Assembly (NCBI GenBank): GCA_028717405.1
Contig: JAQUNY010000001.1
Span: forward strand, 1-37,423
Direction of reading: 5' to 3'
DNA: 37,423 nucleotides
Source: Eubacteriales bacterium
GTDB lineage: Bacteria; Bacillota; Clostridia; JAQUNY01
This document shows positions 1 to 37,423 of the stretch, piece by piece. Position 1 is the first letter of the stretch. The number at the start of each line of letters is the position of its first letter. The notes beneath the pieces were generated by a model. That model saw nothing but the letters and a program-made list of their open reading frames with translations, was not told where the DNA came from and did not search any database. The translations under genes were made by a program, and so were the position numbers.

Positions 1-43
1 TACATTTTTCATAATATGCCATTAAATGTGGCGCCTGCACGGG

Positions 44-1156
44 TCAAGAAGAGGGATAAGACTTGAAAATTCCTTCCGGAAGCGGCTTAGGCCTTTCGCA
101 GGAACTCTCCACTTCAACAACGGCACCTTTTTCCGCTGCATCATGAAATGCGTGCATTATATCCAGGATATGATAGGCCAGTTCTCCGGAAGGCCTGTTT
201 TTCCTGCCCCTGGCAATTGCACACGCCATGTCGGCGACGCCTATTCCCCTGCTGTTTTCAGAGAATCCATGTGTCAGAGGTTCCTGGACCCATTCCTTGC
301 CTTTTCCGCATACCTTAACTGTTCCGCCGAATGTATTGGGATCAGGAACATTTATTGACCCTTCCGATCCATAAATTTCAATACGCGGAAGGTTGGCTCC
401 CCCTCCCCAGACATCAAAGCTCGTTATTATTGTCCCGACAGCCCCGTTTTCAAATTCCATCAGCCCCGCTACATGCGTCGGTACATCCACTTTGATCTTC
501 GTTCCGTTTTTGGGTTCGCTGGTTATTGTCCTCTCCGGGAAGGTTATTCTCGTCATGCCACCTGCTTTTTTAACTGGTCCCATCATAGATACGAGAGCTG
601 TAAGGTAATAAGGACCCATGTCAAACATCGGGCCGCCACCCTTTTTGTAGTAAAACTCAGGATCCGGATGCCAGCTCTCATGCCCGTGACAGGTCATGAA
701 TGCAACGGCAGCAACTGGCTCTCCGATCCTGCCGTCAGCGATTATCTTCCTGCAGGTTTGTATCCCGCCTCCCATAAACGTGTCCGGAGCGCATCCCACA
801 AGCAGGTTTTTCTTTTCAGCCGCAGCTAAAATCCTTTTCCCGTCAGCACGGGTCACCGCAAGCGGCTTTTCAACATGAACATGCTTCCCCGCTTCAAGTG
901 CCGCGATACATATCTCCGCATGAGCCTGGGGTATGGTCAGGTTGAGCACTATATCAACATCAGGGTCTTTCAGCATATCTTCTAATGTATATACCTTTGG
1001 TACGCTGAATTCGGCAGCTTTTGCCTCTGCCCTCTCCCTGACAAGGTCAGCACATGAGACAATTTCCACAAGATCTCCAAAACACTGTTTAAGGTTTTTA
1101 AAATATATGCCGCTGATTTTTCCACAGCCGACTATTCCTACTCCCGCTTTTTTCAT
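44..1156 (-). CDS. Gfo/Idh/MocA family NAD(P)-dependent oxidoreductase (ThuB-like partner of the adjacent ThuA gene)
   Basis: 370-aa ORF. The N-terminal Rossmann motif VGIVGCGKISG and the EKPLA motif are typical of the family. The RBS GAGGGGAGAG lies upstream of the ATG at 1156. Only 45 nt separate it from the upstream ThuA gene on the same strand. Confidence 0.85.
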   Translation of the reverse strand: MKKAGVGIVGCGKISGIYFKNLKQCFGDLVEIVSCADLVRERAEAKAAEFSVPKVYTLEDMLKDPDVDIVLNLTIPQAHAEICIAALEAGKHVHVEKPLAVTRADGKRILAAAEKKNLLVGCAPDTFMGGGIQTCRKIIADGRIGEPVAAVAFMTCHGHESWHPDPEFYYKKGGGPMFDMGPYYLTALVSMMGPVKKAGGMTRITFPERTITSEPKNGTKIKVDVPTHVAGLMEFENGAVGTIITSFDVWGGGANLPRIEIYGSEGSINVPDPNTFGGTVKVCGKGKEWVQEPLTHGFSENSRGIGVADMACAIARGRKNRPSGELAYHILDIMHAFHDAAEKGAVVEVESSCERPKPLPEGIFKSYPSS

Positions 1157-1201
1157 ATCATCTCTCCCCTCTGAATTTGAAACCGATCTTAAATCGGGTC
1201 A

Positions 1202-1885
1202 TTAAAGCTGTACCGAGCCTACATCATTCATACAGGCTGCCCATGCGAAGCCTCTCTTCATGATCAGCAGCGCAGGTTCGATGTCAAAAACATCAGCATG
1301 ATGTCCGAGTGAATTGTAAAACACCCTGCCCTTGCCCCAGAATTTTGTCCATGCAACAGGCATATCCAAATGCCCGTTAGTATCATAAGGGCCTGGCGCC
1401 ACAGGGAAAGGAGTAGTTGCCAGCACATTTATCGCAGGGTCGATATGAAGGTAATACTGTTCGCTTACAACTTTGAAATCATTGATCCCTTCAATGATCG
1501 GGCTGGATCCCGGCTTTATATTGACCACATATTCTATGCCATTATTCCCCGGGTGTGCAACCCACTGCCCTCCGGTAACAAACTGCCACGTTGTGTTCTG
1601 TCTGAAAGCATCGCACATTCCCCCGTGGCATCCGGCCATTCCTGTACCTTCCCTGACTGCATCGGCAGCGCCTGCCGCCTGTTCCTTCGTTATCTCTCCC
1701 ATTGTCCAGACAGGTACTATCAGGTCCAGAGCCTTCATTTTTTCTTTATCAAGAAATGAATCGAGAGTTGTCGATATTTCGACATCAAACCCAAGAGATT
1801 TAAGCTCCCTGTCAAAAATAACCGTCACCTGGTCCGGCTCATGACCTGCCCATCCGCCTTTAACGATCAGTGCCTTTTTAGCCAT
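1202..1885 (-). CDS. ThuA domain-containing protein (trehalose-utilisation-like, class I glutamine amidotransferase-like fold)
   Basis: The translation KKALIVKGGWAGHEP...VPVWTMGEITKEQ...GCHGGMCDAF...GGQWVAHPG...VFYNSLGHH matches my recollection of ThuA family proteins. The ORF-track start at 1897 is a GTG inside the RBS. I prefer the ATG at 1885, which has AAGGTGG 8 nt upstream. Confidence 0.8.
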   Translation of the reverse strand: MAKKALIVKGGWAGHEPDQVTVIFDRELKSLGFDVEISTTLDSFLDKEKMKALDLIVPVWTMGEITKEQAAGAADAVREGTGMAGCHGGMCDAFRQNTTWQFVTGGQWVAHPGNNGIEYVVNIKPGSSPIIEGINDFKVVSEQYYLHIDPAINVLATTPFPVAPGPYDTNGHLDMPVAWTKFWGKGRVFYNSLGHHADVFDIEPALLIMKRGFAWAACMNDVGSVQL

Positions 1886-2036
1886 TTTTTCTTCCACCTT
1901 TCACTTCAGTATGATATGCAGGATCCGCGATGTCCCAGCCCCAACCCTGGCGCCTGTTAACATTCGATCCTGCTACTGCTCATTATATTTCAGCAGACGT
2001 TCCCGTTTATCTCAGATTTTGCTGATTGTTACTCAT

Positions 2037-2885
2037 TTATTGCTTTGCCTTGAATTGAGAGGGCGTACATCCATGCGTTTTCATGAAGACCCTGTTAAAT
2101 GTCTGAATACTGTTAAAACCTGCTTTAAAGGCTGCTTCTGTTACATTGCAGGCTGTGTTTGCCAGATACCACTCCGACTTAACGACCCTGTAACTGGTCA
2201 AATATTTGCCAAAACTCAGCCCTGTCGTTTTTTTAAACAGTCTGTCAAAATAATAAGCACTAAGATTGACACTGTCTGCCGCTTCCGCAAGAGTGATTTT
2301 CCCGGTATAATTTTTGTCGATATATTCAAATACACCGTTTATCCTGAGAAGGTCCGCCACGTTTTTCTCGCCTTCGGTGCGCCTGACAGATATCAACGCG
2401 GTATTTATATGCAATCCGGCAAGCAGCAGCAGCATTTCGGCTTTTACCATCTCGCGGTAAAATCCTTTTTTTGACTTAAATTCATCGATAATATTTTCGA
2501 TCCTTTTTTCAGGTTTATATGCCGCTGATGTTCCTGCCCTGTGAAATACGGTATTTCGCTCAAACAACTCAAAAAACTTTGCTTCATTCTTACGGTCTAT
2601 CCAGATATTCTGCAAAAAAAGTCTGGAATACCTTATAACAAGCACCTTTGAACCTTTTGCTCCAAATGCTTCAAAATAATGTACACATGCCGGGCTTATG
2701 AAAAGGATGTCTTCTTTTTGCATCTCATACGAGTTATTCCCGATCACCGCTTTTATACTGCCGTCAATGATATAAATGACTTCAAAATGCTCATGCCAGT
2801 GCGGAGGGTATTTCAAATCCTCAACTATTGTGAACCGCAGCGGGAAACTGCCGTTCAGCCTTATCTCCTGGTGTCTTGCGCTCAA
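2037..2885 (-). CDS. AraC family transcriptional regulator (N-terminal cupin sensor plus C-terminal AraC HTH)
   Basis: 282-aa ORF. It has a cupin-like N-terminus (PPHWHEHFEVIYIIDG) and a C-terminal AraC-type HTH (FDRLFKKTTGLSFGKYL...GFNSIQTFNRVFMKTHGCTPSQF). The start is a TTG with ACGGAGA 7 nt upstream. Confidence 0.85.
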   Translation of the reverse strand: MSARHQEIRLNGSFPLRFTIVEDLKYPPHWHEHFEVIYIIDGSIKAVIGNNSYEMQKEDILFISPACVHYFEAFGAKGSKVLVIRYSRLFLQNIWIDRKNEAKFFELFERNTVFHRAGTSAAYKPEKRIENIIDEFKSKKGFYREMVKAEMLLLLAGLHINTALISVRRTEGEKNVADLLRINGVFEYIDKNYTGKITLAEAADSVNLSAYYFDRLFKKTTGLSFGKYLTSYRVVKSEWYLANTACNVTEAAFKAGFNSIQTFNRVFMKTHGCTPSQFKAKQ

Positions 2886-2942
2886 AATGGCATCTCCGTC
2901 TTTCTTTTGTTGCAGCGCATCTTCTGCATATCATGCCTGGAT

Positions 2943-4124
2943 TCAGGTGATCTTCACTCCGCCGCAGGGAGTTACTATAAATGTGTTTTCTATCCCGACC
3001 ATACCTGCGCCTTCAATGCCTTTTTTCGGTTCTACTGCAATCACCATGTTTTCTTCAAGCGGTTCGTCAAAACCTTCGGCAATGACTGGATATTCATCCA
3101 CAAGAAGGCCCGTGCCATGTCCCAGGAATTTTACTGACCTTCTCCCAAAACCCATAAAATTAACCATAAACGAAGGTTCAAGTATACCCGTTATGTTTTT
3201 ATATATATCCGAAGGCGGCATCCCCGGTAAAAGCATGGCGGCTATTTCATCCTGTACTGCAATACACTTTTTATGTGCCTCGGCAGCCTCACGCGACATT
3301 TTTCCCTTATATACAAATACAACCGTTTTGTCTGTGTGATAACCATCAAGGCCGAAGGCTGCGTCAACAAATACCAGGTCCCCCTCTGCCAGCTTTGTTT
3401 CACGGTTTCCAAGCAGAGGAACTGCCGGACTCATTCCATAACCTCCTCCGGGTCCGTTGAAATACCCGGGATAAAGGGAGCTGATGCCAAATCCGATCTG
3501 CCCCACGATCATCTCGGTATCTGTCATTCCAAACCTTGATATGCCCTGATGTCCGTTTTTAACCATAGCAGTATATATTTTCAGGCCATAATCAACTTCG
3601 CTCATACCTTCAACGGCCAGCAGCGGTAATTCTTCTTCAAACAATTTTCTGTGTATTTTACCTGCCCTGATCAGAATATCAAGCTCATATGCGCTTTTCA
3701 CTGATCTGACCTCAAGGATCTGCCTGTCAAGGGGATAAGTTTGTCCAAAAACAAAATGTTTTTTAAGTCTGCCAAGCATTCCTTCAGTAACAAATTCAGC
3801 TTCAAGATGTACTTTAACAGGAAATCCGCCGTGTTTTTGATAGAAAGAAGCAGCATCTTTATATCTCGACATAGGCCTGATATCAGGGAACAGAGATTCA
3901 GCCACCGCCCTTTCATAGCTCTGCCTTACCCAGTATGTGGCTTCGCCGTCTCTTGGGATAACAAGCATCCCGTCCTGCATGGTCCCCGTAAAATAATACT
4001 GGTTGACTTTGCTTATAATGAAGGCAGTCTCCCAGTCCGTTTTATCAGCATCCATTTTTGCCCTGAATCTTACCATTCTCTGTTCCAGTTCCGCATAAGG
4101 AACTTTTTTAATTTCAAAAGCCAT
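2943..4124 (-). CDS. M24 family metallopeptidase (Xaa-Pro aminopeptidase or dipeptidase type with a creatinase-like N-terminal domain)
   Basis: 393-aa ORF. The C-terminal pita-bread fold shows metal-ligand context DLVFVDAAFGLDGYHTD, GHGTGLLVDEYP and VIAVEPK...G..G.ENT. The RBS AAGGAG lies 6 nt before the ATG. Confidence 0.8.
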   Translation of the reverse strand: MAFEIKKVPYAELEQRMVRFRAKMDADKTDWETAFIISKVNQYYFTGTMQDGMLVIPRDGEATYWVRQSYERAVAESLFPDIRPMSRYKDAASFYQKHGGFPVKVHLEAEFVTEGMLGRLKKHFVFGQTYPLDRQILEVRSVKSAYELDILIRAGKIHRKLFEEELPLLAVEGMSEVDYGLKIYTAMVKNGHQGISRFGMTDTEMIVGQIGFGISSLYPGYFNGPGGGYGMSPAVPLLGNRETKLAEGDLVFVDAAFGLDGYHTDKTVVFVYKGKMSREAAEAHKKCIAVQDEIAAMLLPGMPPSDIYKNITGILEPSFMVNFMGFGRRSVKFLGHGTGLLVDEYPVIAEGFDEPLEENMVIAVEPKKGIEGAGMVGIENTFIVTPCGGVKIT

Positions 4125-4172
4125 AGTGTACTCCTTATATCCCGGCTGACGGACACAATGCTTCCTTCAAGT

Positions 4173-5324
4173 CTAAAATCCTCTTGAACTCCCGCCGCCT
4201 CCGGATCTGCCTCCTCCACCGGAATGGCCGGCGCTTCTGGAATGCCCGCCGCTCACCCTGCCAGTACTACCGGATGATGTTCTACCCACAGCGGTCCGTA
4301 TCCTGCTGCTCCCGGATGGTCTTGAATAAGTCCTTCCGGTTAAACCGGAATTATCTATCCCGCTACCCAAGAAGCTGCTTCTCCTGGAACTGCCGCCGCC
4401 GCCTGAAAAGCCTCCGCCGCCTGAACGGCTGCTTCCAATCGAACCTCCTCCGCTTCTGCCACCGCCTCCCCATCTGCCGAAACTGATCAAAACTCTGAGA
4501 AGCGTCAGTGTGATATTCCCTCCGAAAAAACGGAAATCAAGAATAATGAAAATCACTGCAATAATAATGATGAGGGTTGAACTGAAAGGGCTCCCACCAC
4601 CGTTAACCGGGTATGGGCCGGTTTCAGCCTGCCCCGGAAGAGGTATCTTTACCTCGGCAGTTGCTGCAGGGACTGTCTGACCGTCCTTTTCCCATGCGCC
4701 ATCTGCAAGCCTGCTGAAACCATATTCCGTATATACGATGGGGATTATACTCTTAAATCCCTCAAGTATCCCTCCGCTATAATCACCATTCCTGAAAAAT
4801 GGTATCATTGATTCGTCTTGTATACGCCCGGTCCTGCCGTCCGGCAACGCACCCTCAAGACCGTACCCGACCTCTATTCTGGACTGTCTGCCGCCTTTAT
4901 CAAGCAGTATAAGGACACCATTATTATCTTTGCTGCTGCCGATCCCCCATTTTCTGAAGAGCTCTGTGGAATATTCTTCAAGCGCCTCCCCATCGAGTGA
5001 ATCGAGCGTTACCACTACTACCTGGGCTGTTGTTGCTTCTTCAAGTTTTTCAGCTTCCAGCATGATGTAACGTTCTGCAGCCTCATCTATTACATCGGCA
5101 AAATCATTCACATAGAATCCCGGCAAAGGATCCGGTATCAAGGCCTCTGCCGAAACAGAGACTGAAAATGCCCCTGTAAGAATCACCAACAGCAGGATGG
5201 ACATGTAAAATGCCAGAGCAATGGAAAGCACAGGTGTCTTCAGGCAGACTTTCATCTTTGTGCCTGTCATAAAGGTCTGCGATTTGTCTGTGCAGTTCAG
5301 CGTTCTCAAACCATGTTTTTTCAT
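4173..5324 (-). CDS. TPM domain-containing membrane protein (YgcG-like) with a long Gly/Ser/Arg-rich C-terminal tail
   Basis: 383-aa ORF. It has an N-terminal hydrophobic signal or anchor and a TPM-like core (YVNDFADVID...QVVVVTLDSL...WGIG...NGVLILLDKGGRQSRIEVGYGLEG). A second TM segment (LIIIIAVIFIILDF) is followed by a 100-aa G/S/R tail. It sits next to a LemA gene, which is the usual genomic partner. The exact start is uncertain; an alternative is Met24. Confidence 0.75.
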   Translation of the reverse strand: MKKHGLRTLNCTDKSQTFMTGTKMKVCLKTPVLSIALAFYMSILLLVILTGAFSVSVSAEALIPDPLPGFYVNDFADVIDEAAERYIMLEAEKLEEATTAQVVVVTLDSLDGEALEEYSTELFRKWGIGSSKDNNGVLILLDKGGRQSRIEVGYGLEGALPDGRTGRIQDESMIPFFRNGDYSGGILEGFKSIIPIVYTEYGFSRLADGAWEKDGQTVPAATAEVKIPLPGQAETGPYPVNGGGSPFSSTLIIIIAVIFIILDFRFFGGNITLTLLRVLISFGRWGGGGRSGGGSIGSSRSGGGGFSGGGGSSRRSSFLGSGIDNSGLTGRTYSRPSGSSRIRTAVGRTSSGSTGRVSGGHSRSAGHSGGGGRSGGGGSSRGF

Positions 5325-5380
5325 AAACTGCTCTTACTCTTAATATGCTTCATTTTTCCCCGCCAATATTTCCCCGGCAG

Positions 5381-5971
5381 TCATTCCCCGAATATGGCAC
5401 CTACATCCGGCTTATCCGCCGCTCCCTCCGATACCTCAAAATATTCAGCTTCCCTGAAGCCCATCAAGGGAGCATAAATACTCGCAGGGAAGCTCCTTAT
5501 AGCTGTATTGAATTCCTGTACTGCTTTGTTATAATCTCTTCTTGCGACAGCTATCCTGTTTTCTGTCCCTGCAAGCTCATCCTGCAAAAGCACAAAATTC
5601 CTGTTTGCTTCAAGCTCAGGATACCCTTCTGCAATAGCCAGGAGCCTGCCCAAGGATCTTGAGACTTCAGCACTTGCTTCAGCCATATCTGACAGCTGTG
5701 AAGCTCCCGCCAGTTCTGCCCTTGCCTCAGCTATGCTCTCAAACACAGCCGTTTCATGCGCCGCATAGTTTTTAACTGTTTCAACCAGGTTAGGTATCAG
5801 ATCACTCCTTCTCTGAAGCTGGTTGTCGATCTGGCTGAGTTCGCTTTTAACTTCCTCACGCATTTTTACCAGTCTGTTATATGACTTTCCCATGCCGGCA
5901 GACACAATCAGAATAACTATAGCTGCTGCGCCCAGTACAATAAGGCGATTCCTGGTCTTGTAGGTGATCAT
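5381..5971 (-). CDS. LemA family protein
   Basis: 196-aa ORF with a single N-terminal TM segment. The sequence YNRLV..RE.V....SQIDNQLQRRSDLIPNLVETVK.YA.HE...F..I..AR is characteristic of LemA. Confidence 0.85.
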   Translation of the reverse strand: MITYKTRNRLIVLGAAAIVILIVSAGMGKSYNRLVKMREEVKSELSQIDNQLQRRSDLIPNLVETVKNYAAHETAVFESIAEARAELAGASQLSDMAEASAEVSRSLGRLLAIAEGYPELEANRNFVLLQDELAGTENRIAVARRDYNKAVQEFNTAIRSFPASIYAPLMGFREAEYFEVSEGAADKPDVGAIFGE

Positions 5972-6013
5972 TCAGTACAAGCCTCCGTTCCCGCAAAATA
6001 AAGCGCTATCATG

Positions 6014-7051
6014 TTATTGCTCAAAACGCGTGCCTTTTTTTGCTTCAGTTATTACTCTTATGACTTCAAAAGCCTCATCAAGGCTTATCGGGAAAACCGA
6101 GTTTTCTCTTAAGGCCTTATATAACTCATCCCAGATATTGATTTTTACGGCTGGATCAACAGCTATCTCTTCCTCTTTCCATACAAGAACGTCTTTTGTC
6201 GAAAATGCGCCGTCCAGCAATGTACCGGGAAATGCCTCCCTCGCAGGGAGTATTGTTTCCGGATCAAGGTACTTGAGCCTGATCTTTTTACCATCGGATA
6301 CGAGGCTGCCCTTTGTGCCAAAAATCTGATACAGCGGACCGGGTATGGCAACTCCTCCGCTTATCTCCAGGTCCGCCACCCTCCCGTTTTCAGCTCTCAA
6401 TACTATTTTAAGGTGGTCTTCAGCATCTCCTGCAGCCGCTATTTGTTTTAAATCGCTGAAAATATCTTTGACAGGGCTTTCAAGGAAACGAAGGGCGTGA
6501 TCAACAATATGGGGACCCCAATTGAGCATCTGGCCACCGCCGAATTTCATGAGAGTCTGCCAGTCGTCCCTTCTTCCATAGCTGTGCCTTGCCAGTTTGA
6601 TTTCATACACATTTCCCAGGATCCCTGAAGCAATTATTTCCCTTATGTGCAGAAAATCAGGGTCAAATCTTCTGTTATGCCTGATATATAATCGGCCTGC
6701 CGAGGAAGTGTCCGCACTGCGAAGACGCATTGCCTGCGAATAGTTGAGACATGCCGGTTTTTCAAGGAAAACATCTTTCCCTGCCTCCAGTGCCATCAAA
6801 GCATGTTCCATATGGTCTGCCGACCTGGTCGCTATATCAGCCAGCTCAACCTCAGGATCCGCTATCAAATCCCTTATGTTATCATAGACTTTGCAGCCAT
6901 ATCTTTCTGCCATTTTTTGCCGTCTCTCGGGTATAAGATCGCAAGCCGCAACAATATTAAATTTATCCTTCATGTTTTCAAGCTCTTTACAGTGCATTGC
7001 CCATCCGGCACGTCCAATCCCTGCAATCCCGATTTTTACCGGTCTTTTCAT
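6014..7051 (-). CDS. Gfo/Idh/MocA family oxidoreductase
   Basis: 345-aa ORF with the Rossmann N-terminus KIGIAGIGRAG and the EKP motif (FLEKPACL). The RBS AGGAGG lies upstream. Confidence 0.85.
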   Translation of the reverse strand: MKRPVKIGIAGIGRAGWAMHCKELENMKDKFNIVAACDLIPERRQKMAERYGCKVYDNIRDLIADPEVELADIATRSADHMEHALMALEAGKDVFLEKPACLNYSQAMRLRSADTSSAGRLYIRHNRRFDPDFLHIREIIASGILGNVYEIKLARHSYGRRDDWQTLMKFGGGQMLNWGPHIVDHALRFLESPVKDIFSDLKQIAAAGDAEDHLKIVLRAENGRVADLEISGGVAIPGPLYQIFGTKGSLVSDGKKIRLKYLDPETILPAREAFPGTLLDGAFSTKDVLVWKEEEIAVDPAVKINIWDELYKALRENSVFPISLDEAFEVIRVITEAKKGTRFEQ

Positions 7052-7098
7052 TTCTGAAGCCTCCTGATTTTTTTTATTAAACAGCGCAGCTATTCACT

Positions 7099-7127
7099 AT
7101 TATACAAAACAGCAGATATGTTTACAA
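7099..7127 (-). promoter_or_regulatory. Candidate sigma-A promoter for the Gfo/LemA/TPM gene string
   Basis: On the minus strand, TTGTAA (7127..7122) is followed by a 17-nt spacer and TATAAT (7104..7099). This lies about 45 nt upstream of the ATG at 7051. The -35 element overlaps the recD2 stop codon. Confidence 0.4.
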
Positions 7128-9329
7128 GGATGAGAAAGAGCTCTGTGTGCCCTGGCAGAAACAACTGATTTTCTCTTTGAGCATTGTGTTGCGCAATCTT
7201 ATCTTATTATTCGAAACAGATATACTGACTGCTTTTTTTGTACCTACAAGGACAAAAGCTTTTCTTGCTCTGGTTATGCATGTGTAGAGGAGATTTCTCT
7301 GAAGCATAAGAAAATGCTGTGTCGTGAGCGGCGCAACGACTATGGGAAACTCACTTCCCTGGCTTTTATGAACAGTTGTCGCATATGCTACAACGAGCTC
7401 GTCCAGTTCATTTATATCATATTCGGTTTCATTGCCGTAAAAATCAGTGACAAGCGTCCTGTCTTCCATATCGATCCCGGTTATTATCCCGATATCTCCG
7501 TTAAAAACATTTTTTTCATAATTGTTTCTGATCTGCATTACTTTATCGCCAATCCTGTAATTCCTTCCTCCATACTGCAGAAAAGGCGCTCCTTCTTTTT
7601 TACTGTTAAGTGCCTCCTGAAGCATTTCATTCAACTTTACCGTACCGGTATCCCCCTTTTGCATGGGGCATAATACCTGAATGTCGCTTATTGGATCTGC
7701 GCTATAGTAAGGCGGTAGTCTCTTCGTGCAAAGCTCGGTGATAATTTCAGCCACCCTTGCAGGCTCACTCTCTTCAATAAAGAAAAAGTCGCTCTCAGAG
7801 CCGCCCTTCAGCCATGGCATCTCTCCCCTGTTTATCTTATGGGCGTTGGTAATAATTTTGCTTCCCATCGCCTGGCGGAATATCCTCTTGAGTTCGACAA
7901 CCTCAACTTTTCCGGATGAGATAATATCTCTGAGTACATTTCCGGGTCCTACAGAAGGCAGCTGATCGACGTCTCCCACAAGTATTACCGCAGCCTCGTC
8001 CGGCGTTGCCTTGAGAAGGTTATTCATTAAAACAATATCTACCATAGAAGTTTCATCAATTATGAGCACATCGCATTTCAGCGGATTGGAGGAATTGCGC
8101 TTATACCCTTCAGGTGGCTTATATTCAAGCAGCCTGTGTATCGTTTTTGCCTCGCTGCCCGTAGTCTCAGAAAGCCTTTTTGCCGCCCTTCCGGTTGGCG
8201 CAGCCAGCAGGCAGTCGGCTCCAAGCTTCCTGAAAACCTTCAGGATTGCCAAAGTAGTTGTCGTTTTCCCTGTGCCCGGTCCTCCGGTCAGGACCATGAA
8301 TTTTGACGCTGCCGCTTTCCTTATGGCATTTTTCTGTACATCGTCATATGAAAATCCGGCTTCTTTTTCTATATTTAAAATTATTTTATTGATGCTTCCG
8401 GCACTTTGCACCTGTACACGGCTTTTCCCGGCGATAATTTCGCTGATCCTTTTTGCCGTGCCTTCCTCGCTATAGAAAAATGCGGGAAGATATATTGCTT
8501 TACTGCCGGTTTCTTCATGATCCTGCGATATCAGGATTTTTTCATCAATGAGCCCGTCGATTGAAGCGCTTATCTGCCTCTCTTCCAATTGGAGTATTTC
8601 GGAACAGCGCGCGGACAGCTGGTCTCTGAACGCAAAACAATGTCCGTCATCAGAAAGCTCGCCAAGTGTGTAAACTATCCCCGCTTTGATCCTCTCAGGT
8701 GAGTCTCCTTCGTATCCCAGCTTTCCGGCTATCCTGTCGGCCGTTTTAAAGCCAATGCCCCAGATATCGTCGGCGAGCCTGAAGGGATTCTCCTTTACGA
8801 GATCTATACTGCGATTCCCATATCTTTTGAATATTTTTACGGCATAAGCAGTTGAGACGCCATGCCCCTGAAGGAATATCATGACATTCTTGATTTCTTT
8901 TTGTTCTTCCCATGCTGTCTTTATCTTTTCTATCCTGGAAGGGCCAAGGCCTTCGACTTCAGTAAGAAGGTCCGGCATCATATCCAATATTTTAAGAGTT
9001 TCCTCTTTAAAATGTCCCACTATTCTTCTGGCGAAAACCGGTCCGATACCTTTTATCAATCCGCTTCCCAGGTATTTTTCCAGTCCGGCTATAGTGGCAG
9101 GCAGAGTCTCTTTATAAAAATCGACACAAAACTGTGCACCAAACCTGCTGTCCGTTTTCCATTTACCGCTCAGCTCCAGAACCGAACCTATAGAGACGGA
9201 CGCCAGATTTCCAACCACAGTAACAAGGTCCTTATGTTCTTTAGCTTTGATCTTAATAACACAAAAACCGTTTTCCTCATTTGAAAATGTTATGCGTTCG
9301 ACGACGCCTGAAAGGCGTTCCATCAGCAT
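7122..9329 (-). CDS. recD2: ATP-dependent RecD2-like SF1B DNA helicase
   Basis: 735-aa ORF. The N-terminus L.G.VERITFSNEENGFCVIK, the HhH region, Walker A GGPGTGKTT, DETSMVD, VGDVDQLPSVGPG and the C-terminal TVHKSQGSE are all typical of RecD2. The start is 9329 or 9323; both overlap the stop of the upstream VOC gene. Confidence 0.88.
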   Translation of the reverse strand: MLMERLSGVVERITFSNEENGFCVIKIKAKEHKDLVTVVGNLASVSIGSVLELSGKWKTDSRFGAQFCVDFYKETLPATIAGLEKYLGSGLIKGIGPVFARRIVGHFKEETLKILDMMPDLLTEVEGLGPSRIEKIKTAWEEQKEIKNVMIFLQGHGVSTAYAVKIFKRYGNRSIDLVKENPFRLADDIWGIGFKTADRIAGKLGYEGDSPERIKAGIVYTLGELSDDGHCFAFRDQLSARCSEILQLEERQISASIDGLIDEKILISQDHEETGSKAIYLPAFFYSEEGTAKRISEIIAGKSRVQVQSAGSINKIILNIEKEAGFSYDDVQKNAIRKAAASKFMVLTGGPGTGKTTTTLAILKVFRKLGADCLLAAPTGRAAKRLSETTGSEAKTIHRLLEYKPPEGYKRNSSNPLKCDVLIIDETSMVDIVLMNNLLKATPDEAAVILVGDVDQLPSVGPGNVLRDIISSGKVEVVELKRIFRQAMGSKIITNAHKINRGEMPWLKGGSESDFFFIEESEPARVAEIITELCTKRLPPYYSADPISDIQVLCPMQKGDTGTVKLNEMLQEALNSKKEGAPFLQYGGRNYRIGDKVMQIRNNYEKNVFNGDIGIITGIDMEDRTLVTDFYGNETEYDINELDELVVAYATTVHKSQGSEFPIVVAPLTTQHFLMLQRNLLYTCITRARKAFVLVGTKKAVSISVSNNKIRLRNTMLKEKISCFCQGTQSSFSSL

Positions 9330-9715
9330 TTTTTCTGAAGAGAATCCGGTCCCATTTCCATAAACTCAATTCTATTGCCGTCCGGATCCCTGCTCCAGCA
9401 CTGCGTATTCCCGTCCTTGCCCTGTCGTGGTTCTGAATCAAGAGTGCCGCTCTGCCTGAGCCTTCCGGCGATTTCATTGATGTCGTCCACTTCCAGACAC
9501 AGGTGGGAATATGAATATTTCTCAGCTTTCTGGGGTATCCTGTAGAAAAGCTCTATGAACTGGCCTTCCCCGACTTTTATGTACTCTATCCAGGGTTCTC
9601 CTTTGTCATTTTTCAAAGAGAACGCCTTCCTGAATCCAAGTATCCCGCAATAATATTTAATGGACTCATCCATATTACTGACACTGAATGCAACGTGAGA
9701 AATCCCTTTGATCAT
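9323..9715 (-). CDS. VOC family protein (glyoxalase / bleomycin-resistance / dioxygenase fold)
   Basis: The sequence MIKGISHVAFSVSNMDESIKYYCGILGF...SHLCLEVDD...DPDGNRIEF is a classic VOC pattern. I moved the start to the ATG at 9715 because AGGAGGG lies 8 nt upstream. The longer ORF-track start at 9814 has no RBS and would add a non-homologous extension. Confidence 0.8.
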   Translation of the reverse strand: MIKGISHVAFSVSNMDESIKYYCGILGFRKAFSLKNDKGEPWIEYIKVGEGQFIELFYRIPQKAEKYSYSHLCLEVDDINEIAGRLRQSGTLDSEPRQGKDGNTQCWSRDPDGNRIEFMEMGPDSLQKKC

Positions 9716-9845
9716 TTTAATACCCTCCTGCCGCGTTGACTTTAAGCTGATTATACAACAATCATGGACTCTTTGCCATATTGCCGGTCTGAAATTATTT
9801 AAGAGTGATGTCAAAGCTCTGTCAGAGCGCTGTCAGGCAGATCTG

Positions 9846-12437
9846 TCAGATTGCAGTGACCGCAAGGCCGTTTTCCCCGATATCCACTTTCACAGTTCTT
9901 CCCGCAGAGACTCCGTCTTTTATGATCATCCTGCCTATTTCCGTTTCGACAAGCTTCTGAATATACCTTTTGACAGGTCTTGCTCCATAAACCGGATCAT
10001 AAGCCTTGTCTGCGATAAAGGACTTCGCAGCTTCAGTTACGTCAAGCTGAATTTCTTTGTCGTCAAGCCTTTTTTGTATATCGGCAAGCGCCAGTCCGAT
10101 TATACTGATGATCTCCGCTTTCCTGAGGGGCTTAAAGAGTACTGTTTCATCAATACGATTTAAAAATTCAGGCTTAAAGCTGCTGTTCAGCTCTCGCATC
10201 ACTGCATCCCGTGTGTCATCCCTTATTTCTCCTTCCTGCGTGATCCCTTCAAGCAGGTAGCGGCTTCCGATGTTGGAAGTCATTATAATCACCGTGTTTT
10301 TAAAATCGACGGTCCTCCCCTGGCTGTCGGTCAGCCTGCCGTCGTCAAGCAGCTGCAGCAGAACATTGAATACTTCAGGATGAGCTTTTTCTATCTCATC
10401 AAAAAGTATCACACAATATGGCTTCCTCCTCACGGACTCAGTCAGCTGTCCGCCCTCTTCATATCCCACATAACCCGGAGGTGCGCCTATCAGGCGTGCT
10501 ACTGAATGTTTTTCCATATACTCGGACATGTCGATACGCACTACATTTTCGTTGCTGTCAAATAAGGCCTCGGACAATGCCTTGGCCAGTTCCGTCTTGC
10601 CCACTCCTGTTGGTCCGAGAAAGATAAAAGAACCGATCGGCCTCCTCGGGTCCTTCAGGCCTGCTCTTGCTCTGATAACGGCATTGCTGACGGCCGTTAC
10701 TGCTTCATCCTGCCCGACGACGCGTTTGTGAAGGATCGTTTCAAGATTCAGAAGCTTTTCTTTTTCGTTTTCAACAAGTCTTGTAACAGGCACTCCGGTC
10801 CATCTGGAAACGATCTCTGCTATTTCGTCTTCGGTGACCTCCTCTTTAAGAAGAACCTGTTCTCCCGATTTCCTCCGCTGTTTTTCTGCATCAAGCATCT
10901 TCACGAGCTCAGGCAGCCTGCCATGCTGAAGCTCCGCGAGCCTGTTCAGGTCGTATCTCCTCTCGGCTTCTTCAATTTGCATTTTCACTTCTTCTATTTG
11001 TTGTTTAATATCCTTTTCTCTTTTTATATTTTCCTTTTCGAGCTCCCACTGGGCTTTCATAGACTCAGATTTACCTTTTAAAGACGTTATTTCTTCCTGA
11101 AGCGCTTCCATCTTTTTCTTAGATGCATCGTCATCTTCCTTCTTTAAAGCTTCTTTTTCAATTTCAAGCTGCATTATCCGCCTTGAGATCTCGTCCAGTT
11201 CCGTGGGCATGCTGTCAATTTCTGTCCTCAGCATAGCTGCCGCTTCATCCATAAGGTCTATAGCCTTGTCAGGCAGGAACCTGTCGCTGATATACCTGTT
11301 GGAAAGCACGGCACATGCAATCAGAGCGCTGTCGGTAATCCTCACTCCATGATGTATCTCAAATTTTTCCTTAAGTCCTCTTAAAATTGAAATAGTATCT
11401 TCGACTGAAGGCTGGTCGACCATTATCGGCTGGAACCTTCTTTCAAGCGCAGCATCTTTCTCTATATACTTCCTGTACTCATCAAGAGTGGTTGCTCCTA
11501 TACAGTGAAGCTCGCCCCTTGCAAGCATGGGCTTGAGTATATTGCCGGCATCCATCGCCCCTTCGGCTTTCCCCGCGCCAACAATATTGTGCAGTTCATC
11601 TATGAACAAAATGATTTTACCATCAGACTTGTTTACATCATTGAGTACGGCCTTCAGGCGCTCTTCAAACTCACCTCTGTACTTGGCTCCGGCTATAAGG
11701 GCTCCCATATCAAGCGCAAAAATCGTTTTGTCTTTCAGGCCTTCAGGAACATCACCTTTCAGTATCCTCTGGGCAAGGCCTTCCACAACCGCAGTCTTGC
11801 CTACTCCGGGTTCTCCGATCAGTACGGGGTTGTTTTTTGTCCTTCTTGAAAGGATCCTGACCGCCCTTCTTATTTCATTGTCCCTCCCAATGACAGGATC
11901 AAGCTTTCCTGTGCGAGCAAGCTCCACGAGGTCCCTGCCGAACCTTTTCAGCGAATCATAGGTCTCCTCCGGGTTTCTTGATGTTATACGCTGGTTGCTC
12001 CTCACCTTGCTGAGCGCAGCCATGAATTTTTCAGGTGTGATGCCGAAACGCCTGAACAACGATTGAGACGGAGTATCCTTTTCTTTAAGTAAAGCCATAT
12101 ACATATGCTCTACACTTGTGTATTCATCCTTAAAACGTTTTGCTTCATCTCCGGCACTGACCAGTATTTCATTTACACGCCTTGATGCATAAAGGCCGTC
12201 AGAACTCCCGCCATAAACACCGGGGAGTTTCTTCAGTTCGGCTTCAACTGCGCTTATATAATCTTCTGTATCGATTCCCATGTAGCCTGCCAGCTTTGTT
12301 ATGAGACTGTCTTCAATAGTCAGCAGAGCATAATGTATGTGCTCACCCTCTATCTGTTGATGCCCCATCCTTACCGCAGTCTCCTGAGCTCCGGATATTG
12401 CTTCTCTTGCTTTGTCTGTAAACCTTTCGATATTCAT
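9846..12437 (-). CDS. clpB: ATP-dependent chaperone ClpB (class 1 AAA+ disaggregase)
   Basis: 863-aa ORF. It has a Clp N domain and two AAA+ modules (GEPGVGKTA and GPTGVGKTE Walker A motifs). A long coiled-coil M domain lies between them ([10 protein letters not shown]...LQEEITSLK...). The C-terminal D2 small domain is present. Confidence 0.95.
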
Positions 12438-12493
12438 AAACTTTACCCTCCATCATAATCATCTTCATGTCAATATTATTTCCATTAATTAAC

Positions 12494-12510
12494 TTTGACT
12501 TTCTTTGACC
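12494..12510 (-). promoter_or_regulatory. CtsR operator (tandem heptad) upstream of clpB
   Basis: The minus strand reads GGTCAAAGAAAGTCAAA. This matches the published CtsR consensus (A/G)GTCAAA-NAN-(A/G)GTCAAA at every specified position. It lies 57 nt upstream of the clpB ATG. Confidence 0.7.
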
Positions 12511-12576
12511 TTCAATGTATATAATACAGCAAACCGGGTCTTAAATCAACAATAACAGCAATTTTTTTGTGATTTA

Positions 12577-12585
12577 TGCTATAAT
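12577..12585 (+). promoter_or_regulatory. Candidate extended -10 promoter for serS
   Basis: TGcTATAAT lies about 115 nt upstream of the serS ATG. There is no convincing -35 element. An alternative promoter is TTGACT (12495..12500) with TATATA/TATAAT at 12518..12525. Confidence 0.3.
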
Positions 12586-12699
12586 AATTTAGCCGGATTG
12601 ATTGTTTCCAACGGCTGTGTGTTTTTTTAAAGCGGCAGACTGCATGTTCAGCGATTTAAAATGATTGCCGCCCAACCTATTCTGACAGGAGTGACATAT

Positions 12700-13980
12700 A
12701 TGCTTGACATCAACCTTATACGCAATGATCCTGAAGGCGTTAAAACTTCGCTCTTGAAACGCATGGACAGCCTGGATTTTACCAGGCTCCTCGAGTGTGA
12801 CAGGCTCAGAAGGAATCTTCTGGCAGAGTCAGAGAAGCTGAAAGCTGAAAGGAACAGGGTCTCTGCCCTGATACCCCGTCTCAGGAAAGAGGGCAGCAAT
12901 ATCGATACACTTTTAAGCGATATGAAAAAAACAGGAGATCTGATCAAAGAACACGATACAACGCTGGAATCGATCGAAGCCGAAATTCATTCGTTTCTGG
13001 AATCACTGCCCAACATACCTGCTGCCGATGTTTTGCCCGGCGGCAAGGAAAATAACAAAGTTGTCAGGGAGTGGGGAGTCAAGCCTGTGTTCACTTTCCC
13101 GCCGAAAGACCATATGACCCTCTCAAAAAGTCTGGGCCTCATAGATTACGAAAGAGGAGCAAAGCTTGGAGGCAATGGTTTCTGGATATACAGAGGATTT
13201 GGCGCTGTCATGGAATGGGCTTTGCTCAATTACTTCGTGGAGGAACACCTCAAAGACGGATATGAATTTATACTGCCGCCGCACATACTGAATTATCAAT
13301 GCGGGTATGCTGCAGGACAGTTCCCGAAATTTGTAGATGATGTTTTTCATTTAAAGCAGGATGAAGGTAAAGGCTCCGGGCAATTTATCCTTCCCACGGC
13401 TGAGACAGCCCTTGTAAATATATACAGAGATGAAATAATCGAGGAAGCCAATCTTCCCCTTAAGTTTTTTGCATATACTCCCTGTTACAGAAAAGAAGCA
13501 GGGAGCTACCGCGCCGAAGAACGGGGCATGATAAGGGGACATCAGTTTAATAAAGTCGAAATGTTTCAATATACAAAGCCGGAAGATTCCGAGAATGCGC
13601 TGGAAGAACTTGTGGGAAAAGCAGAAAGCCTTGTGAAAGGCCTTGGGCTCCATTACAGGGTCTCCAAACTTGCCGCCGGAGATTGCAGTGCATCAATGGG
13701 CAAAACCTGTGACATCGAGGTATGGATACCGAGCATGAACGATTACAAGGAGGTCAGCTCCGCATCAAACGGCTATGAATACCAGTCAAGGCGCGGCAAC
13801 ATCAGATTCAGGCGCAAAGACAGCAAAAAGAATGAGTATGTCCATACACTGAACGCCTCAGGATTAGCTACGAGCAGGCTGCTGCCTGCAATTATGGAGC
13901 ACTTCCAGCACGGGGACGGAAGCATAACGATCCCTGAGGTGCTCAGAAAATGGACAGGCAAAGAAATATTAAAGCCCTGA
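12700..13980 (+). CDS. serS: Serine--tRNA ligase
   Basis: The sequence MLDINLIRNDPE... encodes the N-terminal coiled-coil arm, followed by the class II core (TAE..L.N.....I....LP.KF..YTPC.R.EAGS.....RG..R.HQF.KVE; GLATSR). I moved the start to the ATG at 12700, which has AGGAG 8 nt upstream. Confidence 0.95.
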   Translation: MLDINLIRNDPEGVKTSLLKRMDSLDFTRLLECDRLRRNLLAESEKLKAERNRVSALIPRLRKEGSNIDTLLSDMKKTGDLIKEHDTTLESIEAEIHSFLESLPNIPAADVLPGGKENNKVVREWGVKPVFTFPPKDHMTLSKSLGLIDYERGAKLGGNGFWIYRGFGAVMEWALLNYFVEEHLKDGYEFILPPHILNYQCGYAAGQFPKFVDDVFHLKQDEGKGSGQFILPTAETALVNIYRDEIIEEANLPLKFFAYTPCYRKEAGSYRAEERGMIRGHQFNKVEMFQYTKPEDSENALEELVGKAESLVKGLGLHYRVSKLAAGDCSASMGKTCDIEVWIPSMNDYKEVSSASNGYEYQSRRGNIRFRRKDSKKNEYVHTLNASGLATSRLLPAIMEHFQHGDGSITIPEVLRKWTGKEILKP

Positions 13981-13986
13981 TCGGTC

Positions 13987-15081
13987 CTAAATGACTATGT
14001 TTACAGGCTTTCCAGTGTCTATGGACTCATTGCATGCGAGCACAAACGCAAGTGTTTTCACAGCATCTTCATAAGGAGAGCGGATTTTTGAGCCATCACC
14101 GGAAATGACCGCATCAATGAAAGTGCGGTCACAAATAACTCCCGCGGTTTTATCGTCCCGGAAGATTACCGGACCTGCTTTTATCTCCTTAAGTGCTCCA
14201 TCACCTTTAACTACAAACCCATCTTTGCCGTCTTTCACCATATCAACAGCCGGCGCCGGGCTTGTCCCGAATAACTGGAGAGTGCCAAGTATCTTTAGTT
14301 CAGCCCTCGAATCGCGGCAGCTGAAAGTGATTTTGCTGTCAGCTGCACTCCCGCTGCTTGCATAACATCCTGTTGAAATAGTCGCCAGCGCCCCGTTTCT
14401 GAATCTGACAACTGTTGTAGAAAGGTCTTCGGTATCATATCCTTCCACATCTTTGACAAAGCCTCTTGCACCCATGCTGAAGACGGTTTCCGGCTCGTCG
14501 AAAACATATCTGATTATGTCGAACTGGTGAACTGTCTGCTCAACTATCTGTCCGCCTGACAACGATCTGATCTTCCACCAGGGCGTGTCCGGAATACCTC
14601 CCATTCTTATGCAATCTACGAATACCGCTTCATTTTCCTTCAGATAATCTAAATTGGGATCTACAAGATTGCTGTACCTGCACTGGAATCCAACAGCGGT
14701 TATCAGCCCCGTTTTCTTTACTTCAGCTGATATTTTGCGGGCAAGCTGCATGGAAAGCGCAACAGGTTTTTCAACAAAGAAGGGTATCCCCCTGCGGATC
14801 GTTTCAAATTCAATTTCTCCATGCTCTGAAGGCGGTATGCAGATAAATACCATGTCCGGTTTTATTTCATCATACATTTCTCTGAAATCAGCAAAGGCTT
14901 TTGCTGCAGCTACATCCTTGTTTTTTTCCGCATTGGCGCTGTTTACCCTTTCGGCAAATCCGGCAGCCTTTTTATATATTATGTCGCAGAATCCAGCCAG
15001 AATGACATCCTCGTATTTCAGGAAGTGTCCCAGGTGGTAATTCCCTATCCCGCCGCAACCTATCATTGCAAGTTTCTTCAT
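13987..15081 (-). CDS. Gfo/Idh/MocA family oxidoreductase
   Basis: 364-aa ORF with the Rossmann N-terminus KLAMIGCGGIGN and the EKP motif (FVEKPVAL). It is followed on the same strand by nothing, since it converges on serS. It lies downstream of the TIM-barrel enzyme gene. Confidence 0.85.
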   Translation of the reverse strand: MKKLAMIGCGGIGNYHLGHFLKYEDVILAGFCDIIYKKAAGFAERVNSANAEKNKDVAAAKAFADFREMYDEIKPDMVFICIPPSEHGEIEFETIRRGIPFFVEKPVALSMQLARKISAEVKKTGLITAVGFQCRYSNLVDPNLDYLKENEAVFVDCIRMGGIPDTPWWKIRSLSGGQIVEQTVHQFDIIRYVFDEPETVFSMGARGFVKDVEGYDTEDLSTTVVRFRNGALATISTGCYASSGSAADSKITFSCRDSRAELKILGTLQLFGTSPAPAVDMVKDGKDGFVVKGDGALKEIKAGPVIFRDDKTAGVICDRTFIDAVISGDGSKIRSPYEDAVKTLAFVLACNESIDTGKPVNIVI

Positions 15082-15198
15082 CGTTTACAAGCTCCTGTTC
15101 ATTTTATTTTAAACCTGATATTACAATATTTTAATTTTCCGCCAGTCCCTGAAGGATCACTGTGAATCAGGTTTACCCGGCAGCCGGTGACATCAGTT

Positions 15199-16035
15199 TT
15201 AATCCAGCGACAATATTACATCAAGTGCCCCGGAGGTTTTACTATACAGGAATCCCGGGCTGACTGCCATAACTCCCAGTTCAGCGGTCAGATAACTCTC
15301 ATATGATGCCGCCCTCAGTGAAGCCATCACCCTCCTCCAGTTTATACTTCCTTCCAGCAGCCCGACAAAAACACCCCCGCTGTTTATATTACCGGTATTT
15401 CTTTTAAAATCCTTGACATGTATTCTTCCGATACGCTTGCCAAGCACATCGATCCAGTATTCCGGATTTGAAAACGCCGCTACATTTCCAACATCAAAAT
15501 ATGCCTTTATGTACGGACAGTCCAGACGGTCGATCATTCCTGACATATCAAGGGGCGAGAGAAAAAAGCCATTCCAGACATTTTCAAGGCACACGCTGAC
15601 CTTTTCAGCCATAATTTCCGGTTTCATTTCATACAATGCCGCTGAAACATTTTCATAAGCTTTAACAAAGGAAGTTTCTCCTGCCTTCGCGCCGGGTGCA
15701 ATCAATATTGCATCAGTACCAAGCTTCGAAGCTAACTCGATTTGTTTCCTGATAAGATCTTTTCCGGCCTCTCTTGTCGCCTTTTCGTCCGAGCCGAGCA
15801 TTCCAGCCGAAAGCGATGTCGATATGCCGGCCACTTTAAGGTCATATTCCGAAGAAAATTTCCTGATATCGGCCAGGATTTCTTCTTGTGTGTCCATACC
15901 CAAAGAATGATTTGAGCGGCCTGGCGCATCCAGATTCAGCTCAATACCATCAAATCCGGCTGAGGATATAACGGCAAACATATCCCTGAATCCAACATCT
16001 GCCGGTATGGTCCAGGCGTTAACAGATTTTTTCAT
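15199..16035 (-). CDS. Sugar phosphate isomerase/epimerase (xylose isomerase-like TIM barrel) family protein
   Basis: The pattern GFDGIELNLD...LENV...YFDVGN...HVKD is typical of the AP-endonuclease-2 / xylose-isomerase-like TIM barrel family. I moved the start to the ATG at 16035, which has AGAGGTG upstream. Confidence 0.8.
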   Translation of the reverse strand: MKKSVNAWTIPADVGFRDMFAVISSAGFDGIELNLDAPGRSNHSLGMDTQEEILADIRKFSSEYDLKVAGISTSLSAGMLGSDEKATREAGKDLIRKQIELASKLGTDAILIAPGAKAGETSFVKAYENVSAALYEMKPEIMAEKVSVCLENVWNGFFLSPLDMSGMIDRLDCPYIKAYFDVGNVAAFSNPEYWIDVLGKRIGRIHVKDFKRNTGNINSGGVFVGLLEGSINWRRVMASLRAASYESYLTAELGVMAVSPGFLYSKTSGALDVILSLD

Positions 16036-16261
16036 TTTACACCTCTGTTCCATATCATTATTTTCTGAAATACTTATCCTGCTGTTTCTTCAAATCCTTT
16101 TCCAACAAATTTATGCTATAATATTTTTCGAATAGAAGGCATACAGTAATTAACTGATTATATGGATAAAACGACTGTTTTATCTCACTTCCCGATTACG
16201 ATCAGGACGGTCGCGGCGCCTTGCCTTTAATCACAGGCAACTCCGGGTCCGGCGGAAGGAT

Positions 16262-17140
16262 GTGTTTATTTTTTCGAATTATACTTTTTACAGCCAGTCA
16301 TATTACCGCCACAGCAACGATATGGCCTGCAGCATATCCTCCGGCGAACGCGGCCTCATGGTGAACTGCACAGGCTGCTGCCTTCTCCCCCGTCCATTTG
16401 AAACACATAACAGGAGCGGCAGGAAAGACTATTATCTTCTCTATATGTGCCGAGGCAAAATGAATGTCCTGTCATCAGAAGGCTTGAAAACAATGCATGC
16501 CGGTCAGTTCATAACTTTCTATCCTGAACGCGAATACAGGTATGCAGGTTCGGGTAATACCGAAATAGTTTATTTCTGGGCTCATTTCACCGGAACTGAC
16601 ACAGGGAAGATCCTTGAAGACTTTGGCATGACTGACAGGAAGATTTTTGATGCCGGCGTCAGCGATGATATTATAAGAAAATTCGGTTTGCTTTTCAGTG
16701 AGTTTATCAGAAAAGATGAATATTTTGAGTCCGCTTCGGCTTCTGTGCTGGAATCAATACTGGTCAGCCTTGCAAGACTTTCGTCAAAGAAGCCTGCCGG
16801 TGCAGCCCCGAACCCTTCCGAAAAAATATTTGCTTCTCTTTTGTATATCCACAGAAATTATTACAAAGAAATTTTGCTTGAAGAACTGGCCGATATCGAG
16901 CATCTCAGTCCAAGCAGGTACAGGGCTGTTTTCAGGAAGTATGCCGGTCTTTCGCCAATGGAATATATTATCAGCCTGAGGATCAAACGTGCCTGTGAAC
17001 TGATAAGGCACTCAGACCTGGCAATAAAGGAAATAGCCGAATCAGTCGGCTGGCATGATCAGCTTTATTTCAGCAGGATATTTAAAAACAAGACCGGATA
17101 TCCTCCGTCTGCTTACAGAAACATACCCGATGTGTTATAA
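16262..17140 (+). CDS. AraC family transcriptional regulator (cupin plus HTH), divergent from the TIM-barrel/oxidoreductase pair
   Basis: The cupin-like core is RKDYYLLYMCRGKMNV...YPEREYRY. The C-terminal AraC HTH is LSPSRYRAVFRKYAGLSPMEYII.LRIKRACELI...IKEIAESVGWHDQLYFSRIFKNKTGYPPSAYR. The start codon is uncertain: the GTG at 16262 has no properly spaced RBS, and in-frame ATGs exist at 16322 and 16358. Confidence 0.8.
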   Translation: MFIFSNYTFYSQSYYRHSNDMACSISSGERGLMVNCTGCCLLPRPFETHNRSGRKDYYLLYMCRGKMNVLSSEGLKTMHAGQFITFYPEREYRYAGSGNTEIVYFWAHFTGTDTGKILEDFGMTDRKIFDAGVSDDIIRKFGLLFSEFIRKDEYFESASASVLESILVSLARLSSKKPAGAAPNPSEKIFASLLYIHRNYYKEILLEELADIEHLSPSRYRAVFRKYAGLSPMEYIISLRIKRACELIRHSDLAIKEIAESVGWHDQLYFSRIFKNKTGYPPSAYRNIPDVL

Positions 17141-17168
17141 ATGTGTTATGATTGCATACTCTCTGAAT

Positions 17169-19100
17169 TCATTCAGCCTTTTTCAGGGTAAAAGCAAATA
17201 CCGATCCTCTGCCCGGCGTGCTTGATGCGAAGACCAAGCCGCCCATCAGCTCAGCCACATGCCTTGCAATAGACAGACCGAGGCCTGTTCCGCCTGTGCT
17301 TCCCCTTGATTTGTCAACTTTGTAGAACCTTTCCCATATGTGCCTCAGGTCTTCAGGCGATATTCCGGGTCCATTGTCTTCGACAGAAATTTTTAAATAG
17401 CCTCTTTCTTTGATTTCCTCTGTTTTTAAGCCCGGTACGGCATTAACATCTGCTCCTGCCCTGTCCATGACCTCTTCTGTCCTGATTCTGACTGTTCCGC
17501 CTTTTTGTGTATAGTTGATTGCATTATCAACTAATATAACAAGCAGCTGCTCAATTCTGTCCTCATTTCCCATCACTTTGGGAATGCTTTCTTCCTCTTC
17601 GTAAATTATCTTTATATCTTTTTTTTCACTTTGCAGCTTTAGTTTCGTCATAACGTTCACGATGATGCCCCCGACATCCATTGGCTCCATGTCAATCCGT
17701 GCATTGCCTGACTGGAGTCTGCTCAAATCAAGCAAATCATTGATCAATCGCTGAAGTCTCAGTGTTTCCCTGAAAATGATCTCATGATATCTTTCAATTA
17801 CATTCCTGTCGTCAACAGTCCCGTCGATCAGAGGCTCAATAAAGCCTCTTATTGATGTTAGAGGAGTCCTGAGTTCATGAGATATATTCGCCACATAGTC
17901 CTGCCTCAGCTGCTCCAGCTTTGCCGTCTCGCTGATGTCACTCAGCAGAGCAACGCTTCCTATTGTTTCATCAGAACCATCTGTTATGGGTGAAACAATG
18001 GCATGGATGGTGAGACCCTTTTCCGTGATATGATCGGTTTCCTCGGTCACACCGTATTTGAGCACCTCATCAATTGTATTCGCCAGCCATCTGTATTTTT
18101 CATGTCTCATACCTTCATTTTCAGAAATATCACTATTTCCTGCGCTGATTATCATATCCGGAGTTATCAGCCTGATATCAAGGAGTTCCATAAAAGCTCT
18201 GTTGTAATGTATGATTTTTTTATCCCGGTCTACTGCAAGCATCCCTTCGGAAAGGCTGGTCAGTATAAGCTCCAGTTTCTTTTTTTCGTTCTGCAGTTCA
18301 GTAATCGTGTTGTCAAGTTCACCGGAAAGATCATTGAGTGAATTGCCAAGCTGACCTATCTCATCATTTTTTCTGACTTCGATCCTTCGCTTGTAATTGC
18401 CGGCTACCATGGCTTTTGCTGTCCTGTTCATCTGGCTCAAAGGATTTGATATGCTCCTTGAAAGATAATAAGCTATTATGAGAGCAGGCAGCATTGAAGT
18501 GAATGCGGCGAAAATAAGCAGTCTTATTATGTTTGTATTTACTTCGCGGATATTGATTACCGGCTTGCTCAGAAAAAGTGCTCCCAGGAATTCTCCGGTA
18601 TCTTCAGAATTTACAGGTATTCCTATAGATATTGCGTTTTCACCCAGATATCTGGTATAACCGGTTTTAACGGTAGATTTCCCTTCATTGATAATTTTCA
18701 GGTCTTCGCTGTCGATTTTCATTCCCTTCTGTATGTTCGTGTCGCCATATATGCCTCTTGAAACTGCGAAAATTATCCCGTTTTTATCTGTGACCCAGAA
18801 GCGAATGCTCCAGACCTGTTCAAGAGAATTGATCAGATATTCAATGCTTATCTGGTCCATCCTCGTGTACATATGGGGCGATATTATCCTGCTCAGGTTA
18901 ACACCCCTTGCAGCCAGCTCTTTTTCTTCGGAGTTAATAAAATATCTGTACGAAAAACTTGTGAAAATAACAGCAATCAGCACAAGTGTTATAGCCATCA
19001 CCGCAATAAAAGAAATGATAAGTCTTCTGAAAAGTGTTCTTTTTGCTTCTCTGCCCTCGGGAACAATATGAATCAAGAAAGGATCACCGCCATATATCAA
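17169..19100 (-). CDS. Sensor histidine kinase (two TM segments, extracytoplasmic loop, HAMP, PAS, HisKA, HATPase_c; PhoR/WalK-like class)
   Basis: 643-aa ORF. The H-box is DYVANISHELRTPLTSIRGFIEPLIDG. The N, G1 and G2 boxes are VDNAINYT, EDNGPGI and GGTGLGLSI. The gene is immediately downstream of its response regulator. The start codon (TTG at 19100) is uncertain. Confidence 0.85.
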   Translation of the reverse strand: MIYGGDPFLIHIVPEGREAKRTLFRRLIISFIAVMAITLVLIAVIFTSFSYRYFINSEEKELAARGVNLSRIISPHMYTRMDQISIEYLINSLEQVWSIRFWVTDKNGIIFAVSRGIYGDTNIQKGMKIDSEDLKIINEGKSTVKTGYTRYLGENAISIGIPVNSEDTGEFLGALFLSKPVINIREVNTNIIRLLIFAAFTSMLPALIIAYYLSRSISNPLSQMNRTAKAMVAGNYKRRIEVRKNDEIGQLGNSLNDLSGELDNTITELQNEKKKLELILTSLSEGMLAVDRDKKIIHYNRAFMELLDIRLITPDMIISAGNSDISENEGMRHEKYRWLANTIDEVLKYGVTEETDHITEKGLTIHAIVSPITDGSDETIGSVALLSDISETAKLEQLRQDYVANISHELRTPLTSIRGFIEPLIDGTVDDRNVIERYHEIIFRETLRLQRLINDLLDLSRLQSGNARIDMEPMDVGGIIVNVMTKLKLQSEKKDIKIIYEEEESIPKVMGNEDRIEQLLVILVDNAINYTQKGGTVRIRTEEVMDRAGADVNAVPGLKTEEIKERGYLKISVEDNGPGISPEDLRHIWERFYKVDKSRGSTGGTGLGLSIARHVAELMGGLVFASSTPGRGSVFAFTLKKAE

Positions 19101-19108
19101 TTACTGTA

Positions 19109-19828
19109 TCAGCTTATGCCTGCAGTTTCTTTTGGATCAATATCAAATTTATAGCCTACTCCCCATACCGTTTTTATTGACCAGGGATGGCTTTTCCTGC
19201 TGCTGCTTTCAAGCTTCGCCCTGATTCTTTTTATATGAGTGTCAACTGTTCTGGAGTCCCCGAAATAATCATATCCCCATACGACCTCGAGCAGTTTCTC
19301 CCTGCTGAACACCCTGCCGGGGCTGCCGGCCAGGGTCCACATTATTTCAATTTCTTTGGGTGTGCAGATCACTGCCTCGTCATCAACCTTTATATAATAC
19401 TCAGTCATATTTATTTCCAGTCCCGGAAAGATTATCGAATCCGCGGGAAAAGTATCCCTGTCGTTTATCCGTCTCAGGACAGCCTTGACTCGCGCAGCCA
19501 CCTCTCTCGGGCTGAAAGGCTTTGTAATATAGTCGTCTGCTCCAAGCTCAAGTCCGATTATCCTGTCAAGCTCCTCGCCCTTTGCCGTCAGCATAATAAC
19601 AGGAATTTTTGATGTGTTCCTTATTCTTTTACATACTTCCATACCATCTATGTGGGGCATCATAATATCAAGCAATACCAGAGCGGGTTTGCCTGTCTGT
19701 ACTTTTTGCAGTGTCTCCTGCCCGTCTCCCGCGTGGATAACTTCATATCCTTCTTTTTTTAAATAGAGCGCAATTATCTCTCTGACATTTTCATCATCGT
19801 CAGCAATCAATATTGTATTTTTAGACAT
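19109..19828 (-). CDS. OmpR/PhoB family response regulator
   Basis: The receiver domain reads ILIADDDENVREI...LDIMMPHIDG...LTAKG. The C-terminal winged helix reads LTPKEIEIMWTLA...VFSREKLLE.VWGYDYFGDSRTVDTHIKRIR.KL...I.TVWGVGYKF. I moved the start to the ATG at 19828; the ORF-track GTG lies inside the RBS GGCAGGTGA. Confidence 0.9.
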   Translation of the reverse strand: MSKNTILIADDDENVREIIALYLKKEGYEVIHAGDGQETLQKVQTGKPALVLLDIMMPHIDGMEVCKRIRNTSKIPVIMLTAKGEELDRIIGLELGADDYITKPFSPREVAARVKAVLRRINDRDTFPADSIIFPGLEINMTEYYIKVDDEAVICTPKEIEIMWTLAGSPGRVFSREKLLEVVWGYDYFGDSRTVDTHIKRIRAKLESSSRKSHPWSIKTVWGVGYKFDIDPKETAGIS

Positions 19829-20140
19829 CTTTGTTTTCACCTGCCTCTTTCTTTAAGTACATTGGCTTTTTATCCCAGGCAACGCTCCCCAAACCCTGTA
19901 TATCTTTCAGATGCCCACATACCTTGTATTATATCGCACATGAAAAATCGATTCTACTCCGTGTACGGCTGCCGCTTTAAATAACTCAAATTCACAACTC
20001 TAACCGGCAGGTATAATCCGCTCAAATCAACTGTTTTCATTTTATTCCCACATTTTGTCGCTCATGTGTTATATATGTGAATAGGGTGTGACAGTGGATC
20101 CGCTTCTCTTTCTGCAGTTGTTTCAGCCATAACTGTGCTT

Positions 20141-20177
20141 TAAAAACAAAAAGGCACGCAATAATTATCTGCGTGCT
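20141..20177 (-). terminator. Rho-independent terminator downstream of gdhA
   Basis: The minus strand reads GCACGCA-gataattat-TGCGTGC, followed by CTTTTTGTTTTTA. That is a 7-bp GC-rich stem with a 9-nt loop and a U-tract, about 110 nt after the gdhA stop. Confidence 0.6.
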
Positions 20178-20289
20178 TTCTGCTTTCATTTACATCTCAA
20201 GTATTGTTTATAATTTTTTCATCCCGTATTTTTTATTTTATCGTTACGTTTCTCAATGCCGATATATTCAGGAGCACATTATACTGATG

Positions 20290-21648
<1,359 letters not shown>

Positions 21649-21686
21649 TCATACAAGATAACGGTATATAAGGCCTGACCGAAGTA

Positions 21687-21715
21687 ATTATAGCAGACAA
21701 CACAAATTTGTGCAA
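21687..21715 (-). promoter_or_regulatory. Strong candidate sigma-A promoter of gdhA
   Basis: On the minus strand, TTGCAC (21715..21710) is followed by a 17-nt spacer and TATAAT (21692..21687), with the extended -10 TGc. It lies about 60 nt upstream of the gdhA ATG. A perfect 12-bp palindrome overlaps the -35 element. Confidence 0.6.
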
Positions 21716-21834
21716 GATTTGATTTCGAAAATTTCATTAAGTTTTTAAAATATTATTTAGATATATTTTCCCTTGGAAACATAATGTGTTATGTAATATA
21801 ACAGTTCATAGATTTATCAGGTTTAACAGCCATT

Positions 21835-23400
21835 TCAAGCGTCTTTCCCATTATCTGCACCAAATGAGTCTCTTATTTCCGCTTCCATCTCCTCGTATTT
21901 ATCAAGCAGCTTTATGAAAGTTTCAACTACTTCTCCGTCAAATTGGGTTCCCTTATTACCCTTAAGCTGTTTCACTGATTCCTCAAGGCTCATCTTTGGC
22001 CTGTAACTTCTGTCTGAAGTCATTGCATCAAATGCATCTGAAACAGCCAGTATCCTGGCCATCAAAGGTATCCCGTCCCCTTTGAGATTATCTGGATACC
22101 CTTTTCCGTCAATTCTCTCATGATGGCTCCTGACAACGGGAACGACTTCCCTGAAAAGAGATGATGCCGCCAGTATCTGCGCGCTTCTCAGTGGATGCTT
22201 TCTCATCTCTTCAAATTCCTCTTCCTCCAGTGCAGACGGTTTGAGAAGGATATTATCTGATATGCTTATCTTACCTATATCATGAAAAATGCCGCTGATC
22301 CTGAGCGTTTCAACCTGATCTCCGTTTAAGCCCATTGCTTCCCCTATCCGGGCCGAATAGTACGAGACCCTGTCAGAATGGCCTCTGGTATATACATCCT
22401 TTGCACCTACTGCCTGGCGCAAAGCTTCTATCGTATCGATATAGCTTTTTTTAAGCTGATCATATGTTCTTTCTATTTCATCATTTTTTCTTCTTACCAG
22501 ATCGTGGAGACAAATATTGCTGACAGCTGCCGCAACCTGTTCTGCAAAAATCTCTAAAAGCCTCTCTGTTTCTTCATTTGTATCACACTCGGTGTATATT
22601 GATCCAATAAATCCTGAAAATCTGTCTTTAAGAGGAAGAAGCATACCACCGGCCATCTTTAAAGGCCTTCCGAAAATCCTGGCTTCTTCGATCCCCGCCA
22701 GCAATTCCCTGTCAAGAAGCATTCTGTAATCCTTCTCTTCGGGAATCTCTCCTGCAGCAAATTCTCCCGTCCCTTTGAAAATTGTTTTTTTGACTTCAGT
22801 CTGCCCTGAACTGTTTCCTCCGCAGCTGTCATTTTCTGTATTTATTTCTGCCAGTATAAAGGAATTTTCCCTGCCGATTATCCGATTCATTTCCCCGAGC
22901 ACATTCATAAGGGCAGTATTAAAATCATTCAGATGATAAATCCTCGGAACAGAGTCAATTATGCGTCCCAGCCCATCCTTGAAGCTTTTTATCGTTCTCA
23001 TCTGGGCAACCGATTTTATTCCGGATTCGATAAGCAATAAAAGCTGCTCAAATTTATCGCTTTTCTCGCAATAGCCCTGTATATCAAGAGCTTTGATTGT
23101 TTCAAGCGGCGGTGCTATATCCTTATGTCCTGTGAGGAGGAGTATGTAAATATCTTTGTCGAATTCCCTTATGCTTTCAACGACCTTGTCTCCGTGTATG
23201 GGATTCATAAGATAGTCCAGTATCAGTAAATCATAATGTTCTTCCCTTAATATTCCCAGGGCTTCCACAGGGTCGGTAAAACCAGCGCAGCCATACCCGC
23301 TGCGGTTAAGTATAACCGAAAGTGAATCTATTATGCCTTCCTCATCATCTACAACCATGATCCTGTATTTTGATGACAAGTCCACCCTTTTTCTTCTCAT
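21835..23400 (-). CDS. Response regulator with REC, GAF-like and HD-GYP domains (predicted c-di-GMP phosphodiesterase output)
   Basis: The receiver domain reads IMVVDDEEGI...LLILDYLMNP...LLLTGH. A central segment of about 170 aa has a GAF-like pattern. The C-terminal HD-GYP domain reads GHSDRV...HDIGKI...HHERIDGKGYP. I prefer the ATG at 23400, which has GAGG 7 nt upstream; a GTG at 23403 is also possible. Confidence 0.85.
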   Translation of the reverse strand: MRRKRVDLSSKYRIMVVDDEEGIIDSLSVILNRSGYGCAGFTDPVEALGILREEHYDLLILDYLMNPIHGDKVVESIREFDKDIYILLLTGHKDIAPPLETIKALDIQGYCEKSDKFEQLLLLIESGIKSVAQMRTIKSFKDGLGRIIDSVPRIYHLNDFNTALMNVLGEMNRIIGRENSFILAEINTENDSCGGNSSGQTEVKKTIFKGTGEFAAGEIPEEKDYRMLLDRELLAGIEEARIFGRPLKMAGGMLLPLKDRFSGFIGSIYTECDTNEETERLLEIFAEQVAAAVSNICLHDLVRRKNDEIERTYDQLKKSYIDTIEALRQAVGAKDVYTRGHSDRVSYYSARIGEAMGLNGDQVETLRISGIFHDIGKISISDNILLKPSALEEEEFEEMRKHPLRSAQILAASSLFREVVPVVRSHHERIDGKGYPDNLKGDGIPLMARILAVSDAFDAMTSDRSYRPKMSLEESVKQLKGNKGTQFDGEVVETFIKLLDKYEEMEAEIRDSFGADNGKDA

Positions 23401-23452
23401 CACAATACCTCAGGCAACAGAATATCAATTACCGATATATCAATTGTCTAAA

Positions 23453-25276
23453 TCAGATGGTTTCAGGAATCGATATGTAAAAAGTGGTCCCCTCTCCTTC
23501 TTTTGATTCGAACCACATATTCCCGCCGAATCTGCCTTTTACATTGGCATAGGATATATAAAGCCCCAGGCCGGTTCCTTCTTTCCCCTTGGTCGTTATC
23601 ATTTCCTTGAACAGTTTCGGCTTAATATCTTCCTTTATCCCCTCACCATAATCCTGTATGGTAAATACAATATTACTATTATCATCTTTTTTGATGTTTA
23701 AGTCAATATCGCCGCTGGAGCCTTTATATGCTTGTATGGCATTTATTATCAGATTATCAAAAACCTGTATCATATTGCTGATATCTCCATCCAGCTTGGT
23801 ACCCATATCGATTTCTGAACTTACATTCAGCCTGCAGTGATATTTATTCAGTTCGTGCTTCATCAGCAATTCGACTCTCTTTATAAGTTCGTCTAATGTA
23901 AAGCTGAATAGAAAGGGAGTATTGTATTGGACAGTCTGCCCCTTGACAGTAGTGATGATATCAGACATATAAGAACAGTGAGGCTTCATCTTTTCAAGCC
24001 AGCCGGCCATTTCTGAAGCAATTTCATGGTGATCATCCCCGGTCACCAGTTCGTCGTCAATAGACTCATCATATTCGGCAACAAGGTCCTTCAATGCCTC
24101 AATGCCCCCCGAAACCGACATTATAGGCGTCTTGAGGTTGTGTGCTATGCCGCCGACCAGCTGTCCCAGCGAAACCAGCCTCTCGTGTTCCATAAGTATG
24201 CTTTGTTTTTCCTTTATGGTCTGCAGGTCCTTTACACTCTGCGTGATATCTTTAAGCAGGATGATTGCGCCGAGATAATTTCTTCTGGAATATATCGACG
24301 TTACCTCTATCATAAAATATTTATCAAAAGATCCCTCTCTTATATGCCTCTCAAAGGTTTCTGCCTTACGCGACTTTCTGGCCTTTGTTATGAATTCGGA
24401 TAATTCGTCTCCGTTTATTCCCATTTTCAGTTTTACATCCAGCAAATCGGGGAAATAATCATTCCTTTTTATACGGTAAAAATACTCAAACATATCAGCA
24501 AAGGTCCTGTTAAAGTCGACAATCCTCATTTCTTCATTTAGTACTACAAAACTGTCCGATATAAGGTCAACAACATTTTTAAGGGCTATAGGCACTATAT
24601 TGAGAAAATTGAATTTCATAATAGCATAGGCGTACATCACCACTGCTATTGAAAATGCCACAGGTGTGGCATATGCATTCAGTTCAGCCAAATTGAAGGT
24701 GGCCATTACATTAACGATAAGCGGTATCATTGTTCCAATAATTATCAGAAGCGATTGCCTGGAAATAAGGCCTGAATTTTTAATTGAAGTCCTGATGAGA
24801 AAGAACAGACCTGTTATAAAACATCCGTAGGAATACACGGCATGCACCAGGAAATAATAACCCGGCATTGTCTCGCTGTTGTTAAGCGAATATTTAATAT
24901 AAAAAAGCCCGTGCAAATCGTTTGTCATGTATATTACGGCAGACAACGCCGGGATAATTAACAGTAATAAATATCTTTTTGTAAAAACGATCTTTGATCT
25001 GGCAAATATCAGTCCGAAAAGCAGCATGGCAAGAGGCGTAAAAATCAGTCCAATATGCGTGACCGACAGATAAAAATTGTACGTTTTCCATTCGAACAGA
25101 TCCGCATAGGTCTCCATCAACAAGCCTATATCCCAGAGTATCATAAAAAACAGATAGCTCAGGAAAACATAATGTATCTGCGACTTATTCCTCATTTTCA
25201 GTATGAACGCCATTATTGCGGCGACAAGCAGAAGTGAAATATGAAGCATTGTGAATGAAACTGCTATGTCAGTCAT
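23453..25276 (-). CDS. Sensor histidine kinase with an N-terminal multi-pass (7TM-type) membrane domain, PAS, HisKA and HATPase_c
   Basis: About 230 aa of consecutive hydrophobic helices are followed by a PAS-like segment. The H-box is LVGGIAHNLKTPIMSV, and the N/G boxes are NLIINAIQA, QDYGEGI and GTGLGLYIS. I prefer the ATG at 25276, which has GAAGGTGAG upstream and overlaps the NRPS stop by 8 nt. The ORF-track start at 25297 has no RBS. Confidence 0.85.
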   Translation of the reverse strand: MTDIAVSFTMLHISLLLVAAIMAFILKMRNKSQIHYVFLSYLFFMILWDIGLLMETYADLFEWKTYNFYLSVTHIGLIFTPLAMLLFGLIFARSKIVFTKRYLLLLIIPALSAVIYMTNDLHGLFYIKYSLNNSETMPGYYFLVHAVYSYGCFITGLFFLIRTSIKNSGLISRQSLLIIIGTMIPLIVNVMATFNLAELNAYATPVAFSIAVVMYAYAIMKFNFLNIVPIALKNVVDLISDSFVVLNEEMRIVDFNRTFADMFEYFYRIKRNDYFPDLLDVKLKMGINGDELSEFITKARKSRKAETFERHIREGSFDKYFMIEVTSIYSRRNYLGAIILLKDITQSVKDLQTIKEKQSILMEHERLVSLGQLVGGIAHNLKTPIMSVSGGIEALKDLVAEYDESIDDELVTGDDHHEIASEMAGWLEKMKPHCSYMSDIITTVKGQTVQYNTPFLFSFTLDELIKRVELLMKHELNKYHCRLNVSSEIDMGTKLDGDISNMIQVFDNLIINAIQAYKGSSGDIDLNIKKDDNSNIVFTIQDYGEGIKEDIKPKLFKEMITTKGKEGTGLGLYISYANVKGRFGGNMWFESKEGEGTTFYISIPETI

Positions 25277-28200
25277 TGCTCTCACCTTCTTCCCCATTTA
25301 TATAGCTTGTGATCATGGCTGAAAGATATCGGGCTTCCGGCTTATTCCATTCAAATCCGAGTTTTTTAAGGTATCTTACTGTTTTAAGTCTCTGCACCCT
25401 GACCGGCAGCCTGTCACCTTTTTCCTTAATATAATCCATTCTCTGTATTACTCCCTTCAGAATATCAGCATAAGAACCATCTTCAGACAATTTTCTGATA
25501 AGCGCATCATATTCCCCTGCATTCATTTTTTTGATTCCGGCCCCCATTTTGCGCATTGCCGCCGCTATGTCTTCCAGTCCCAGTGTGTCGCCTGCGATAT
25601 GATATGTCCTTCCACAGTTACATTTTCTGCATGCGATGAGCCATACTGCCCTGGCACACAAATCTACCGGTGTAAGATCAATTTTACTCTCTGTACCGGA
25701 CCCTGTTGTTCCCGGGCAATATGCGCCCAGTCTGTACATTGCGTATATCATATTCCGAAATGCATTCTGACCTGTATTTATCTGAAAACGTCCGTCCTCA
25801 TACCTTGGCGTAATATTGCCGACTCTGAGAACAGCTGCTTTCAATCCATCCTCCGCCATTTTGTTGAGGATCTTCTCAGCTTCATATTTACTTCTTATAT
25901 ACGGATTACTGATCTCCTGCCCGATATCAAGGCTGTTTTCAGAAAAGACAGGAGCCATGCCTGCCAGCTTGACCGGGTCATAAACTCCCGCAATACCCGT
26001 TGTCGAAATATGGTACAGACACGCTCCGGACGATTGGGCGGCAGCTGCTGCTGTGACAGCGCCTTCAATGTTCGTTTTTGTAAAAGCCTCTTTTCTGCCA
26101 TAATGGCTCACAAGAGCAGCACTGTTTATCACTGCATCGGTACCCTCAACCAATCCCAAATAATCGTTTTCCGGCAGGCCGAATTTTTCCAGAGAAATGT
26201 CACCCTCAACAGCAAATATCCTTTTTCCAAACAATTGATCATATTTATTTCCAAAATAGAATCTGATAATCCCGGCAAGCCTTTTATCCGGGCTCATGTC
26301 ACTGTGATGCCTGATTATACAATACACATCGGCGCCGGATTCTTCTGCGATCACTGCAAGTATGTGTGCTCCCAGAAAGCCTGTTGCTCCTGTGAGAATA
26401 ATTTTTTTCATCTTATCATTGTCTTCATGCATCCCGCCATTTTCTGTGCCGCCTCTGTAATCTTTTTTATTGTCAAAAGCCAGGTAGTGTTTACCGTTAT
26501 AAACGATCTCAGGGTTTTCATTCACTGAGCTGTCTACGGCAGTGTTTCTCTTTCCTGCAATAATTTTTTCAGCCAGCCTCCTGATCGTTTGATATCTGTA
26601 AAAATCCTGCGTATGCAAACCCCAATTATAAGGAAATGCCTTTATCTGTACTTGAAGTATTGCGAGCGAATCACCCCCGCGATCGAAGAAATTATCATCT
26701 ATCCCAATATTTTCTTTCATGTCGAGGACTTCTTTCCATATCGATGCGAGCTGTTCATGAACCTTGTTTTCAGGCGCACTGTAAACGGCTTCACTCTGAC
26801 TTTGAACAGGTACTGTAGAAAGGGCTGTTCTGTCAATTTTACCGCTGGGTGTCAGAGGCATTGAATCAATTTTTCCAAAATACCCCGGTATCATGTACTC
26901 AGGCAGCCTGTCCGAAAGAAATTCTCTCAATTCTGCTATGGATATTTCTTCAGTTGAAATATAAAAAGCGCAAAGGCTTTTTCTTCCCTGCTCATCCTCC
27001 TTAAGGACCACCGCGACTTCCTTTATCCTCTCATGCTCAGAAAGCCTGCTTTCTATTTCACCCGGTTCGATCCTGTACCCACGTATTTTTACCTGGTGGT
27101 CGATCCTCCCCATAAATTCAAGATTGCCGTCCGCACCCCATCTTGCTATATCTCCGGTTCTATACATTATCATCCCCGGAGAAAACCTGTCAGGCAGGAA
27201 TTTCTCCGCAGTAAGCTGCGGCTTACCTAAATATCCCTTCCCGACACATTCACCTGTTATGTAAATCTCGCCCCATACACCGATCGGAGACAATGAGCCG
27301 TTTTTGTTCAAAACGTACACACCTGAATTACAAACCGGTTTGCCTATCGGCGGTACGGAAGGAATGTCTTTCCCAGGGTCAACTGTATACATTGTGGCAA
27401 CATGCGTCTCGGAAGGTCCATAATGATTATGCAGAAAAATCCTTCTTTCCTTAAGGAATTTTTTTAAAGTATTGTTTATTATAAGCTGTTCCCCAGCAAC
27501 AATTATATGCTTCAGCGAAAGAGGCAGCCTTTCAATTACACTTCTGTCAGATGCCATCAGTTTGAGATACGACGGCGGTATAAACAGAACGCTGACTTGT
27601 TCTTTTCCCGCCAGGTCTGTAAGTCTGACAGGATTCCTCTTTATCTCCTCATCTGCTATAACCAGTCTGCCTCCCGCCAGTAAAGTACTGAATATTTCCT
27701 GATAGCAAACATCAAAGCTTATTGTAGTAAACTGAAGGACATTAGCGCGAAAATCAATATTTGAGGAACCATATTCGGTCCGGATCAGATTTATGATGCA
27801 GCGGTGCGGTATAATAACGCCTTTTGGCCTGCCTGTCGAGCCTGATGTATATATAATGTATAATGTGCTTTCAGGATCTGCATCATGAAAAGCCTGGCCG
27901 GCATTTGCATTATATAAGGCATTGCCGGGCATGGACCGATCTCCTGTCTCCCGCACAAAATCCAAATCATCAATCACATTGCAGTCCCCTGAAGCTCTTC
28001 TGATCCTTATTATCCTTCCATTATATCCGGGGGGCACTTCACCCTCTCCGTCCCGGCAGATAAGCAGCGACGCTCCACTGTCATGAAGCATGTAAGCGAT
28101 TCTTTCTTCCGGGTAGTCCGGATCAAGCGGCAGGAACGCAGCTCCGGTTTTTATAATTGCAATAAGACATGCGACAAAGGTCGGCGAACGCTTCATCATA

Positions 28201-31200
28201 ATGCCTGCAACAGTACCTGAAGCAGCACCTTCGGATGCGAATGTCCTGCCAAGTCTTTCAGATAGCCTGTCAAGATCAGAATAGGAAATACTTTCGCCTT
28301 CACAGGTAACGGCGGCTGCATCAGGATACCTGGCGGCGCATTCTGAAAATGCACTGTGAATGGTATTTAACATTTTCAGGCCATTATCATTGCATAAACC
28401 GAGGTTATTCAACTCGTTGGTAAGGTTTTTCTTTTCTTTTCCTGATAATATATCAATATCAGAAATATGTGTTTCAGGTTTTTTAAGAACTTCCTTTATG
28501 ATATTGATATAATGTGAAGCCATTCTCTCAATTGTTTCTTTATCAAAAAGGTCAGAACTGTATTCAAGATTGAATATAATTCCTTCTTCCTTCTCTGTTG
28601 CCTCAAGAAGCATGTCGAATTTACTTGTTTCATTAAAAGCCTTGTAAGGAGTGAGCCTCAGTTTTCCGCTTCCTGCAGGTTCTCTGACCACGTAGCTGGC
28701 ATTTTCGTTTTTCTGCAATACAAACATCACATCAAAAATCGGATTTCTGCTTGGATCTCTCCTGACCTTAAGCTTGACGACAAGCTCATCAAACTGGCAA
28801 TCCTGGTTTTCAAAGGCTTTCAAAGAATTATCTCTGACAGAATGCAGAAAATCAGAAAAGCTCATTCCCCCGGCAGGAAAATTTCTCATAACAAGAGTAT
28901 TGGCGAACATGCCAATTATACCATTGGTATCGGCATGCCTGCGCCCGGTGACCGGTGTGCCGACGAGGATATCCTCCTGTCCGCTGTAGAACGCAAGCAA
29001 TACATTGTATGCAGCCAGAAGAAACATATACAGTGTAGCCGAGTGCTCAGATGCAATTTTTTTCATACAGGCAGTAAGGCTTTCATCTGCATAAAAGCTG
29101 TAAGTACTCCCCCTGTAAGTCTTTATTGATGGCCTTGGCCTGTCTGCAGGTATCATCAGCACAGGGATCTCATCCGACAGAAGCTCAAGCCAATATTCTT
29201 CCTGCTTCTTCAGATATCCTGATTCAAAAAGCCTGTTTTGCCACTCGGCAAAGTCTTTATATTGCGCTTTGACACGGCTGAGATCCGCTCCTTCATAAGT
29301 CTGTACAAGCTCGCTCATAATAATTCCGGCAGACACTCCGTCCGAAATGATATGGTGCATATCAATAAAAAGATAGTGTTTATCCAAAGGCAGAGTTATA
29401 AGCACCGCCCTGAAGAGAGGGGCTTTATCAAGCCTGAATGGTTTCGAAAATGATGCTGCCGCAATTCTTGCGAACAACTTGGGCTCATCAGCATGCTTAA
29501 GGACACCGGTCGGCAGGGATTCCCATAAAACCTCCTCATAGTCAGCGTCAACTTTGTCTGTGATGATCTGCACCGGCCCGCTGTCAGTGTTCCTGAAGCA
29601 GGTTCTCAGCGCTTCATGCCTCTTGATAAGTTTTTCTATGGATTTTCTTAATCTCTGTTTATCAAGATTTCCTTCTATCTGCAATATTCCCGAAGTATTA
29701 TATGCAGTACCGGTATCTTGCTGTTCAGTTAAAAGATAGAGCCTTCTCTGAGCCGCGGAAAGTTTATAGGATTCCTTTACAGGAACCGGAGTTATCGGCT
29801 CAAAGATATTTCTGGCGGTTTTTTCAATCATTAATGCAAGCTTCTCAACAGTCGGGTTGTTATACACATCTGTAGTTGATATCTCAACATTAAAGACTTT
29901 ATGTACCATGGATACCAGATATACAACACTCAGCGAATCTCCTCCGGATTCAAAGAGGTCGTCGTCAATACCGGCTTCACTTATACGCAACATGCTCTTC
30001 CATATGTCGGACAGCAGGATTTCTGTATTTGTTGAGGGCGGGCGGTAAGGCTTAGTATCTGTTCTGATGTAAACAGGCTTGGGAAGCATCGTTTTGTCAG
30101 TTTTTCCGCTTGCATTCACCGGCATGCTGCTTATCTGAGTAAAATATGACGGTATCATATAATCCGGAAGGAACCTTGATAAAAACGATCTCAGATAAGC
30201 ATTGTCAAGCTGTCTTTCTGCAGTATAGTAGGCACACAGTGTCTTCTTCCCTTCGCTGTCCTCCATGTCTGTGACAAAAACAGACTGCATATGTTCAAGC
30301 TGCATGAGCCTGCTTTCTACCTCACCGGTCTCTATCCTGTACCCTCTGATTTTGATCTGTCGATCTGCCCTTCCCGAAAATCTGATTTCACCGTTTGAAG
30401 TCCATTTCCCCAAATCGCCTGTGCGGTATATCCTCCCTTTGCTTCTGAAAGGATCTTTCAGGAAATTATTTCCCGGATGAATACCGCTGTTAATATATCC
30501 TATAGCCGGAGCTTCTCCTCCTATATAAATCTCGCCCTCTACTCCCGGCGGTACAGGCTTCATATTATTGTCAAGAATATAAATAAAAATATTTGCTGAA
30601 GGTTTCCCGAGAGAAATATCCCAGGCATTTACAATTTCCTTGAGTGTAGCTCCTATAGTGGCTTCAGTCGGGCCATATGCGTTATAAATTTTTGCTCTTG
30701 TCATCCGCCTTACTTTGTCCAGAAATCCAGGCCCGAAATCCTCTCCGCCTATCACAATTTCCTTTAAAATGCCAAGACATTCAGAGCTTTTTTTGTCGCT
30801 TATAAACATTCCCAGCCTTGAGGGTGTGATATAAAGCTTGTCAACCCCATATCTGAGTATAAGCTCCGAGAGCTTCCAGGGTACTTTTTGGGCCTCGTCA
30901 TCCGCAATTATGACGGTCAGGCCTTTCAGAAGGGAAGGTATCAGTTCGAAAATAAAAACATCAAATGAAATTGAAGTTATGGATAGAATCTTTGCGCCTT
31001 TTTTAAACAGGAGGCGTTCCGCTATTCCATGCGAAAAATTCACAAGTGACCTGTGGCTTACCACAACTCCCTTCGGAGTGCCTGTCGACCCCGAGGTAAA
31101 GAGGACATAAGCCGGATCTTCAGCTTTGTGCTTTTTCTCCAATAAATGCAGGGGAATCAGGCCTGTTTTTTCCAGGCCTTCAGTTTCAACTATTTTATGT

Positions 31201-32945
31201 ATGCCTGGATCATAATACCCGCTGTTTTTAATACTGTTTCCCAGCCCTGCCTGAGCTGCAATTATCCTTGTCCCGCTCTCCCTGACCATTAATCCTGCCC
31301 TGGCATCAGGATAGCCTGGGTCAACAGGGAGAAATGAGCACCCCGCCTTGAGCACTCCCAGTATGATTACTGCCAGATCAACAGATCTTCCTGCTATGAT
31401 ACCTGCTGTTTCGCCCTTCCTGAGGCCGTTTTCCAAAAGCCGTTCCGCAAATAGTGAGGCTTTTATATCCAGCTCTCCATATGTCAGTGCGGCATCTTCC
31501 GAAATAACTGCAATCGCGTCAGGTGTCCTTGCCGCCTGTTCTTCAAAAAGACAGTCCACAGTTTTGTCAAGCCTGTATTTTTTCACAGTATTGTTGAAGT
31601 CAATGAGCACTGCATTTATTTCCTCATCACTCATTACCCTGAGTTCTGAAGCTTTTTTCCCGGGATCAGCAACGATATCTTCAAGTATAAATACGAGACG
31701 CCTGTGGATACCGTTTATGTCATCTTCAGTGAAAAGTCCCTTCATGCAGTCGTAATCGATCTCAATACTGCCGTCATTGTCTCTCTCATTCACATGTATA
31801 CAAAGCGGATCAGTCTGATTTCCATTGAAAAGCCACTCAGCCTCATATTCGCCGATCCTTTCAAACAGGTTAAGCCTGGCATTCTGGTATGACAGGACTA
31901 TTTCATATAAATTATGTGAAAACCTCTGTTTTTCTCTCAGCTCTCTGAGAAGTTTTTCATAAGGATACTGGTGGTGCCTTAGTATCCTCATCCAATCAGC
32001 TGCAAAGCCCCTGGCCAGCGATGTGAAATCCTTTTCACCATCGAAATTTATTCTGAATGGTATTGTACTTACAAACATACCGGAAACGTTTTTCTCTTTC
32101 CTGTTTATCCTGTTGAGCACAGGAGTCCCTATCACAAAATCACGGCTCCCATGGATCCTGCTTATATAGACTGAAACCGCTGCAAGGAACAGGATAAAAG
32201 GCGAAATGCCGTTGGACGAGCAGTATTCACCAAGTGAGCCTGCAAGAACAGGATCAAGCCTGTATGTCCTTCTTGTAGATTCAGTCCCTGTAAGATGAGA
32301 ATGCCTGTTTTCCTTCAGCACAGGTTCCGGTATTTTTTCAAAGCTTTTGATCCAGAAATCTCTGTCCGCAACGGGTCTTTCAGATGACAGATAATCGTTT
32401 TCGCGTTTTATAAATACATCATAGCCCGGAAACTCTTCTTCCGGGATCTCTTCTCCCGTTTTAAGACATGTGTAATACCTGACAACCCGGTTTGTAAGCG
32501 ACACCATAGTCCATGCATCACATATGAAATGATGCAGTTTAATATAAAATCCTCCGCCTGAGCCGGCGGTCCTGAAAACAGCAAAATAGTGAAGGCACGA
32601 ATCCGCAAGTACAAAGGGAGTCGCGGTCATTTGCCCTTGCCATCTTTCAAGCTCCTCCCCGTCATTTCTGCTAAAATCAAAATATTCTGTTTTTGCCGGA
32701 AGCCCATTGTAAAAATACTGATGAGGCTCTGTATCAGGATCGGATATCCTGATTGAAAGAGACCTGTCTCTCCGGAGGATAACGGCGATTGCTTCCATGA
32801 GCAATTCACAGTCACAATCATTTTTAATTTTAATTATAGCGGCGATGTTTCCGATCGATGTTCCCGAATAAAGCTTCTCGAGGTACCATATTCCCTTCTG
32901 CGGCTGAGTCAAAGGATATCTGCCAGAATTACCCGCCATTTGCAT
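25269..32945 (-). CDS. Bimodular non-ribosomal peptide synthetase: starter C - A - T - C - A - T - thioester reductase (R)
   Basis: Single intact 2558-aa ORF. All core NRPS motifs were located by eye (see the sub-features). There is no E, TE, Cy or MT domain. The second in-frame ATG at 32939 is better spaced from the RBS GGGGGA than the first ATG at 32945. Confidence 0.97.
   Translation of the reverse strand: [2558 protein letters not shown]
25326..26408 (-). other. NRPS terminal thioester reductase (R, SDR-type NAD(P)H-binding) domain, about aa 2180-2540
   Basis: The sequence [16 protein letters not shown] gives the Rossmann motif TGxxGxxG (aa 2185-2192). YIRSK gives YxxxK at aa 2349-2353. 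It is the final domain after T2, and no thioesterase is present. Confidence 0.85.
26556..26768 (-). other. NRPS domain T2 (peptidyl carrier protein), about aa 2060-2130
   Basis: [16 protein letters not shown] with the Ser at aa 2093. Confidence 0.9.
26820..28373 (-). other. NRPS domain A2 (adenylation, proline-like specificity code), about aa 1525-2042
   Basis: Motifs found: [29 protein letters not shown] (1699-1709), FDVCYQE (1744-1750), [48 protein letters not shown], and PSGK (K2036). The hand-aligned 10-residue code is DVQFIAHVAK. Confidence 0.85.
28446..29774 (-). other. NRPS domain C2 (condensation, LCL-like), about aa 1058-1500
   Basis: The N-terminal motif is [13 protein letters not shown] and the HHxxxDG motif is HHIISDG at aa 1197-1203. 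There is no preceding E domain. Confidence 0.85.
29811..30032 (-). other. NRPS domain T1 (peptidyl carrier protein), about aa 972-1045
   Basis: [14 protein letters not shown] with the phosphopantetheinyl Ser at aa 1004. Confidence 0.9.
30081..31568 (-). other. NRPS domain A1 (adenylation), about aa 460-955
   Basis: Motifs found: LTYGEL (aa 487), [23 protein letters not shown] (616-626), FDVFIFE (661-667), NAYGPTE (755-761), [16 protein letters not shown] (840-848), [20 protein letters not shown], and A10 NASGK (K948). Confidence 0.9.
31626..32921 (-). other. NRPS domain C1 (starter/lipoinitiation-type condensation domain), about aa 9-440
   Basis: The HHxxxD motif is HHFICD at aa 138-143. 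The N-terminus [25 protein letters not shown] resembles my recollection of the surfactin SrfAA starter C domain (YPLTDAQKRIWYTEKFYPHTSISN). This is the first domain of the protein, with no upstream T domain. Confidence 0.7.
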
Positions 32946-32989
32946 CCCCCTGAAAATTGTTGTACTTTCTTTTTAAACCCTTTCGATAC

Positions 32990-33018
32990 ATTTTATCATA
33001 ATATTTCCTTTTAGTTAA
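32990..33018 (-). promoter_or_regulatory. Candidate promoter immediately upstream of the NRPS gene
   Basis: On the minus strand, TTAACT (33018..33013) is followed by a 17-nt spacer and TAAAAT (32995..32990), with the extended -10 TGa. It lies in the AT-rich 138-nt gap between phoU and the NRPS. Confidence 0.45.
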
Positions 33019-33083
33019 CATATTTATTTATTTTTTTTGAAAAATTTAGTAATTTGAGGATGCGCTCTGAAAGTACTGTTCGA

Positions 33084-33806
33084 TCAGCTTTCGTGTTCTG
33101 TTAAGTTACCGTTTGTAGCTTGAAATTTCAGATGCTCCTGCGCCATACGCTCTTCGATTTCCTGGTTTTTATGCACGCCGGTCATTGAAAATTCGACCCA
33201 TTCAGCAATATTTGTAGCATGGTCGCCTATCCGTTCAAGGTATTTGGCTATCATCAGAAGGTCCATTGCCTGCCCCCCGTTATCAGCGTCATCATGTATC
33301 ATTTTTATCAGGTCGTTCTTAACTGTTAAGAATAGCCTATCAACAATATCATCCGCTTTGATGATTTCCCTGGCAAGCTCAAGATCCTTTTTAACATAGG
33401 CGCTGATACTTCCCTTTACCATCTTCACCGCCTCGCGAGCCATCTCCGGGATGGTTTCCAGCTTTTTTATGTAAATGCAATCCGACAGATATCCTGCTAT
33501 TTCAGATATATCCGCCGCCTGATCTCCTATTCTTTCCATATCCGTTATCATCTTCAACGCAGCTGAAATAAGGCGCAGATCCCTGGCAACCGGTTGCTGC
33601 TGCAAAAGCAGTTTCAGGCAGAGGGCTTCGATGTCCTGCTCCTTTCTGTCAATGACCATGTCAAATTCTATTACCTTGTTTGCCTTTGCAGCATCCTGTT
33701 CGATCAGCGCTTCCACCGCTCCCGTTATGGAATTTTCCACCAGTGTGCCCATCTGGATAAGCTCATCATTAAGCTGTTCAAGCTGTGAGTCAAACCGGCT
33801 CCTCAT
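33084..33806 (-). CDS. phoU: Phosphate signalling complex protein PhoU
   Basis: 240-aa ORF with two PhoU repeats carrying the E(D)xxxD-type motifs (DLRLISAALKMITDMERIGDQAADI and AKYLERIGDHATNIAEW). It is immediately downstream of pstB, with a 1-nt overlap. Confidence 0.93.
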   Translation of the reverse strand: MRSRFDSQLEQLNDELIQMGTLVENSITGAVEALIEQDAAKANKVIEFDMVIDRKEQDIEALCLKLLLQQQPVARDLRLISAALKMITDMERIGDQAADISEIAGYLSDCIYIKKLETIPEMAREAVKMVKGSISAYVKKDLELAREIIKADDIVDRLFLTVKNDLIKMIHDDADNGGQAMDLLMIAKYLERIGDHATNIAEWVEFSMTGVHKNQEIEERMAQEHLKFQATNGNLTEHES

Positions 33807-34588
33807 TATCCAAACCTCCCTGTTATGTAATCCTCTGTCCTCTTGTCTTCCGGAACAGAAAACAATTTTTCAGTTTCTCCCGCTTCAATTATTTCGCCAA
33901 GAAGAAAAAACGCCGTTTTGTCAGATATCCTCGCAGCCTGCTGCATATTGTGAGTAACAATAACAATGGTGTATTCCTTTTTTAATTCAAGGATAAGATC
34001 CTCTATTTTAGAAGTCGAAATAGGATCCAGCGCACTTGTTGGTTCATCCATGAGCAATATCTCGGGTTTTACAGCCAGTGCCCTGGCTATACAAAGCCTC
34101 TGTTGCTGGCCGCCTGAGAGGCTTAGCGCATTTCGGCGCAGACGGTCGCTGACTTCATCCCATATAGCTGCGCTCCGAAGAGACAACTCTACAATTTCAT
34201 CCAGCCTGACCCTGGATCTGATGCCATGTGTTCTCGGTCCATATGCTACATTATCATAAATACTCATCGGAAAAGGATTTGGTTTCTGAAAAACCATGCC
34301 TACACGCTGCCTCAGTATGTTCACATCAATATGTCCATGTATGTTTTCACCGTCTATTATTATTTTTCCCTCTGTCCTGCAGCCCTCGATCAGGTCGTTC
34401 ATTCTGTTTACAGCCCTAAGCAGGGTCGATTTGCCGCAGCCTGAAGGGCCTATAAATGCACTTATTTCGTTAGCCTTAAGCCCAATACTGACATTCTTTA
34501 TAGCTCTGAATTCTTTATAATATACATTAACATTTTCGATTATGATTTTATTAGTCTTATCAATATCATCAATATATGGATTTTTCAT
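33806..34588 (-). CDS. pstB: Phosphate ABC transporter ATP-binding protein PstB
   Basis: Walker [10 protein letters not shown], the signature [14 protein letters not shown] and Walker [13 protein letters not shown] are present. The C-terminal [10 protein letters not shown] is PstB-typical. Confidence 0.95.
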
Positions 34589-35523
34589 ATTTTAGCCGCC
34601 TTCTTTGCGATCACTGACGAGATCGTGTTGATAAATAGCACCAGCAGCAGAAGAACTACCGCTGTAGCAAAGGCTTCATTTGTATTAAAGCCTTCTCCTG
34701 ATAAAATATACATATGTACTGACAAGGTCCTGCCTGAATCCATCAGGAAATTACTTCCCGATGGTATCCCCGCTACCGTGCCGGCAGTATATATCAGCGC
34801 CGCAGTCTCGCCGGCAATGCGCCCCACTCCCAGTATAACCCCTGCAAGTATTCCCGGCACGGCAGAAGGAAGCACTATTTTAAAAACCGTTCTCAGCTTG
34901 CCCGCTCCCAAACCGAAACTTGCTTCCCTGTAACCGTCAGGCACTGACTTTAATGCCTCCTCTGCTGTCCTCATTATCAGAGGCAGGACCATAATTGCAA
35001 GGGTTGCGCTGCCGGCCAGTATGGAAAACCCCCATCCAAGATAAGCCACAAAAAACAGAAGGCCAAAGAGGCCGTATACAATCGACGGTATGCCGGAAAG
35101 AGTCTCAGAGGTAAGCCTGATCAGGGCTACCAAACGATTTCCCCTCCCTGCATACTCCACAAGGAAAACCGCGGCAAATACACCAAGCGGTACAGAAAGA
35201 ACAAGTGATACCAGGGTAATCACCAGAGTATTGATAATAGCCGGGAACATTGACACATTCTCCGATGAATAAACCGGTGAAAACAGAGAAAGCCTTAAAT
35301 GCGGGATCCCTTTTGCCAGAATATACCCAATGAGGAAAACAAGCATGCCAAATGATAACGAAGCTGAAATAATTACAAGGCTCTTAAGTGCAAGAGAACC
35401 CGGTTTGATGCGCGGCCTGCAGCAAACTATTCCTTCACCGCTGATTTCTCCTGATCCGGAAGGTACCGGGCAGGATTTGTTCCCGGATAATTTATTTATA
35501 ATTGATTTTACTTTACTTCTCAT
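34585..35523 (-). CDS. pstA: Phosphate ABC transporter permease PstA
   Basis: 312-aa polytopic membrane protein with the EAA-like loop ([31 protein letters not shown]). It is the second permease in the pstSCAB order and has 4-nt overlaps with both neighbours. Confidence 0.9.
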
Positions 35524-36419
35524 TCTGCAGCCTTTCTGCCAAGCATGTTAAATATGATGTTTATTGCAAGAATGAATATAAACAGGACCACTCCTGTCGC
35601 AATCAGGGCCCCTCTGTGCAGATCGGCGGCATATCCCATCTCAAGCACGATATTTGCCGTCATTGTTCTCACTCCTTTTAATATGCTTACAGGCATTCTG
35701 GCCTGATTGCCTGCAATCATTATCACAGCCATGGTTTCCCCGACAGCCCTTCCTGTTCCAAGCACGACTGAGGCCAGGATCCCCGACCTTGCCGCCGGGA
35801 GAACAGATGTAAAAACGGCACGTTCATGAGTCGCCCCAAGAGCAAGAGCTCCTTCATAATACTGTTCAGGTACCGCTTTCAGCGCCGCCTCACTAACTCC
35901 GGCTATTGTCGGTAATATCATGATCCCCAGAAGCAATGAAGCAGTCAATATACTGTAGCCATTTCCCCCGAAAATATTTCTGATAAAAGGTACAAGCACC
36001 ATCAGTCCGAAAAAGCCGTAAACCACCGAAGGAATACCGGCAAGCAGTTCCAATGCAGGTTTCAGGAAACCGTAAAATTTGCGCGGACAATAATGCGACA
36101 TAAAAACCGCAGTCAATAATCCAACCGGCACCCCCAGCAATATTGCGCCGGTGGTTACGGCAAGACTGCCGGCAATCATAGGCAGGATGCCGTATGACGC
36201 CGGGACATCTCCCGGCGCCCATAGCGTACCAGTCAGGAAATCTTTAATACCTATCTCATACATTGCCGGGAAACCGTTGATAAACAGAAATATACAAATA
36301 AGGAGCACCGATACTACCGACGCCGATGCGGCTACCATGAAAACCATTTTCATTATATTTTCAGAGGCCAGTCTTTTGGCTTCCCCGTCTTTGTCCGGTT
36401 TTTTCCTGTTTTCATCCAT
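35520..36419 (-). CDS. pstC: Phosphate ABC transporter permease PstC
   Basis: 299-aa polytopic membrane protein with the loop EAALKAVPEQYYEGALALGATHERAVFTSVLP. It is the first permease after pstS. Confidence 0.9.
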   Translation of the reverse strand: MDENRKKPDKDGEAKRLASENIMKMVFMVAASASVVSVLLICIFLFINGFPAMYEIGIKDFLTGTLWAPGDVPASYGILPMIAGSLAVTTGAILLGVPVGLLTAVFMSHYCPRKFYGFLKPALELLAGIPSVVYGFFGLMVLVPFIRNIFGGNGYSILTASLLLGIMILPTIAGVSEAALKAVPEQYYEGALALGATHERAVFTSVLPAARSGILASVVLGTGRAVGETMAVIMIAGNQARMPVSILKGVRTMTANIVLEMGYAADLHRGALIATGVVLFIFILAINIIFNMLGRKAAE

Positions 36420-36421
36420 AT

Positions 36422-37351
36422 TTATTTACTATTTACCTCATCCCAGCTTTCGATCTCTCCGATATAAATTTTTCTTACATCTGAGCTTTTCAGTCCATCC
36501 AGAGGATTTGAGTTGTTAACGATCACCGCTATCCCGTCAAGAGCTATTGCCAGAGGATCAAGCTCTTCAAGCTCGCTGGCCTTGAGCTCGCGGCTTGCCA
36601 TACCTATGTCGCATGTCCCATCCCTGGCTGCTGTCATTCCGGCTGTCGAATCACTGGTCTGTACCTCTATGACAGCACCGGTATTGACCACCCTGTAGGC
36701 TTCTACCAGTTTTTCCATTATAGGTGACACTGACGATGAACCTGCTATTACAAGTTTTCCTGAAGGCTTAGATCCGCTGTACATCTCCGCCGCATCATTC
36801 ACGGCAATATAGCCTTTAGCTACAACAGCCTGGCCTTCCCTGCTCATGACAAATGCGATAAAATCTTCAGCCAAAGCTGAAATGACCCCTTTCCTAACGG
36901 CTACATTAAACGGCCTCGCTACATTGTATGATTTATTTTTAATGTTTTCAACACTTGCTGCGGCGCCATCTATGGAAAGCGCTTTGACAGAGTCGTTTAG
37001 TGAACCCAGTGATATATAGCCGATCGAATATTTATCTCCGGCAACACCTGTAAGAACCACATCTGTTTTGTTAGCTATTATGGCTTCAACAGTTGTACGG
37101 TCTGTCTTTTTCCCGTCAGTGCCTTTTTCTTCTATCCCCATGAGTTCGATAAAAGCTCCCCTTGTTCCGGATCCGCCTTCACGCGATATCACATTAATCT
37201 GCCTTGAGCTGTCAAATGTGTCATTATCTGCACCCGGAGATGAGCACCCTGTAAGCGCCGTTAAGAAAATCACTGCCGCTGCTGCTGCAGCCAGTTTCTT
37301 TACTTTTTCCCCCATGGGAATTTCCTTTCTCATTTTAAACATATTAAACAT
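36422..37351 (-). CDS. pstS: Phosphate ABC transporter substrate-binding lipoprotein PstS
   Basis: It has a signal peptide with the lipobox LTGCSS. The PstS/PBP-like sequences GSGTRG..., GYISLG and IAGSSSVSP follow. Two starts are plausible, ATG 37351 (RBS AAGGGG) and ATG 37315 (RBS AAGGA). Confidence 0.9.
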   Translation of the reverse strand: MFNMFKMRKEIPMGEKVKKLAAAAAAVIFLTALTGCSSPGADNDTFDSSRQINVISREGGSGTRGAFIELMGIEEKGTDGKKTDRTTVEAIIANKTDVVLTGVAGDKYSIGYISLGSLNDSVKALSIDGAAASVENIKNKSYNVARPFNVAVRKGVISALAEDFIAFVMSREGQAVVAKGYIAVNDAAEMYSGSKPSGKLVIAGSSSVSPIMEKLVEAYRVVNTGAVIEVQTSDSTAGMTAARDGTCDIGMASRELKASELEELDPLAIALDGIAVIVNNSNPLDGLKSSDVRKIYIGEIESWDEVNSK

Positions 37352-37385
37352 ATTCTTACCCCTTTCCGAACATTTTTATTTTATC

Positions 37386-37415
37386 TTTATATGCAATATA
37401 TCGCAAGATTGTTAA
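37386..37415 (-). promoter_or_regulatory. Candidate pstS promoter (at the window edge)
   Basis: On the minus strand, TTAACA (37415..37410) is followed by an 18-nt spacer and TATAAA (37391..37386). The window ends 8 nt further upstream, so Pho-box repeats cannot be assessed. Confidence 0.3.
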
Positions 37416-37423
37416 ACCAACAT

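Follow-up and report, generated by a model that had tools for sequence, protein, structure and literature searches.

A conserved NRPS, seven-helix histidine kinase and HD-GYP regulator cassette in Clostridia points to an undescribed self-signalling system

Why should a non-ribosomal peptide synthetase (NRPS) be encoded directly ahead of a membrane sensor kinase and a regulator whose output is an enzyme? This arrangement is found on the minus strand of the window analysed here (the whole 37,423-nt stretch of DNA), in the order NRPS, sensor histidine kinase, REC-DUF3369-HD-GYP response regulator. Our analysis points to the set being an undescribed self-signalling system; a literature search, of incomplete coverage, found no description of an NRPS-7TM kinase-HD-GYP system, although one may already have been described. 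We regard it as probable, if well short of certain, that the three genes form a self-signalling cassette that follows the logic of Rpf/DSF and has diversified signal-receptor pairs.

The genes lie close together. The NRPS gene (25269..32945, minus strand, 2558 aa) ends in ...AGC AAT GAC TGA with its stop at 25271-25269, and the ATG of the kinase gene (23453..25276, minus strand, 607 aa) is embedded at 25276-25274 in AATGACTGA; the two therefore overlap by 8 nt, from the kinase start codon to the NRPS stop (ATGACTGA, 25269..25276, minus strand). A Shine-Dalgarno-like GAAGGTGAG (25281..25289, minus strand) is located in the final NRPS codons, with its GAAGG core 8 nt 5′ of the kinase ATG at 25276, and the sequence thus bears out the NRPS end, overlap and ribosome-binding site given in a preliminary description of this DNA. 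An alternative in-frame kinase ATG at 25297 has no Shine-Dalgarno sequence, and the start at 25276 is the choice of public gene calls on three other contigs. The identical NRPS/kinase overlap (-8 nt) occurs in locus L004, whose homologue is 77 % identical, and an 8-nt overlap is also present in five other homologous loci. Between kinase and regulator lies a spacer (23401..23452, minus strand) with a GAGGT Shine-Dalgarno sequence, in which a terminator scan predicted none; it measures 52 nt if the regulator starts at ATG 23400, as in public gene calls, and the 49 nt reported previously applies only if GTG 23403 is used. Within the 138 nt that separate phoU from the NRPS there is a promoter-like TTAACT-17-TAAAAT with TG before it (32990..33018, minus strand; consensus scan, 9/12 matches), but the count of promoter-like sites in the region was not clearly above shuffled expectation, so this is weak evidence only. 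Transcription as one unit is an inference for which there is no transcript or other experimental evidence, and the sign of any regulation is likewise only inferred.

The NRPS, our proposed signal synthase, has the Pfam domains Condensation (two), AMP-binding (two), PP-binding (two) and NAD_binding_4 (terminal reductase), arranged as C(starter)-A1-T1-C2-A2-T2-R. It meets the criteria for C-A-T modules and an SDR-type R domain, with catalytic His motifs (HHFICDA in C1, HHIISDG in C2), the carrier Ser (GGDSL, twice), GxxGxxG (GATGFLG) and YxxxK (YIRSK); the thioester reductase domain itself occupies aa 2175-2558 (25272..26423, minus strand; NAD_binding_4 E value 1e-39, and motifs). The top PDB sequence matches of the N-terminal C domain include CDA-C1 and 7c1h, both of which we take to be starter C domains. 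A-domain codes were read by motif alignment, and substrate assignments rest on published codes. The A1 pocket segment (aa 641-790; 30576..31025, minus strand) gave the nine-residue code DVFYVGAIG and the A2 segment (aa 1726-1875; 27321..27770, minus strand) the proline-like code DVQFIAHVA; given the canonical proline code DVQFIAHVVK, the second residue of the product is probably proline. From the domain order we infer that the product of this NRPS, with its starter C domain, two modules and terminal reductase, would be a small dipeptide aldehyde (or alcohol) bearing an N-acyl group. Gut Clostridia NRPSs with a terminal reductase are reported to make peptide aldehydes (family of Guo et al., Cell 2017). 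They are of the same type as the NRPS studied here, being enzymes of anaerobic Firmicutes whose one or two modules end in T-R, and N-acyl peptide aldehydes are the expected products of those that begin with a C domain.

The kinase has the layout 7TM-PAS-DHp-CA, supported by Pfam (HisKA_7TM, PAS_9, HisKA and HATPase_c), public gene calls and an AlphaFold2 model (pLDDT 79.5), which solved PAS-HK structures match. Its sensor domain (aa 1-225; 24602..25276, minus strand), the proposed determinant of ligand specificity, matches HisKA_7TM (PF16927) with an E value of 9.3e-38 over profile positions 4-224 of 224. Modelled alone (pLDDT 90.7, pTM 0.88), it forms seven helices, with TM4 and TM5 separated by a beta hairpin, and T118, H122, Y150, S172 and Q174 are conserved. 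A PAS domain (aa 236-345; 24242..24571, minus strand; PAS_9 and model) precedes the DHp and catalytic ATPase core (aa 351-607; 23456..24226, minus strand). In an alignment of 38 sequences, the phospho-acceptor His379 (in GGIAHNLKTP; codon 24142-24140), N508/N512 of the N box, DxGxG (G1) and GTGLGL (G2) are invariant. No REC or HPt domain was found in the kinase by Pfam, and HATPase_c ends at residue 613 of the 614-aa version.

The cassette is conserved across hundreds of species and in many genomic contexts. Scanning one genome per species with the kinase alignment identified at least 594 genomes with a relative, and we compared the best 80 loci (kinase identity 41-58 %), nearly all from Clostridia of digesters and of human, rabbit, mouse and goat gut. 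Wherever DNA was available in these 80, the gene directly 5′ of the kinase on the same strand encodes an NRPS. The gap between the two genes has a median of 12 nt and is at most 60 nt in 70/79 loci; overlap, and with it the translational coupling claimed previously, is only occasional among homologous loci (15/79), and it is close spacing that is the rule. About 90 % of the best loci have a REC-(DUF3369)-HD-GYP regulator nearby. It is adjacent in 63/82 (REC-DUF3369-HD-GYP in 32, REC-HD-GYP in 31) and non-adjacent in 13 (on the same strand 4-5 kb downstream in seven, on the opposite strand in five and 5′ of the kinase in one, L022), while none was present within 5.5-10 kb downstream in 6/82. 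One locus encodes a GAF-GGDEF-HD-GYP protein directly after the regulator. The flanking genes vary, with 29 neighbour families per side and at least 29 contexts among the best loci, and so do the NRPS architectures (C-A-T-C-A-T-R, C-A-T-R, C-A-T-TE, C-A-T-C-A-T-TE and split versions), while kinase and regulator stay.

The survey strongly upholds, from the kinase side, the proposal in the preliminary description that the kinase and HD-GYP genes are syntenic partners of the NRPS, an NRPS being present in every locus with DNA. From the NRPS side the proposal holds for one clade only. An R-domain tree separates kinase-linked from kinase-free NRPSs (nearest-neighbour status agrees in 95/95 and 41/44 cases), and the kinase-free sister NRPS-R clade resembles ordinary clusters, with a PPTase, AMP-ligase or MatE transporter downstream, in contrast to the kinase and HD-GYP regulator of the window's clade; identity with the published aldehyde-producing family is untested. 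Neither an exporter nor a PPTase is part of the NRPS-kinase-regulator cassette.

What the kinase senses is addressed by comparing alleles. Cassettes carry widely differing A-domain codes, and the 7TM domain diverges alongside them, whereas the kinase catalytic core does not. In a set of 28 disjoint sister pairs, 7TM divergence exceeded core divergence by a median of 0.07 where the code was the same (n=11) and 0.31 where it differed (n=17; Mann-Whitney p = 9e-6), and the two groups separate fully among pairs at a core distance of 0.12-0.20. When pairs with cores no more than 10 % different are considered, all 11 with the same code have conserved 7TM domains and none a diverged one; those with different codes comprise seven diverged and one conserved. 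These statistics derive from related sequences in which independent allele switches are few (two groups at close and about three at middle range). Individual pairs display the same coupling: L056 and L065 share about 93 % nucleotide identity over 21.7 kb except for two islands, A2 and the 7TM domain; L109 and L099 diverge only in A1 and the 7TM domain, with the intervening 3.6 kb 92-100 % identical; and L109 and L116 have flanks of 98-100 % identity around one block of 56-67 % identity that runs from the A1 start to the PAS/DHp junction. Co-variation with the NRPS extends to the PAS domain in only a subset of allele pairs. L038 and L047 are a counter-example, in which the A2 code differs without extra 7TM divergence.

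This coupled divergence is reminiscent of agrBDCA of staphylococci and comQXPA of Bacillus, where a hypervariable block comprises the signal-specifying genes and the membrane sensor part of the kinase, is bounded by the conserved kinase core and flanks, and exists as matched signal-receptor variants within a population; L109/L116, L109/L099 and L056/L065 display the same pattern. The differences are that ribosomal peptides processed by AgrB or ComQ serve there, with DNA-binding, autoinducing regulators, whereas here an adenylation domain of an NRPS is the variable determinant and an HD-GYP enzyme the output. The A-domain/7TM co-variation, with its resemblance to these pherotype loci, argues for the NRPS product as ligand of the kinase 7TM domain. 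Binding itself is inferred; the suggestion had been made previously, without the agr/comQXP or Rpf/DSF parallels, and now has specific support.

A specific ligand need not be a shared one. The kinase might instead detect the cell's own product, or the membrane perturbation that it causes, for feedback or self-protection and not as a quorum signal; the lack of an exporter in the cassette would fit, as would co-translation of synthase and receptor in the same cell and the partitioning into the producer's membrane that we infer for an N-acyl peptide. We think such producer self-monitoring rather unlikely, as allele-specific pairing at near-identical flanks is the pattern of known intercellular pherotype systems, and general sensing of membrane perturbation would not require the receptor to fit the product's amino-acid portion. 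Our data cannot, however, tell whether a specific ligand is used privately or publicly.

It is also conceivable, and in our judgement quite improbable, that the genes are merely co-expressed: the kinase would sense an unrelated external, host or membrane cue (the latter two raised in the preliminary description), and the lipopeptide (for example a protease inhibitor or a surfactant) would form part of one lifestyle programme together with low c-di-GMP, motility or dispersal being instances. No ligand of HisKA_7TM is known, the literature mentions that we found concerning archaeal and eukaryotic kinases, and the kinase-free sister NRPS clade works alone. In addition, the regulator lacks a DNA-binding output and therefore cannot directly regulate the NRPS promoter. 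However, an unrelated cue leaves unexplained why the 7TM domain is swapped when A-domain specificity changes while core, regulator and flanks stay 92-100 % identical, and also why an NRPS lies beside the kinase orthologues in every locus examined.

The response regulator (21835..23400, minus strand, 521 aa) comprises REC, DUF3369 and HD-GYP domains (Pfam: Response_reg, E value 4e-17; DUF3369; HD_5, E value 6e-35, / HD), and Pfam detected no DNA-binding domain in it. The HHERIDGKGYP motif, and an HD-GYP rather than a DNA-binding output domain, as recognised previously, are confirmed; the REC-GAF-HD-GYP naming holds for REC and HD-GYP, while its 'GAF' is DUF3369, which an HD-GYP census describes as GAF-like (bioRxiv 10.1101/2021.11.05.467447). 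The receiver domain has the acidic DD at positions 18-19 and the phospho-acceptor Asp62, and a receiver motif was found in 58/63 downstream ORFs scanned, at least two of the five failures being spurious ORF fragments. Residue-by-residue alignment of the HD-GYP domain with 4mcw revealed that the H, HD, H, HHE...GYP and D motifs are kept, and the metal-ligand motifs are intact in 60/61 cassette regulators. A transcriptional autoinduction loop is not something that this regulator alone can close. Among solved structures the c-di-GMP enzyme 4mcw is its best relative, but the cyclic-dinucleotide substrate remains unsettled because the second best, 5z7c, with a near score, is the cGAMP-specific V-cGAP3. 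Moreover, a tyrosine is aligned with one 4mcw glutamate, which we take to be a third-metal ligand. These two points and the census report of RpfG-family members that are inactive or act via protein interactions (10.1101/2021.11.05.467447) would allow a real linkage with an output other than c-di-GMP hydrolysis (e.g. use of 3′3′-cGAMP, or mainly protein-protein contacts), a possibility on which we place little weight given the conserved core motifs, the closer match to 4mcw, the predominance of HD-GYP among clostridial c-di-GMP hydrolases (10.1101/2021.11.05.467447) and the GAF-GGDEF-HD-GYP protein encoded beside one regulator.

The self-signalling circuit that we favour works like Rpf/DSF but is built from unrelated parts. 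Rpf features are established knowledge and are covered by the census (10.1101/2021.11.05.467447): in Xanthomonas, RpfF, RpfC and RpfG likewise represent a clustered lipophilic-signal synthase, polytopic sensor kinase and HD-GYP regulator that link a self-made signal to c-di-GMP turnover (in the cassette, by inference), and gut-type cassettes share the exact REC-HD-GYP architecture of RpfG. However, the Rpf synthase belongs to the crotonase family, which had no match among the 27 larger ORFs of the window (including every ORF of at least 160 aa on gene-bearing strands), whereas that of the cassette is an NRPS; RpfC-type kinases are hybrids with REC and HPt, whereas the cassette kinase is a non-hybrid HisKA_7TM-PAS protein; and the Rpf signal is a cis-2-unsaturated fatty acid, whereas an acyl-peptide is predicted here. 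The cassette hosts are also Clostridia, and the window's regulator has the extra DUF3369.

Other systems share single features. In CqsA/CqsS of Vibrio and LqsA/LqsS of Legionella, the synthase is a PLP-dependent acyl-CoA transferase and a phosphorelay leads to a transcription factor. They resemble the cassette in that the synthase gene for a small hydrophobic signal lies beside the gene for a polytopic kinase that senses this signal in the membrane, but have no known HD-GYP output, and their parts are non-homologous to those of the cassette. The Pvf signal of Pseudomonas is made by an NRPS-like enzyme of the pvf cluster. This small molecule serves as a population signal (PMC10194917); Pvf is, however, proteobacterial and is not known to have a dedicated receptor kinase or HD-GYP regulator encoded alongside. 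Finally, the 'RpfY' family, including VCA0210 of V. cholerae and DVU0722 of D. vulgaris, has a REC-DUF3369-HD-GYP architecture identical to that of the window's regulator, and c-di-GMP is hydrolysed by those of its members that have been studied, or by their HD-GYP domains in isolation (10.1101/2021.11.05.467447), but VCA0210 and DVU0722 have no known link to an NRPS or 7TM kinase.

Product chemistry, phosphotransfer and c-di-GMP hydrolysis are inferred from family membership. On that basis, the kinase encoded directly downstream would use its seven-helix domain to recognise the lipophilic NRPS product, and would phosphorylate Asp62 of the adjacent REC-DUF3369-HD-GYP regulator. That regulator is predicted to act by hydrolysing a cyclic dinucleotide, most likely c-di-GMP, and not by controlling transcription. 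Through synthase, sensor and HD-GYP enzyme, the organism would thus turn the level of its own metabolite into the level of a second messenger.

On the minus strand of the window, the cassette consists of a 2558-aa NRPS (32945–25269), a histidine kinase (25276–23453) and a response regulator (23400–21835). A glutamate dehydrogenase gene (gdh; 21624–20290, minus strand) follows after 210 nt, and a terminator scan placed a strong terminator-like hairpin only beyond it (20176–20154, minus strand); promoter and terminator scans inside the cassette gave no usable signal. The NRPS and kinase genes meet as the preliminary description had read them: the NRPS stop codon occupies 25271–25269, the kinase ATG (25276–25274) sits within AATGACTGA and GAAGGTGAG lies upstream of that ATG at 25289–25281. 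In public gene calls, the kinase is annotated in its 607-aa form. A second in-frame ATG (25295–25297, which precedes the kinase start by 21 nt) is preceded by no Shine–Dalgarno sequence and is unused by gene callers; a start at 25297 would add MGKKVRA to the kinase and lengthen the overlap to 29 nt.

Within 17169–37351, the cassette and gdh are flanked by a pstS-pstC-pstA-pstB-phoU operon (37351–33084, minus strand), separated from the NRPS by a 138-nt gap in which no terminator was predicted, and by an OmpR-type regulator and HAMP-PAS kinase (19840–17169, minus strand) that resemble a PhoPR pair. On its downstream side, the closest related locus (L004, a 77%-identical homologue) matches the window in gdh and in the regulator and kinase genes, while its pst/phoU side runs past the contig end. 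An Rfam scan of the window at gathering thresholds returned nothing, and a riboswitch or other RNA element was rejected on that basis.

Pfam matches define the domains of the three proteins, and the catalytic motifs are intact. The NRPS contains two Condensation (C), two AMP-binding (adenylation, A) and two PP-binding (carrier, T) domains and a C-terminal NAD_binding_4 reductase (R), with HHFICDA and HHIISDG in the C domains, two GGDSL motifs and GATGFLG plus YxxxK in R. The kinase combines HisKA_7TM (E value 9e-38), PAS, HisKA and HATPase_c domains and retains His379 and its ATP-binding boxes; an AlphaFold2 model shows seven helices in the membrane, the fourth and fifth of them linked by a short hairpin, and then PAS, DHp and CA. 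The charged loops suggest that the seven-helix sensor (7TM) has its N-terminus outside and its C-terminus inside. A fold search with the 7TM model (24572–25276) placed eukaryotic GPCR bundles on top (E value 0.007–0.04, TM-score about 0.6, rmsd 5–7 Å), and LPA1 and CB1, both lipid receptors, ranked near the head of the matches; these matches are weak and generic, and we dismissed them as evidence of homology or of a lipid ligand.

The regulator (Response_reg, DUF3369 and HD_5/HD) retains the H, HD, H, HHERIDGKGYP and D motifs of HD-GYP domains when aligned to the solved enzyme 4mcw. Four residues before the first metal-binding His, the window regulator (21835–23400) has a tyrosine in place of a 4mcw glutamate that we take to be the third-metal ligand of a trinuclear site; for this reason its metal site may be binuclear rather than trinuclear, as judged from the alignment. 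A binuclear site has been linked in other HD-GYP enzymes to stopping at pGpG.

Relatives of the kinase number in the thousands. A scan of one genome per species, queried with an alignment of 38 kinases, found a relative in at least 594 genomes; close examination was limited to the best 80 of these at least 594 loci, with 10-kb flanks, and the addition of five looked-up loci gave 82 non-redundant loci. In this set, every locus with upstream DNA has an NRPS gene immediately before the kinase gene and in the same orientation, so that the linkage is conserved. Their spacing has a median of 12 nt and is at most 60 nt in 70 of 79 cases, so close coupling is conserved; the 8-nt overlap emphasized in the preliminary description is not itself conserved (overlaps of any length, 15/79). 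Directly after the kinase comes either a REC-DUF3369-HD-GYP regulator of ~500 aa (32/82 loci, mostly from digesters and other environments) or a REC-HD-GYP regulator of ~350 aa (31/82, mostly gut genomes). The regulator lies elsewhere in a further 13 of the 82: on the same strand 4–5 kb downstream in seven, often beyond an inserted TraG-like gene, on the opposite strand in five and upstream of the kinase in one (L022, 8227–11800, the sole order variant, NRPS-regulator-kinase). No HD-GYP regulator was found within 5.5–10 kb downstream in the remaining six.

The flanking genes fall into 29 families per side, among them mutS2, typA, tex and htrA-like genes; the cassette thus holds together while its neighbourhood varies. 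Chance adjacency or carriage as mobile-element cargo was rejected in view of the presence of the cassette in at least 29 chromosomal contexts beside housekeeping genes.

Several loci showed individual features. Among the gut loci, an inserted block containing a TraG/VirD4-like gene separates the kinase from the HD-GYP regulator, which then lies 4–5 kb downstream, in L020, L027, L042, L071, L072, L084 and L092 (12667–16564 in the last). L010 encodes a second c-di-GMP enzyme beside the cassette, an 869-aa protein (13803–16409) with a multi-helix membrane N-terminus and GAF, GGDEF and HD-GYP domains, on the same strand about 1.7 kb downstream of the regulator. The kinase of L091 (10428–13263) is divided into two ORFs (7TM-PAS and HATPase_c), and the following 326-aa regulator matches REC only; either decay of the cassette or faulty assembly could account for this. 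The contigs of L065 and L069 carry typical Clostridia cassettes and are labelled Burkholderiales and Bacteroidota, probably through binning errors in metagenome-assembled genomes.

The linkage was also viewed from the NRPS side. A protein search with the NRPS T-R region returned only matches of at most 940 aa, from which the window NRPS itself was absent, and could not serve as a census; three matches were informative, and one more distant match lay outside a cassette. A metagenome scan with the same region returned 80 loci. We built a distance tree from 152 R-domain sequences (95 kinase-linked, 44 kinase-free): the nearest neighbour shared kinase status for 95/95 kinase-linked and 41/44 kinase-free sequences, and 38 sequences formed a single pure kinase-free clade. 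The signalling partners thus belong to one NRPS clade and not to all NRPS-R enzymes; the idea that kinase and HD-GYP genes are partners of homologous NRPS-R genes holds for that clade and fails for the kinase-free one. Six kinase-free loci that we inspected resemble an ordinary biosynthetic cluster, with a PPTase (three), an AMP-ligase-like gene (two) or a MatE fusion (one) downstream. The PPTase follows the NRPS in L118 (7891–8538), in L131 (7793–9256), where it is fused to cytidylate kinase, and in L145 (7584–9902), where a MatE transporter–HATPase_c_2 fusion precedes it.

Upstream of the kinase, the commonest NRPS architecture is C-A-T-C-A-T-R (at least 47 loci), followed by C-A-T-R (11 loci); C-A-T-TE, C-A-T-C-A-T-TE and split versions (C-A-T-C plus A-T-R) also occur. 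Every complete kinase-linked NRPS begins with a condensation domain. The best solved sequence relatives of the N-terminal C domain in the window include CDA-C1 and 7c1h, presumably starter C domains serving N-acylation, which fits an N-acylated product without proving it. Just upstream of the NRPS, and usually divergent from it, L029 (1092–2375) and about 14 other loci, including L030, L033, L057, L061, L064, L076, L080, L082 and L086, carry an AMP-binding gene that is absent from the window. By its motifs this gene looks like a long-chain acyl-CoA ligase (Pfam supports only the AMP-binding match), and it could supply the acyl starter unit. In the single-module NRPSs of L012 and L028, the carrier domain is followed by ~350 aa that match neither R nor TE in Pfam and only weakly resemble an NAD(P)-binding domain; this may be an unrecognized release domain.

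To compare the NRPSs with their kinases, we read nine pocket residues (the code) of each A domain by alignment to the window motifs. The codes differ widely among cassettes: those of the window are DVFYVGAIG and DVQFIAHVA, the second of which we take to be Pro-like. Across the cassettes, some codes resemble those that we regard as canonical for Ser, Thr, Gly, Val or Pro, and many have no assigned substrate. In the kinase, the sensor half is less conserved than the transmitter, with mean identities to the window over all loci of 37% for 7TM and 39% for PAS, against 61% for DHp and 53% for CA. Between the window and L004, nucleotide identity runs from 53–60% in R through 63–68% in 7TM and 69–74% in PAS to 76–78% in the kinase core (DHp plus CA) and REC and 71–81% in gdh.

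Excess sensor divergence tracks the A-domain codes. A pair-wise Mantel-type test was significant, but relatedness inflates such tests, so our inference rests instead on disjoint sister pairs and near-identical loci. The amount by which 7TM divergence exceeded core divergence, taken across 28 disjoint sister pairs, had a median of 0.07 where the codes were the same (n=11) and 0.31 where they differed (n=17; Mann–Whitney p = 9e-6). At core distances of 0.12–0.20, 7TM distances did not overlap (0.17–0.38 in six same-code pairs, 0.44–0.63 in six different-code pairs). Where the cores were at most 10% different, the 7TM was conserved in all 11 same-code pairs and had diverged in seven different-code pairs; it was conserved in one different-code pair, in which just two pocket positions differ. 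One misfit was found, L038 versus L047, whose second A domains (A2) differ in code with no extra 7TM divergence. The evidence is comparative throughout, and independent allele switches are few.

The near-identical loci localize the replaced DNA. L056 and L065 share about 93% nucleotide identity over 21.7 kb except in two islands, 6990–8200 (60–75%) within A2 and 9830–10700 (64–71%), which is the 7TM domain; the T2-R stretch between the islands, PAS, the kinase core, the regulator and the flanks are 92–97% identical. At the protein level, A2 is 60–77% and 7TM 70% identical, and all else 91–99%. Similarly, L109 and L099 differ in islands limited to 1500–3300 (A1, with codes that we take to be Val-like and Pro-like) and 7070–8450 (the end of R plus 7TM), with 92–100% identity in the intervening C2-A2-T2-R and 94–98% from PAS onward. 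Since conserved DNA lies between two islands, simple hitch-hiking of neighbouring sequence cannot explain them. L109 and L116, whose flanks are 98–100% and starter C domains 99% identical, differ in a single 56–67% block that starts with A1 and ends at the PAS/DHp junction. Together with L072 and L099 these loci form a four-allele group, in which kinase cores 0–3% different accompany four code pairs and four 7TM domains 44–55% different. The pattern extends to more distant pairs, in which A2-T2-R and 7TM (L027 versus L084) or module 1 and 7TM-PAS, with module 2 kept (L041 versus L061), have been replaced. Metagenome-assembled contigs can be chimeric; nevertheless, the island pattern recurs in independent assemblies. 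Against both L116 and L099, L109 also has a second short variable stretch downstream of the kinase (11460–12034; 61–83%, gapped) in DNA that is otherwise 95–100% identical.

The three genes are best read as a signal–receptor–output cassette, for which anatomy, conservation and co-variation are observed; the product, its binding to the 7TM, the sign of the response, the nucleotide substrate and any sharing between cells are inferred. The NRPS would make a small N-acylated amino-acid or dipeptide aldehyde (an acid where TE replaces R), which the 7TM of the cognate kinase would recognize, aided in some lineages by PAS. The kinase would then phosphorylate the regulator, whose HD-GYP domain would alter cyclic-dinucleotide hydrolysis. 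In a census of HD-GYP proteins, REC-HD-GYP and REC-DUF3369-HD-GYP proteins constitute the RpfG and RpfY families, respectively, and the members or isolated domains studied hydrolyse c-di-GMP, some of them phosphorylation-dependently (10.1101/2021.11.05.467447).

The proposed circuit works like the Rpf/DSF system, joining the presumed synthase of a lipophilic signal to a polytopic kinase and a REC-HD-GYP regulator; however, its synthase is not RpfF-like and its kinase is not a hybrid kinase, and because these two defining features fail we consider it an analogue and not a member. In agr and comQXP, signal-specifying genes and the kinase membrane domain form matched variants beside a conserved kinase core. 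The cassette has the same matched-variant architecture but lacks their ribosomal peptides and DNA-binding regulators. A literature search of incomplete coverage turned up no account of an NRPS associated with both a HisKA_7TM kinase and an HD-GYP regulator, and HisKA_7TM was named in only two papers, both on archaeal and eukaryotic kinases; a prior description therefore remains possible.

Anaerobic Firmicutes, gut bacteria among them, commonly carry small NRPS genes, most of which have no known native role. The cassette offers a concrete, testable role in which a self-made signal, through a dedicated receptor, sets the level of a second messenger. It also supplies candidate ligands, as a class, for a sensor domain of the membrane that has no known ligand, and a Gram-positive counterpart of Rpf/DSF logic built from unrelated parts; its alleles constitute a natural set of matched and mismatched signals and receptors for specificity experiments. 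Should the signals prove to be public, they could influence how strains interact within gut and digester communities. A broader reading, which is possible but which we are slightly inclined to doubt, is that N-acyl peptide aldehydes or acids made by NRPSs serve as a chemical language in hundreds of Clostridia species, among them gut commensals, with a matched seven-helix receptor kinase for each variant, mutually private alleles in strains of the same species and a direct change in c-di-GMP, not transcription, as the readout. Were this true, the cassette would represent a new class of Gram-positive cell–cell signalling, provide the first ligand class for HisKA_7TM and give many orphan NRPSs a physiological role.

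Follow-up and report, generated by a model that had tools for sequence, protein, structure and literature searches.

A conserved cassette of an NRPS, a 7TM sensor kinase, and an HD-GYP regulator in Clostridia, with a candidate signal synthase at its head

The window analysed here, i.e. the whole stretch of 37,423 nt, stems from the MAG of an "Eubacteriales bacterium"; further members of the family described below were found in MAGs from gut, digester, and sediment. Its central gene is an NRPS gene at 25269..32945, which encodes 2558 aa. An earlier note on this DNA had reported one uninterrupted 7.7 kb ORF with seven NRPS domains, which is confirmed by Pfam; the strand, absent from that note, is the minus strand, on which all features described in the following are located. 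The assignment is based on the single unbroken ORF, the Pfam/NCBIfam domains, and the positions of the motifs. Translation probably begins at the second ATG (32939), which would shorten the protein to 2556 aa. This start is likely because the sequence contains a GGGGG ribosome-binding site 6 nt upstream of it, and because the database entry, MDD5602470.1, also has a length of 2556 aa. Exact-sequence look-ups yielded no match for the window NRPS and a match for the window kinase.

The spacer between phoU and the NRPS gene has a length of 138 nt and contains a promoter-like site at 32990..33018 (TTAACT-17-TAAAAT, with a TG before it), which is a consensus match only, identified by a consensus scan and by reading the sequence. 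Rfam elements were not found in 32800-33300, and no intrinsic terminators or promoters within the cassette exceeded the shuffled background. A c-di-GMP riboswitch was considered as a feedback element of the NRPS and was rejected, as none is present within the window and the leader is too short.

Pfam assigned two Condensation, two AMP-binding (with AMP-binding_C), and two PP-binding domains to the NRPS, followed by a terminal NAD_binding_4/Epimerase reductase. The N-terminal condensation domain C1 (about aa 8-445, 31611..32924, boundaries approximate) is in the presumed position of an acyl-transferring starter and carries HHFICD at aa 138-143. It is followed by the adenylation domain A1 (about aa 466-955, 30081..31550, Pfam/NCBIfam, boundaries approximate) and the carrier domain T1 (aa 978-1038, 29832..30014), with GGDSL at aa 1001-1005. 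The second condensation domain, C2 (aa 1057-1509, 28419..29777), carries HHIISDG at aa 1197-1203 and is an LCL-like elongation domain, with a score of 361 bits against TycC (2jgp) vs. about 50 bits against starter C domains. The second module is completed by A2 (aa 1533-2036, 26838..28349) and T2 (about aa 2058-2128, 26562..26774, boundaries approximate), with GGDSL at aa 2090-2094, and the protein ends with the thioester reductase R (aa 2182 to about 2550, 25296..26402). All motifs quoted in the earlier note (HHFICD, HHIISDG, two GGDSL, TGATGFLG, and YxxxK) were recovered in the translation, and Pfam likewise revealed no epimerase, thioesterase, or cyclisation domain. Both A domains contain the core motifs and Lys517 (TIGR01733, 726 bits, cutoff 317), and the carrier serines Ser1004 and Ser2093 are invariant in the alignment of relatives. 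The same is true for the catalytic residues of the NRPS in the alignment with five relatives of the same architecture that are 40-45% identical. By motifs and profiles, the protein thus has the HHxxxD(G) C domains, A-domain motifs, and GGxS carriers of a modular thiotemplate NRPS, and it is a seven-domain C-A-T-C-A-T-R synthetase with all catalytic motifs intact.

The R domain is of the SDR type and has TGATGFLG at aa 2185-2192, Ser/Thr at 2314-2315 (IST(T)), and Y2349-x3-K2353. An alignment to solved reductases, which had been proposed as a check, places the Thr/Ser-Tyr-Lys residues at the positions of those in 6VTJ, MxaA-R, and AusA-R, and they are invariant among the five relatives. The best solved-structure match, 6VTJ (PCP-R of Mru_0351, E 3e-46), is archaeal. 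AusA is also bimodular and uses reductive release, but, unlike the window NRPS, it has no N-terminal C domain. The AusA equivalog model NF047350 reached 1335 bits, below its cutoff of 2500, with a match restricted to aa 433-2453, i.e. excluding C1; therefore, the window NRPS is not an AusA orthologue.

The 10-residue codes of the A domains were extracted cleanly, and the GrsA control was correct. In the pocket code of A1, DVFYVGAIGK, positions 301, 322, and 331 are occupied by small residues (Gly/Ala). The A2 code, DVQFIAHVAK, differs at one residue from what we take to be the canonical proline code (DVQFIAHVVK). The exact canonical code was not found in the literature searched (main text and supplements), which confirmed only V236/Q239, both present in A2, as the hallmark of proline-type A domains. 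The codes thus point to proline or a proline-like residue as the A2 substrate; the earlier note had not included a substrate prediction. Because A2 is of the proline type and the residue activated by A1 is taken as Xaa, the predicted product is an N-acyl-Xaa-prolinal or -prolinol, with a presumed acyl donor. Sequence and structure cannot yet predict the extent of reduction by R domains, i.e. two-electron reduction to an aldehyde vs. four-electron reduction to an alcohol.

The N-acyl group depends on C1. This domain is the first of the protein, with no carrier domain ahead of it and no partner NRPS in the window, and the C-first arrangement without a preceding carrier or partner is common to about 80 related loci. 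All 38 C1 domains of the family that were compared retain H139 and D143 of the HHxxxD motif. The N-terminal position and the intact HHxxxD are shared with the lipoinitiation starter C domains RzmA-Cs, CDA-C1, and SrfAA-Cs. When the single sequence was compared with solved structures, CDA-C1 (92 bits) and RzmA-Cs (89 bits) were the best matches, ahead of TycC (73 bits), and the surfactin starter C domain (8f7h, SrfAA-Cs) was a weak match (E 3.5e-8, 36 bits). In contrast, the profile of the 38 family C1 domains ranked TycC first (205 bits), followed by RzmA-Cs (173), SrfAA-Cs (151), and CDA-C1 (119), so that the ranking depends on the method, and C1 may belong to either the starter or the LCL clade. 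The TycC C domain is of the elongation type (LCL). Of the former view of C1, the intact N-terminal domain without a carrier ahead stands, whereas the likeness to the surfactin starter is weak.

An N-acylated product would fit a described class. For NRPS-R genes of gut Clostridia, N-acyl dipeptide aldehydes have been reported as products (Guo 2017 as cited in PMC8210680), and ruminopeptin, from the rup cluster of Ruminococcus bromii, is likewise reported to be an N-acylated dipeptide aldehyde (Schneider & Balskus 2018). The product class is thus not new. It has also been stated (Guo 2017 as cited in PMC8210680; ruminopeptin) that an N-acyl group prevents closure to a pyrazinone and makes the aldehyde more stable, so that this earlier argument is supported by the literature and is likewise not new. 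An N-acyl-Xaa-prolinal or -prolinol member of the NRPS-R family was not found in the accessible literature.

A different product would result if C1 did not N-acylate, either being inactive in cis or for want of a donor. A free Xaa-Pro aldehyde would then form a bicyclic (dihydro)pyrrolopyrazinone, as do AusA and the gut clusters with their pyrazinones. Free dipeptide aldehydes have been reported to cyclise spontaneously, and the similarity of the family profile to an ordinary elongation C domain would be in line with this possibility. In addition, genes for a PPTase, an acyl-activating ligase, an ACP, a thioesterase II, or an exporter were not found in the window; the second and third of these might have supplied an acyl donor. 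Pyrazinones such as DPO and AI-3 are known bacterial signals. However, RzmA-Cs takes acyl-CoA directly and, therefore, a dedicated donor gene is not required; RzmA and CDA, the best single-sequence structural matches of C1, are acyl-transferring. Furthermore, at loci with swapped downstream modules C1 itself is still 67-98% conserved, which, together with the invariant H139 and D143, argues for a maintained function of C1. We thus regard the loss of N-acylation as quite unlikely and retain the N-acylated product as the predicted one.

Immediately downstream of the NRPS gene, a sensor histidine kinase of 607 aa is encoded at 23453..25276, which contains HisKA_7TM, PAS, DHp (H-box GGIAHNLKTP), and HATPase_c according to a domain search, and independent gene calls gave the same length. 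The kinase ATG and the NRPS stop codon overlap by 8 nt. The catalytic motifs of the kinase are invariant in the alignment of relatives. Its 7TM sensor region (about aa 1-230, 24587..25276), delimited by domain search and family comparison, had no solved-structure match in a PDB search, and, used alone as a homologue query, it gave no matches at the database-scaled threshold.

The third gene, at 21835..23400, encodes a response regulator of 521 aa with the domains REC-DUF3369-HD-GYP ("RpfY"-type). The REC domain (Response_reg, E 4e-17) has invariant D19, D20, D63, T91, and K114, and the phospho-acceptor D63 as well as FHDIGK, HHERIDGKGYP, and R465-x-Y467-R468 (RxYR) are likewise invariant in the alignment of relatives. 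The HD-GYP domain aligns with PmGH (4mcw, E 1e-39), and RxY[K/R] is kept. It is a putative c-di-GMP phosphodiesterase; certain members of the HD-GYP family lack activity or have cGAMP as their substrate. A DNA-binding domain was not found in the regulator by domain search, and the kinase and regulator therefore do not simply control transcription of the NRPS gene.

The three genes form a conserved unit. In the five closest relatives of the same architecture (40-45% identical), the flanks are unrelated, and the NRPS is followed by a HisKA_7TM kinase and a REC-DUF3369-HD protein in that order, i.e. the order is found in 6/6 cases including the window. The description of the gene as a stand-alone bimodular C-A-T-C-A-T-R NRPS therefore holds for the architecture but not for the function, because the gene heads this conserved NRPS / 7TM kinase / REC-HD-GYP cassette. 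One further locus, L089, encodes a kinase that is 77% identical to that of the window; its contig ends inside the R domain, which places its A codes outside the comparison.

To a larger sample belong 80 loci that were found via the kinase in species-representative genomes of Clostridia, 74 of which have at least 2 kb of upstream sequence. In all of them (74/74), an NRPS gene is directly upstream of the kinase gene on the same strand. A REC-HD regulator is encoded within 1.5 kb in 59 of 70 loci and within 8 kb in 65 of 70; about 5/70 have no REC-HD gene nearby. The gaps between the NRPS and kinase genes are mostly -40 to +150 nt, with few larger values of up to about +350. The linkage spans NRPSs with one, two, and three modules that end with R or TE (C-A-T-TE, C-A-T-R, C-A-T-C-A-T-TE, C-A-T-C-A-T-R, and trimodular forms), all of which are C-first. 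Sporobacter termitidis DSM 10068 is a cultured carrier, with a cassette of the C-A-T-C-A-T-TE form (L053). In metagenomes, the kinase is represented by at least 6238 clusters, and species-representative genomes gave at least 594 gene matches. The cassette is widespread in Clostridia, and its three genes are probably co-transcribed. A published link between an NRPS, a kinase, and an HD-GYP protein was not found in the literature searched, with Guo 2017 and Schneider & Balskus 2018 outside its coverage.

Within the family, the identity of the sensor tracks the similarity of the A codes when the identities of kinase core, PAS, and C1 are controlled for (partial rho 0.29-0.32; 0/300 permutations). 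In the same partial-correlation test, the identities of PAS and kinase core did not track the A codes. Closely related pairs were defined by a PAS plus core identity of ≥0.75. The sensor identity is 0.73-1.0 for the 12 pairs with the same codes and 0.39-0.59 for the 10 pairs with different codes; the pairs are not phylogenetically independent and represent about seven and about five independent lineages, respectively.

Two pairs of loci exemplify this pattern. L004 and L005 have flanks that are 95.6% identical, and C1 (84-98%), kinase core (90-100%), and regulator (92-100%) are conserved as well, whereas the region from A1 to R (32-74%) and the sensor (38-58%) have diverged. In L047 and L066, a conserved A2 island (84-93%) is situated between a variable A1 block and a variable block of R and sensor, and of the two codes only that of A1 differs, with A2 being conserved in code and domain; the T2-R end has also diverged (54-66%). 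The synthetase specificity and the 7TM sensor thus change together, on a background of conserved kinase core and regulator.

The R domain shares the hypervariability of the sensor, with which it is contiguous on the DNA. Because the sensor abuts the 3' end of the NRPS gene, part of the joint replacement may stem from recombination tracts that span both neighbours. The joint variability could also indicate a physical coupling, in which the 7TM domain serves as a membrane anchor of the synthetase or as an exporter of its product and co-evolves with T2-R via protein-protein contacts, with the kinase reporting the activity or flux of the synthetase. The cassette encodes no exporter, and no characterised protein was found to be homologous to the 7TM domain, as this explanation would allow. 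However, the sensor identity tracks the A-pocket codes even when C1 identity is controlled for, and HisKA_7TM is a Pfam family of sensor-kinase N-termini, not of transporters. L047 and L066 also argue against coupling insofar as only the A1 code differs, yet their diverged T2-R end limits this point. Physical coupling appears improbable, about as much so as the missing N-acylation.

Because synthetase and sensor change together, the co-variation suggests that the small peptide product of the NRPS is a bacterial signal, beyond a protease inhibitor alone. The latter role has a considerable background. Few biosynthetic genes of the human microbiome are as prevalent as the NRPS-R clusters of gut Clostridia, and inhibition of host cathepsins is the leading proposed role. 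The family reportedly has the architecture (C)-A-T-C-A-T-R and makes dipeptide aldehydes and pyrazinones. The window NRPS has this architecture, also in Clostridia, and relatives that share it are present in gut MAGs from human, rabbit, and mouse, which makes the link to the family that had been drawn earlier a reasonable one. The family of Guo 2017 and the rup cluster share with the window NRPS the small size, the N-terminal C domain, the terminal R domain, and the predicted N-acylated dipeptide aldehyde, and cassette relatives are also present in human-gut MAGs. In contrast, the identity of the window NRPS to the relatives found does not exceed 45% (the nearest being uncharacterised), A2 is of the proline type, and the accessible papers, which do not include the primary ones, mention protease inhibition and no 7TM kinase or HD-GYP partner.

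The product could be a secreted N-acyl dipeptide aldehyde that inhibits proteases of the host or of competitors, with kinase and regulator being loosely linked and answering an unrelated cue. The intact R domain and the C-A-T-C-A-T-R architecture fit such a role, for which family and product class are documented, and published relatives have been assigned inhibition of host or microbe proteases. Peptidyl-prolinals are potent inhibitors of prolyl-oligopeptidase. Dipeptide aldehydes are reported to inhibit cathepsins, and N-acyl tails, as in ruminopeptin, to stabilise them. However, an unrelated cue would leave unexplained the adjacency of NRPS and kinase in 74/74 loci, the overlap of the genes, and the divergence of the sensor alone at differing A codes, with kinase core and regulator being 90-100% identical; in addition, the regulator has no domain with which to bind DNA. 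An inhibitor with an only loosely linked two-component system is therefore unlikely, in our view. One molecule could serve both roles, i.e. protease inhibition and signalling are compatible.

We consider it on balance probable, from domains, gene order, and co-diversification, that the cassette pairs a signal with its receptor in the manner of a pherotype locus and acts on c-di-GMP turnover, with the NRPS as the signal synthase. C1 would move an acyl group from acyl-CoA or acyl-ACP of primary metabolism onto the residue loaded by A1, C2 would link the acylated residue to the one that A2 has loaded (proline or similar), and R would free the N-acyl-Xaa-prolinal or, if it reduces twice, the corresponding alcohol. 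The putative receptor of this small lipophilic product would be the 7TM domain of the neighbouring kinase, embedded in the membrane; the kinase would govern phosphorylation of the regulator, and the HD-GYP domain of the latter would hydrolyse c-di-GMP. The product would thereby report producer or kin and reset c-di-GMP-dependent behaviour, as DSF does in rpfF-rpfC-rpfG, and synthetase and sensor would diversify jointly, as agr pherotypes do.

A wider generalisation is put forward more tentatively, with doubt slightly prevailing: the main role of small C-first NRPSs in Clostridia, those of the "dipeptide aldehyde" clusters from the human gut among them, may be that of pheromone synthases, each with its own co-evolving 7TM kinase that acts via an HD-GYP protein to lower c-di-GMP (the presumed sign of regulation), resulting in a widespread, pherotype-diversifying NRPS quorum or kin sensing of anaerobic Firmicutes. 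The pheromone would then be an N-acyl amino acid or peptide, as aldehyde, alcohol, or acid. If this were true, NRPS-R molecules would gain a bacterial receptor and a physiological read-out via the co-diversifying kinase and c-di-GMP turnover, and the open question of their role would be turned into testable ligand-receptor pairs, e.g. the natural allele swap of L004 and L005. Cell-cell signalling in Gram-positive bacteria would also be extended by a new chemical class, with N-acyl-Xaa-prolinal or -prolinol as the prediction for the window NRPS, and orthogonal signal-and-sensor parts would become available for the engineering of anaerobes.

For comparison, two known systems are considered. In agr (agrBDCA) of Firmicutes, hypervariable signal genes and a hypervariable sensor domain are flanked by a conserved kinase core and regulator. 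The cassette has the same arrangement of hypervariable signal-specifying genes and sensor next to conserved parts, but the agr signal is a ribosomal peptide and its regulator a LytTR transcription factor, vs. an NRPS product and an HD-GYP enzyme. In the Rpf/DSF system of Xanthomonas, the synthase (rpfF), the sensor kinase (rpfC), and the REC-HD-GYP regulator (rpfG) are encoded together. Rpf and the cassette have in common a signal synthase, a sensor kinase in the membrane, and a protein of the REC-HD-GYP type, with c-di-GMP turnover instead of DNA binding as the output, which for the cassette is predicted from the genes. Searches of Pfam, NCBIfam, and PDB revealed no RpfF/RpfC or AgrB/D/C domains in the kinase or the NRPS; by analogy, then, the likeness to Rpf and agr is one of circuit logic only. 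RpfF is of the enoyl-CoA hydratase type, in contrast to the NRPS, and RpfC is a hybrid kinase, in contrast to HisKA_7TM. The regulator of the window also differs from that of Rpf/DSF by an extra DUF3369 GAF-like linker, and the hosts of the cassette are Gram-positive anaerobes.

An open reading frame of 2558 aa was found on the minus strand at 25269-32945, where the earlier note had placed its NRPS. Its true start is likely the second ATG (32939), because a GGGGG ribosome-binding site lies 6 nt upstream and the corresponding database entry (MDD5602470.1, of a MAG labelled 'Eubacteriales bacterium') has 2556 aa. Pfam identified two Condensation, two AMP-binding(+C) and two PP-binding domains and a terminal NAD_binding_4/Epimerase-type reductase, but no epimerisation, thioesterase or cyclisation domain, as the earlier note had concluded, and the NCBIfam result was consistent with this. 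All motifs quoted in that note were found in the translation, i.e. HHFICD (aa 138-143), HHIISDG (aa 1197-1203), GGDSL (aa 1001-1005 and 2090-2094), TGATGFLG (aa 2185-2192) and Y2349-x3-K2353, and their residues are invariant in an alignment (A3) with the five nearest relatives of the same architecture. At its nucleotide-binding motif and at the Ser/Thr-Tyr-Lys positions, the R domain (25296-26402, minus strand) matches three solved NRPS reductases residue-for-residue. The best solved match, well ahead of bacterial R domains, is 6VTJ (E 3e-46), a PCP-R didomain belonging to Mru_0351 of Methanobrevibacter ruminantium, a methanogen of the rumen, and this archaeal match hints that NRPSs of this type were transferred between Clostridia and such methanogens. 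An orthologue of AusA was ruled out (NCBIfam 1335 bits versus a cutoff of 2500). Identity to the relatives found does not exceed 45%, and the protein forms a singleton cluster; judged by its sequence, it is in itself a new, divergent member of the known NRPS-R kind with a proline-type second module.

The ten specificity-conferring residues of the A domains were taken by alignment to GrsA-PheA, for which the expected control code was obtained (DAWTIAAICK), showing that the numbering was correct. The A1 code, DVFYVGAIGK, is of no recognised type. The A2 code, DVQFIAHVAK, is near-identical to DVQFIAHVVK, which we take to be the canonical proline code and which is present at A2 of four related loci in other genomes (L001, L002, L003 and L006). 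It also contains Val236 and Gln239, the hallmark of proline-activating A domains (present in 59 of the 71 that a recent survey covered). On these two grounds A2 is predicted to be proline-type, with proline analogues as further possible substrates. C2 scores 361 bits with TycC and about 50 bits with starter domains, which marks it as an ordinary LCL-like elongation domain.

C1 is N-terminal and has no preceding carrier domain, as had been noted before, but its claimed likeness to the surfactin Cs domain is weak: as a single sequence it scored 36 bits, versus 73 for TycC and, as the best matches, 92 and 89 for the acyl-transferring domains CDA-C1 and RzmA-Cs, the latter a lipoinitiation domain using acyl-CoA. 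A profile of 38 family C1 domains scored 205 bits with TycC, 173 with RzmA-Cs, 151 with SrfAA-Cs and 119 with CDA-C1, and the label "starter" is thus supported by position and conservation rather than by a place in the starter clade. The best chemical prediction for the product is N-acyl-Xaa-prolinal or -prolinol, in which the acylation, the acyl donor, residue 1 and the extent of reduction are all putative. If C1 did not acylate, a free Xaa-Pro aldehyde would be formed and be expected to cyclise to a pyrazinone-type product. The profile result, with TycC above the starter domains, would allow this, but we consider it improbable in view of the strong conservation of C1, which retains H139 and D143 in 38 of 38 aligned family members. 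Furthermore, C1 is 67-98% identical in pairs of loci with swapped A domains, R domain and sensor (L004 3788-5300 versus L005 10001-11500; L047 versus L066), which suggests that the acyl-donor side is held constant while the peptide part varies.

The product chemistry of the earlier note is sound, but not new, because the products of small NRPS-R genes in gut Clostridia are already known to include N-acylated dipeptide aldehydes. According to secondary sources, Guo et al. (2017) described dipeptide aldehydes that act as inhibitors of host proteases and to which an N-acyl tail can give stability. Another member of the class is ruminopeptin of Ruminococcus bromii, a dipeptide aldehyde with an N-acyl group.

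Functionally, and contrary to the earlier note, the NRPS does not stand alone, since two signalling genes follow directly downstream on the same strand. The first encodes a histidine kinase of 607 aa that begins with a HisKA_7TM domain; there is an overlap of 8 nt between the ATG of this gene and the stop codon of the NRPS (ATGACTGA), its ribosome-binding site is AGGTGA, and the gene call is matched by independent calls in three other samples. The second (21835-23400, minus strand) encodes a response regulator of 521 aa with the architecture REC-DUF3369-HD_5/HD, in which no DNA-binding domain was found. The organisation is operon-like. A consensus scan detected a promoter-like site, its -10 element extended, 45 nt upstream of the NRPS; no riboswitch was found there. 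Genes for a PPTase, an acyl-activating enzyme, an ACP, a type II thioesterase or an exporter were not found within the window.

Synteny is conserved: in all of the five nearest NRPS relatives (40-45% identical) the three genes recur in unchanged order, amid unrelated flanking genes, and their kinases and regulators are 51-57% identical to those of the window, the NRPS being less conserved. The H-box, N-box and G-boxes of the kinase and the REC aspartates, FHD[IV]GK, HHE..DG.GYP and RxYR of the regulator are invariant. The regulator belongs to the family that Galperin and Chou named RpfY; those members that have been characterised hydrolyse c-di-GMP, and specificity for this nucleotide is marked by the motif RxY[K/R]. 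The HD-GYP domain aligns with PmGH (E 1e-39); the 7TM sensor (aa 1-238) had no match among solved structures. In L001, the closest relative, a c-di-GMP-I riboswitch (21893-21977, minus strand, 85.6 bits) directly after the cassette precedes a stand-alone HD/HD_5 gene (21017-21661), showing that c-di-GMP signalling operates in that neighbourhood; the window contains no counterpart.

A kinase-profile scan of species-representative genomes yielded at least 594 matches, and the protein database contains at least 6238 kinase clusters at E ≤ 1e-30. The best 80 of the at least 594 matches are all from Clostridia or Bacillota; among their sources are gut MAGs of humans (Hadza, Nepal), rabbit and mouse, MAGs from digesters and sediments, and a cultured strain, Sporobacter termitidis DSM 10068. 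Among these 80, NRPS domains lie directly upstream of the kinase on the same strand in all of the 74 loci whose upstream sequence reaches 2 kb or more, with gaps mostly of -40 to +150 nt and a few of up to about +350. A REC-HD regulator is present within 1.5 kb of the kinase in 59 of 70 loci and within 8 kb in 65, the exceptions having unrelated genes in between; its form is REC-DUF3369-HD-GYP or a shorter, RpfG-like REC-HD-GYP. The partner NRPSs are C-A-T-TE, C-A-T-R, C-A-T-C-A-T-TE, C-A-T-C-A-T-R or trimodular, always with a C domain first, and their codes are Thr-, Ser-, Gly-, Val-, Lys- or Pro-like or of no recognised type. The C-A-T-C-A-T-TE cassette of S. termitidis (L053, 2967-13331; A1 DPWHFCMVEK, of no recognised type; A2 DFWNIGMVHK, Thr-type) is a possible experimental entry point.

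The sensor and the NRPS co-diversify. For 1033 locus pairs of equal module number, the partial Spearman correlation between 7TM identity and A-code similarity was 0.32 with kinase-core identity controlled, a value reached in 0 of 300 label permutations, and 0.29-0.30 with PAS and C1 identity controlled. The values were 0.07 for the PAS domain, which is as divergent as the 7TM region, and 0.02 for the core; for distant pairs only, they were 0.21 for 7TM versus 0.02 for PAS. In close pairs (kinases at least 75% identical over PAS and catalytic regions), sensor identity was 0.73-1.0 in the 12 pairs whose codes are the same or nearly so and 0.39-0.59 in the 10 pairs with different codes. The ranges do not overlap, and for at least seven same-code and at least five different-code independent lineages we calculate an exact two-sided p of about 0.003.

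In L004/L005 the flanking DNA is 95.6% identical, and C1 (84-98%), kinase core (90-100%) and regulator (92-100%) are conserved, whereas A1 to R, A2 included (32-74%), and the sensor (38-58%) vary. In L047/L066, C1 (67-89%), A2 (84-93%), kinase core (92-100%) and regulator (90-98%) are conserved, and A1-T1-C2 (32-54%), T2-R (54-66%) and sensor (32-58%) vary; the conserved A2 island lies between two variable stretches, which therefore do not form a single tract. Similar mosaics occur in L033/L072 and L051/L052. L035/L041, with the same codes, have no variable NRPS part (C1, A2, sensor, kinase core and regulator all ~90-98%). The 7TM domain could alternatively be a dock or exporter co-evolving with the T2-R end of the NRPS, with which the hypervariable R domain contiguous with the sensor would agree; the tracking of A-pocket codes by the sensor makes this very doubtful. 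The allele pairs resemble agr pherotype loci, in which a hypervariable unit, made up of the genes that specify the signal and the kinase's sensor half, has conserved parts on either side.

We slightly favour the reading of the cassette as a signal synthase with its cognate sensor kinase, feeding c-di-GMP turnover. The NRPS would make a small lipophilic N-acyl peptide (in the window, N-acyl-Xaa-prolinal or -prolinol), which the 7TM domain would sense as its ligand, either within the membrane or from the cell exterior; the kinase would then set the phosphorylation state of the regulator, with a putative sign of control, and c-di-GMP would be the probable nucleotide hydrolysed. The literature fits an NRPS product that is a protease inhibitor with an unrelated two-component system next to it, but this is unlikely, as it leaves the 74/74 adjacency (best 80 of at least 594 matches), the overlapping genes, the regulator without DNA binding and the sensor-specific co-diversification without explanation; protease inhibition may be true alongside signalling. 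The proposed signalling cassette has the same circuit logic as rpfF-rpfC-rpfG (DSF), but synthase and sensor are not homologous, and we rate it as a variant of synthase/sensor/HD-GYP circuits and pherotype loci. As far as sequences can tell, a C-first NRPS is hard-wired to a co-diversifying 7TM kinase and HD-GYP regulator in hundreds of Clostridia species (at least 594 kinase matches; adjacency counted in the best 80). No description of such a cassette was found in the searchable literature, a scope that excludes two primary papers on gut NRPS-R products.

Just upstream of the trimodular NRPS-kinase cassettes of L086, L087 and L088, a gene in divergent orientation encodes an HtrA-like Trypsin_2-PDZ serine protease (L086 4773-5882, L087 3899-5008, L088 4396-5526, all minus strand), and a protease beside a putative peptide-aldehyde synthase may be meaningful. 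Between kinase and regulator, L086 and L087 have a small reverse-strand HTH gene and L088 a small unannotated reverse-strand gene. In L089, whose kinase is 77% identical to that of the window and whose downstream gene order is the same, the regulator (2794-4422) is 86-92% identical in REC but 31-54% in the GAF-like DUF3369 linker, which is conserved in L004/L005.

In the window, pstSCAB-phoU (33084-37351, minus strand), upstream of the NRPS, and an OmpR-type regulator/HAMP-PAS kinase pair (17169-19840, minus strand) flank the cassette and a glutamate dehydrogenase gene (20290-21624), an arrangement that resembles a Pho-regulon neighbourhood interrupted by an insertion; no mobile-element genes were found in the window, and the GC content does not shift markedly around the cassette. 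The remainder contains housekeeping genes, including those at 4173-5971 and 7122-12437 (both minus strand), i.e. a LemA/TPM pair, a RecD2-like helicase, glyoxalase, ClpB, serS and sugar-related oxidoreductases. A Creatinase_N + Peptidase_M24 protein, similar to Xaa-Pro peptidases, is encoded at 2943-4124 (minus strand), and its occurrence about 21 kb from an NRPS with a proline-type second module is probably a coincidence.

Follow-up and report, generated by a model that had tools for sequence, protein, structure and literature searches.

A bimodular NRPS with a predicted terminal proline module, encoded beside a 7TM histidine kinase and an HD-GYP regulator: a candidate signal-receptor locus in Clostridia

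Background

Bimodular NRPSs that end in a terminal thioester reductase are represented by AusA/PznA of Staphylococcus aureus and by a family in gut Clostridia, which Guo et al. in 2017 reportedly described as producing dipeptide aldehydes and pyrazinones, and which is said to include the ruminopeptin system of Schneider and Balskus (2018). In the pyrrolobenzodiazepine route, a prolyl-S-carrier is passed to a terminal reductase to give an N-acyl-prolinal. The enzymes of this route, NpsB (tilivalline/tilimycin) and TomB (tomaymycin), have the order C-A(Pro)-T-R; a distinct aryl A/T pair loads the anthranilate that serves as acyl partner, and cyclisation of the aldehyde yields a diazepine. N-blocked prolinals are classic inhibitors of prolyl oligopeptidase.

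Adjacent and co-oriented genes for signal synthesis and for a sensor kinase are found in agrBDCA of staphylococci and in RpfF/RpfC/RpfG (DSF) of Xanthomonas. The signal in these systems derives from a ribosomally made peptide or is made by an enoyl-CoA hydratase, and RpfG has a REC-HD-GYP output. Here we describe a locus in which a reductase-terminated NRPS gene adjoins genes for a histidine kinase and a REC-HD-GYP response regulator. It lies in a stretch of 37,423 nucleotides (hereafter the window) from a Eubacteriales bacterium, contig JAQUNY010000001.1. The kin of this host, a Clostridia-type anaerobe, are Ruminiclostridium, Acetivibrio and Pseudobacteroides, rather than the known human-gut Lachnospiraceae.

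Results and discussion

Organization of the synthetase

The longest ORF of the window by the ORF list and its translation (25269..32945, 2558 amino acids; this and all features below are on the minus strand) is an NRPS gene that Pfam reads as C-A-T-C-A-T-R. We write the order as Cs-A1-T1-C2-A2-T2-R, and the catalytic motifs are intact in every domain. Residue numbers count from the ATG at 32945. The true start is probably the ATG at 32939, two codons downstream, which suits a GGGGGA ribosome-binding site better and is where the database copy of the protein (P0001) begins. A promoter-like site (32990..33018; TTAACT-17-TAAAAT with an upstream TG), weak and found by consensus scan only, falls within the 138-nucleotide gap between phoU and the NRPS gene. 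The NRPS is present as a single copy in a 5.8-billion-cluster protein collection, where its closest colinear homologues are 40-44% identical.

The first domain, C1 (31626..32921; Pfam Condensation), carries an intact HHFICD motif at residues 138-143 and appears to be of the starter (lipoinitiation) type. Among solved structures it comes closest to the starter C domains CDA-C1 (4jn3) and RzmA-Cs (7c1h/7c1k), at 89-92 bits, with ordinary C domains scoring just slightly below. It is followed by A1 (30066..31568; Pfam/NCBIfam), with the code DVFYVGAIGK by GrsA alignment, and by T1 (29832..30014; Pfam PP-binding, residues 978-1038), with GGDS at residues 1001-1004. The second module consists of C2 (28419..29777; Pfam Condensation, residues 1057-1509), with an intact HHIISD at residues 1197-1202, A2 (26820..28373; residues 1525-2042, the second AMP-binding match) and T2 (26556..26753; the second Pfam PP-binding stretch), with GGDS at residues 2090-2093. 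The terminal reductase R (25272..26402; Pfam NAD_binding_4, E 1e-39, and Epimerase) follows this carrier and contains both the TGxxGxxG nucleotide motif, as TGATGFLG (residue 2185), and the Thr/Tyr/Lys triad, within HIST (residue 2312) and YIRSK (residue 2349). The Pro-T-R termination proposed in the original prediction is therefore borne out as encoded, with A2, an intact carrier (Ser2093) and this reductase. No PPTase, acyl-CoA ligase or ACP gene was found within the 37-kb window.

The bimodular plan and terminal reductase are shared with AusA/PznA and the gut Clostridia aldehyde family, and as in the latter there are Clostridia relatives in human gut metagenomes. AusA is also the best NCBIfam model for the whole protein. 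However, the score (NF047350, 1335) is far below the cutoff of 2500, and the protein, although AusA-like in how it would work, was rejected as an AusA orthologue. In contrast to AusA and the gut Clostridia enzymes, the NRPS described here has a probable N-terminal starter C domain, a Pro-type second module and a host related to Ruminiclostridium and Acetivibrio. With NpsB and TomB it shares the C-A(Pro)-T-R order and the prospect of a prolyl-S-carrier handed to a reductase. A system of that type was nevertheless rejected: module 1 is an amino-acid module after a probable starter C domain, there is no aryl A/ArCP gene in the window, and the C domain of TomB resembles C1 only weakly (36 bits). 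NpsB is a Pro domain with the code DVQYYTLVCK (PMC12283262 Table S11).

Specificity of the second module

A BLOSUM62 local alignment of A2 to GrsA-PheA (positions 235/236/239/278/299/301/322/330/331/517) gives the pocket code DVQFIAHVAK, formed by D1745, V1746, Q1749, F1788, I1815, A1817, H1841, V1849, A1850 and K2036. As an internal check, the GrsA reference gave the canonical DAWTIAAICK at its code positions. The same code had been read by hand in the original prediction, and the motifs quoted there are found at the residues given, with the sole exception of position 278, which a counting slip had placed at F1798. Also upheld is the claim that the code is one residue from the classic proline code DVQFIAHVVK, the departure being V to A at position 331 (A1850, codon 27396..27398).

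DVQFIAHVVK is the commonest signature among characterised Pro domains (15, including FenD, PpsD, ItuA and MycB), in which V236 and Q239 are almost invariant and position 331 may be V, I, T, A or C (PMC12283262 Table S11). Alanine at 331 occurs in the Pro domains BrpA (DVQYIAHVAK), CpnD (DVQFAAHVAK) and LedF (DVQHAAHVAK) of the same compilation (PMC12283262 Table S11). A2 fits the Pro-type signature D-V-Q-[FYLSH]-[IVA]-A-H-V-x-K and has the anchors D235 and K517, as well as V236, Q239, I299, A301, H322 and V330, in common with GrsB1, TycB1, FenD/PpsD, ItuA and MycB. All of these have V rather than A at 331. The F of A2 at position 278 is shared with FenD and PpsD; the residue in register with it in GrsB1 and TycB1 is S. 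A2 also differs in context, since it lies in a termination module ahead of a reductase and Pro domains of the GrsB1/TycB1 type lie in elongation modules. DVQFIAHVAK itself was found neither in the curated Table S11 of PMC12283262 nor in the searchable literature.

Comparison with solved structures points in the same direction. The pocket region (residues 1724-1870) aligns without gaps to GrsB1 (8p5o; 172 bits, 53% identity) and to TycB1 (9bfd_B; 166 bits, 51% identity), and the third-ranking solved A domain in the PDB reaches just 55 bits. Over the full A2 domain, TycB (491 bits over 353 amino acids) and GrsB likewise rank high. Because the alignments to the two proven Pro modules are gap-free and far above the runner-up, we judge that the match is not due to chance. 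A2 very probably activates L-proline.

Predicted product and its alternatives

The order Cs-A1-T1-C2-A2(Pro)-T2-R and the intact catalytic motifs make an N-acyl-Xaa-prolinal a reasonable prediction for the product, most likely a dipeptide with a fatty-acyl cap and a proline aldehyde at its end. The starter domain would acylate a first amino acid selected by A1, A2 would load L-proline on T2, C2 would join the two, and the NAD(P)H-dependent reductase would free the thioester reductively. An N-acylated product is fairly likely and fits the closest resemblance of C1 to starter C domains. Release as an aldehyde rather than an alcohol is probable.

Two chemical alternatives bear on this structure. 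A2 might prefer a proline analogue (4-methylproline, hydroxyproline, pipecolate, piperazate or azetidine-2-carboxylate), with the V331A change deepening the pocket. Natural piperazate-type codes include A at 331, some pipecolate or azetidine-2-carboxylate domains (CmxB, VioB, AzeB) have Pro-type signatures (PMC12283262 Table S11), and in GrsB1 alanine at 331 together with two other changes raised the preference for piperazate 80-fold (bioRxiv 10.1101/2023.04.03.535426). However, the GrsB1 triple mutant in question, H322A/V330Y/V331A, still favours proline (bioRxiv 10.1101/2023.04.03.535426), and A2 keeps the H322 and V330 that were altered jointly with 331. BrpA, CpnD and LedF likewise show that alanine at this position is compatible with proline (PMC12283262 Table S11). 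In addition, genes for supply of methylproline, pipecolate or piperazate were not found in the 37-kb window, and DVQFIAHVAK recurs in module 1 of the gut relatives L107 and L117 and in P0047. We consider an analogue improbable. A further possibility concerns release: four-electron reduction would yield an acyl-Xaa-prolinol, or the aldehyde could be trapped as a cyclic hemiaminal or imine, in either case leaving no free warhead. The sequence of an R domain does not tell how far reduction proceeds (PMC8024701). The solved relatives of this R domain are Mru_0351 PCP-R (6vtj), MxaA-R and AusA-R; the second-best, MxaA-R, forms alcohols, but the aldehyde-forming AusA-R scores nearly as high, AusA is the model that best describes the whole NRPS, and aldehyde release has been reported for the related Clostridia family in work cited in passages of PMC8210680 and PMC12327764. 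Loss of the warhead by these routes is thus quite unlikely, and the prolinal stays the predicted product.

Adjoining kinase and regulator

The gene that follows the NRPS (23453..25297) encodes a histidine kinase whose N-terminal part is a 7TM sensor (Pfam HisKA_7TM, E 9e-38, and HATPase_c), in which seven hydrophobic segments lie between residues 15 and 235. The end of the NRPS gene and the start of the kinase gene share 29 nucleotides, or 8 if Met8 of the kinase is its true start. The next gene (21835..23403) encodes a REC-DUF3369-HD-GYP response regulator (Pfam). The HD (residues 373-374), HHE (residue 427) and GYP (residue 435) motifs are present, which predicts c-di-GMP phosphodiesterase activity; the best NCBIfam match is a response-regulator c-di-GMP phosphodiesterase, with a score below the model cutoff. 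The three genes overlap or abut in the same orientation, and the NRPS gene is translationally coupled to the other two. The original prediction did not mention the kinase and regulator.

The same trio stands beside all five of the 40-44%-identical homologues (L001-L005), with other neighbours differing, and is also retained in MAGs of gut Clostridia that are less closely related. With the kinase as seed, a scan of metagenomes gave 80 loci in which NRPS sequence abuts the kinase wherever upstream DNA is sufficient; an NRPS ORF of more than 1000 amino acids ends at the kinase start in 70 loci, and where sequence beyond the kinase is available, REC/HD-GYP matches come after it in most cases. The kinase gene comes directly after the NRPS in all relatives examined, and roughly 70 related loci contain the trio, many of them in metagenomes of the human gut. 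A terminal proline is rare in NRPS-kinase loci: the second module is of the Pro type in only 4 of 70 related loci. Conservation of the NRPS-kinase-regulator unit throughout the family argues for a role in signalling.

Co-variation of synthetase and sensor

Among kinases with catalytic parts at least 90% identical, the 7TM parts are 99% identical when the A codes of the adjoining NRPSs agree (60 pairs) and 53% identical when they differ (11 pairs). The observed partial coefficient was reached in none of 500 label permutations. These values were computed among the relatives, since the 7TM part of the window's kinase is 42-48% identical to every relative and too divergent for the test. The pair L004/L005 illustrates the pattern: DNA identity is 89-99% in the flanks and C1, falls to 50-71% where A1 begins, stays in that range until the 7TM region of the kinase ends, and returns to 91-99% beyond it. 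The upstream breakpoint in this pair is the C1/A1 boundary, and the downstream breakpoint is the end of the 7TM region in three independent pairs. Close relatives thus have the A1-to-R segment and the 7TM sensor joined in one hypervariable cassette between near-identical flanks, and because they vary as one cassette they point to a signal-receptor pair.

The arrangement resembles agr, where the hypervariable block between conserved flanks likewise takes in the part of the synthase that sets specificity together with the kinase's membrane sensor, and the regulator shares the REC-HD-GYP output of RpfG. In contrast to both agr and Rpf, the putative signal would come from an NRPS, the kinase belongs to the HisKA_7TM family, a DNA-binding regulator is absent, and sensing of the signal is a prediction.

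Two other accounts of the neighbourhood must be considered. The kinase may simply hitch-hike and sense something else, if recombination exchanges one unbroken stretch of DNA that by chance extends into the 5' end of the gene after the NRPS. Physical linkage and recombination could indeed yield covariation without ligand recognition, and divergence runs without interruption from A1 through R and on into the N-terminal part of the kinase. We nevertheless regard this as rather unlikely, since three independent pairs break at the same functional boundary, the L004/L005 upstream break sits at a domain boundary as well, and the adjacency persists in relatives whose kinases are just 37-60% identical to that of the window. 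The main role of the product could instead be that of a secreted transition-state inhibitor directed at prolyl-specific serine peptidases, the kinase and regulator being merely regulatory or unrelated. A starter C domain with Pro-T-R would give the N-blocked prolinal scaffold that classically inhibits prolyl oligopeptidase, and products of related gut Clostridia NRPSs have been reported as protease inhibitors in work cited in passages of PMC8210680 and PMC12327764. This account is unlikely: no target, resistance gene or exporter was found nearby in the 37-kb window, the sole conserved partners are the sensor kinase and the HD-GYP regulator, and inhibition alone does not predict a sensor region that varies together with the NRPS specificity segment.

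Conclusion

We favour a signal-receptor reading of the locus, in which the NRPS would be co-transcribed with the 7TM kinase and the REC-HD-GYP regulator, and the cognate ligand of the kinase would be the lipopeptide aldehyde itself, its hemiaminal or a cyclised derivative. The kinase would then control c-di-GMP hydrolysis, which would make the locus an autoinducer-type circuit comparable to agr or RpfF/RpfC/RpfG. The pairing of NRPS product and kinase as ligand and receptor is tentative, at slightly less than even confidence; the explanation as a whole, an acyl-Xaa-prolinal made by the Cs-A1-T1-C2-A2-T2-R synthetase and bound by the adjoining kinase, strikes us as moderately probable. Inhibition of prolyl-specific serine peptidases could be an additional activity. 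The product of this Clostridia locus may thus act as a signal, and not merely as a protease blocker.

A bimodular reductase-terminated NRPS

The longest open reading frame of the window (32945 to 25269, minus strand; 2558 amino acids) encodes a nonribosomal peptide synthetase (NRPS). Pfam identifies two Condensation, two AMP-binding and two PP-binding domains and a C-terminal NAD_binding_4/Epimerase match, giving the domain order C-A-T-C-A-T-R. The catalytic motifs are all intact: HHFICD in the first and HHIISD in the second C domain, GGDS in each carrier domain, and TGATGFLG, HIST and YIRSK in the R domain. The frame begins MQMAG, and the spacing of a GGGGGA ribosome-binding site suits the second ATG (32939), two codons in. 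Because this site fits the second ATG and the database copy of the protein (P0001) has 2556 amino acids, the residue numbers of the original prediction are probably two too high for the real protein. We keep its 2558-residue numbering here.

The first C domain (C1), at the N-terminus, retains an intact active site. Among solved structures it is closest to CDA-C1 and RzmA-Cs, the two starter (lipoinitiation) C domains of known structure, with a small margin over ordinary C domains. Solved relatives of the R domain are Mru_0351 PCP-R, MxaA-R, which forms an alcohol, and AusA-R, which forms an aldehyde. AusA is also the best NCBIfam model for the whole protein. The match of 1335 bits falls short of the model's cutoff of 2500, so the NRPS is an analogue of AusA, not an orthologue.

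The A2 specificity code

The second AMP-binding domain, A2 (26820-28373, minus strand; amino acids 1525-2042), was aligned to GrsA-PheA; as a check, positions 235-517 of the reference read DAWTIAAICK, the canonical code. The pocket residues are D1745, V1746, Q1749, F1788, I1815, A1817, H1841, V1849, A1850 and K2036, that is, DVQFIAHVAK. The original prediction had read the same ten letters by hand, and its residue positions stand except for the Phe of position 278, which through a counting slip it placed at 1798. It was also correct in placing the code one residue from the classic proline code. DVQFIAHVVK, which differs only at position 331, is the most frequent proline signature in a curated compilation from characterised assembly lines, where it occurs in 15 domains including FenD, PpsD, ItuA, MycB and BmyD (PMC12283262, Table S11). 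In its N-terminal half A2 has extra residues relative to LgrA, seen as alignment gaps before core motif A3 (approximately 27880-28070; amino acids ~1626-1690).

In proven proline domains position 331 may be V, I (MchB), T (TaaA), C (BptE) or A, the last in BrpA (DVQYIAHVAK), CpnD (DVQFAAHVAK) and LedF (DVQHAAHVAK) (PMC12283262, Table S11). Since these three also have alanine there, the alanine of A2 lies within the known proline range. The exact code DVQFIAHVAK is absent from the same table and from the searchable literature. String searches of the literature for DVQFIAHVVK or DVQLIAHVVK returned zero or nearly zero matches, such codes being mostly printed in tables, and a search joining methylproline with DVQF codes found no match. 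We did find DVQFIAHVA(K) in related kinase-linked NRPSs, namely on two human-gut metagenome contigs (L107, OHAF01000609.1; L117, OGYP01000060.1) and in the protein P0047. All three carry it in module 1, not in the terminal module, so the proline-type domain with alanine at 331 is a variant that recurs in Clostridia, in the first module or the terminal one.

The register of position 278 is ambiguous for the classic proline modules GrsB1 and TycB1. A gap-free alignment sets FIPP of the window (within 27570-27587, amino acids 1787-1792) against SFPV in GrsB1 and SLPV in TycB1. This straightforward register puts S at 278, and both modules are for that reason entered as DVQSIAHVVK (PMC12283262, Table S11). 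The GrsB1 structure paper treats F703, the residue after the S, as a mutated binding-pocket position. In A2 the context is the usual F-I-P-P-S, which leaves no doubt about F278. For the first adenylation domain, A1, the GrsA-PheA alignment gives DVFYVGAIGK; this has no convincing match to any characterised code, and a substrate assignment was dropped.

Proline as the probable A2 substrate

Proline is well supported by three independent lines: similarity to solved structures, curated signatures, and directed evolution of GrsB1. A 151-residue pocket query spanning positions 235-331, aligned over 147 residues, has as its best solved relatives GrsB1 (172 bits, 53% identity) and TycB1 (166 bits, 51% identity), both textbook proline modules. 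The two alignments are gap-free; after them, the best solved A domain reaches 55 bits. These identities are as high as those between A2 and the A2 domains of the closest homologues of the protein (52-60%). In GrsB1 the triple mutation H322A/V330Y/V331A raised piperazate use 80-fold, with proline still preferred (bioRxiv 10.1101/2023.04.03.535426); A2 is altered at 331 only. The 37-kb window contains no supply gene for a proline analogue (methylproline, pipecolate or piperazate). We conclude that the A2 substrate is very probably L-proline. Wider searches added little: a word-indexed protein search with the 151-residue fragment returned four short fragments only, and an exhaustive representative search with A2 returned mostly giant multi-module NRPSs, which are uninformative on the frequency of Pro-T-R termination.

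Taken together, the relatives of C1 and R and the proline call for A2 make an N-acyl-Xaa-prolinal the most likely product, and the originally predicted prolinal is thus a reasonable prediction. We infer both the N-acylation and the stop at the aldehyde; R-domain sequence cannot tell two-electron from four-electron reduction (PMC8024701). Inhibition of prolyl peptidases by such a product is speculation. The window also encodes, at 2943-4124 (minus strand), an M24 metallopeptidase that has a Creatinase/Prolidase N-terminal domain and resembles Xaa-Pro peptidases; it lies about 21 kb from the NRPS, with no cluster link seen. The enzyme itself belongs to the known class of reductive-release dipeptide NRPSs, and what is new is the terminal proline, which is rare in the family.

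Genomic neighbourhood and host

Upstream of the NRPS lies a complete phosphate-uptake operon (pstSCAB-phoU: a PBP-like pstS, two permeases, an ATPase and phoU; 33084-37351, minus strand), which ends 138 nucleotides from it. Because this phoU-NRPS gap holds a promoter-like site, the NRPS probably has its own promoter. Downstream is a HisKA_7TM histidine kinase (23453-25297, minus strand) with seven hydrophobic segments, whose start overlaps the NRPS stop, followed by a REC-DUF3369-HD-GYP regulator (21835-23403, minus strand) in which the HD, HHE and GYP motifs are present. Farther downstream are genes for glutamate dehydrogenase, a second two-component system, SerRS, ClpB and RecD2; none of these, nor the phosphate operon, looks biosynthetic. 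The second two-component system (a HAMP-PAS-HisKA kinase and an OmpR-type regulator; 17169-19840, minus strand), past glutamate dehydrogenase, is not kept beside the NRPS in relatives. No PPTase or acyl-activating gene is present in the window.

The window ClpB is 79-81% identical to those of Ruminiclostridium, Pseudobacteroides and Acetivibrio, and the housekeeping proteins form singleton 90% clusters. On these grounds the source is related to the cellulolytic cluster-III Clostridia but poorly sampled, and is not an established human-gut taxon.

Conservation of the NRPS, kinase and regulator

The NRPS is unique in the protein collection, and its colinear homologues are only 40-44% identical. 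In all five homologues that could be located on contigs, the same kinase and regulator immediately follow the NRPS and all other neighbours differ. Three of the five (P0031, P0057 and P0120) have a proline-type A2, DVQFIAHVVK; the other two do not. A GTDB genome scan was seeded with a T2-R alignment, and the matches listed did not include these 40-44% relatives. Among those matches, more distant reductase-terminated NRPSs of Clostridia MAGs from rabbit, sheep, Hadza and Brazilian guts also keep the kinase, whereas loci from Blautia, Roseburia and Lachnospiraceae MAGs (L014-L020) have split C-A-T-R genes without a downstream 7TM kinase. There thus seem to be two distinct families of reductive-release NRPSs in gut Clostridia.

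With only the kinase as seed, a metagenome scan found 80 loci, many of them carrying a human gut label. In every locus that includes upstream DNA, NRPS sequence adjoins the kinase, nearly always as a reductase-terminated bimodular gene. In most of the loci that have downstream DNA, the kinase is followed by REC/HD-GYP matches. In one contig (L101, JGI24707J26582_10003243) C-A sequence directly precedes the kinase with no T-R detectable between; it may be a truncated or misassembled variant. The trio is kept in some 70 related loci (L001-L009, L013, L021, L027, L086-L165), and many of these come from human gut metagenomes. The dominant terminal code among the 70 loci with both genes is DIYTVGI[VI]L, and a proline-type terminal code occurs in four (the window, L001, L002 and L003).

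Covariation of the kinase sensor with NRPS specificity

We compared, pair by pair, 48 kinases that differ in sequence and are preceded by a complete bimodular NRPS, treating the 7TM part (amino acids 15-235) and the catalytic part (amino acids 366-612) separately and counting A codes as different when they differ at 4 or more positions. At catalytic identities of 90% or more, 7TM identity is 99% where the A codes agree (n=60) and 53% where they differ (n=11). At 80-90% the corresponding values are 81% (n=24) and 56% (n=33). In 500 permutations of the labels the observed partial regression coefficient was never reached.

Close relatives localise this variation to one hypervariable block, the A1-to-R segment plus the kinase 7TM sensor, with near-identical flanks. 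Between L004 and L005 the upstream gene and C1 share 89-99% DNA identity, the stretch from the A1 start through R and the first ~220 kinase codons 50-71%, and the remaining kinase and regulator again 91-99%. The downstream breakpoint likewise falls at the end of the 7TM region in two other locus pairs, L107/L120 and L110/L130. The divergent block, which joins the NRPS segment to the kinase 7TM region, is contiguous, so linkage alone might explain the covariation. The same mosaic is the pattern that a synthase-receptor specificity cassette predicts. The hypervariable region of agr spans agrD and the AgrC sensor, and the relatives show the same arrangement of a variable synthase specificity segment and a variable kinase sensor.

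The pattern is that of the relatives: the window lineage, with 7TM identities of 42-48% to every relative, is too old for the covariation comparison. Nor do the four proline-terminal loci share a more similar kinase sensor (7TM identity 42-56% in all pairs), since module 1 also differs among them and the lineages are old.

A possible signalling role

We tentatively propose, as a possibility somewhat short of being probable, that the two-module NRPSs of Clostridia that end in a reductase, among them those abundant in the human gut, are synthases of quorum-sensing-like signals. In each case the kinase from the gene directly downstream would recognise the N-acyl dipeptide aldehyde through its 7TM sensor and relay the signal to the HD-GYP c-di-GMP phosphodiesterase. 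Together, the stretch from A1 to R and the sensor of the kinase would act as a specificity cassette of the agr kind and give rise to 'pherotypes', with the acyl-Xaa-prolinal of the window as one rare pherotype. No earlier description of an NRPS / HisKA_7TM / HD-GYP circuit was found in the searchable literature, which does not include two primary papers on the gut family, and this is not proof of novelty.

Taken alone, the A2 code predicts a rare dipeptide-aldehyde NRPS member whose warhead residue is proline. Such a warhead would steer the molecule to proline-specific serine peptidases, not to the cathepsin- or calpain-type targets discussed for known compounds. The surroundings weigh more than the code: NRPSs of this class come with a 7TM sensor kinase and a c-di-GMP phosphodiesterase dedicated to them, and the regions of synthase and sensor that set specificity vary together as a single cassette. 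If the product is what the kinase senses, the role of these widespread gut Clostridia metabolites for their producers would be strain-specific cell-cell signalling, which is testable, and the window would supply a chemically distinctive ligand-receptor pair with which to test it.
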